In this document: positions 1-38,408 of the stretch, in pieces | How the letters are laid out: the number at the start of each line of letters is the position of its first letter | How positions within the stretch are numbered: the stretch's first letter is position 1 | Assembly: GCA_021849905.1 (NCBI GenBank) | Contig: JAJZSG010000001.1 | Coordinates: forward strand, 1-38,408 | Reading direction: 5' to 3' | DNA from: Pseudomonadota bacterium | GTDB taxonomy: Bacteria; Pseudomonadota; Gammaproteobacteria; Legionellales; Legionellaceae | DNA: 38,408 nt | Position numbers and translations under genes: made by a program | Notes under the pieces: model-generated | Told to the model about the DNA's origin: nothing | Database searches by the model: none | What the model saw: only the letters and a program-made list of their open reading frames with translations

Positions 1-121
1 TGTTTTGACGTAAGCCATTGACCGGACATTGTCACACTCCATAAGTGATCCATGTCGATTAACAATAGCTATTTAAGACCGGCAATCCTAATTGTCGTCA
101 ACCGGTTAAGATAATTGTCGC

Positions 122-1168
122 CTAATATGAGGGATTAGTAATTGACTGATTTAAATATTCTTCTTTAATGGATTTAAGTTTTGCTTTTCGAAGGAGAGGT
201 TCCATTTGTAGAGGTAGTTCATCCAAAATCATAATTTTAGCTTTTTCGCTGTATTTGTGGAGTTTACTTTTTCCATGAGGAATTTGTATATATAAATCAG
301 GATGATTAATGTTGCATTTCCATATTACGGCGTCTATAAAACCGGAGTTTACTTCGACTGATTTCATTAATGAGGTTTTAGTTAAAGGGTAAGATTTTTT
401 GTAGTCCGGCACACTCACAATTCCATGTTTCAATTCAATTTGTTTTTCCACAAAGTACGCATTTCCCCCCTTTTTTTCCTCAGTAGTCAAAGAGCCCTTT
501 TTAATCCAGTTAATATTATTTACAGTTTCGTTTGCTAAGAATACTGAAGCAGCTGTGTTCTCACCACATAAATCTACAGCTGAAGAAATTGCTGCCTTAT
601 CAAGGCCCACTTCGTGGAGAATGGTTATGTTTTGGACTAGGGCCTGAAAGTTATGATTCAATTGATCATCTAATATTTTTTTAAGTTCGGCATATTTGAT
701 TTCCTCCGTAGCCGAGCTGTAGCGGTAATATATCGCACCGGTTCTCAAAATTTCGTCCATTTTTTCATCAACAGTCACTTTTTTTTCTTTTTTACAAATA
801 GTAGGCTTATGGATATTAGAATGGGTAGTTATTAACAAAATAAGCTTTTCATTTATTTGTTTTGTTTCGAAATCAAAGGTTATGGCCGGCTCAAAATATT
901 CCTTGAGAAAATTCGCAATAGTTAACTCAGTTGGTAAATGATTATTTTTAATTCCTATTAACTCACGAGGACTATCTTTTATTCCAAAAAACAAAACTCC
1001 CCCATCTCGGTTAGCAAATGAGGCCATGATTTTGGCATATTTTGGCAATTCCTTCGTATCAAAGATAAGTTTGAACTCACGATGTTCGCTTTCTCTGTTT
1101 TTAACAAAATTACCTTGAAGCTCTAAGTATTTATAATTATTTAAATGCTCTAGATCCATTGCGTTCAA
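122..1168 (-). CDS. AlbA_2 / Schlafen-like putative DNA-binding domain protein; C-terminal half unknown
   Basis: 348-aa ORF. The N-terminal segment ESEHREFK...MASFANRDGGVLFFGIKDSPRELIGI fits the E-x-EFK ... AFANxxGGxLxxGV signature of the AlbA_2 domain. The region is very AT-rich. Confidence 0.5.
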   Translation of the reverse strand: MNAMDLEHLNNYKYLELQGNFVKNRESEHREFKLIFDTKELPKYAKIMASFANRDGGVLFFGIKDSPRELIGIKNNHLPTELTIANFLKEYFEPAITFDFETKQINEKLILLITTHSNIHKPTICKKEKKVTVDEKMDEILRTGAIYYRYSSATEEIKYAELKKILDDQLNHNFQALVQNITILHEVGLDKAAISSAVDLCGENTAASVFLANETVNNINWIKKGSLTTEEKKGGNAYFVEKQIELKHGIVSVPDYKKSYPLTKTSLMKSVEVNSGFIDAVIWKCNINHPDLYIQIPHGKSKLHKYSEKAKIMILDELPLQMEPLLRKAKLKSIKEEYLNQSITNPSY

Positions 1169-1272
1169 CTTTATATTTAAGTAATTAAAATTTTAGACCA
1201 TTCAATAGCAAGCTGTTAGGAGCTATGAACATTTTAGTTTTAACGTTGAATACATAGAATTCGGTTATATCG

Positions 1273-1304
1273 CTATGTCTGATTATCAGGATAATCAGAC
1301 ATAG
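1273..1304. promoter_or_regulatory. Near-perfect 32-bp palindrome (ctatgtctgattatc-ag-gataatcagacatag) between the two left-end genes
   Basis: 15-bp arms read directly from the sequence. It lies about 105 bp upstream of the 122..1168 ORF start. There is no adjacent T-run, so an operator is more likely than a terminator. Confidence 0.4.
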
Positions 1305-1358
1305 TATAAGTTATTGAATAATATAAATAATTTGAGATAGTTGTAATTAAAGTTGGTG

Positions 1359-1388
1359 AAAAAAGTACCCTTCACTCTTCAGGGTACT
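1359..1388 (-). terminator. Rho-independent terminator candidate downstream of the 143-aa gene
   Basis: On the minus strand: 8-bp stem AGTACCCT/AGGGTACT, 9-nt loop, followed directly by a run of 6 T (plus-strand aaaaaa at 1359-1364). It sits about 40 nt after the stop at 1427. Confidence 0.55.
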
Positions 1389-1426
1389 ATTGTGAGTATC
1401 ACAAAATATGGATTAAATTATAGTTA

Positions 1427-1858
1427 TTAAGTCAAGCGTTCTAGATTTTGAATAATAAGGGAATTAATTTGTGCTTTATTAAAATTTGGACAGTATCTAG
1501 GGTAAGTTCGATCGAGACCATATGACCACTTTTCTAATTTTTTGTGATCATACTCTTTCATATCCTCGATGAAATAATTTTCAGGATAAGCCTTTTCGTT
1601 ATGAATACCTATGCCACCATCATATAGCTCCCCTGTGGGAAGACGAATTGCGATATGCCAACATTCATCGATAGTTTCCATTATAAAAACGATATGCACT
1701 TTATCTTCAAATCGATAATTCCATGCATCAAAAAACAACTTGGCAAATACACCACATGGGCCGTAATTAATTCGTGGTATGTCTTCGTGAAAGCCTAAAA
1801 GAGAATTAACATCTTCTTTGAGATCGGTCAAAACTTCCTTTAAATATTTTTTATTCAT
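1427..1858 (-). CDS. Hypothetical 143-aa protein; possible minimal transglutaminase-like/papain-fold Cys-His-Asp enzyme
   Basis: Clean ORF followed by a terminator. GPCGVFAKLF ... CWHIAIRL ... LYDGG gives a C..H..D order and spacing reminiscent of the transglutaminase-like core (GxCxxFAxLF ... HAW ... D). Confidence 0.55.
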   Translation of the reverse strand: MNKKYLKEVLTDLKEDVNSLLGFHEDIPRINYGPCGVFAKLFFDAWNYRFEDKVHIVFIMETIDECWHIAIRLPTGELYDGGIGIHNEKAYPENYFIEDMKEYDHKKLEKWSYGLDRTYPRYCPNFNKAQINSLIIQNLERLT

Positions 1859-1933
1859 AAGGTCCGAATTTAAAAAATTATTACATCATGTGTTTGGCAA
1901 CATAAGCACTGCAATGGATTTCGGCGATAGGTA

Positions 1934-2170
1934 CTAAACTTTTAGGGGATAAAGACAATAAATAAGCAACTGTCTTACAATATCTTCCAATGGAATCTTT
2001 TCCGAATTATCCCACTCTGTATCTTTAGTCATAGCTGTATCAACGACACTCGGGCAAATAGCCGTTATCTTAACGCCTAAAGAAGCATATTTTTTATGTA
2101 AACTATCTGATAAACCAACTACTGCATATTTACTCGCTGAGTATCCCGCTGTTTGGGACACCCCTCGCAA
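1934..2170 (-). pseudogene. 3' remnant of a short-chain dehydrogenase/reductase (SDR) gene
   Basis: Contains the SDR catalytic YxxxK region (AGYSASKYAVVGLSDSL...GVKITAICPSVVDTAMT). The frame is closed by a stop only about 6 codons upstream of the called TTG start, so the roughly 140-aa Rossmann N-terminus is missing. Confidence 0.7.
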
Positions 2171-2314
2171 CGGTATTGCAACCCATTAAAACCATTTAAA
2201 ATCAGTGTGTTATGATAATATATGGATTTTAAAAACATCCAAAAAACACGTTTTCTCAATGGTGTGCATCCACTACTTCATATAAAACAGATAGTTACAT
2301 AAAATCAACCCCTG

Positions 2315-2432
2315 ATCCACACCCAATGAACCCCTAATCCACACCCCATTTATTGACCTTTAAAAACACACGCACACCCAATCCACCCCTTGATTTTTAG
2401 CCTAAATTTATTTGCACACCCAATCCACACCC
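2315..2432 (+). repeat. Four direct copies of ATCCAC(A)CCC, two of them inside an 18-bp unit gCACACCCAATCCACaCCC
   Basis: Copies start at 2315, 2337, 2381 and 2423. The spacings of 22, 44 and 42 bp approximate 2, 4 and 4 helical turns. The long units lie at 2372-2389 and 2414-2432. Confidence 0.8.
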
Positions 2433-2440
2433 TATATAAT
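2412..2440 (+). promoter_or_regulatory. Sigma70-like promoter of traM (TTGCAC - 17 bp - TATAAT) with a repeat box filling the spacer
   Basis: -35 at 2412-2417 and -10 at 2435-2440, with an exact 17-bp spacer, 33 nt upstream of the ATG at 2473. Confidence 0.55.
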
Positions 2441-2472
2441 AGACAATATATTCACGTAATATTGAGTTAATT

Positions 2473-2841
2473 ATGCCTAAATCCTATTGTTATCTTAGTC
2501 AAAGAACCATACTTCAGCTGGAGCAAATAAAGCAGGATGAGGGTTATGAGTCAACCTCACAAGTCATGAAGGAAATGATTGATCTTGGTATCCGTGTCTA
2601 CACACAAAATAAAGACGCAGCTAACATGAGCCCAGAAGAAAAAATGCGCCTTGAGAAGGAAGAGGAGTTGAAAGCCCAGCATACTACTTACCTGTTAAGG
2701 TTGCTGGGCTTTAGTACGGATATTTTGCGTTGCGTTTATGATAAAGAAAAACTCAATACACCACATGATACTGCCGAAGATCATATTTCTAATATTAAGA
2801 AAAAAGTTGAAAATTATATTGATGGATATATCAACAATTAG
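2473..2841 (+). CDS. traM: Relaxosome accessory protein TraM-like (ribbon-helix-helix N-terminus)
   Basis: 122 aa. KSYCYLSQRTILQLEQIKQDEG...MKEMIDLGIRVY parallels F TraM KVNLYISNDAYEKINAIIEKRRQEG...MLLELGLRVH (recalled). Size and position next to the candidate oriT also fit. Confidence 0.7.
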   Translation: MPKSYCYLSQRTILQLEQIKQDEGYESTSQVMKEMIDLGIRVYTQNKDAANMSPEEKMRLEKEEELKAQHTTYLLRLLGFSTDILRCVYDKEKLNTPHDTAEDHISNIKKKVENYIDGYINN

Positions 2842-2844
2842 TGA

Positions 2845-5800
2845 TTAACCTATTTCTAAATTTAGTCGCTGTAATGTTTTTGTTTGTTCAATAGGTGGTG
2901 TTTTAATAGGTTGATTATCCAGTTTGATGTCTCTTGTTATGCGCTCCATCGATACTGATATTTGAGTGTTTGTCATGGATATTTTACCACCATTTTCTTT
3001 CAGACTTTCAGGCTTGAATGACTTATTTAAAATATTAATTATACCTGAGACACCTTCACTTTTTACTACATCATTAAAATCGCCATTTTTATTTGGTATG
3101 GCGATTTCGACTTCCTTGCCATGAAGCTTTAGTCGTTTAATTGTTTCATTTAATATCTTGTCATCATGTAACGTCTTACCATCATTATCGAGACAAAGCA
3201 CGACTTTTTCCGTTAACAGATTGATATCGATAGATGTCATGTTTTGCTTTCCAAGAACCGTAATAACCCGCTCATTTTGAACCGCATCCCTAACGCTTAA
3301 TCCAGTTTCAATGCCTTCGGTTATATAGGTTACAGCATCTTTTGTTATGCCCTCGCTAACGATGACACCGGTTCCACCATTTGCTCCATACGTTTTCTTA
3401 TCAATATTAATATTTGCTTTATCAAATGTAGTATTATCAATATAAATGGCTTGAACCGACTGAACCACATTATCTTTATCACGCGCGATACACAGCAATG
3501 CGGGTCGATTTTTTATAGTTTCACTCTTGTCAGTAAATACACTTGGATGAAAACGGATGTTGTGTCCTGATAGGTTAGTAATACCCCGCGTTTCTTTAAG
3601 ATAAATTTCAGCTAAAGTGCCATGAATGGGTAATGATTCTTTTGATAAAAGTCGTGCATAAATTCTCGCTTTGCTGGGTTCGTTCTCATTTTTTTTTGTT
3701 GACTTAACCATGGTTTTTATGGGTGAATGAACTGTTTCCTTTAAATCATCCCCTGTTATTTTTGCCGCATATTCAAGGCTTGATTTAAAATCAAGGTTCA
3801 GTGATGATTGAATTAGATGTAATAAATTGCCTTTCTCCCCCGTTTCAAAATTAAACCATGTTCCTCGTTTATCACCCTGCAAAGAGATGCTTAAGCTACC
3901 CTTTGAACCATACCGCATTTCTTTTTTTGATGTGAGTCTCGCATTCGGTGTTCCCAGTAAATGTTGTACGACATATTCAGCATTTAATGATAAATTATGA
4001 ACAACTTCTTTTGCATCATAACGAGGTTTCTGATCGACATTTTTTGTTACCGCGAGCGTTTTTTCAGCTTGTTTTTCCGTCTCAAAAGACGGTTTATTTT
4101 TTTGTGCCGAGGGGATTATGCCAAGCTCCTCTAGTGCTGATGTTTTATTCGGTGTAAAGCCCAGTTGATGCTTTAATTTATTATAATCATCCGTGTAAAT
4201 CATGGCATGAACCGAGCCGCGCGAGACTGTAATGTAAAAACTTCTAAAATGGTTGGTTTTTTTGTTACCGGTGTTAGCAACACCAATGACAAAAGGTGAT
4301 GAACTTCCTTGAATGGAATAACTGGTTGAGGTGTAGCTGTAATCCCAGTGAGTATCTTTAAATTCATTTTTATGAAGCGTTTGGAGGTTGCCTGATGCGT
4401 CCTTCACCGAGAAGGTATCGTTAGAAACCTCGGTTACGATAAGTTTATCATTTGCAAAACGCGCATTTGCTTTGTCAGACTTTTTAAAATGGATTTTTTC
4501 ACCAACAGATAGCCTCCCTGTCGCCCCCTTAAATAGCTCTATTTTCCAATCTTGATTTTCTTTTTCTGGCAAGAAAATAGACTTTTCGCCCTGCACGTGT
4601 TGAAGTTCGACGACTCGTGACACCTCGTCAATCCCTACCACCTTATAGTATTGATTGTTTTTTTTAAGAAAATAGGTGTCTGGCTTTTTTAATATTTCAG
4701 CAAAGGTTTCTGCCTGGTAAAGCTCTGCGGTGGTGTAATTGGTGCTCAATAACCGCATGAAAGGCTTACTTTCACGGCCTATTGCCGCTTTTTCAATTAA
4801 CCCTTTTCGAATGAGTTGGTTGGCTATTTCGCGGTCTTTGTTTTCATGAATAACCACAATCGTGTTTTCGCGACACTCTGCCGTTCTGGATAGGTAGTCC
4901 TTGACCGCCATGGTTAGTGGCGTTTCATCTTTAACGACATCAACGACTGTATCTACATTTGTCCAAAGAGCTCCCTCGGACGTTGCAATCGGCTTGTTAT
5001 TTTTATGCTCGGCTTCTGAGTCTCCTGCCACAACAACCGACGTTTTGAGGCTATCAAGTACGGGATGTGAGCCTTCTCGCTCAATCGGCTTCAATGGTAA
5101 TTGGCTTAATTGGGTGAGCGCTTTATTCGTATCGCCTTGAATCAACGTTTCAACCGCTTTTTTATATTGTTGTACTTGTTGACGAACCAAATTACTCATC
5201 ACCGCTGTCTGAATGCTTCCTTCTTGCAGTAAAATAGCGGATGGTTTGCCGCTTTCTATCGCCTGGTGTTGGCTAACGTCTCCAAGCAGCGTGCATCGGC
5301 TATTGGCTGCATCTATGAAGCTTACGAGCCTTGCTGCGTCACGATTCGAAACCATCGATGACTCATCCAACAAAACGAGGGATTGACTGGATAACGTCGG
5401 ATTGTCTTCTTGTTCAATTAAAAAACTTTTAAGCGTTTGAGCCGTAATTCCTAATGCACGCATTTCTTTTACAGCTTGGTGAGTGGGGGCTATGGCGATG
5501 ATATCAAGCTGCGTATTGCCAAGCTCATTAGCGGTTTGAATGACCTCAATGACTGATTTCGTCATGGTCGTTTTACCAGTTCCGGCAAAGCCTTGGATCA
5601 TAGTAAAGCGATCACTGGTTGTAGCGATTAAGAGACTTGCCTCTTTTTGCCCTTCTGTAAGTCTCTGCGTGCTCAGTTTTTCCTCTGCACTTTTTAAATC
5701 AAGTATTGGCGTAACTCGGTTTTTACCCGATCTAACCGTCGATAAGATTTGCTCTTCAAATGACTTGGCCTCAATGGTCATAAGCTTACCGTCATCACTA

Positions 5801-8700
5801 CTTAAGAGTCGGCCATCTTGAAGAGAGCGGTTTATCTTTACAGAAAGCTCATCCACATTGGCCTCACCGATTGCTTTGTTCATGGCAACCGTTAACAAAT
5901 CATTTTTAGAGAATACTGTTTCGCGTTCAGACAAATGTGCGATCGCAAATTCCAACGCTTTTTCACTGGCTAAAATATCGGGCTTATCTTTGGTGAGCGT
6001 TGCAATGGCTTTCTCTAAACTTCGCAATAATTCATTTGTCGTTTGGTTATCAATAACCTTGATACCATTTGAAACGCTTGAAGCGTCGATCACGATGGAA
6101 ATAGCCGATGGCTTCACTGATAGCCTTGAGGCATGACGACGAGCCTTTTCAACATCATCGGTAATAATCTCTATGGATTGGCGTGATGTTTCCGTACTTA
6201 ATGCCATGATATTTTTATTTAAGGCATATGACGGCATGGTTAGGATGGTTTTATCAACCGTTTTGTAATCATGCGCGTGTAGGTTTTTAGCATAGGAATA
6301 GGTCAGTGGGAGATGGTTTGTATTCAATAAGTGAATCTCTTTTTGACCTGATTTTAATTTGAGGCCGTAGCGTGTAAAAGCAGTAACTTCATAAGCAGTT
6401 CCGGCTTTTACGCCATAAGGCTTCATATCACTCGTTGTAACCAATTGCTCACCAATGGAAACTGGCAACAGACGCTCTTCATAAACGTGCGACTGTTGAG
6501 TGATGCTTTTGACAGGAAGTAGGGTTTGCCTACCCCCTTCTTCACAGACGACTAGGGAACCTTTTTTTTCATCAATCGAGATAATTTTGAATTGTTGAGT
6601 TTTATGGGGTGATTTCTGGTGCAACACCCACCCGGGTTGATAGCTTTTAGCCGTTTTTTTCTCAATTGCCGTCAAGGAGATAGGCAATAACGTTTTAAGC
6701 TCTTTCTCTATTGTAGATAACGCACCGGCCTCTTTTAATTGATGTCGAATACGCTGATTTACCTCCCAGCTTTCAGCCTTTGAAATGGTTAATACGGCGG
6801 TGTTTTTACGTTCGACATCCGTTAATTTTGTATATTCTGAAGCCACCTTAAGCAGGCGAGCCGTTTTATCATGTGCCTCATGAAGCTGCATATTTGGCGC
6901 ATTTTTAGGCTTGTCAAACGCTTGATAGGTTAATACGGCGGCCTTATCCAAAAGACTTGGAATATCGGATTTCAACCCAGTGAGTCCTTCTGATTTTTCA
7001 AGTAGAATGACTTTGGCGCGACTCTTTGACGCAATCGATAATAATTGACTTAGCTCGTCGGGCGCACATCGCCCTACATCATCTACAATAATGAGTTCCT
7101 GCTCTTTTCTGGATTTAAAAAAGGGTAATCGGTGCGAGTCTTTGTGCTCATGATTAAAGCCTGCTATTGTTTGGGCAAGCTCACTTTTGTGAAGGGCGCT
7201 TAACCATTGCCAAATAGTTTCTGGTTTTTTGGTGGTTGCTTCATTAACCGATTTAGCAAGCATGCGAGAGGGCGTTAATACTCGAATGGTTTTGGAGTCA
7301 GAAGCATTATCAATGAGGGCAAGCAGGACTTCTTTTGAGGCAATGCTTTGTTGTTGAATTCGAATAATGCTCTGTTTCTCCTCCAAAACGCGTGCCACCG
7401 TATTCTGAATAGACTCTGGGACGTGTTTTGAACAGGTGTTCTTATCGTCTAGCTTCATCCCTTTTTTCTGTGGTGCAACCGTGCTTAATTGTTCAATCAG
7501 GTGTTTCTCTTTGGCGATTAATCCGCTGGTCGTTAAACGGCTCTCTTTATTGTCTAAGGCAATTAAATGCCGCGTTTTAATTTCATGATTGATGTCTTGG
7601 ATGAGCGTGTCATAGCCTACCTCGCCTTGCGAAAAATAAAGGCTTGCTTGAAGTATGTCTTGATATGAAAAACTTAATTTCCGCTCTTCCAGATGGGTTA
7701 TGGCATTGAGAACAACATCGCATCGTTCGTTTGCCGCCCTGTCTTTGCTGATGCTTTTAGAGGCCAGCGTTATTTGTTTTAACTCATTCAAATAGGTCGA
7801 TGGCTCTACACCTAATGCCTGACTCTCGGCAGTCCATTTCGCGCGCAACACATCAGGATTGGTTTCTTTTTTATATTCACGCGTGTCTTTCGCGGCTTTA
7901 TCATACGCTTTTAATGAATTGGAGTGCATGGTTTCTGCCCTCTCTTCAATGTCAGTTCGGCGCTTTGAAAACGTTATTAATAATTCCGGGTTAACATGTT
8001 TGATTTCAAACAGTCCATGAGGGTCTCCCGTTTGCTCGATTTCAAGTCCTTTGGATTTGAGACTCAAAGCAATTTCTGAGCGATAAACCAATCCTAAAAA
8101 AATTTGATTGGCCATGATCCACTCCATCGTGCCATGATTTTTTTTCATATCTGAGGCGAGTGAACGCCATTGTCCATCAAGCCGCTCAGTTAAATTCATC
8201 ATGAGCGCATGGGTATGAAGGAATGGATCTTGGTCACGTGAGGTATCATGCAGGATAGTAGCGAAGGCAAGGTTCATGGTTTTTTCATATTCTACCTCAC
8301 CCGACAACCCCATTTTACGTGCTTCTGCGGCCTCCTTTTCGATAATCTGCAATACTTTTTGAACTGCCCTTTGGTGCATATCAATAAAGTCTTTCTCACC
8401 CGAAACGAGCGCCAAATACGATACTGATTTTGGTGCACAAAAAGTTAAGTCGTAGCCTCCGCGGTGTTTGATTTCGCCATTGGCAGATCGAAGGCCAATA
8501 ATCTCGCCAGTCGGTAACACACCGCTTAAAATCATTTCGAGTTGCTCAGGACTCACTCGTTCACCTAATTCAAGCTTTAATGCACTTTGTCCTTGCCAGG
8601 CAGCTATGAGCTCTCCCGTGAAATAATAGTTATCTTTTGAAAAATAATAACGTGCTGCATCACTAGCTTGACGGATTGGTTTTACTCGTAGACTTAACAT
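2845..8700 (-). CDS. traI: TraI relaxase-helicase (MOB-F) with additional C-terminal primase-like/Toprim domain
   Basis: 1951 aa. N-terminal YY motifs and the histidine triad HDTSRDQDPFLHTHALMMN are present. There is a RecD-like helicase region with Walker A GFAGTGKTT. The C-terminus has RYGSKGSLSISLQGDKRGTWFNFETGEKGNLLHLI, then Toprim motifs EGIETGLS and LDNDGK. An AAGGAG SD lies 7 nt before the ATG. Confidence 0.95.
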   Translation of the reverse strand: MLSLRVKPIRQASDAARYYFSKDNYYFTGELIAAWQGQSALKLELGERVSPEQLEMILSGVLPTGEIIGLRSANGEIKHRGGYDLTFCAPKSVSYLALVSGEKDFIDMHQRAVQKVLQIIEKEAAEARKMGLSGEVEYEKTMNLAFATILHDTSRDQDPFLHTHALMMNLTERLDGQWRSLASDMKKNHGTMEWIMANQIFLGLVYRSEIALSLKSKGLEIEQTGDPHGLFEIKHVNPELLITFSKRRTDIEERAETMHSNSLKAYDKAAKDTREYKKETNPDVLRAKWTAESQALGVEPSTYLNELKQITLASKSISKDRAANERCDVVLNAITHLEERKLSFSYQDILQASLYFSQGEVGYDTLIQDINHEIKTRHLIALDNKESRLTTSGLIAKEKHLIEQLSTVAPQKKGMKLDDKNTCSKHVPESIQNTVARVLEEKQSIIRIQQQSIASKEVLLALIDNASDSKTIRVLTPSRMLAKSVNEATTKKPETIWQWLSALHKSELAQTIAGFNHEHKDSHRLPFFKSRKEQELIIVDDVGRCAPDELSQLLSIASKSRAKVILLEKSEGLTGLKSDIPSLLDKAAVLTYQAFDKPKNAPNMQLHEAHDKTARLLKVASEYTKLTDVERKNTAVLTISKAESWEVNQRIRHQLKEAGALSTIEKELKTLLPISLTAIEKKTAKSYQPGWVLHQKSPHKTQQFKIISIDEKKGSLVVCEEGGRQTLLPVKSITQQSHVYEERLLPVSIGEQLVTTSDMKPYGVKAGTAYEVTAFTRYGLKLKSGQKEIHLLNTNHLPLTYSYAKNLHAHDYKTVDKTILTMPSYALNKNIMALSTETSRQSIEIITDDVEKARRHASRLSVKPSAISIVIDASSVSNGIKVIDNQTTNELLRSLEKAIATLTKDKPDILASEKALEFAIAHLSERETVFSKNDLLTVAMNKAIGEANVDELSVKINRSLQDGRLLSSDDGKLMTIEAKSFEEQILSTVRSGKNRVTPILDLKSAEEKLSTQRLTEGQKEASLLIATTSDRFTMIQGFAGTGKTTMTKSVIEVIQTANELGNTQLDIIAIAPTHQAVKEMRALGITAQTLKSFLIEQEDNPTLSSQSLVLLDESSMVSNRDAARLVSFIDAANSRCTLLGDVSQHQAIESGKPSAILLQEGSIQTAVMSNLVRQQVQQYKKAVETLIQGDTNKALTQLSQLPLKPIEREGSHPVLDSLKTSVVVAGDSEAEHKNNKPIATSEGALWTNVDTVVDVVKDETPLTMAVKDYLSRTAECRENTIVVIHENKDREIANQLIRKGLIEKAAIGRESKPFMRLLSTNYTTAELYQAETFAEILKKPDTYFLKKNNQYYKVVGIDEVSRVVELQHVQGEKSIFLPEKENQDWKIELFKGATGRLSVGEKIHFKKSDKANARFANDKLIVTEVSNDTFSVKDASGNLQTLHKNEFKDTHWDYSYTSTSYSIQGSSSPFVIGVANTGNKKTNHFRSFYITVSRGSVHAMIYTDDYNKLKHQLGFTPNKTSALEELGIIPSAQKNKPSFETEKQAEKTLAVTKNVDQKPRYDAKEVVHNLSLNAEYVVQHLLGTPNARLTSKKEMRYGSKGSLSISLQGDKRGTWFNFETGEKGNLLHLIQSSLNLDFKSSLEYAAKITGDDLKETVHSPIKTMVKSTKKNENEPSKARIYARLLSKESLPIHGTLAEIYLKETRGITNLSGHNIRFHPSVFTDKSETIKNRPALLCIARDKDNVVQSVQAIYIDNTTFDKANINIDKKTYGANGGTGVIVSEGITKDAVTYITEGIETGLSVRDAVQNERVITVLGKQNMTSIDINLLTEKVVLCLDNDGKTLHDDKILNETIKRLKLHGKEVEIAIPNKNGDFNDVVKSEGVSGIINILNKSFKPESLKENGGKISMTNTQISVSMERITRDIKLDNQPIKTPPIEQTKTLQRLNLEIG

Positions 8701-8711
8701 GGTTGCACTCC

Positions 8712-10838
8712 TTAACTTTCAAAAACTGATTCCATTTCAAAAGAAGGGTTCTTTTTTTTGGGGATATGCCCTTCAACCCTCGCTTCAAAATTGGTCTCAA
8801 AACTGCTTTCATTGCACGTCGATTGCATGGCAGACGCTGCATCAGTTTTTTTGCTTTGCGGCAAAGGACGTGCGATAAACCCGTCAGCAATCGCTACCCG
8901 TTTTTGATGTTTGAGCGTTAATTTTGTGATGGGGTGTCCGGGGAGACGCAGAAAACACTCAAGGGCTTGCAGACCCATGATTTCTGGATAGGTGACAATG
9001 GGTCGAGTGACTCTATTTTTTCCAAGCGAGATACCATCGCGAATTGAGTTTGCACCATAGGAGTAGTTCTCGCGTGCATCATCGACCTCCTCTTCGCCTA
9101 ATTCTTTTGATACAAGCTGCGCCATCTCGTGACTAGGACTTGCAAAAAAAGCACGTGTATTGAGTAAGTCAAAAATTTCGGCAGCGCCACTGCGGCCATA
9201 AACCTTGACGAGCTGACTAAAACTTTGCATTCCCAGCAAAAAGCATCCGCCAAATTTTCGAACCTCGGCAATGGTTTCTCCCAAGAGCGGCAGTTTATGA
9301 AGACTGGGTAACTCATCACAGATAAACCAAATTCGCCGATTTTGGTTCTCAGGCAGGCTTAAGAGAGTAAGGGATGCCATCGCAATCCACATGGAGATAA
9401 GGGGTCTTAATGATTTGTGTTGCTCGCCATTCGATGAAATAAACAACCAGCCTTGGCAGTCTGGATTTAAGATATAATCACGAATGGAAAACGGCACTTT
9501 TCCACAGGTGTGGGAAGTCAAAAGCGTGATGTTGGTGAGACACGCTTGTGTTGCATTTTGAGGTTCATTGAGACCGACAGGGAATATTTTACTGAGTAGT
9601 TCAAAATCTGTGACCACTAATTTTTTTGGTTTCAGGTCATGGCCGATGTAATAGGCATCTGAGTCGAATACAACGTAGGTTGAATGACCATCACATAACT
9701 TTTTGATGAGTTCTGCTGGCATTGTTTCTGGATTTTTCGACATCCTCATGAGGACGCACTGTTGCCTTTCATCGTTTAAACCACTCAATGACTGCATGGA
9801 TTTTAAGTAAGTCGTGATAACCGAACGAATGGATATCGCTGTCTTTTCAATTTTGTTGCTTACAAGTGTTGCGGCAGCCGTACCCGTTAGATAAGGCTCT
9901 AATTCTGTAAATTCGCCTGTGACCAACAGTCGCAGTAGTTTTTCAAGTGAACGGTTTGGATCGTGTCGCATTTTAGAGGCCGCTGACGATAACACTGTGC
10001 GTGCGGCATTCACCCAAAACGGATCGGATTCTCCATGCATTGGAATGAGACTTTCAGCCATGTTTTCAAGGAGTTCATCACGAGGCGCCTCAGCCCATAA
10101 ATCCCAGTTGGCGCAACGCGCATCAAAGGGATTTAACAATACGTCACTTGATTCTTGAAAGTAGCTTTCAGTGAAAGTGCAGCCTTTGTCGTACACGATG
10201 ACCCTGTCGCCCCTAGCACGTAAGCCATCCATCAGTTTCATGATAAGTTGGCTCTTTCCCATCCCGACCGTTCCATGCACCAATAAATGCTGCACTTCGC
10301 AGTCTTTAATCAGCGGAAAACCATCAAAATTTAAATCAGATCCTTTCCCTGCTCGAATGATTTGTTTCTTGAGTTTTTTACTTGGAAGAAGGCTTGTGCC
10401 ACGTATGAATTGATTCTTGGCTTGAAACTTGCCCTTGCGAATAAAATACACCGCGAGCAGCGCACCTAATACAAGTGACGCCCCGCCACCAATAAGGGCT
10501 GAATTGAATAGCGAATCAAGACAGGCATTAGCGTTTAGTGAGTAATAGGGATTACTTACTAAATCGTGAACTGAACGCTTCAGCACGTACCCATGATATG
10601 GAATATCAAAGGTATGCGACGATTTAACGAGATTGAGAAATAGTGCGTAATAATAGATTGCTGTTTGCATTAACCTGTCTGTACCGGTAAAAAACCACAT
10701 CACCAGCCCACTGGTTAAAAACCAAACTGCAAGACAGCAGTACAACAGCGTTTTGGTGATTTGATCCCACATTCGCAGGTTGTGAAACGAAATTTGACCT
10801 CCACGGGTATAGTGTTTGTAATTTGATTCCGTACTCAT
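8712..10838 (-). CDS. traD: Type IV coupling protein TraD
   Basis: 708 aa with N-terminal TM segments and Walker A HGTVGMGKSQ. It sits immediately upstream of traI, and its stop overlaps the traI SD. Confidence 0.93.
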   Translation of the reverse strand: MSTESNYKHYTRGGQISFHNLRMWDQITKTLLYCCLAVWFLTSGLVMWFFTGTDRLMQTAIYYYALFLNLVKSSHTFDIPYHGYVLKRSVHDLVSNPYYSLNANACLDSLFNSALIGGGASLVLGALLAVYFIRKGKFQAKNQFIRGTSLLPSKKLKKQIIRAGKGSDLNFDGFPLIKDCEVQHLLVHGTVGMGKSQLIMKLMDGLRARGDRVIVYDKGCTFTESYFQESSDVLLNPFDARCANWDLWAEAPRDELLENMAESLIPMHGESDPFWVNAARTVLSSAASKMRHDPNRSLEKLLRLLVTGEFTELEPYLTGTAAATLVSNKIEKTAISIRSVITTYLKSMQSLSGLNDERQQCVLMRMSKNPETMPAELIKKLCDGHSTYVVFDSDAYYIGHDLKPKKLVVTDFELLSKIFPVGLNEPQNATQACLTNITLLTSHTCGKVPFSIRDYILNPDCQGWLFISSNGEQHKSLRPLISMWIAMASLTLLSLPENQNRRIWFICDELPSLHKLPLLGETIAEVRKFGGCFLLGMQSFSQLVKVYGRSGAAEIFDLLNTRAFFASPSHEMAQLVSKELGEEEVDDARENYSYGANSIRDGISLGKNRVTRPIVTYPEIMGLQALECFLRLPGHPITKLTLKHQKRVAIADGFIARPLPQSKKTDAASAMQSTCNESSFETNFEARVEGHIPKKKNPSFEMESVFES

Positions 10839-10926
10839 TTTTTGTCCTTATTATTTTTTTGGGAAAAGCAGCGGCTAACCACGGCTCACTTGTGGTTTAA
10901 ATGAATTCATTAAGAGAGCGTTTTCG

Positions 10927-11535
10927 CTATTTTGATGGGCGCACGATGTCCTCCTTGGGGTAGTCCTTAGAGAGGTATTTATTTACGGCAAGCGTTAGTG
11001 CACTCAAGCCTATTCGATTGGTTTCCATTTCAATAAGCATACTTGTGATAATCGCTGTTGGAATGGCAGCGATTATCTCGGCAAAAAAAATGAGTCCGGG
11101 ATCGGCGATGAATGTTGCAAGCGTGTTGATAAGGCCGAAAACGCTAAATGCTACCCAGCCACCGAATTGCATTTTTTTCAATAAGACATCACCGGTTTTG
11201 AATTTTTGGCGAAGTTGAAGATTAAAAATAACATAGTGATTAATGCCGCTATGGAGCATAAAGAGCGAGAAAAGAGTAAAAGCGAGTGCACTTAAAGCCA
11301 GCGTGAGTCCATTCTCTATCCATGTCGAGTGTTCAAAAAATACATGCCAGTGTTCTCTGAATAATGCCGGCATGATGCACGCTCCGAGACACAAGCCGTA
11401 GATTCTTAAAGAAACCAACATAAAAGCGCGGGCGTTCGCGCGGTAATAGTCATTTGCAGGAACAATGTCTAAGTCGAGCCGCTTTATCGTTTCTAAATCA
11501 TCGGAAATGGCTTGTTTCAATTGCGTTGAGTCCAT
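10927..11535 (-). CDS. Polytopic inner-membrane protein in the traS (entry exclusion) position
   Basis: 202 aa with several hydrophobic spans, lying between traG and traD where F carries traS. I recognise no sequence similarity; TraS proteins are poorly conserved. Confidence 0.6.
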   Translation of the reverse strand: MDSTQLKQAISDDLETIKRLDLDIVPANDYYRANARAFMLVSLRIYGLCLGACIMPALFREHWHVFFEHSTWIENGLTLALSALAFTLFSLFMLHSGINHYVIFNLQLRQKFKTGDVLLKKMQFGGWVAFSVFGLINTLATFIADPGLIFFAEIIAAIPTAIITSMLIEMETNRIGLSALTLAVNKYLSKDYPKEDIVRPSK

Positions 11536-11552
11536 GGCTTGCTCCTTCTCGG

Positions 11553-14345
11553 TTAGCTATCTTTTTTCAAATTACGATGTAGCATAAATGGCAGACGGGT
11601 TGCATTCTCCTTGCCTTTTTGGATGGTTTGAGTGGCGTCAAGGGTTGACGTCTTCAAGTCATTATTCAGCCGTCGAGTCACATGATTGGTTTGATTACGG
11701 GTTAAATCTAATTGGCCTTGAATGTTTTCTTGGAATTGGGCACTTGATGCTTCACTCATCCCCAGATTCAATGACTTGGCGTCTTCTGCGAGCTTTTCAT
11801 GATTGGCTTGATAATGACGCCTAGTCTCACTTTCTTTGGCAATTAAAGTCTGCGCACTTTGGTTGTAGTGACCATCGATTTTTGCGCTTTGGGATTGGTT
11901 TCCGAACGTGGCTATTAAATCATCGCGTTTATGGGCAACAAAATCTTGTCCAAGGGTTTGAAGTTGTTGAATGGACGCCATATCACCAGGATGTGAAAAG
12001 AGCTCATCGCGTTTAGCACGTCCAACACGGGACTCAACATAACCCGGGAATGCTTGATTGAGGTCGGCATTAACTTGCGCCCCATGGGATTCAACATAAC
12101 TTCTTGCATTTTGTAAGCGTTCGGCTTTAGATAAGGATGCATCCACCTGATGACTCGCGGTTTCGGCATCACGTAGATCCGCACCCAATTGACGAGACAA
12201 GCTCGCTCCTTTTGAATGTGAATCATCAAAGTGATGCGTTGCCACAAATTGACTGGCAAAATTAAATGATTTATTAAAATCTTCAGCTTCTTTCGCGGTT
12301 ACGGATTGATCAGTACCTTCATGATATCGATCACCGGAGGTCGATGAACGATCGTATTTCTCATCTGTTCGCACCCCACCCTCGGCACCAATAGTGAGTT
12401 TGGCTAAATGACCCACAATACTTCGATCGCTTGAGGCGCTTACATGACCGCTTGCACTCATTGATGTTAACGTTGTCATGGCCTCTTCTTGACTAACGCC
12501 CAAGCGCTTGGAAACATCGGACGCAATGCTCGTCATTTTGGATAGCGCTTGTGTGTATTGACCGGACTCTTGAGAAGATACCCCGTCGCCTAGCCGCATA
12601 TCATGGCCATCGAGTTGAGAGAGCTGCATCGCACGGTGTGACGCATTGGATATTGCGCTTTGAAAATGTTGAGATTCATTTTGAGCTGCCTGTTTAGATG
12701 TTTCATAGGCTTGATTGAGAGAGCCGCTTAATGCGTCTGATGTATTAATTGAGACAGCACCCCGTGTCATGCCTGGGCTTACATCGAAAACAGTTTCTCC
12801 ACTTCTTGTAACGGTTTTAATGACCCCAGATGCACTCTGTTCAGAATGCATTCCATGCATATTCGTCCAGTTGGTATCATGCTTATTGGCAGACATATTA
12901 TTCGCTGTCGTATTATAAAAGCTTGTTTGCCCAAGCCCAAAGGAAGCACTTGCCGCTTCACCCGCGACCGCCATTCCTGAGCCTTGAACGTGGCCCGTGA
13001 TGCTGGTTGCAAGCCCATTGAAAGCCTCACCTAAGTTAGACACCAAGCCTTTCGCGATAAACGGAATCATCGCCATGATGTAGCCTGCAACGCCTGAAAT
13101 ATCTCGGCTTAATTCGGTCATTTTATCAAGATTGACCATCGTCATGGCACCATGGCTCGATACGGCGTCCATCCCGTATTGACTCATCCCATGATTAATG
13201 ACCGCAAAAAGAACCGGCCAGCATTGCAGTGATAAGAGAAATTGCAGGTAGCCTGTAAAAATACGCCCACCACCTGGCATCGTGCCGAGAGCGAGAACCA
13301 AGGGGAATACGCCAAATAAAATTAGCAAAAGGTTGGTGTGCAGCAGGGGTAAAAACCACACAGCCTTTAGGCCCAAAATATCCCAGCTCCAACGATGTTG
13401 CAGTTGTGATTTAGTGAACTCATGATTAACAACACTGGCTGTATTATCGGTAAACGCTTGATAGTGGTTAATGCCATCCCCCATCGCGTTAATCATCATG
13501 GCTTGCAAAAAGATGTTGCTTGATGTGTCGGTCAGTCCTTGATAGTACTTTGCGGCCGACGTTAAATGCGTTTCAAACAGGCGTTCATAGGTGGTCTTTT
13601 TTTGTTTTCCAAAGAGGTTAATTCCAAAGATGCTGTAGGTTTTGTGAATTTCAGCGTCTAGGCGTGCTTTAAGGCTATGTACACCGTCCCCACGGCTAGC
13701 TTCCTCGCACGTCACGAGTGCACCGTTTACTTCGGTCATCCGTAAAGGGGATGCTTTTTTGCTAATTACATCCCAGATGTTGGTGGATGTCGCCAAATCG
13801 CCAACACTGTATTTTTGATTAAGCCGGATATCGCCTACTACACATGAGCGAAAATAGTGATCCATTTCATCTTTAAGGGTTGGATCAATGATTCTGAAAT
13901 CGTGCGCCGCCTCGATGAGTTTAGCTCCAAAGAGCGCGCCGGTTTTGGTATAGGCAAAATCACCGGGTGTTGCAAAGAGCGCGTCATAGCTTTGTGCAAG
14001 CCCATAACCAACACTGGTTAAAAGACTCGCAGTTACGGCGAAGACAACAGGGACGTTACCTACTGTAACTATTTTTTGAGTTGAAATGTCTTGAATCAAG
14101 ACGCTCGTTTTGGGGATCAATAACAAATTGGTACATAAAACATAGCCAAAAAACCATTTAGCAAATACCATTGGGTCGCGTGATTTTAAAAATCCAACCG
14201 TGACCATCACAATGCCGATGAGTGCCGTGATGCGCAACAAATCAAAAAAGTCGTTTTGACTCATGAAGGCGGTGATGGCATTTAAGACATCGGCGAATAA
14301 ATCACCTGCGGCCAAAACGTGAATCGTCATAACGTGATGTGACAT
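11553..14345 (-). CDS. traG: TraG (F-type; pilus assembly / mating-pair stabilisation)
   Basis: 930 aa with a multi-TM N-terminal half and a long hydrophilic C-terminal half. Size and position match F TraG. Confidence 0.88.
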   Translation of the reverse strand: MSHHVMTIHVLAAGDLFADVLNAITAFMSQNDFFDLLRITALIGIVMVTVGFLKSRDPMVFAKWFFGYVLCTNLLLIPKTSVLIQDISTQKIVTVGNVPVVFAVTASLLTSVGYGLAQSYDALFATPGDFAYTKTGALFGAKLIEAAHDFRIIDPTLKDEMDHYFRSCVVGDIRLNQKYSVGDLATSTNIWDVISKKASPLRMTEVNGALVTCEEASRGDGVHSLKARLDAEIHKTYSIFGINLFGKQKKTTYERLFETHLTSAAKYYQGLTDTSSNIFLQAMMINAMGDGINHYQAFTDNTASVVNHEFTKSQLQHRWSWDILGLKAVWFLPLLHTNLLLILFGVFPLVLALGTMPGGGRIFTGYLQFLLSLQCWPVLFAVINHGMSQYGMDAVSSHGAMTMVNLDKMTELSRDISGVAGYIMAMIPFIAKGLVSNLGEAFNGLATSITGHVQGSGMAVAGEAASASFGLGQTSFYNTTANNMSANKHDTNWTNMHGMHSEQSASGVIKTVTRSGETVFDVSPGMTRGAVSINTSDALSGSLNQAYETSKQAAQNESQHFQSAISNASHRAMQLSQLDGHDMRLGDGVSSQESGQYTQALSKMTSIASDVSKRLGVSQEEAMTTLTSMSASGHVSASSDRSIVGHLAKLTIGAEGGVRTDEKYDRSSTSGDRYHEGTDQSVTAKEAEDFNKSFNFASQFVATHHFDDSHSKGASLSRQLGADLRDAETASHQVDASLSKAERLQNARSYVESHGAQVNADLNQAFPGYVESRVGRAKRDELFSHPGDMASIQQLQTLGQDFVAHKRDDLIATFGNQSQSAKIDGHYNQSAQTLIAKESETRRHYQANHEKLAEDAKSLNLGMSEASSAQFQENIQGQLDLTRNQTNHVTRRLNNDLKTSTLDATQTIQKGKENATRLPFMLHRNLKKDS

Positions 14346-14357
14346 CTATTCCTCTCC

Positions 14358-15725
14358 TTAATGCGCTGTATTGCCAAGTCCACTGGCGAGTTGTTTCTCA
14401 ATCTCACCCATGCGTGAAATAAGTGCTATTTTTTCTTGAAGTTTCCGAGCAACTTTTGGATCGACGGACGCAATTTCACGATTAGCATCCCGAATACGCG
14501 TTTGAATATCGCGAACGAGATCTTCATTGAGATCGGAGCCCGCGGTCGCATTGGCGACGTCTTGTAGTAAGCCGCTTAAATAATGTTGCAGTAGGTCTTC
14601 GGCGATGAGTGTTGAGTAGCCCTCAATTTCAACGGCTGCATCGTTATAATGTGTGCTGTTTAAGACCGCTAGAAACTTCATAATGGGGAAAATGGTTAAA
14701 TTTAAAAAGTTTTCTTCCTCAGCTGTTTTGGCTTCATCGTTTTTTAGTTTGGTGTCGAGCGATTCGATAATGGTTCGAACACGCGCAGTCAATGTTTGTG
14801 CCTCAGTAACGTTCATTTTTTTAAGACTCACGTCCATACAAGTGGTGCCAGCGCTTTCATCACTGCATCGCCACATTTGCTCATTACTTGCTGAATTAGT
14901 TCCACCCAGTAAGGATTGAATGAAGTGAGTGCTTGAAGCCAAAGAAGGCACAACTTTTACCTTGCCCGCTTTATCAATAATCAAGGTTCCCGTGAGGCTC
15001 ATGACCATCTCAGCGAGTTCCACATCCCCATTTAAGAAGGCATTTTTTTGTAAAATAGACCAGACGATATTTTTATTTAAAACGACTTGTTTCTTTTGAT
15101 GTTCGTCTTTTGCGGCTTTTTCCATAACCGCGTCATGTCCATCGCCACTACATTCCATGCGCGCCGAGACATAATCAGAAATAACCCCTGACCTGCCCAT
15201 TGCAGCCTGATCATGGCAAATTTTTTGTTGAGAGGCAGCCGTTTTGGGAAACATTCCACCGACAAAATTTTGTGCCATTTCACACGAATTCACACTTGCT
15301 TGATTAACCTTTTGCGCCATCGTTTGCAGATAGTCACGGACTTGTTTTAGTTCTGGAACGGTTGTGGCTAACATCACATCGACCGCATAGGCACCCGAGC
15401 TCGTCATCACTTGCTTACCTAAATCAACAAGCTTTTGATGACTGATAAAGCTTAAACTTCCCGTAAATAAATCAATACCATTACAACCCGCGCGATAGCT
15501 TGGTAAATCTAATTCCACAAGCTGGTAACGGCTTACGCGAGTACGCGCATAAAGCGAGCCGCCGCCATAAAAGCCTGCTGCTTGCGATTGAAAGGCAGCA
15601 GGTTTCGTGATGTTTGAAGCAACATTGATGCCATTGAAAAATGAGGACATGTCACTTGCCACATCGGCATGAGACGAGCTTACGAGAGCCATACTAAGCG
15701 CGAGCATTTTAAGTCTAAGTTTCAT
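14358..15725 (-). CDS. traH: TraH
   Basis: 455 aa with a signal peptide (MKLRLKMLALSMALVSSSHA). F-like position, and an ATGA-type overlap with the next gene. Confidence 0.88.
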   Translation of the reverse strand: MKLRLKMLALSMALVSSSHADVASDMSSFFNGINVASNITKPAAFQSQAAGFYGGGSLYARTRVSRYQLVELDLPSYRAGCNGIDLFTGSLSFISHQKLVDLGKQVMTSSGAYAVDVMLATTVPELKQVRDYLQTMAQKVNQASVNSCEMAQNFVGGMFPKTAASQQKICHDQAAMGRSGVISDYVSARMECSGDGHDAVMEKAAKDEHQKKQVVLNKNIVWSILQKNAFLNGDVELAEMVMSLTGTLIIDKAGKVKVVPSLASSTHFIQSLLGGTNSASNEQMWRCSDESAGTTCMDVSLKKMNVTEAQTLTARVRTIIESLDTKLKNDEAKTAEEENFLNLTIFPIMKFLAVLNSTHYNDAAVEIEGYSTLIAEDLLQHYLSGLLQDVANATAGSDLNEDLVRDIQTRIRDANREIASVDPKVARKLQEKIALISRMGEIEKQLASGLGNTAH

Positions 15726-16174
15726 GACACGCTCCCTGTATTTTCATAGACAATAATTTTAGGAATGAGTTCTTCAAGGCGTGTTGTGAGCTCACGTTCA
15801 TTCAACGAGCCAATCGATACTGGATAGAGCATTTGAGTTCTTTGGTTTGCAATAAAAAGCGCGGGATAGTGAATGGATTGGTTTTTAAAGGCGATGGTTG
15901 TCCAGTCGCTCGTTGCAGGCAGAAAGTCCTTAAATTCAGGCAGAGGTTGGTTATCAAACGATAATGGCAGCACTTTTGCTCCGAAGTCGTTTGCGACTCG
16001 ACTTAATACTGGAGAAAACTGATGGCAGTAAGGGCAGGTGCTTGCGAAGAAGAATACGAAGCCATGGGTGTAAAAAAAAGCGTTTTCTGGCTTGGAGTTT
16101 GGCGCGGTTGCCGCATAATGGGTGCTTAACCATAGGCTCATGACCGCGATGGCAATCGTGACTATTTTTTTCAT
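15722..16174 (-). CDS. trbB: TrbB-like thioredoxin-fold thiol:disulfide isomerase
   Basis: 150 aa with a signal peptide and a CPYC active-site motif. Overlaps the traF stop. Confidence 0.8.
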   Translation of the reverse strand: MKKIVTIAIAVMSLWLSTHYAATAPNSKPENAFFYTHGFVFFFASTCPYCHQFSPVLSRVANDFGAKVLPLSFDNQPLPEFKDFLPATSDWTTIAFKNQSIHYPALFIANQRTQMLYPVSIGSLNERELTTRLEELIPKIIVYENTGSVS

Positions 16175-16923
16175 AATCCGTCTTCCTTGAAATGATGAAT
16201 GACACTAACGAGGTTTTGTTCAAGCACGTCTTGCGTTGTGAAGCCAAATGCAATCGGTAAGGTTTCTTGACGTCTTGGATTGACGAGCAGTATGGCTGGG
16301 AAGAAACGCACGCCAAGTGCCTCTGCTTGTCCGTTATCTAATCGCGAATCAGGTAGTTCGGGTGCTCGTTTACCATCGACACTGACTGGAATCAATGGAA
16401 GCGCAAAGCGCTCACAAAAATCTTGAAGAACCGCAATTTGCTTTTGGTCATAGGTGTTTTTAGCTCGATAAAAAAAGAGCAACCCGTGGGTTTTTGAGAG
16501 GCTATGAATCGCGTCTTTATTATTTTTTTCACGTTCAGAGTCTAATAATTTAGTGCCAATGCTTGAGGTTGGATGTGTCACTTGATAATCATACTCAGGA
16601 TAATAGAGCATCGTTTTATGAAAGAGATTACGAAAGCGTGAGGATTCTTTCATCCAATAATCTTGCAGTGCTAAAAACTGGCGCATGTCTTCCATAGATT
16701 TTGTCTGACGCGCCCGGTGTAGTGCTTCCAGTGTGTAGAAGTTCAGCACTTTATCACGTTCTGTATAGCTCATTTGATTAAAGGGCACGCCTTTTGGCTT
16801 TTGCGCTTTTTGCGTCACCGGCGGCTTTGGTGTGTTATACCAAAGGAAGCCAATGGGTGCCTCGTCGGCTGCGGCTAATGTTGAGATTGCTATGAATGCG
16901 AACCCACAAATCCATTTAATCAT
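16171..16923 (-). CDS. traF: TraF (thioredoxin-like fold, no CXXC)
   Basis: Start moved to the internal ATG (MIKWICGFAFIAISTLAAA signal peptide), which overlaps the traN stop by 8 nt. The GFLWYN motif matches the F TraF N-terminus. Confidence 0.85.
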   Translation of the reverse strand: MIKWICGFAFIAISTLAAADEAPIGFLWYNTPKPPVTQKAQKPKGVPFNQMSYTERDKVLNFYTLEALHRARQTKSMEDMRQFLALQDYWMKESSRFRNLFHKTMLYYPEYDYQVTHPTSSIGTKLLDSEREKNNKDAIHSLSKTHGLLFFYRAKNTYDQKQIAVLQDFCERFALPLIPVSVDGKRAPELPDSRLDNGQAEALGVRFFPAILLVNPRRQETLPIAFGFTTQDVLEQNLVSVIHHFKEDGL

Positions 16924-18598
16924 GTGCCTTCCCCTCTTGATTAAGTCGTTCGATATGCGCTTGATTATAGGCTTCACTAGTGGCGGCATTAGGTGGATTT
17001 AGGCGCGCTACAAGATCATGTTCAATCGGTGATAAGTTGAGTTTGCTAAAATTGATGCGCTCTAATTCTTCTGGTGTTATCCCGCGACAATCCGGTTTTT
17101 TAGCTTTGCCGAATGAAATATGAAGTTGTGCGCCCCTACCTTCTTTTTGAATAATGGCGCTGAGTTTTGATGGAAAAACGCAAAAGGCATGGTGCTCGTC
17201 AAGGTCAAGTTTATGTTTTCTGTATTTGCCTAACGAGACAACACGCTTCTCATCTTTTGCTTTTTGCAGTACTTTCAAGGGAGCCGGGCAATTTTGAACC
17301 CAATCACCCCATCCGCTATCGGTGCAACAATCACGAAAGCCAAGCGGATAGGATTTGCAGTCAATGACCTCGCCCGCAAAAATCTGAGGCACTCCTGAAT
17401 CAACTTGTTTGGTGGCAACATCACTGGCAGCCCCTGCTAGTGCCCCTAATCGTGATACGCCTTCACCCATGTCATGGCTTTCTTCATTGTGAGTCGCGTC
17501 ACAAGAGCCGTCTGTACAAGGAAGTGGCTCCATGCAAATATCAGGTTGCGGAATGCAGGTGTCGATTGCGCATTCAAATGTTTGTGCATAGGTTGTACAC
17601 ACTCCAAATTGCTGCGTGACACAAGAAGACAACGTTTGGGTGCAACCTTGATTAATGAGTGATGTACACGAACTCGAAGTGCCAGCCACGCATTGATAGC
17701 GCATTGACTTGCCCCAGCAGGCACGTTGAATAGGAAATCCGTTGATGATTTTTGTAACATTGGCTTCGAGGCACGGTTCGTCTGCTTGAAAAATACAAGC
17801 GCCATTGGTCGCTCTTTCTTGCAGCGCCGGGCAACTCTGTGTGTCCAAGACATCCTCAGTGGTATGTTCCGTGACCGTGATATCAATTTTACCCCGTTGG
17901 CCTTTTATGCGAGATTTCAGGGTTACCATGAGATTGGTGCAGGTTTGATCGGTTGATGTTGCGACATCCAGCCCATTTTGAGTGACTTTAATCGAAACAG
18001 CATGGCAAAAAGGGCTCACATGAACTTCATTTTCTGGTTTACAAAGACCGTCCTTCGACCATTTCCCGCAGTCAGCCAAATCAAATGGGGGCTGGAAATT
18101 TAATCCGAAAACGATGCGCGTAACGTTATGGATTTTAGTTTCCATTTTAATAGTCAAGCGCTCAAGGCATTGGCTCTCTTCATAATGAATGCTGTCTTCG
18201 CAAGCTTTCGTTACCATGTCGGTATGACACAACGGTGGTGCTTTATAACAACCACCCTCTTTAACCGAATCGCTCCCCTCAATTAAATGGTCGGCCATTT
18301 GCATTTCTGAGCTATTAGGATTAAGTTTCGCGCGCGATCGGGTTCTCGACTGGTTAATGACTTGATTGGCTATATCGTTTTTCGTGGCAGCCGCAACTCC
18401 TTGTCTTGATAAACTCTCCTTATCAAGCGAGCTATAGTTTGTCTCAGATGGATTGTTAGTGAATCCTGGTAAGGCCTCATTTGGCTTAAATTGCCCAAGT
18501 GCCTGTTTAAAAGCGCTTGCCGTCGTCACAGGCGCTGACGTGGCCATTTGCACGAACGTCACAAGGATAAGCCAAATCAAGAGCGTCACTTTAGCCAC
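16916..18598 (-). CDS. traN: TraN (cysteine-rich outer-membrane mating-pair stabilisation protein)
   Basis: Very Cys-rich mature protein. I favour the GTG start at 18598 (GGAGAA SD 6 nt upstream; signal peptide AKVTLLIWLILVTFVQMA). The ATG at 18616 is an alternative. Confidence 0.85.
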   Translation of the reverse strand: MAKVTLLIWLILVTFVQMATSAPVTTASAFKQALGQFKPNEALPGFTNNPSETNYSSLDKESLSRQGVAAATKNDIANQVINQSRTRSRAKLNPNSSEMQMADHLIEGSDSVKEGGCYKAPPLCHTDMVTKACEDSIHYEESQCLERLTIKMETKIHNVTRIVFGLNFQPPFDLADCGKWSKDGLCKPENEVHVSPFCHAVSIKVTQNGLDVATSTDQTCTNLMVTLKSRIKGQRGKIDITVTEHTTEDVLDTQSCPALQERATNGACIFQADEPCLEANVTKIINGFPIQRACWGKSMRYQCVAGTSSSCTSLINQGCTQTLSSCVTQQFGVCTTYAQTFECAIDTCIPQPDICMEPLPCTDGSCDATHNEESHDMGEGVSRLGALAGAASDVATKQVDSGVPQIFAGEVIDCKSYPLGFRDCCTDSGWGDWVQNCPAPLKVLQKAKDEKRVVSLGKYRKHKLDLDEHHAFCVFPSKLSAIIQKEGRGAQLHISFGKAKKPDCRGITPEELERINFSKLNLSPIEHDLVARLNPPNAATSEAYNQAHIERLNQEGKAHD

Positions 18599-19013
18599 CG
18601 ATGATTCTCCTGGCATCAGGACGCGTAAGACCGCTATCCCCAAGTCCTGCAATCCGCATTAACCCGTCGCGCAAATTTAAATTGCCATACAGCACATCAA
18701 AGTCATGGCCGTTATCAACAACGAGCGCGGGTACTTGTTGAATACCAAAGCGCTCAAACGCTGTTGGGTCAATTTGAAGATTGAGATTGGGAACAGCTTT
18801 TGAAAGCGCCTCTATGCGTTGAATCGTTTTAGGCATGGAGTTATCAATCAGTCCATTTAAAATGGCTGGAATATGAAGATGCGCGCTCTCAGTCAAGCAT
18901 TGTTCAAGTAAAGGTTCTGGCATTGAAAAGCTGACAAATACTTGTGTTGTGACAGCAGCGTTTGCACCCGCGACTACCAGGCTCAGAATTAGTCCCATCA
19001 TTAACAAACGCAT
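18591..19013 (-). CDS. trbC: TrbC (F-type pilus assembly protein)
   Basis: Start moved to MRLLMMGLILSLVVAGANA (signal peptide), forming a TGATG overlap with the upstream ORF. VFVSFSMPEPLL is the typical TrbC motif. Confidence 0.75.
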   Translation of the reverse strand: MRLLMMGLILSLVVAGANAAVTTQVFVSFSMPEPLLEQCLTESAHLHIPAILNGLIDNSMPKTIQRIEALSKAVPNLNLQIDPTAFERFGIQQVPALVVDNGHDFDVLYGNLNLRDGLMRIAGLGDSGLTRPDARRIIGG

Positions 19014-19471
19014 CAACGCGCTCCCAATAGACGTTGTCGAGTTTTTTGGGCACGTCGGTAATGAAAGGCTGTTGCAAAAAGGGAAAGACAAACAAGCCCT
19101 AACCATACATGAGGATTAAATGTTTCTTGAATAAACATGCGGTGGCTAATTGCGATAAGGGGCAGCAATGCAATGACCGCACACATTAAAACGTCGATAC
19201 TATTTTTGACGATAAACTTGATATCACCAGACTTGCGGGCTGCTTTTAAGTTCAATGTTGCGTTTGTGACGCCTATTAACGTCAGTAAAAAACCACACGC
19301 AGCACTCCAGACCAAAGACGTCAAATCGCTTTGAGTGAAGGCATCAATGGCAAGGCTGCTATCCGCTGGCAAAATAGCCCACGCTATGTTGAGCACGCCT
19401 AAGTAATACCAACTCCACAGAATAAAAAATAACAGCTTATCAATCCAAGTACCGATTTGATTACGACTCAT
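19013..19471 (-). CDS. Hypothetical 4-TM membrane protein inserted between traU and trbC
   Basis: 152-aa hydrophobic ORF. It is translationally coupled to trbC (TGATG) and starts 16 nt after the traU stop. Confidence 0.6.
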   Translation of the reverse strand: MSRNQIGTWIDKLLFFILWSWYYLGVLNIAWAILPADSSLAIDAFTQSDLTSLVWSAACGFLLTLIGVTNATLNLKAARKSGDIKFIVKNSIDVLMCAVIALLPLIAISHRMFIQETFNPHVWLGLVCLSLFATAFHYRRAQKTRQRLLGAR

Positions 19472-19486
19472 TTAACGCTCCTGTTG

Positions 19487-20458
19487 TTATAAAAATACGC
19501 AATTTCTCTTGCGCCACACCAAAAAACCATATTGGTCTGGTGTATGCGGCTTAATCTTTTCCGTTTCCCAAGTCAGTGTTGACGAACCGGTTGGGTAACA
19601 ATGCCCACCATCAGCGACTTGATTGACCATTTCGTAGCGATAACGTGATTTGGGAATGGTAGGCGTGTAATGCTCAGTGCAAATTCGTGCCGCATCAGGA
19701 CTTGAATCAAGAATGAGACCTTCACGATGTAATTTGTAATTTAAGCGCTCAGCAAGCAGTAATGCCGTTTGCACGGGCGATACTGGTGCATTAACGTGTC
19801 CTGTTAATGGGTAGTGACTTCCTTGAGAGCCAGCGCACCAAAAAAGACTGTCCATTGGAAGGGAGTTTATGGTTGATGACAGGGCGTCCGCCGCACACGA
19901 GGTTTGCGCGACTGGATTGCCAAATAGCGTTGCTTCAGGATTTAAGACAAAGCTCATTTCTGAATCAGACCACTGTGGGTCAAGTTCTGTCAGATAGGCG
20001 ACATCAAAATCCCCTGTTTGCAGGCAGCCGACACTCGTGATAATGCTGAGCCAATTTAAGAGCGGATATTTATACCAATGCACATGATAAAAAGCGCTCA
20101 CCTCCCCATGTCCTACGTGATGTTGTCCGCCGCGAGATTGCTTTAGTCCAAGGTTTACTTGATGACCACCAAGATTCACCAAGCAATAAGGCGTGTCCGT
20201 TACATCAACAATTGCATGGGGTTCCCAAAAGCCAATATTAAGACCGATGCGCGTGCCGCATCGTCCAATTGGAAGGGATGCGTTTCGCGTATCAGGCAAG
20301 TGACTGCCAACAATGTTGGTGTTCCCAATTGAGAGCGGAAAAAGGCATTTCCAACAGACATCTTTAATGGGATTTAAAAAATGGCCGGTGCAATGAGATG
20401 CGCTTGCAACATTAGACAACACGAGGAAAAGGCTTAACAAAAACCCTTTAAATGACAT
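19487..20458 (-). CDS. traU: TraU
   Basis: 323 aa with a signal peptide. The conserved VCWKCLFPLSIG motif is typical of TraU. Confidence 0.9.
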   Translation of the reverse strand: MSFKGFLLSLFLVLSNVASASHCTGHFLNPIKDVCWKCLFPLSIGNTNIVGSHLPDTRNASLPIGRCGTRIGLNIGFWEPHAIVDVTDTPYCLVNLGGHQVNLGLKQSRGGQHHVGHGEVSAFYHVHWYKYPLLNWLSIITSVGCLQTGDFDVAYLTELDPQWSDSEMSFVLNPEATLFGNPVAQTSCAADALSSTINSLPMDSLFWCAGSQGSHYPLTGHVNAPVSPVQTALLLAERLNYKLHREGLILDSSPDAARICTEHYTPTIPKSRYRYEMVNQVADGGHCYPTGSSTLTWETEKIKPHTPDQYGFLVWRKRNCVFL

Positions 20459-21083
20459 CGCCGTTCTCCTTAATCACAATCTCTGAAAGGATCAGGCGAT
20501 TGCCATCGCGTGTGACGGTTGCAGGAACTGCTTTTAATTGAAATCGAGAGGACAAACGACCGCTTTGATCGAAGTAAATTATCATGTTGAGTGCGTCTTC
20601 GGCGTCTCGTACCGCACCGCCCGTTAAAATGAGCTTAGGTTGTTGGCAGAAGTCCATTTGACGACGCGCCCACAAGACTTGCGCTTTATCATCTGCATTA
20701 AAGAAGAGCCAGCATGGCGCATAGTTAGGGCGTGCTTCTAATCCATTGACACGCGTTCCCGCCGGATAAATAACATGACCCAATTCATTTAAAATATCTT
20801 TAGTTAATGTCACGGTGGGGTCGTAGTGGACGGTTCGCTTTATCACAGCGCGAGGTAAGCCAACAGGTTTGGGGCGATTAGCTGAACGAGCCGCCGTTTC
20901 CTGCCATTCAGACTCAAGTGTCTGTAACGTACCGTTCTCGCTAAGTGCCTTTAATTTCAGCTCAATAAACGCTAAAAAGCTCATTTCTCGCACGGGAAAA
21001 GTCGCACCAATGACGCCAAAGGATTTTGCAAAAGAGGCGCATGCCACGAACGTCAATAAAACGCCACAAACGACATGCTTCAT
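20448..21083 (-). CDS. traW: TraW
   Basis: 211 aa with a signal peptide. F-like position between trbI and traU, with overlapping junctions. Confidence 0.85.
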   Translation of the reverse strand: MKHVVCGVLLTFVACASFAKSFGVIGATFPVREMSFLAFIELKLKALSENGTLQTLESEWQETAARSANRPKPVGLPRAVIKRTVHYDPTVTLTKDILNELGHVIYPAGTRVNGLEARPNYAPCWLFFNADDKAQVLWARRQMDFCQQPKLILTGGAVRDAEDALNMIIYFDQSGRLSSRFQLKAVPATVTRDGNRLILSEIVIKENGDVI

Positions 21084-21415
21084 GATTGGCCTCGCATAGC
21101 GCGCGAAAGCCGTGGGATTATGTCTTCAGTGACATCCTTGCCACTGGATAGTACGTGTTTGCCATCAAGGATGACGACTCGTTTTTCATGCGCATAGGCA
21201 TCTAACACGTCTTGCAGCTTGCGTTTGAAAGATACGCTTGAGGTATTAACGAGTTCTTGGCTCGCTTTATGCAGCGCCAATTGATGAATGAATTGACCAC
21301 GAACTCGTTGAACATCAAAAGTGGCAACGCTTGTCCCTGATTTCATTAAACCCAAAAGTGCCGCACATGCCAAAGCGACAGCCATACAACTCATCGTGAA
21401 GGTCAATATTTTCAT
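21080..21415 (-). CDS. trbI: TrbI
   Basis: 111 aa with a single N-terminal TM. The C-terminal segment ...HEKRVVILDGKHVLSSGKDVTEDIIPRLSRAMR parallels F TrbI ...QKHHAVILVSPAVVQGAPDITREIQQDIARRMR (recalled). Confidence 0.75.
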   Translation of the reverse strand: MKILTFTMSCMAVALACAALLGLMKSGTSVATFDVQRVRGQFIHQLALHKASQELVNTSSVSFKRKLQDVLDAYAHEKRVVILDGKHVLSSGKDVTEDIIPRLSRAMRGQS

Positions 21416-24024
21416 GCGGCATCCTCAACCGGCAGCCTTGCCGCACGCCGAACCGCATCTCCGATAGATACGCCGTCATCTAGCAACGCTTCGATTTCCC
21501 CAAATACATCGCCGCTCGTTGAAAAGAGTGCCGTTGCAAACGGATCGGCGAAATAACGATGGAAGGTACTGACTTTTCCGAATTGCATCATCATGCTTGA
21601 AAACCCCTGCCCTTTCGCCTCACCAAAAGACTCAATCATCTCAACTTGATGCGGGGTAAATACGTCAGGATGGGCCGTCACATAGGTTTGAAAATCCCCT
21701 TGCCGCATAATGATTTTGGTATCACTGCTCGCCGCAATGGCTCTGCCTTGAAGCGTCTCGTTCGTATCCCCTAAGAACTGCGTATTCACTGAAAATCCGC
21801 CGTTATGTTTGCGTGCCGTTCGAAACCCTGTTGCGATAAAGTTTGCTGCTACAGGATTCCCACCTAACAAAAAGCGCCAGGCTTCATCGATATTGCATTG
21901 TTTTTTAATACGGCGGTCGGTGTGATAGAACTGTCCTTGGATAATGACAATCATCACAAACATCACTATCGTTAAAAGCTCTGGGTTCGTTGCAAGCTCA
22001 CCCATTTCAAGAACGATAAAGTTGGAGTCATTTAACAACGGTGTTTTTCCATTAAACATCGCCCCATAAACGCCATTTTTTCCATATTGAATTAGTAAAA
22101 GGATTAAATCCTTTAAGCGTTGGTCACCGATAGACTCAGAATCAGTGGCTAATATTTCGCGAAGTACGACAATCACATCATCAATGCACGCATCCCCTTT
22201 GAAGCGTTTCCACACTTCAAGCGTTGCACGCAGGAGCCAGGCGTTTTGTACAGCATCAAGCGGGGCATTGGGGCTTGCCATGAGGCCTAACAAATCGCGA
22301 ATTTGCACGTAGTCGTTTACTTTCTCGATATCTTTCTCGCGAGCAATCTCGGTGACACCTTCAAAATCAAACAGCGTGAATGGATTTAAAGAGAGCGTTG
22401 ACGCATCAATATAAGTACCGCCCACCATTTCACATAAATGCTTATATGAACCCCCTAAATCAATCACAAAGGTCAAATGGTCACGTGATTGTGCTTCTTG
22501 CAGGAGTGCTAATTGAAAAAAGGACTTACCCGAACCGCTTGATGCAACCATTAAGCGGTTGTAATTAGTGATGGGCAAGCTTTTTTCGTCAAATGGATCG
22601 TAAAAAAATAACTGATGTCGGTAGGTCGGCAGAATTAAACCTGAGCGCGAGCCTTTGAATTCGGCAATAATAGGCATGAGGTTGGCGACATTGTAATGCG
22701 TTAAGGTTTTTGTCATGCCTAATGTTTCAAAGCTTTCAAATAGCCCCTCGCTTAAAAGGAAGGGAAGACTCCCAAGATATCTAAGCCACTGTTTGCAGGG
22801 GGTTGGTGTAAGCGTAAACTCACATTGGCGAAAGGCACTTAACGCTTTAGCAAGATGTTCGCGAGCATTTTCTTCGGTCGTGAACAGCGTGACGTTGTAA
22901 ACGGTTGGAAAAAGCTCTAAATTGCCCTTGCTTCCCTCTTCATGAACGATTGCCCATTCTTCCGCTTCATCTTTGATGCTGGGGTTCATAAAGACTTGTA
23001 TGGCTTTGAGATTGTTTGAAAGGGATTTAGCACGACGTTTGGCGGATACTCGCAGACGCTCTTGATTCGCGCCTCGAATGGTAAAACTGATTAAAAACGG
23101 GCATTGAATACCGTGTTCCGCACGCATGAGATTGGCGAATAAATCAGGCGTTTGCCATAGTGCCCATGGCGTATTTTTTTTAGGGTAGCCTGATAACTCG
23201 CATTGAATCACACGAACCTTGTGTTCTTCGCCGTCTTGATTTGTCGTACTGAAATTGATAGTGCGATCGGCTATCTCAACCATGATTGATGGGTCAATGA
23301 TTGCTTCGCGCAACAGCTCATTTTCATGTGAGACGGCTGGCCATTCTATGTCATCAAGATTGGGTGCCGTGAGCGCTTTCAATAGACGCTGAAATTCATC
23401 CCTATCGACATCTTCAAAAGCAAGGCCTGCCACTTTTAATTCAGACGAAAAATCATCACGCAGGTGCTTTAATCGCGTTTGATAATCGCCTACTTTTTGG
23501 CATGACAAGAAGAAATAACATCGATAGTCAGCTAATTGCGCGGGGATGTTGCGTCCATTGGGGTAGCCCTCCTTGATGGCTTTTAAATGAAACTTAAGGC
23601 TTTGGCGTGCAAGCTCTGCATGTACCCCGCCCTTTTTCATAATGGGCTCATAGTTATGAGCTAATGCATCACCAATATAATGATGCTTATAAAGCATGAC
23701 CGTACAATCAACACCGACAGGTAGCTTCGTTTTAAATAGCTCAGCCATTGATTTCATGAGCGACATGTCTGCCCCACTGGCGGGCAAGACATGCAGCCCA
23801 AACCCTGCCGTTGTGTGATTAATGAAAATGAGATCGGCATCGATAGATTCATAGGGCAACACGCTTTTAAATGAAGGCAAATCTACTGTGATAAGCTTTT
23901 GGGCACGTCCCGCATCAAGCACTGAGGACGGCGCATGACTCGCCGTTTCGCCTAATAGATGAGAGAAGCGATGAAAATGCTGGCGCGCTTTATCCCTTAT
24001 CAAATGTACCCATGAATCGTTCAT
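21412..24024 (-). CDS. traC: TraC (VirB4-family ATPase)
   Basis: 870 aa with Walker A SSGSGKSF. Size and position match F TraC. Confidence 0.95.
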   Translation of the reverse strand: MNDSWVHLIRDKARQHFHRFSHLLGETASHAPSSVLDAGRAQKLITVDLPSFKSVLPYESIDADLIFINHTTAGFGLHVLPASGADMSLMKSMAELFKTKLPVGVDCTVMLYKHHYIGDALAHNYEPIMKKGGVHAELARQSLKFHLKAIKEGYPNGRNIPAQLADYRCYFFLSCQKVGDYQTRLKHLRDDFSSELKVAGLAFEDVDRDEFQRLLKALTAPNLDDIEWPAVSHENELLREAIIDPSIMVEIADRTINFSTTNQDGEEHKVRVIQCELSGYPKKNTPWALWQTPDLFANLMRAEHGIQCPFLISFTIRGANQERLRVSAKRRAKSLSNNLKAIQVFMNPSIKDEAEEWAIVHEEGSKGNLELFPTVYNVTLFTTEENAREHLAKALSAFRQCEFTLTPTPCKQWLRYLGSLPFLLSEGLFESFETLGMTKTLTHYNVANLMPIIAEFKGSRSGLILPTYRHQLFFYDPFDEKSLPITNYNRLMVASSGSGKSFFQLALLQEAQSRDHLTFVIDLGGSYKHLCEMVGGTYIDASTLSLNPFTLFDFEGVTEIAREKDIEKVNDYVQIRDLLGLMASPNAPLDAVQNAWLLRATLEVWKRFKGDACIDDVIVVLREILATDSESIGDQRLKDLILLLIQYGKNGVYGAMFNGKTPLLNDSNFIVLEMGELATNPELLTIVMFVMIVIIQGQFYHTDRRIKKQCNIDEAWRFLLGGNPVAANFIATGFRTARKHNGGFSVNTQFLGDTNETLQGRAIAASSDTKIIMRQGDFQTYVTAHPDVFTPHQVEMIESFGEAKGQGFSSMMMQFGKVSTFHRYFADPFATALFSTSGDVFGEIEALLDDGVSIGDAVRRAARLPVEDAA

Positions 24025-24070
24025 TTTATATTCCTTGTTGTTTCATTTTTCGTGAATGGATTCGTTACGC

Positions 24071-24346
24071 CTATTTCATGGGGCGGGGTGGTACCCAAAC
24101 TTTTGAGCTCAAATGGTTTGTGCTCTCATAACGGTTAAGCCTACCAATGCTTCTTTGGTGTCTGCTTGAGTGACCATGACGGCTATCACCGTCGGCGTAA
24201 CGCGTCATCGCATCAACTTGCTCGATGGTCATGCAGCTATCACTTGCTGTTGCATGACAACTAAACGCTGAATTCATTGGCGAGCAGGCGCTCATCAAAA
24301 GACTGGTTGTGCTGATTGCTATAAATGCAATATTGTTTAATCTCAT
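24071..24346 (-). CDS. traV: TraV lipoprotein (short form)
   Basis: Lipobox LLMSAC. FSCHATASDSCMTIEQVD matches F TraV FECNATASDTCMTMEQAN (recalled). Confidence 0.8.
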   Translation of the reverse strand: MRLNNIAFIAISTTSLLMSACSPMNSAFSCHATASDSCMTIEQVDAMTRYADGDSRHGHSSRHQRSIGRLNRYESTNHLSSKVWVPPRPMK

Positions 24347-25704
24347 GGCTGTACTCCTGTTGAAGCAAAGGATTGGTTGGAAGCACTATCAATTTGATTT
24401 AAAACTTCTGGCGGTACAGTAAAGTTTGGTGAATCCGCGGGATTGTCCGGCGCGCCTTGCTCATTCATTTCGCTTCTCAAAGGCCGCATCGGACGTGTGC
24501 TTTGATATTTTTCTTCTGAATGACTGTCTTCTGCGGGTTCTAGGTAAAATCCATCTTTAAAGACAATGGTGACCACGTTGCCAGACCCGACCTGTATCAC
24601 AGGGTGGTACTGCTCCGCACGTTTCACGTAATATTGCGATAACACATCAGCAGCCTTTGAAGCGCCGCCATAGGCGGCATAAGGGCCAATATTAGATTGT
24701 GGTACAACCGAGGCTGCCCCAAACGAACTAATACTTTGTACCGATTGTGCGTATTGCGCAGCACTTGCAATCCCAGAGAGCGCACCACTAATTCCAGCCC
24801 ACTGCATGATTTTGTTATCGCGCATCAGCGGTACGCCCTTCACGCCAACCTTGCCGTTGAAAAACACCCATCCCGTGACTTCTTTATCAATAATTGGCTC
24901 GCCAGGATGTGCGCAAGAAATCTTGTAAAGCGTTGCAAAGGCCCGTTCACTAGAAATGTCACCATAAGCATTACCACTTACACGACAGCCTCGAAGGCGT
25001 GAGCGCTGGCCATTAGGTAGCGTACCGTCTTCTAAGAACTTAAATAACATCACTCCGTTGTTTCTACTCTGGCCGTTCACCGATGCATCAGCATCAGCAC
25101 CGCCTAGAATCACTGCTCGCACCGACGTGTTCGAGGGTACATAACGATTGGGGTTGAGGCGTGTTTGCGGCTTTTTGTGATGCGCTTTTCGAAAGGACAC
25201 CGTATGAATACGGGCAGGACGTGACACCATGCGTGATAAGCCATTTGCGGCTTTATTGCCTCCGTTATGCCAGAGACCGGCTTGAGTGCCATTCAATGAT
25301 GCTTGTGAACCGTTTGTGAACTGACGTTGTGCATCAGTCACGGGTGATGGTGTGTTCTTTATCTGCGCCGTTTCTTGGCGTTTCATCGCCATTTCACGTG
25401 CTTCTTTTTGATGAACTTCATTCATGTCTTTAATTGATTGCGACAATTGACTCAATTGCGTTTTTAATGACTCTAGCTCACTTTGTTGGGCAGTCATCGC
25501 GCTTACCGCATTGGCGTCGGTAAAGGACTCATCAATAATTCCGGTTAAATCGGTCTTTTTATCAACGGCACTGTGCTTTTTAGGCTTGGCGTCCGCAAGA
25601 AGTGCCACAATCGTCATGCTTAAGACCAATAGACCACCGCCAACCAAACTCATCATGCGCATTTGGCGTGATTTAATTAGGCCATTCAAGCGTAGATTAG
25701 CCAT
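24343..25704 (-). CDS. traB: TraB (VirB10-like)
   Basis: 453 aa with an N-terminal TM, a coiled-coil/Pro-rich linker and a C-terminal beta domain. Overlaps traK and traV. Confidence 0.9.
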   Translation of the reverse strand: MANLRLNGLIKSRQMRMMSLVGGGLLVLSMTIVALLADAKPKKHSAVDKKTDLTGIIDESFTDANAVSAMTAQQSELESLKTQLSQLSQSIKDMNEVHQKEAREMAMKRQETAQIKNTPSPVTDAQRQFTNGSQASLNGTQAGLWHNGGNKAANGLSRMVSRPARIHTVSFRKAHHKKPQTRLNPNRYVPSNTSVRAVILGGADADASVNGQSRNNGVMLFKFLEDGTLPNGQRSRLRGCRVSGNAYGDISSERAFATLYKISCAHPGEPIIDKEVTGWVFFNGKVGVKGVPLMRDNKIMQWAGISGALSGIASAAQYAQSVQSISSFGAASVVPQSNIGPYAAYGGASKAADVLSQYYVKRAEQYHPVIQVGSGNVVTIVFKDGFYLEPAEDSHSEEKYQSTRPMRPLRSEMNEQGAPDNPADSPNFTVPPEVLNQIDSASNQSFASTGVQP

Positions 25705-26419
25705 GAGCGACCTCGCGTACCCGATAAAGGATTGCTGTTTCGTGTGGCTTGAGGATGGGTTGTGAAAGCTTCATCGCAGTGACATCTTTATCTTCAAACC
25801 ATTCTGGCAATAGGTTTAACGCTTTACTGCCGCCGTTATAAACTTCTAATCGTGAAGCCTCTACCCCCTCCCCTTTCCATATTTCTTTCGGGACAAGCGA
25901 CAGGCCCGCACCCATGCGCTCAGCTCGTCCAAATGGATGGCTGACTGTCATGCCCGGCATGATTTCCTTGCGCTCCATATGATTAATAATTTCGAGCATC
26001 GCGTCTTGATGAGGGTCTTGGGTGATTTTAGGACTCAATTGAGGTGCGACCTTTACGGGGCTTGATGCCAAAGCTACTCTTGGCGCTACAAGCTCAACCG
26101 TTTTGCCAAGCCCAGCTTCGCCTGTCACTGTGACTGAAAAGTGATGTCCGGCTTCGGTTGTGAGAAATAACGTGAAGGGGCTCGACTCTGCTGTCAGCAT
26201 CACATAAACGCTACCATCTTGCTCATCACGCTTAATGCCCATAGCTGTTTCAGGAAAAACTGCTTCAACGATTTTGTCGTTTTTAACGACTAATCGGTTG
26301 TAATTGGATTGGCTTAAATTGAGCGTCACGTCACTGTTGTCACGCACTGACAGTGTCGTCTGTCCAAAGCTTTGTGAGGCCAATAATGTTAATAAACTAC
26401 CTGCAATGAGGTTACGCAT
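25697..26419 (-). CDS. traK: TraK (VirB9-like)
   Basis: 240 aa with a signal peptide, in the F-like position. Confidence 0.85.
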   Translation of the reverse strand: MRNLIAGSLLTLLASQSFGQTTLSVRDNSDVTLNLSQSNYNRLVVKNDKIVEAVFPETAMGIKRDEQDGSVYVMLTAESSPFTLFLTTEAGHHFSVTVTGEAGLGKTVELVAPRVALASSPVKVAPQLSPKITQDPHQDAMLEIINHMERKEIMPGMTVSHPFGRAERMGAGLSLVPKEIWKGEGVEASRLEVYNGGSKALNLLPEWFEDKDVTAMKLSQPILKPHETAILYRVREVAHG

Positions 26420-26981
26420 GCTCTAACTCCTTTATTTTTGTAAAACTTAAAATCGATAAGCGTCCGAACCGATAACGGTAGGTAAGCTCATAGGTGATGC
26501 GTGCAGATTTGAGTTCACGCCCACCGACTGCGCGACTCAGAACGCCTGTTATGGTTGCTTTCAATGCACGGGGGTCTAAGTGCATGTCAGTTATCTTAAA
26601 ATCACTGGAGATTTTGTTTTTTTGAACGGCCGCTTCTTCATGTGCGAGTGTTGTTTGCATGGATGCATAACGACTGCCATCAACAAACGTTAAGAGGCGT
26701 TTGTGAGCACTCATAATTGTCTCAGGCGTTATATTGAGACGCTCATTAATGAAGTTCTCGCTCATGAGGCTTAAGTACTTGGCATCAACAGACGCGTCGG
26801 AATTTGTAAAGCCGTGACTACTTTCAAACGGCGTTACGAGTACTTTTTGATGAATGCTCGTATACCATGCGAGTGCTGCGAGCAAAACATTACTGATAAG
26901 CAGTCCAAACACCAAAACAACCATCAAGTTGAATCGTGCTGATAGTTGACTCAATCGATTCTGGTAAAGACGATGTTCCAT
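26412..26981 (-). CDS. traE: TraE
   Basis: Start set at the ATG (MEHRLYQNRL) with a GAGG SD; the longer GTG-initiated form would overlap traL. It has a single TM, in the F-like position. Confidence 0.85.
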   Translation of the reverse strand: MEHRLYQNRLSQLSARFNLMVVLVFGLLISNVLLAALAWYTSIHQKVLVTPFESSHGFTNSDASVDAKYLSLMSENFINERLNITPETIMSAHKRLLTFVDGSRYASMQTTLAHEEAAVQKNKISSDFKITDMHLDPRALKATITGVLSRAVGGRELKSARITYELTYRYRFGRLSILSFTKIKELEHA

Positions 26982-26989
26982 AAGCACCT

Positions 26990-27289
26990 CTATGCGACCC
27001 ACACTCTAAAATGTGAAGGGGTAAGTTTCGGAAGAAAAAATTGGGTGCAGGCGTTTGGTAAATACCAATACGCCAACACCAGCAACACGCGTGGACTATC
27101 ACCCTTTTTCAAATAACGCAGTATTGAGAGCATTAAAAAACTGGTGATAGCGACCACAACTTTCTGGTTGCATACTGCGAGCAACAGAAAGCCAAGGCCT
27201 GCTATCACCACTTCATCTGCCGTTAAGCTCAAATACCGTTTTGGCTTATCAAGCTCTGTTAAAAACCGAAACATGACTGCGTTATTCAT
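26990..27289 (-). CDS. traL: TraL
   Basis: 99 aa. FRFLTELDKPKRYLSLTADEV ... LKKGDSPRVLLVLAYWYLP parallels F TraL [21 protein letters not shown] ... LKKGRGSSWLRDLIYWYMP (recalled). Confidence 0.85.
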   Translation of the reverse strand: MNNAVMFRFLTELDKPKRYLSLTADEVVIAGLGFLLLAVCNQKVVVAITSFLMLSILRYLKKGDSPRVLLVLAYWYLPNACTQFFLPKLTPSHFRVWVA

Positions 27290-27303
27290 GAGAATTCCTC
27301 GCT

Positions 27304-27585
27304 TTAAAATACAAAGGTTTTAATCAGGAATGTCGGAACAAACGCCACCGCCATCACGCCAATAAAGACCATTGGATTTTTTGTGGTGACTGCTGAACCC
27401 GTTGCGAGCATGATGGCAACGAGGGTAAATATTTTCCAAAATTTACCGTCACCACCTAATGAAGCCTGGACGTCACCTTCTAGCGCTTTGCTTAATAAGT
27501 CCGTCGCAAATGCCGACTTTGCAATTAAACTCAGCGGTACTGTGGTTAGACCATATTTCACTGCGTTGATACATTTTTTAATCAT
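27304..27585 (-). CDS. traA: TraA propilin (F-type)
   Basis: 93 aa with a long leader ending AFA, followed by two hydrophobic helices. It is the first gene of the tra operon block and has an AAGGAG SD. Confidence 0.75.
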   Translation of the reverse strand: MIKKCINAVKYGLTTVPLSLIAKSAFATDLLSKALEGDVQASLGGDGKFWKIFTLVAIMLATGSAVTTKNPMVFIGVMAVAFVPTFLIKTFVF

Positions 27586-27699
27586 TTTTATTGCTCCTTG
27601 TAGTTTTTAACTTAAAAAAATCCCCTGAGCGCAGTTCTGAGCTCATTTTGTAATCAATGTGATGAGTTGCTTATGTTTAAATGATGTGGCGCGTTATGC

Positions 27700-28065
27700 T
27701 CACCCTTGAAACATCGTGTTATGAGACATCAGCTCATTATTTTTTTGGATTGCAAATACAATCCGATCCAGGTTTTTGTTGATTTCTTTTGCTTCATGAA
27801 GGAGCGCTACATACGCCAATGCTTCAGTCGTTCCGGGCGCATTGACGTTTATACTCATGAGCATGGCGTAAAGTTCGCTTCCATGAAGAATTTTCCTAAA
27901 TTTCAGCACATCAAATGAATCATTCAACCTATTCAGACTGTTATCATCAAACGTAATGCCTCCTGTTGATGCTTGCTCGATGTTATTCGTTGTCGATGCG
28001 GGCGACTCGGCAAAGGCACCACCTATTCCAGTTAACAAAATGACGGCTAGTATCAATGGCTTCAT
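27700..28065 (-). CDS. Hypothetical secreted protein (121 aa)
   Basis: Signal peptide MKPLILAVILLTGIGGAFA. No recognisable domain. Confidence 0.55.
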   Translation of the reverse strand: MKPLILAVILLTGIGGAFAESPASTTNNIEQASTGGITFDDNSLNRLNDSFDVLKFRKILHGSELYAMLMSINVNAPGTTEALAYVALLHEAKEINKNLDRIVFAIQKNNELMSHNTMFQG

Positions 28066-28096
28066 GTTTCAATCTCCATATAAGTTGAGTACGCGG

Positions 28097-28321
28097 CTAG
28101 ATGTGGATTTGTGAGGTTTGGGCTTCATGACAGAAATCCAACACATCTGCATCAATCCGTCCTACGAACCGCCAAAGAAATGATTCCGGCATTTGAGTCT
28201 TCAGAGCCCCAATCGCCTCACCGGGTACTCTCACGTGACGTCCGCATTCTGAGCCCTGAGCAAAGATGCTTCCCGCAGTCAAAAGACTTGCGAGAAGTAC
28301 GGCACTTTTTGCAATGTTCAT
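28097..28321 (-). CDS. Hypothetical small secreted protein (74 aa)
   Basis: Signal peptide MNIAKSAVLLASLLTAGSIFA and two Cys residues. No recognisable domain. Confidence 0.45.
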   Translation of the reverse strand: MNIAKSAVLLASLLTAGSIFAQGSECGRHVRVPGEAIGALKTQMPESFLWRFVGRIDADVLDFCHEAQTSQIHI

Positions 28322-28373
28322 GTTTAGTTGCTCCTGTTGTTGTATTTAAGTTCTGAAATCGTTGTTGCTGTGC

Positions 28374-29138
28374 TTAAAAAATTCCAACCAATGCTTTGAC
28401 GAGGCCGGTTTTAAGTGCAGGTATGGCGTCTTTAAAGCTCAAATTAACTTTGTCTGCGTTAGAAATAATCCTCACACGATATCGTTGAAATTGGCTGTCG
28501 GTGGTTGATGTTTGATTTAAGCTGGATGAACTACCTTGGCGAAGGGACGCACGATGTACTTCATGGACTTTAACGCCACCGGCGACCTTTTCACTAATTT
28601 GTACGTCAGTGATTATGCTGTAGTTCACATCTTTAATCAGAGAATCTGCTGCTAAACCAGCGACACCGCCTATTATGCCGCCACCTATCATCGCGTTAGT
28701 GTTATGGGTTAATGAGCCAAGTGCAGCACCTGCGACACCACCTGCAAGTGCACTACCATATCCTCCACCTAATGCCGATTGGCTAGCTGAGATAGACATT
28801 TTGCCGACTTTTAGAATGTTAGCTTGTAGCAAGTAGTGTGCACTATTGGGTGAGCCAACGACCTGATATCCATGCGCTTTGAAAGATGATTTTAGTGCAG
28901 GCTCTAGATTCAAATTCTCTTGGTCTGAGGTGTTCTTAACTGAAACAAATACCGTTTTTTGATTATCTGCAACAGGGTTTAAGAAAACCGTTTCACTTAA
29001 TTTGGTTGATGTTTCCAAGTGACCATGTTCAAAAGCGGTCTGTGTTGCAGCGCAACCCGTTAACACAGCTACTGCCCCCATTGTTGCCGCAATATTCACG
29101 GTTTTTTTGTTTATATTTCTTCTTAAAAAACCTTGCAT
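28374..29138 (-). CDS. traT: TraT surface-exclusion / complement-resistance lipoprotein
   Basis: Start moved to MQGFLRR... (AAGGAGA SD 7 nt upstream). Lipobox LTGC is present. Long colinear similarity to F TraT (recalled): SETVFLNP...TVFVSVKNTSD...GYQVV.SP..A.Y.LQANILK...VNYSIITDVQISE...LRQG...YRVRIISNADKVNLSF. Confidence 0.9.
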   Translation of the reverse strand: MQGFLRRNINKKTVNIAATMGAVAVLTGCAATQTAFEHGHLETSTKLSETVFLNPVADNQKTVFVSVKNTSDQENLNLEPALKSSFKAHGYQVVGSPNSAHYLLQANILKVGKMSISASQSALGGGYGSALAGGVAGAALGSLTHNTNAMIGGGIIGGVAGLAADSLIKDVNYSIITDVQISEKVAGGVKVHEVHRASLRQGSSSSLNQTSTTDSQFQRYRVRIISNADKVNLSFKDAIPALKTGLVKALVGIF

Positions 29139-29163
29139 AACATTCTCCTTGTTGTGTTTCGTT

Positions 29164-29364
29164 TTAATGAACGTGGTGGTTGGGGTGGCCTTGCTCCGCC
29201 ATACAACTTTTAAATTCAGCGGCACTATAGGCCTCAATTGATAATCGACTTAAATCTCGGATACAAAGCTCTTGATATGCTGCTGCTAAGTGATCAGTGC
29301 ATAGGCCTAAGAGTTCAGCTAAGTCCCGTTGGCTATACGTCCTCATTCTTGATATTTCAAACAT
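29164..29364 (-). CDS. Small 66-aa protein, paralog of 30266..30463
   Basis: Gapless alignment with the 65-aa ORF gives about one third identity (I..T..Q..L...L..C...L..A.Q...I..L...S.EA..A..F..C ... H at the C-terminus). Its ATG overlaps the stop of an upstream short frame (TAATG). Confidence 0.55.
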   Translation of the reverse strand: MFEISRMRTYSQRDLAELLGLCTDHLAAAYQELCIRDLSRLSIEAYSAAEFKSCMAEQGHPNHHVH

Positions 29365-29486
29365 TATCTCGCTCCTAAAAGGCGTTTCATTTTTGCCAAA
29401 TTCTCTTCGCCAATAGCGCTGCTTTGCGAACTAGCGATTAAGGGAATGTCATGCGTTTCCTGCAATTTAAGTCCTTGCTTAACCAT
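29364..29486 (-). CDS. Short coupled ORF (40 aa from ATG); the frame is open about 38 codons further upstream without a canonical start
   Basis: The TAATG overlap with the 66-aa gene suggests translation. The upstream in-frame part (VKTVFKIELDSEAYSLFKLAYEEVCLMVKQGL) looks ribbon-helix-helix-like, but I see no ATG/GTG/TTG start with an SD. Confidence 0.25.
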   Translation of the reverse strand: MVKQGLKLQETHDIPLIASSQSSAIGEENLAKMKRLLGAR

Positions 29487-29663
29487 CAAACACACTTCCT
29501 CATAAGCCAGCTTGAATAACGAATATGCTTCTGAGTCCAGTTCAATCTTAAAAACCGTCTTTACCCCAAATTTAGGGTAAAAAAACCCCGTGAAACCTGT
29601 TTTGTTTCTTTTTTAAACTGCTTTAATGACCTTACTTACCCTATCGATGACGAAATATCGGAT

Positions 29664-30026
29664 TTATCCATCGTCAAACCCGTTTGTTAGCGCAAGCTCT
29701 CCTGGCTTCAACAACGAATTGATTTTGATATCCTCGAGCATAACCTCAAGCATTTGATTCATGACATACACCTCACCCACCATAACCCCTGATTGTTGAG
29801 ATTTTCGCGCATTGTCATTTTGACCATCCCAACTCAGTGGCCCCTCATCAAACCGCGTCATTTCAATCCGGTGTTTCACATCAACAAGACGCGCGACTTG
29901 ACTCTCATGATTTTCAACAGAAGATGACGCAAAAGGCATGCCGTTTAATACCACGGCAAATGCACAGCTCATGCCCACCAGTGCAATGAACGCCATCAGC
30001 GGGATACCTTTGATAACCTGTTTCAT
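29664..30026 (-). CDS. Hypothetical exported/membrane-anchored protein (120 aa)
   Basis: N-terminal hydrophobic segment IPLMAFIALVGMSCAFAVVL. AAGGAAGG SD. Confidence 0.55.
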   Translation of the reverse strand: MKQVIKGIPLMAFIALVGMSCAFAVVLNGMPFASSSVENHESQVARLVDVKHRIEMTRFDEGPLSWDGQNDNARKSQQSGVMVGEVYVMNQMLEVMLEDIKINSLLKPGELALTNGFDDG

Positions 30027-30107
30027 ACGGCCTTCCTTATTGTTATGGTTAGTGAAATGGGTCTTGCCTGACTATTTCACACTTCAAGTATTCAACTACC
30101 ATGGCGG

Positions 30108-30245
30108 CTAAATGGCTGTGGCCGATAGTCCGATTAACCGGTGAATGCCCAAACGAACCTGATTGCCCTTGACGCCAAGGACTGAAATAAACATATCTTC
30201 CCCAATGACGATGGACTGGTTCATGTTCCTCGTTAAAATTAACAT
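30108..30245 (-). CDS. CsrA-like RNA-binding regulator, apparently truncated or frameshifted (45 aa in frame)
   Basis: Not in the ORF track because it is under 60 aa. It translates to [45 protein letters not shown]. The first 34 residues align with E. coli Csr[35 protein letters not shown], after which similarity stops abruptly. Confidence 0.65.
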
Positions 30246-30265
30246 TACGTTTTTTCCTTATGGTT

Positions 30266-30463
30266 TTAGTGAATTCGGTAATTATTGTTCTGCATGGCTA
30301 ACTCACATCTCAAAAACTGGCACGCTAATGTCGCCTCAAAAGACGCTTCAAATAACGAGTCAATTTCTGTGGCTTGCCACGCTTGCGTCAACTGATGTGC
30401 GCATTGGCTTAGAACGTGGAGTAACTCCTCTTGATTGAACGTTTTAAGATTAGCAATAGCCAT
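30266..30463 (-). CDS. Small 65-aa protein, paralog of 29164..29364 (lvrB-like position upstream of the csrA-like gene)
   Basis: Paralogy as described above. It overlaps the upstream gene's stop by 14 nt and sits 20 nt upstream of the csrA-like ATG. Confidence 0.55.
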   Translation of the reverse strand: MAIANLKTFNQEELLHVLSQCAHQLTQAWQATEIDSLFEASFEATLACQFLRCELAMQNNNYRIH

Positions 30464-31127
30464 GAAGCAGACTCCCTAATGATATGTTGTTGTTTTTGAT
30501 GCGACTGACCGCACGTTTAGTTTTCTGTCTGTGATAATAAGACACCTCTTCATCAGCCACGTCAGGTATCGTGAACCCCTCAGAAATACGCACGCATACT
30601 TTTGCATAAGCTTTTGAGAACGTCTGAAACGCCTCGTGCGTATACGCTGAATTAACCACATCAACACCGACGTACTTCACCGTGAATTTCACCGCTTTAT
30701 GACTCCACTTGGGCGATGAATAAAGCGCGTTTTGGCGCGCCTCAGCAAACGCTTTATGAACGCTCGGCAAAGCACCTGTTTTGCCCTTTAAACACAAATG
30801 TCTAAACTGCGTCACATTAGGAGGCCAGGTTTCAAAACGCTCATCACGTAACATGGCATGCAGACCACATCTCACCTCATCTTCGGTTAAATCATTCAGT
30901 GCGTACTGCCAAACACGCGCATTTTTTACATCCGTTGCGTTGGAAAAACGCGCGCCATAAATATCAGTTAACTGGACCCAAATCGTCGACACTAAGCATT
31001 CTGACTGTAGCGGGTTGATGTGCTGCTCCTCGCCGGTTGAATCGTCGTGACGTCTGATTGAACTCAAGGCCACCTCCTTGGGTAAACATCGCGATGACAC
31101 GCTCTGAAGGGGTTTGACGTTGCTCAT
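30450..31127 (-). CDS. Phage lambda replication protein P-like protein
   Basis: Start set at MSNVKPLQ (AAGGAG SD 8 nt upstream). VWQYALNDLTEDEVRCGLHAMLRDERFETWPPNVTQFRHLCLKGKTGALPSVHKAF...WSHKAVKF parallels lambda P RRQWVLAFRENGITTMEQVNAGMRVARRQNRPFLPSPGQFVAWCREEASVTAGLPNVSEL...WKSNAHYW (recalled). Confidence 0.6.
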   Translation of the reverse strand: MSNVKPLQSVSSRCLPKEVALSSIRRHDDSTGEEQHINPLQSECLVSTIWVQLTDIYGARFSNATDVKNARVWQYALNDLTEDEVRCGLHAMLRDERFETWPPNVTQFRHLCLKGKTGALPSVHKAFAEARQNALYSSPKWSHKAVKFTVKYVGVDVVNSAYTHEAFQTFSKAYAKVCVRISEGFTIPDVADEEVSYYHRQKTKRAVSRIKNNNISLGSLLHGYC

Positions 31128-31974
31128 TTGAATCGCTCCTTGAATAGGTATGCTTGGTTTTAGGTTGTTCTGCTTTGGCCTTCTGCGCTTTCTCTCGTTC
31201 GAGGACAGATTGTGCCCACATGATGAAAACATAGTCATAGTTACGCCAAATGCTCCCGTTTGCTTGATTAAACAGAATGAATTTTCTTAGCTCATCAGGA
31301 TCGGTTGCCTTGGAAAAGCCCAAGCTTAACGCTTTGTCGATCGCAAACTGGGAGGGATAGAAATCGTCGCTGATTGGTTTTTTTATTCCCACTAACTCTT
31401 CCGACACAGAGTTGTTATTATTGGGTTGAAAATTGGGTTTAATCGCGTGTGCGTTGATGGGGGCAACCAAATCAGCTGTGTACGGTTCTGTGTATTCTTC
31501 TGTGTTAAATTCATCCTCAAAAATGGGCTTTCCCTCAATTTTTGTAGGGGTTGTAGCTGTGTAAAATACCTTGTTTTTATCTGTGTACACTTCTGTGGAT
31601 TCAAAATGTGATGCATAGATCGCTGGTAATGTAGGGAGCTGTATTTTAAGCGCTTGACCATCACTGATAATTTTAAAATGATCGCCGCATTGTGATTGAA
31701 TGGTTCGCAAATAACTTCGGATCGTTTGCTTTTGAGGGGTGCCGGAGTCTTTACGGCCTGGAGCTGCATTGACGGTTAATGTAGAAGCTAGATCACTGTA
31801 GGTGATGTTTTCGACGATTCCCGATTCAGGGTTCGCCCTAGTAATCAGTAGATTAACTAACCTTGAAATAGCATGAGGCAATCCCTCAAAACAGGCCTCG
31901 ATCGCTGTTCTTGCGTCGTTATATTTTGCAACTTCTGCTAAATAATCATATAAAAATATAGAACTAGACATCAT
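30964..31974 (-). CDS. Replication-initiator-like protein (N-terminal winged-helix, C-terminal DnaT/phage-O-like segment); lvrA-like position
   Basis: Start moved to MMSSSIFLYDYL (GAGG SD). The N-terminal half is wHTH-like (ITYSDLASTLTV...TIRSYLRTIQ). The C-terminus FYPSQFAIDKALSLGF...ELRKFILFNQANGSIWRNYDYVFIMW resembles the DnaT-like module found in phage O-type initiators. The last 54 codons overlap the P-like gene. Confidence 0.5.
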   Translation of the reverse strand: MMSSSIFLYDYLAEVAKYNDARTAIEACFEGLPHAISRLVNLLITRANPESGIVENITYSDLASTLTVNAAPGRKDSGTPQKQTIRSYLRTIQSQCGDHFKIISDGQALKIQLPTLPAIYASHFESTEVYTDKNKVFYTATTPTKIEGKPIFEDEFNTEEYTEPYTADLVAPINAHAIKPNFQPNNNNSVSEELVGIKKPISDDFYPSQFAIDKALSLGFSKATDPDELRKFILFNQANGSIWRNYDYVFIMWAQSVLEREKAQKAKAEQPKTKHTYSRSDSNEQRQTPSERVIAMFTQGGGLEFNQTSRRFNRRGAAHQPATVRMLSVDDLGPVN

Positions 31975-32200
31975 TACCTCTATTTTTTTCTTATAGAGGC
32001 AAAACTGCCGTGTTTTCTCACAACATTGTATGTTATCATAAACACAGGCAATCATTGCCTTAGACAATAGCTGGAAGTTTCTCGTCGCCAAACAGTGGCT
32101 TCCAGCGGGCTAATAAATCGTAAGTACTTTTTTTAAAAATCCATTAAAACTTAGCCATTAAGCTACACGGTATAATCGTGATTGATTTTTGGTCTAAAGT

Positions 32201-32242
32201 TACACTTTAAAGTGTAGAGATAGTTTAACACTCTAAAGTGTA
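32201..32242. promoter_or_regulatory. Two operator-like boxes: perfect palindrome TACACTTTAAAGTGTA (32201-32216) and variant AACACTCTAAAGTGTA (32227-32242)
   Basis: Read directly from the sequence. The boxes are 26 bp apart, centre to centre, between the divergent repressor and O-like genes. Both are followed by GA. Confidence 0.6.
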
Positions 32243-32250
32243 GATCTCAA
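32222..32250 (-). promoter_or_regulatory. Candidate leftward promoter (TTGAGA - 17 bp - TAAACT) whose spacer is the second operator box
   Basis: The -35 is the reverse complement of 32245-32250 and the -10 is the reverse complement of 32222-32227. It faces the O-like/P-like/csrA-like genes. Confidence 0.35.
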
Positions 32251-32320
32251 TAGCTGCTTACTTTAATTGTTACTGCTTATTAATTCCTATAAGCTCTAAC
32301 TTAAAAATGATATTAAATAG

Positions 32321-32956
32321 ATGAATAAACTCAGCGCGAACCTCAAGAATTTATTATTTAACGCCAAGATAAGCGAAAATGAGCTCGCACGTAAAACGGG
32401 CGTTGCCCAACAGGTTATCAATAGAATTTTGTCAGGAGAAAATAAAAACCCAAAAATTGCGACCTTAAGTCCATTAGCTAACTATTTTATGGTTTCAATC
32501 AGCCAATTAATTGGTGATGAAAATTTTGATGTCAAACCAAAACTAAATACTGTCCATTTAGGCTGGCAAGAAATTCCGATAATTGATTGGGATTTTCTCA
32601 GTAAAAAATCACTAAACGAGCTTTTATCACAAAGCAATGAAAAAATATTAGTCGATATTGGTTTTTCTAAAAATATATTCGCCTTAAGAATGAATGATGA
32701 TTCGATGGAGCCCAAGTTGTCTAATGGGGCCATTTTAGTATTTGACCCCAATAAAAAGCCGTCTAATGGGGATTTCTCCTTACTTGAGCTACCAAACAAT
32801 GAAATAGAAGTCAGGCAAATATTAATCAAAGGCAAAAAAATTTATAAAAAATGTTTAAGTCCATCGCACAAAGACTATAAATCAACACAAATATCAGAAG
32901 ACACTAAGTATCTTGGCTTGCTCATTCAATCAAGAACAGATCATATTATCCGTTGA
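32321..32956 (+). CDS. CI/LexA-like repressor (XRE HTH + S24 peptidase-like C-terminal domain); lvrR-like position
   Basis: 211 aa. The N-terminal HTH is ISENELARKTGVAQQVINRILSG. The C-terminal domain has the DDSMEP serine motif and a GDF...EVRQIL segment colinear with lambda CI GDSM...GDF...FKKL. Confidence 0.85.
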   Translation: MNKLSANLKNLLFNAKISENELARKTGVAQQVINRILSGENKNPKIATLSPLANYFMVSISQLIGDENFDVKPKLNTVHLGWQEIPIIDWDFLSKKSLNELLSQSNEKILVDIGFSKNIFALRMNDDSMEPKLSNGAILVFDPNKKPSNGDFSLLELPNNEIEVRQILIKGKKIYKKCLSPSHKDYKSTQISEDTKYLGLLIQSRTDHIIR

Positions 32957-33689
32957 GTTTAAGTGAGACAATTAAATTATCCTTAATGCATACAACAGAA
33001 GGATGGTGACAGGCGCCACGTTCTTTTCTTTTTAATAAAAACGCTAAAAAACTTGCTGGCCAGACAGCAATTAATCCATATAACAGCTTGAATATCAAAG
33101 CGCTAGCCATAAGATAAATAATTTGTTTTGTCGGCATCATCCCGAAAAACGTAATAATACCAGAAATAAATGTTGCTGCTCCTTCGCTTATACTGGAAGC
33201 TAAGAGGCTTCTATACCAAAAAGCTCTTCCTTTCATTTTATATTTCCACCTTGTAAAGAGATGGATGTTTAAAAACGAGCTAATCAGAAAACCAACTACT
33301 CCAGCATTTGTAAATCGTAAAACATGACCTAATACCTGATTGTAAGCACCGGTATTATCCCAATAATCAGGGGCAGGAAATAAATTTACGGCTGTTAACA
33401 ACAACGCGAATATGTAACCACAGCATATTGATTCTAAAATCAATTTCTTTGCAAGATCTTTTCCATAACTTTCCGCATAAACATTTGCTAAAAAAAACGA
33501 AAATGTGTAAATCAACGTGGAACCAGGTTCTGGAACTGGGCCAATAATCACAATTCTATATGCAACCACTGTTGCTGCCAATAAAAAAGTAATATATACC
33601 ATGGCCACTAATCGTATGTATCTATAGTTTTCTGTAATTTGTGGATCCAAATTATTGTTTGATATTACATTGTTCATTGGCATATTCAT
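32946..33689 (-). CDS. VUT-family (YhhQ/DUF165-like, queuosine-precursor transporter family) membrane protein
   Basis: 247 aa with about 6 TM segments. The FSFFLANVYAESYGKDLAKK segment resembles the conserved xDxxxExYG motif region of this family. Confidence 0.55.
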   Translation of the reverse strand: MNMPMNNVISNNNLDPQITENYRYIRLVAMVYITFLLAATVVAYRIVIIGPVPEPGSTLIYTFSFFLANVYAESYGKDLAKKLILESICCGYIFALLLTAVNLFPAPDYWDNTGAYNQVLGHVLRFTNAGVVGFLISSFLNIHLFTRWKYKMKGRAFWYRSLLASSISEGAATFISGIITFFGMMPTKQIIYLMASALIFKLLYGLIAVWPASFLAFLLKRKERGACHHPSVVCIKDNLIVSLKLNG

Positions 33690-34204
33690 TCTTCATCATT
33701 ATCCCGAAAATCATCTATTGCTTGCTCTTGGATAGCAGTGCTTATAATAATTTTTAGGTCATCGTGTCCGAACTTGGTTAACAATGCGGAATCACAATAC
33801 AGCTCGTGTGCTAACCACCTCTCTTCGCCATCCTCTTGAAACTTCTTGATAATGAAAACTGTTTTGCCTTTTAAAAACTCTTGCCTTTTAATACGGCACT
33901 TTGGTGCGTTTTCACTTTTTTTATTGCTTTGTTGAATAGCATAAAAAGTTATTGCTCTCACATCAAACGAGGAAAATTCTTCAAGCATTACATCATCTAC
34001 AACCAGCTCTTTAGGGGAATAGGGAACGACTTGTTTTTTAATTCCATTAACTAACACGAGTAATGTCACTTCATTCGTTTCTTTATTGGTTTCTATATTG
34101 ACGATTTTAAATCGACAACTTTTAGATTCTTTACGAAATTCATTGTAACTTATTGCCAAATCAGCAAACCATTTTGTTAATATTTTTGATCTATCCCAAT
34201 CCAT
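33686..34204 (-). CDS. Hypothetical 172-aa cytoplasmic protein
   Basis: ATGA overlap with the downstream transporter gene, and 12 nt after the asparaginase stop. No recognisable domain. Confidence 0.6.
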   Translation of the reverse strand: MDWDRSKILTKWFADLAISYNEFRKESKSCRFKIVNIETNKETNEVTLLVLVNGIKKQVVPYSPKELVVDDVMLEEFSSFDVRAITFYAIQQSNKKSENAPKCRIKRQEFLKGKTVFIIKKFQEDGEERWLAHELYCDSALLTKFGHDDLKIIISTAIQEQAIDDFRDNDEE

Positions 34205-34216
34205 AAAGTAAGAACC

Positions 34217-35230
34217 TTAATATTGATTGAAAATTCTTTGAATTTCCATCTTGTTTCGCGTTTTTGATAATGCAACAGCTAATAAAATTCTCGCTTTCTG
34301 AGGATTCAATGAACCACCTGCGATAATACCATACTCATCATCGATTTTTTCGTCTGTGTTAATAAATCCTTGTCCTGTTCTTGAGCACCTGACAACATAA
34401 ACGCCTTTGCAACTTGCCTTGTTTAATGCTTCTGTAACTTCGTTGGGTTGATACCCTTTTCCCATTCCTGCACTAATAATCCCTTGTGCATTATTTTCTA
34501 TAGCCGCTTTAACAAAAGTAGAATCCATGCCAATATGACCATAAATTATAAATATCTTCGCAAAATTACTCATGTCATGTATACTAAATTCGCTGCGATA
34601 GGTATGCCTGTTTTGAACCATACTGTGAATGCGTATTTTGTTTGATTGAATAAAACCAATTACTCCAGACCCATTTATTGAAAAATTTCCCATTACTGAG
34701 GGATTTAGCTTGGATGCATCACGAGCGCTGACGATGCCGTCATTAAATGTGAGTACAACACCAATTTTTGATTCATTTCTATTGCTTGCAAGTAATATTG
34801 CATTATATAAATTTCTATCCCCATCATAACCTAGAGCATTAAATGGCCTAAATGATCCTGTAAAAACTATAGGCTTTTTTGTATTAATCACCAAACTTAA
34901 GAAATAAGCTGTTTCTTCTATGCTGTTAGTTCCATGCGTAATAACAATTCCATCTACGTCATCACTATTTACCAATTCGTTAACTTTTTTTGCTAATAAA
35001 AACAAATCATCATGACTAATTTCGTGGCTGATTTGATGTAAAATTTGATCGCAAACGATGGTTAGCTTTTCTGGATCAAAAGGAAGAGCCGCAATAAGCT
35101 CATTTATATTAATCGATGAGCGGTTATAAAACTCTTCTGTATGTTGGTTTGCAACAGAAGCAATTGTACCACCTAGTGCAAGGACATATATTCGTTGTTT
35201 TCTATCTAGATTAAACATGAGTTTATTCAC
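34217..35230 (-). CDS. L-asparaginase family protein
   Basis: VLALGGTIAS (the TGGTIA-type threonine motif) and GIVITHGTNSIEETAYFL (the HGTDT motif, here HGTNS). Confidence 0.8.
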   Translation of the reverse strand: MNKLMFNLDRKQRIYVLALGGTIASVANQHTEEFYNRSSININELIAALPFDPEKLTIVCDQILHQISHEISHDDLFLLAKKVNELVNSDDVDGIVITHGTNSIEETAYFLSLVINTKKPIVFTGSFRPFNALGYDGDRNLYNAILLASNRNESKIGVVLTFNDGIVSARDASKLNPSVMGNFSINGSGVIGFIQSNKIRIHSMVQNRHTYRSEFSIHDMSNFAKIFIIYGHIGMDSTFVKAAIENNAQGIISAGMGKGYQPNEVTEALNKASCKGVYVVRCSRTGQGFINTDEKIDDEYGIIAGGSLNPQKARILLAVALSKTRNKMEIQRIFNQY

Positions 35231-35262
35231 CTGATTTATACTTTATGGTGGGCATAAATAAA

Positions 35263-36780
35263 TCATTTTTTTTTGACCATCAAAAAAATACCAATATTTT
35301 TTATTTCATCTCTTATATCAGAGTGAATACTATATTTAACCCACCCACCCCGCCCTACTTTTTGATCTGACCTAATAATAAGTCCAGCGCTTGCTAATCT
35401 GAATAACGTATTTTTTAATGATTTCTTATTTACACCGGATAGCATCGAAATTTCATTTAACGTAAGTTCTTTTGTTGTAACTAAATCATTCAGTTGTATG
35501 TTTTTATACAGCGCTAGAATTATGTCTCTTTGATTTCCTATCAATTGGGAAAATTTTATCACAGGTAGAGAAAGATCTTTATTTTTGTTTGGCTCCGAAG
35601 AGCTAATATCTAAGAACCTATTTTGAAACGTGTGTGAACCATTGGTGAATTCCGGTTGTACCAAACCGTGAACCTGCTCTACTGGATCAAAAGACAAATG
35701 TGACTCGTGACTTGTGAACCGTTTGTGAACCGTTTGCAAACCATTGCTGAGCTCCGGCTGTGCCAAATCATATAGCTTTTCTACTGGATCAGAAGACGTA
35801 TCTGACTCATGACTTGTGAACCGCTTGTGAACCGTTTGTGAACCATTGTTGAGCTCCGGCTGTGCCAAATCATATAGCTTTTCTACCGGATCAGAAGACG
35901 TATCTGACCCATGATTTGTGAACCGCTTGTGAACCGTTTGCAAACCATTGCTGAGCTCCGGCTGTGCCAAATCTTGAAGCCTGTTCACTGGGTCAGAAGA
36001 GGTATCTGACTCATGACTTGTGAATCGCTTGTGAACCGTTTGTGAACCATTGTTGAGCTCCGGCTGTGCCAAATCATATAGCTTTTCTACTGGATCAGAA
36101 GACGTATCTAACTCATGACTTGTGAACCGATTGTGAACCGTTTGTGAACCATTATTGAGTTCCGGCTGTGCCAAATCATATAGTTTTTCTACTGGTTCTG
36201 AAGACGTATCTGACTCATGACTTGTGAACCGATTGTGAACCGTTTGTGAACCATTAATGAACTCCGGCTGTGCCAAATCATATAGCTTTTCTACTGGTTC
36301 TGAAGACGTATCTGACTCATGATCTGTGAACCGTTTGTGAGCCGTTTGTGAACCATTATTGAGTTCCGGCTGTGCCAAATCATATAGCTTTTCTACTGGT
36401 TCTGAAGACGTATCTGACTCATGACTTGTGAACCGATTGTGAACCGATTGTGAACCATTAATGAACTCCGGCTGTGCCAAATCATATAGCTTTTCTACTG
36501 GTTCTGAAGACGTATCTGAGTCATGATTTGTGAACCGATTGTGGACCGTTTTCAAACCATTACTGAGCTCCGGCTGTGCCAAATCTTGAAGCATTTTCAC
36601 TGGATCAGAAGACGTATCTGACTCATGATTTGTGAACCGTTTGTGAACCGTTTGTGAACCGTTATCATTTCCAATTATATTATCAAAAAAATGAGATTCG
36701 CGAAAAACTCGATCTTGATTCTTTTTTGGTAATTGGCGCTCTTTTGTGTATAAATCAAAAGCTCCTTTTTTAATAGCCAT
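35263..36780 (-). CDS. ParB-position repeat protein: short basic N-terminus, about 10.3 tandem 34-aa acidic repeats, C-terminal winged-helix domain
   Basis: Its ATG overlaps the parA stop (TAATG). The repeat unit is NGSQTVH(K/N)RFT(S/N)HESDTSS(E/D)PVEKLYDLAQPEL. The C-terminus LTLNEISMLSGVNKKSLKNTLFRLASAGLIIRSDQKVGRGGWVKYSI is MarR/ArsR-like wHTH. No ATG exists that could express the wHTH part alone. Confidence 0.7.
   Translation of the reverse strand: MAIKKGAFDLYTKERQLPKKNQDRVFRESHFFDNIIGNDNGSQTVHKRFTNHESDTSSDPVKMLQDLAQPELSNGLKTVHNRFTNHDSDTSSEPVEKLYDLAQPEFINGSQSVHNRFTSHESDTSSEPVEKLYDLAQPELNNGSQTAHKRFTDHESDTSSEPVEKLYDLAQPEFINGSQTVHNRFTSHESDTSSEPVEKLYDLAQPELNNGSQTVHNRFTSHELDTSSDPVEKLYDLAQPELNNGSQTVHKRFTSHESDTSSDPVNRLQDLAQPELSNGLQTVHKRFTNHGSDTSSDPVEKLYDLAQPELNNGSQTVHKRFTSHESDTSSDPVEKLYDLAQPELSNGLQTVHKRFTSHESHLSFDPVEQVHGLVQPEFTNGSHTFQNRFLDISSSEPNKNKDLSLPVIKFSQLIGNQRDIILALYKNIQLNDLVTTKELTLNEISMLSGVNKKSLKNTLFRLASAGLIIRSDQKVGRGGWVKYSIHSDIRDEIKNIGIFLMVKKK
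35611..36660 (+). repeat. Tandem 102-bp repeats (about 10.3 units), each carrying up to three TGTGAACC boxes at 11-bp spacing
   Basis: 25 perfect TGTGAACC copies start at 35633, 35713, 35724, 35815, 35826, 35837, 35917, 35928, 36030, 36041, 36121, 36132, 36143, 36223, 36234, 36245, 36325, 36347, 36427, 36438, 36449, 36529, 36631, 36642 and 36653. In-register one- or two-mismatch variants also occur (TGCAAACC, TGTGAATC, TGTGAGCC, TGTGGACC). Confidence 0.95.
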
Positions 36781-37829
36781 TAGACTGCCTCATTTTCATT
36801 GGCTAACAAAACATCTACAAAACCTTGCGAAACACCATTTACTCGACTCCATTCCTCGCTAATTAGATGATAATACTCTTCAGCTGGCGTTGATCCCGGT
36901 GCATACTCTATGATTGTTTGCTTTGACATTAAAGCTTCCTCCCACTTAACTGATTTACGTATGGGAGTAGCTATCATGTAATCAACGTATCTATTTAGAT
37001 AGGTGGCACTTATTTGTTGACTTAAAGAACTTCTTTCAAGTGCTGTACTGAACATTATTAAATTTTGATTTTCAAGCTTCATTGCCTCTTGAAAGTCCCA
37101 AATATTTTGCATGTTAGTAGCTGAGGCGTTATATGCCAAAAGATTGCACCCGAGCGGCATAATAATAGAGGAAGAGACCATAATAGAATTCTCAACCAAA
37201 TGGTTCCATGTTGGACTGTTGTCAAAAATAACAACTTCATAATCAGCTAGTTTAGATATTAATTTGTCAACGAATATATATTCTCGTCTTTTCTCATGAG
37301 ACATCCATTTGTCTAACTTCACTAAATCATGCGTTTCAGGGATAAAATCCAAAGTAGGCAGAGAAGTCGGATGAATTATTTCGCTCAAATCTGCATTTTG
37401 ACAAAAATAATGATAAAGTCCTTTTCCCTGTTTAAAATCATCTAGCCTGATAAGTTCTTGCTGAGGAATAATAATGTCAGTAATAGAACATTCTGGATCT
37501 AATCCGATTAATAATACTTTTATTCCATTTAATGCCAGAGTACGAGCACGATTGTAACTAGTTGTTGTTTTATAAACTCCACCCTTCTGCATGTATGTAC
37601 ACAATATTTTTTGCTTAATGGGTGATTTTAAAAATCCAAACTTTTTACCTATTTGTGGCAGTTGGGCTAAATCCCAGATTCTGGTTGAAATTTTTCCTCT
37701 AGCCTCTCTCTCTGCTACAGGGATTTCACCTCTTTCCTCCGCATTATAAAGCGTTTGAACAGATTTATAACGATTATCCATTTTGAATAATTTTCTAATA
37801 TCAGAGTTTGTCCAAGTCATTTGCTCCAT
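36780..37829 (-). CDS. parA: ParA/SopA-type partition ATPase with N-terminal HTH extension
   Basis: 349 aa with deviant Walker A MQKGGVYKTTT. There is an N-terminal extension of about 75 aa (SDIRKLF...LYNAEERGEIPVAER) as in type Ia ParA. Confidence 0.9.
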   Translation of the reverse strand: MEQMTWTNSDIRKLFKMDNRYKSVQTLYNAEERGEIPVAEREARGKISTRIWDLAQLPQIGKKFGFLKSPIKQKILCTYMQKGGVYKTTTSYNRARTLALNGIKVLLIGLDPECSITDIIIPQQELIRLDDFKQGKGLYHYFCQNADLSEIIHPTSLPTLDFIPETHDLVKLDKWMSHEKRREYIFVDKLISKLADYEVVIFDNSPTWNHLVENSIMVSSSIIMPLGCNLLAYNASATNMQNIWDFQEAMKLENQNLIMFSTALERSSLSQQISATYLNRYVDYMIATPIRKSVKWEEALMSKQTIIEYAPGSTPAEEYYHLISEEWSRVNGVSQGFVDVLLANENEAV

Positions 37830-37839
37830 TTATTCAGCC

Positions 37840-37878
37840 TTGTATGTTTTTATTTTTTAATAACACAAAAACATACAA
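37840..37878. promoter_or_regulatory. Inverted repeat TTGTATGTTTTT - 15 nt - AAAAACATACAA immediately upstream of parA
   Basis: Perfect 12-bp arms, 11-49 nt upstream of the parA ATG. This is the position of the autoregulatory operator in type Ia par operons. Confidence 0.5.
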
Positions 37879-37968
37879 TGTCACAGCAAAATGACATCGT
37901 CAAGATAAAACAAACAAGACATCAAAAAAAATATTTTTTAATGTTTTTTCCTTTTTTTGCAAATTGAT

Positions 37969-38194
37969 TGTGAACCATTATTAACACGAGCAGATGAACC
38001 AATTGTGAACCATTAACGCTAATAATTTGTGAACCGATTGTGAACCATTGATTAATAGTGCAAACCTAATAAGAGCTGTATTGATTGGTAGTTTATCAAC
38101 AAACACATATAAAGCATTTGTGAACCATTAAAAAAATAATTTGTGAACCACTTGTGAACCATTAAAAAAATAATTTGTGAACCATTTGTGAACC
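37969..38194 (+). repeat. Iteron/centromere-like array: 9 perfect TGTGAACC boxes (mostly tTGTGAACCATT), three pairs at 11-bp spacing, separated by A-rich tracts
   Basis: Boxes start at 37969, 38004, 38028, 38039, 38119, 38142, 38153, 38176 and 38187. All are in the same orientation as the intragenic boxes. The 34-bp unit cattaaaaaaataatttgtgaaccaYttgtgaac is repeated. Confidence 0.85.
38093..38101 (+). promoter_or_regulatory. DnaA-box-like 9-mer TTATCAACA (one mismatch to TTATCCACA)
   Basis: Lies between the two clusters of TGTGAACC boxes. A single 9-mer with a mismatch is weak evidence. Confidence 0.2.
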
Positions 38195-38334
38195 ATTAAT
38201 ATTAAATAATCACCTATGAATCAATGGGTTAAAACAATATTTGGAGTTGACTGCATAAATTATTCAATGTAGTTTTAATTTATAGTCACTGCTAGATGAT
38301 AAAAAAATTGGAATACTAAAAAAAAATGATTCGC

Positions 38335-38360
38335 TATGAAGGGTTTGCCGACCCTTCATA
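38335..38360. other. Perfect 10-bp stem hairpin (tatgaagggt-ttgccg-acccttcata)
   Basis: Read directly from the sequence. On the minus strand a run of 9 T begins 8 nt after the stem, so it may be a terminator for a gene entering from beyond the right edge. Confidence 0.3.
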
Positions 38361-38408
38361 ACCGATAAAGCAAATAACATGGAACAAAACTAAAGATAAA
38401 GATCGGAA

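Follow-up and report, generated by a model that had tools for sequence, protein, structure and literature searches.

The window, by which we mean the whole stretch of 38,408 nucleotides analysed here, contains parA and, immediately downstream of it in the ParB position, a gene for a 505-aa protein (Table 1). The product of parA matches the Pfam family AAA_31 at 2.7e-29 and the ParA-like group of PHROGs at 2e-36, its partial NCBIfam matches to the partition proteins RepA, ParA and SopA are all below the cutoffs, its sequence matches in the PDB are to Soj/ParA, and it carries the deviant Walker A motif KGGVYKT. In the sequence TAATG, the stop codon of parA and the start codon ATG of the downstream gene overlap, and this second gene has a ribosome-binding site, GAGG, 7 nt before the start. 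With respect to type I (Walker ParA) partition systems, a deviant Walker A ATPase is present and the gene of a DNA-binding type of adaptor, according to its winged-helix model, lies immediately downstream. The best explanation of the window is a partition cassette of an F-type conjugative plasmid of Legionellaceae, composed of parA and a non-ParB winged-helix protein. In a megablast search of PLSDB, neither the par region nor 24 kb from the tra region found a match; no deposited plasmid is close to the window, and relatives were therefore sought through proteins.

Table 1. Positions of the genes, domains and repeat arrays discussed in the text
Feature	Position	Strand	Description or source
parA	36780..37829	-	349-aa Walker-type partition ATPase with ~75-aa N-terminal extension
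505-aa winged-helix protein gene, ParB position	35263..36780	-	ORF listing
Conserved N-terminal peptide (MAIKKGAFDLYTKERQLPKK...)	36667..36780	-	homologue alignment
Embedded box array	35614..36665	-	ten 102-bp (34-aa) units and a degenerate 11th
C-terminal winged-helix DNA-binding domain, aa 405-505	35266..35568	-	AF2 model
Imperfect palindrome	37840..37878	.	repeat search; between box array and parA start
Non-coding array, nine perfect boxes upstream of parA	37969..38194	-	operon orientation
Outlying pair of 11-bp units (AGTTCACAAAC GGTTCACAAGC)	25304..25322	-	inside traB (TrbI-like)

The 8-mer TGTGAACC has 35 perfect matches in the window, exclusively on the + strand, compared to an expectation of 1.24 (sd 1.23; maximum of 5 among 100 shuffles). 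Twenty-five of these boxes are located at 35633-36660 within the ORF of the 505-aa protein (29 if one mismatch is allowed), nine lie 5' of parA, and a single outlying one is found at 25304, in a pair of 11-bp units that is a possible secondary site; no box was found in the coding sequence of parA. TRF run on the window reports a 102-bp unit in 10.3 copies with 88% match, and the consensus of this unit has boxes at offsets 3, 14 and 25, i.e. with a spacing of 11 bp. On the coding strand the 8-bp box reads GGTTCACA and is part of an 11-bp unit, GGTTCACAAAY, three of which are present in each 102-bp unit in codon phases 0, 2 and 1 (GGT-TCA-CA, G-GTT-CAC-A and GG-TTC-ACA, contributing to NGSQ, TVH(K/N) and RFT, respectively), and the product of the whole array is a linker rich in Ser, Asp, Glu and Pro. 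Our recount reproduced the 25 in-gene copies in all three phases and the nine copies upstream of parA reported in the original prediction. The excess calculated there for 34 copies holds as an enrichment, but not as a count of independent copies, because the in-gene boxes represent about ten tandem duplications of one three-box unit rather than 25 independent events; the independent evidence is therefore provided by the non-coding array and by the homologous loci. CRP-type sites (TGTGA-N6-TCACA) were also considered, since the box contains TGTGA, and were ruled out because the boxes are all direct repeats and never form palindromic pairs.

The 505-aa ORF is a real gene: it is translationally coupled to parA, only one of the six frames is open across the repeat region, and the frame is kept open in the homologues (P0001-P0025) and in 15 Legionellaceae loci, with conserved ends and variable repeats. 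These loci have between 1 and 10 repeats each, and their linkers bear no relation to one another; homologues out of frame or interrupted by stop codons, named originally as the case that would speak against the proposal, were absent from the 15 loci. The AF2 model of the C-terminal domain (pLDDT 87.5) exhibits the topology H-H-H-strand-strand, i.e. three helices and a beta-hairpin wing, in agreement with the winged helix that had been proposed for this part of the protein. Foldseek finds generic MarR-like wHTH proteins (best E 1e-3), and among the many MarR-like matches there are the centromere binders AspA and TubR, at non-significant E values of at least 3e-3. The 505-aa protein gave no ParB-family match in Pfam, NCBIfam or PHROGs (neither the ParB/Srx N-domain nor the ParB HTH), no RepA_N domain (PF06970) in Pfam, no Rep_3 domain in Pfam or NCBIfam, and no match to O-like or other initiators in Pfam, NCBIfam or PHROGs; a C-terminal effector domain is absent, as is the ribbon-helix-helix fold (ParG, omega, ParR-like) from the AF2 model. 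The conserved N-terminal peptide is shared by all short forms from Legionellaceae and by the ParA-coupled long forms P0016, P0017 and P0025, and by analogy to the N-terminal tails of ParB and ParG it may contact ParA or stimulate its ATPase.

The codons used in the boxes allow for a distinction between a conserved peptide and a conserved DNA motif. Across 63 instances of the motif, drawn from 15 loci, the codons found in the box are GGT in 54/57 cases (background 28%), TCA in 57/57 (29%), CAC in 60/62 (27%), CGG in 24/26 (4%) and TTC in 39/39 (21%). The variable residue (T/S/L/M/K/G) is encoded by an NNG codon in 56/63 instances, and where R is swapped it is for W (TGG) or Q (CAG), so that GG or AG is kept. 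Residues identical between loci use the same codon in 91% of cases in the boxes, compared to 45% where the same genes encode the winged-helix domain, and among the repeat units the box columns diverge by 4.2% versus 9.2% for other columns (p=0.01). These data indicate that selection acts on the DNA to maintain the box, whichever of the three reading frames it occupies. It could be argued that what is conserved is the peptide NGSQTVHKRFT, e.g. as a repeated motif for ParA stimulation or protein interaction, with the DNA motif as its by-product; the peptide is indeed kept across homologues and includes K/R residues, and a dual role is conceivable. However, this explanation is already contradicted, and we grant it next to no credence: the synonymous sites are fixed on rare codons, the replacements preserve bases rather than residues, the 11-bp units recur in non-coding DNA, and other lineages have other boxes and hence other peptides, with the ~11-bp spacing retained. 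The original claim that the DNA motif and not the peptide is conserved is thus borne out by the synonymous fixation and by the presence of the same boxes outside genes, and the alignment of homologues suggested as its check gave the expected outcome, with box codons more conserved and repeat number varying.

The nine boxes upstream of parA, with spacings of 11, 23, 24, 35 and 80 bp, form a putative centromere/operator. Homologous upstream arrays of 9-21 boxes are present in 11 loci, their periodicity peaks at 11.25 bp (R=0.84), and the position of the last box, at about -147 from the parA ATG, is conserved across them. The window covers 580 bp upstream of parA, and the intergenic region was seen to that point. 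The imperfect palindrome between the array and the start of parA has counterparts at the equivalent place in L019 and L021, and is a candidate operator for the N-terminal domain of ParA; a scan for promoters and terminators gave no position for the parA promoter with respect to the boxes. The numbers of boxes upstream and in the gene are anticorrelated (Spearman -0.67, p=0.006, n=15, a value that includes close relatives and ignores kinship), the extreme being the long forms L022 and L023, with no boxes upstream and 17-21 in the gene. One may ask whether the boxes serve no purpose other than transcriptional autoregulation of the parA operon, as operators or roadblocks, the true centromere being elsewhere. 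The conserved end of the upstream array is compatible with promoter control, and in-gene sites could block elongation. However, the total of 16-38 phased sites is far above any regulatory need, L022 and L023 lack upstream boxes altogether, and the loci showed no other repeat family that might act as a centromere. Type Ib systems usually employ a single set of repeats for both operator and centromere, e.g. parH, which also weakens the separation of the two roles. We regard a purely regulatory function as very unlikely.

A profile search with the winged helix yielded 931 protein clusters (at 50% identity) from Legionellales, Thiotrichales, phage-like contigs and metagenomes, including proteins on plasmids of Legionella pneumophila and the fish pathogen Piscirickettsia salmonis that are annotated only as "hypothetical protein"; look-ups of clusters for ten distant members returned no functional names. 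In all seven of the genomic contexts examined (7/7) parA is immediately upstream. The short form of P. salmonis contains GGTAACAAA in its own gene and 14 further copies in a non-coding array located 10 kb away on the opposite strand. The long form of this species carries 25 GGAACA boxes in the gene and 4-7 upstream of its parA, which in one plasmid is truncated by IS5 and in the intact plasmids is retained. The long forms L025 and L026 use the boxes TAGCAACAAAG and GGTAGCAAAGTG, respectively, each confined to the gene. All these alternative box types are spaced by ~11 bp, and in the P. salmonis long form, L025 and L026 they occupy several codon phases. Covariation of the box type with the winged-helix protein is therefore supported by the sequences compared; it would fit a co-inherited ParA equally well, as the N-terminal extension of ParA could bind DNA.

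The comparison of loci also bears on the idea that the motif acts as RNA, or that the long ORF is spurious, being the artefact of a 102-bp unit that is open and overlies a non-coding centromere. The boxes are co-oriented with the operon, as would be expected of a transcribed signal, but a period of 11.25 bp reflects the DNA helix, the non-coding array of P. salmonis is distant and inverted, and L019 has a reverse-oriented pair of boxes. The artefact, in turn, is difficult to reconcile with the conserved coupled start, the folded C-terminal domain, the in-frame variation of repeats in 15 loci and the closure of five of the six frames. We find either version scarcely credible.

A more serious alternative is that the boxes are replication iterons, i.e. 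an origin or a locus for copy-number control ("handcuffing", incA-like), bound by the 505-aa protein or by the neighbouring Rep, with the corollary that the 505-aa gene is a truncated member of an initiator family and not a partition adaptor. In the long-form relatives, the winged-helix region is weakly matched by phrog_678 (1e-4) and phrog_428 (2e-5), annotated as "replication initiation O-like" and "replication initiation protein", and in L025 the helicase gene dnaB is located two genes downstream. Origins within initiator genes are known from pSK41 Rep (PMC5703833) and repC (PMC9040568), and in Legionella plasmids the array upstream of parA is flanked on its other side by a rep-like gene, with no separate iteron set found in this interval. 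On the other hand, the 505-aa protein has neither the C-terminal domain of the long forms nor an initiator match, every member examined sits directly downstream of parA, and neither an AT-rich unwinding element nor a cluster of DnaA boxes was seen beside the in-gene array. Moreover, identical arrays adjoin two unrelated divergent genes, encoding either a ~410-aa wHTH protein or a protein with weak, sub-threshold similarity to RepA of IncFII/L/M; the boxes, as judged from these loci, go with the cassette of parA and the winged-helix gene and not with the neighbouring rep gene. The C-terminal domain of the long forms was modelled at pLDDT 90.7 and has no match in the PDB by sequence or in the PDB or BFVD by fold, and in particular no fold match to known domains that recruit helicase or primase. 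A link at the level of motifs between this domain (LRKGxxWxExxYxSPQE) and the ~410-aa rep-like protein of Legionella (IRxKQWRTPKGFY) was suspected, but BLASTP and hhalign gave no significant result. Overall, we consider the iteron explanation unlikely.

The array is supported as the predicted target of the winged-helix product of its own gene, in the role of a centromere or an iteron set, as had been suggested, and we propose that the 505-aa protein is probably a ParB-analogous centromere-binding protein (CBP), whose centromere/operator sites would lie both upstream of parA and inside its own gene. The winged helix of the CBP would bind both arrays, and as the boxes of each array share orientation and a phasing of ~11.25 bp, the bound proteins would be aligned on roughly one face of the helix. 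The upstream array probably doubles as the operator, and ParA would move the nucleoprotein complex by contacting the CBP via its conserved N-terminal tail. The linker is expected to tolerate most residues encoded by the boxes, so that the array could grow and shrink in frame by tandem duplication. RNA polymerase would disturb a partition complex sitting on a gene that is being transcribed and translated. That the winged helix binds the boxes, that the arrays act as a centromere, and that there is autoregulation or a roadblock effect are all predictions made from sequence comparison.

It is tantalizing to extend this proposal to a large family of winged-helix partners of ParA whose genes contain lineage-specific, in-frame arrays of 11-bp sites in several codon phases, in which the arrays of those long forms that have no other copy would serve as centromere and origin at once, making their products Rep-ParB hybrids. 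The weak PHROG matches of the long forms to initiators and the DnaB gene near one of them make an initiator ancestry or role possible, and we offer the hybrids as a tentative idea with perhaps a modest chance of being correct; if true, they would couple replication and segregation via one protein and one locus.

Regardless of the family's history, the locus illustrates dual coding in nature with unusual clarity, one stretch of DNA specifying a protein and up to ~30 phased candidate sites in three frames, and from it one can measure the rules by which a disordered linker accommodates a constraint imposed at the DNA level. The predicted function would make the 505-aa protein a new type of centromere-binding protein for Walker-ParA systems, neither ParB nor ribbon-helix-helix. 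In-gene expansion of repeats, with the apparent trade-off between upstream and in-gene boxes, offers a simple route to altered centromere strength and incompatibility. Annotation pipelines and repeat finders would call such arrays protein repeats and overlook the cis element.

A full-text literature search for the 8-mer returned primer noise only, and in the literature on partition, centromeres or iterons-in-gene of Legionella plasmids we found no description of such a system. Nonetheless, several systems share parts of its design. RepA_N initiators, such as those of pAD1 and pCF10, have the boxes for their winged-helix domain within their own gene. The same is true of pSK41 Rep, whose winged-helix domain binds repeated boxes in the centre of the gene, where the DNA of the sites codes for a linker, dispensable for function and variable between lineages (PMC5703833). 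The candidate sites described here are likewise inside the gene of their presumed binder and encode its linker, a resemblance that is functional only. However, the four Rep boxes of pSK41 constitute a replication origin, whereas here there are ~29 boxes in 11-bp units, in three frames, together with a second, non-coding array; the RepA_N domain is absent, the partner is ParA, and the hosts are Gram-negative, from Legionellales and Thiotrichales. In phage lambda the iterons bound by O also lie in the part of its gene that encodes the inter-domain linker, and ori-lambda comprises four iterons of ~19 bp and an AT-rich region. Similarity to O-like families is limited to weak matches of the long-form relatives; unlike O, the 505-aa protein lacks a C-terminal effector domain; it gives no O-like match and is encoded as the downstream partner of parA.

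In repABC plasmids oriV is inside repC, parS sites are in or near the operon, and the ParA-type ATPase, RepA, has an N-terminal extension (PMC9040568). Cis sites within the coding sequence of a maintenance operon, the extension of ParA and the partial NCBIfam match to RepA are common to both systems, but parS in repABC is a single 16-bp palindrome bound by a true ParB (RepB), with no tandem in-frame array. The ParA-ParT-parS system of the Streptomyces plasmid SCP2 has its centromere inside the gene of its own non-canonical ParB-like binder, as shown by ChIP-seq in work that also made experimental use of synonymous recoding (PMC12260392). It is similar to our candidate centromere in this respect, but consists of one 18-bp inverted repeat, and ParT is a sliding clamp-like relative of ParB, without the combination of a C-terminal winged helix and a repeat linker.

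Short direct repeats, on the other hand, are typical of several non-coding centromeres. The iterons of R1 are 11 bp each. In the ParR-parC system of R1 they form two sets of five (PMC2241845), in the type Ib ParG-parH system parH is an array of tetramer boxes (PMC3130281), and in the SopB-sopC system of F sopC is built of 12 x 43-bp repeats (PMC3177203). In R1 and in type Ib the array precedes the motor gene, as here, and also serves as the operator. However, none of the three is coding, their binders are ribbon-helix-helix (ParR, ParG) or ParB-family (SopB) proteins, and the motor of R1 is the actin-like ParM. TubR (type III) and AspA (pNOB8) are examples of small wHTH proteins coating centromere DNA that is repeated or extended; they differ in their partners (TubZ for TubR, ParB-N with ParA for AspA) and in having sites outside the gene. 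The original statement that no described system was known to have this architecture has thus to be narrowed: the principle of sites within the gene of their binder has precedents in pSK41 Rep, repC and SCP2 parT, each with one or a few sites, and what is new in the Legionellaceae locus is the design of the array and its family-wide conservation, rather than the in-gene location as such.

The ORF 35263..36780(-), encoding the 505-aa protein at the ParB position downstream of parA, is a genuine gene, and four lines of support lead to this conclusion. Its ATG is overlapped by the parA stop codon (TAATG), with GAGG 7 nt upstream, and of the six frames only one stays open along the array. A database search returned 25 homologues of the product, and a genome scan yielded 16 Legionella/Tatlockia loci, in 15 of which the frame is open and both the N-terminal peptide MAIKKGAFxLYxQERxLP and the C-terminal domain of ~100 aa are kept; the linker sequences are unrelated from locus to locus. 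The possibility that the ORF is an artefact, interrupted in homologues, which the original prediction had considered, is contradicted by the coupled start, the sole open frame and the ends conserved in 15 loci. The predicted C-terminal winged helix was modelled confidently (pLDDT 87.5). In Foldseek it groups with MarR-like proteins; AspA and TubR, both centromere binders, are listed too, and no match passed E=1e-3. Pfam, NCBIfam and PHROGs gave no ParB, RHH, RepA_N or Rep_3 assignment for the 505-aa protein. The parA product belongs to the Walker partition ATPases and has an N-terminal extension of ~75 aa.

The 38.4-kb window contains 35 copies of TGTGAACC versus 1.24 expected, on the + strand only. 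The box array, described accurately from the start as 25 in-gene copies in three phases plus 9 upstream copies, includes a 102-bp tandem unit (x10.3, 88% identity; Tandem Repeats Finder) with boxes at consensus offsets 3, 14 and 25. On the coding strand the unit reads AAT GGT TCA CAA ACG GTT CAC AAn CGG TTC ACA, i.e. NGSQTVH(K/N)RFT, with its three boxes in codon phases 0, 2 and 1. The in-gene copies are not independent events, because they derive from ~10 duplications of this 3-box unit.

Features of the window, and codons of the boxes (63 motif instances from 15 loci; background, same operons)
Feature	Position	Count	Background
TGTGAACC copies inside the ORF	35263..36780(-)	25	
TGTGAACC copies upstream of parA (36780..37829(-))	37969-38194	9	
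Palindrome next to parA start, candidate operator	37840-37878		
Palindrome/hairpin GTTATGAAG...CTTCATAAC	38333-38362		
Isolated box pair AGTTCACAAAC GGTTCACAAGC	25304-25322 (-)	2	
traB/TrbI-like ORF	24343..25704		
TraI relaxase-helicase	2845-8700 (-)		
Overlapping ORFs	30450-31238 (-), 30964-32091 (-)	2	
Cargo	32000-35300		
22-bp tandem repeat AATCAACCCCTAATCCACACCC	2303-2346	2	
TraM-like gene	2473-2841		
Schlafen/AlbA_2-domain ORF	122-1168 (-)		
GGT (Gly) in box		54/57	28%
TCA (Ser) in box		57/57	29%
GTT (Val) in box		58/61	49%
CAC (His) in box		60/62	27%
CGG (Arg) in box		24/26	4%
TTC (Phe) in box		39/39	21%
ACA (Thr) in box		29/32	36%

The unit under conservation is the DNA motif, as the original prediction had suggested: synonymous codons are nearly fixed in the boxes, with binomial P values per locus from 7e-4 to 7e-12. 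The single variable residue of the motif (T, S, L, M, K or G) has an NNG codon in 56 of 63 instances, whose third base is the leading G of box 2. Arg gives way to Trp (TGG) or Gln (CAG), so that GG or AG is preserved. Codons flanking the box are unconstrained (AAC/AAT, AAA/AAG), and the internal control GSPSAH, from the linkers of two compared loci (L004/L005), is encoded by GGA AGC ... CAT. Alignment of homologues, whose repeats vary from 1 to 10, revealed that identical residues share codons between loci in 91.1% of cases in the boxes versus 44.8% in the winged-helix domain; within the window array, box columns are 4.2% divergent versus 9.2% for other columns (p=0.01). A peptide-only reading is contradicted by the codon fixation together with the boxes in non-coding DNA, and an RNA-motif reading by the combined data.

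Upstream of parA, 9-21 boxes per locus (11 loci with upstream sequence, <=1 mismatch) lie within 110-630 bp, all co-oriented with the operon, and they share with the in-gene boxes the extended unit (A/T)A(A/T)Y-GGTTCACA-A(A/T)Y. Their spacings cluster at 11, 23-24, 35, 57, 68 and 78 bp (best periodicity 11.25 bp, R=0.84), and the promoter-proximal box is near -147 in most loci; parA itself is free of boxes in all 15 loci. Loci with more upstream boxes tend to carry fewer in the gene (rho=-0.67, p=0.006; 15 GGTTCACA loci, not phylogenetically corrected), with 16 to 38 boxes per locus in total. The window has the most in-gene boxes of these loci (29) and the fewest upstream boxes among cassettes that possess an upstream array. 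The anticorrelation suggests that either array can functionally substitute for the other.

Several elements were observed outside the arrays. The hairpin GTTATGAAG...CTTCATAAC, conserved in L019 (a L. pneumophila plasmid; 3760-3793) and L021 (3706-3735), sits in the stretch that separates the box array from the divergent rep-like gene and could be a Rep operator or origin element; in the window it also scores as terminator-like on the - strand. The only stray perfect box, at 25304, has a partner with <=1 mismatch exactly 11 bp away, which is unlikely to be due to chance; the pair, which reads in frame as RQFTNGSQ within the traB/TrbI-like ORF, is 10 kb distant from par and could act as a secondary binding site. 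L019 has a perfect pair (10748 and 10759, reverse strand, 11 bp apart) just upstream of traT, far from the par cassette and in the opposite orientation.

Loci whose arrays are identical have either of two unrelated genes divergent from parA, one for a ~410-456-aa protein with an N-terminal wHTH (L009, L010, L012, L013, L016, L019, L021), the other for a ~278-aa IncFII/L/M RepA-like protein (L002-L005, L011; NF040977, E=6e-8, below cutoff). Hence, the boxes go with the parA-winged-helix cassette and not with rep. A role of the boxes in replication, as an origin or control iterons, is the main rival, and we regard it as improbable, even if long forms have weak PHROG matches to O-like and other phage initiators, one of them is located near a dnaB gene, and no iteron set other than the boxes turned up next to the rep-like gene. 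The long forms, more distant relatives with a central winged helix and an additional all-helical C-terminal domain that has no recognisable relative in sequence or fold comparisons, also directly follow a parA in L022 and L023, where 10 and 13 perfect GGTTCACA boxes are all in the gene and none upstream.

Across the sequences compared, box type co-varies with the protein. In Piscirickettsia salmonis, the gene of the 210-aa member adjacent to ParA1 carries GGTAACAAA pairs 11 bp apart, and a non-coding array, apparently displaced by IS5, holds 14 copies of GGTAACAAA; the gene of the 478-aa member adjacent to ParA2 carries 25 GGAAC(A/G)(A/T)(A/T) boxes, four per 45-bp repeat with 10-12 bp spacing, and 4-7 more lie upstream of parA2. 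Two phage-like metagenomic members have TAGCAACAAAG (at least 12 copies) and GGTAGCAAAGTG (11-13 copies), in-gene only and in all three phases. A winged-helix profile search of 1.84 billion representatives returned 931 clusters at E<=1e-3; most are long forms that each possess a short peptide repeat of their own, and no cluster carries a functional name. The P. salmonis plasmids L024 (NZ_CP038921.1), L027 and L028 carry short-form and long-form cassettes back-to-back with differing box specificities. Copies of IS5 interrupt the intergenic region and in one plasmid truncate parA2; IS5 appears to have shifted the 14-box array ~10 kb away, beside an HTH_36 gene.

The most economical reading, which we consider reasonably probable, is a type I partition cassette with a winged-helix adaptor and a centromere built of 11-bp units in a phased array. 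Some of these units would have been taken up into the part of the adaptor gene that encodes the linker, and their number there would grow and shrink via in-frame duplication. The upstream array probably also serves as operator. For the N-terminal domain of ParA, the palindrome adjoining the parA start is a candidate operator, and ParA is likely to be contacted by the adaptor through its conserved N-terminal tail.

The window is an F-type conjugative plasmid (TraI, TraD, TraG, TraC, TraB, TraK, TraT, TraM), syntenic with Fluoribacter dumoffii pLD-TEX-KL and L. pneumophila plasmids, in which the gene pair is annotated as 'ParA family protein / hypothetical protein'. TraI (1951 aa) has an extra C-terminal DUF7146 + Toprim_3 (primase-like) module. 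Of the overlapping ORFs between traT and the S24/XRE repressor gene, one has a lambda replication protein P-like domain (PF06992, 1.8e-6) and its 375-aa partner has no family match; they may represent a helicase-loader module or a mis-called start. The cargo between par and tra (type II asparaginase, a 172-aa ORF without family match, VUT-family transporter, S24/XRE repressor) has 33-35% G+C versus 43-48% in the tra region. The 22-bp repeat just upstream of the TraM-like gene probably belongs to the oriT/TraM-binding region, and the 348-aa Schlafen/AlbA_2 ORF at the window edge is a possible defence or regulatory gene.

The classical case of sites inside the gene of their own protein is lambda O with ori-lambda. 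Centromeres made of short direct-repeat arrays are known from R1 parC, TP228 parH and F sopC. Three systems are documented in which a maintenance protein has sites within its own gene: pSK41 Rep, whose dispensable linker-coding region holds four Rep boxes (PMC5703833), repABC replicons, with oriV in repC and intragenic parS sites (PMC9040568), and SCP2, with a single parS within parT (PMC12260392). The original statement that no described system with this architecture was known agrees with our literature search, which found no paper on the in-gene phased box-array design; for sites inside their own gene there are precedents. New here are a long phased array, with up to about 30 sites written in three frames; a second, non-coding array whose site number apparently trades off against that of the first; an adaptor that is neither ParB nor RHH; and the conservation of this design throughout a very large family that lacks annotation and in which the box sequence changes.
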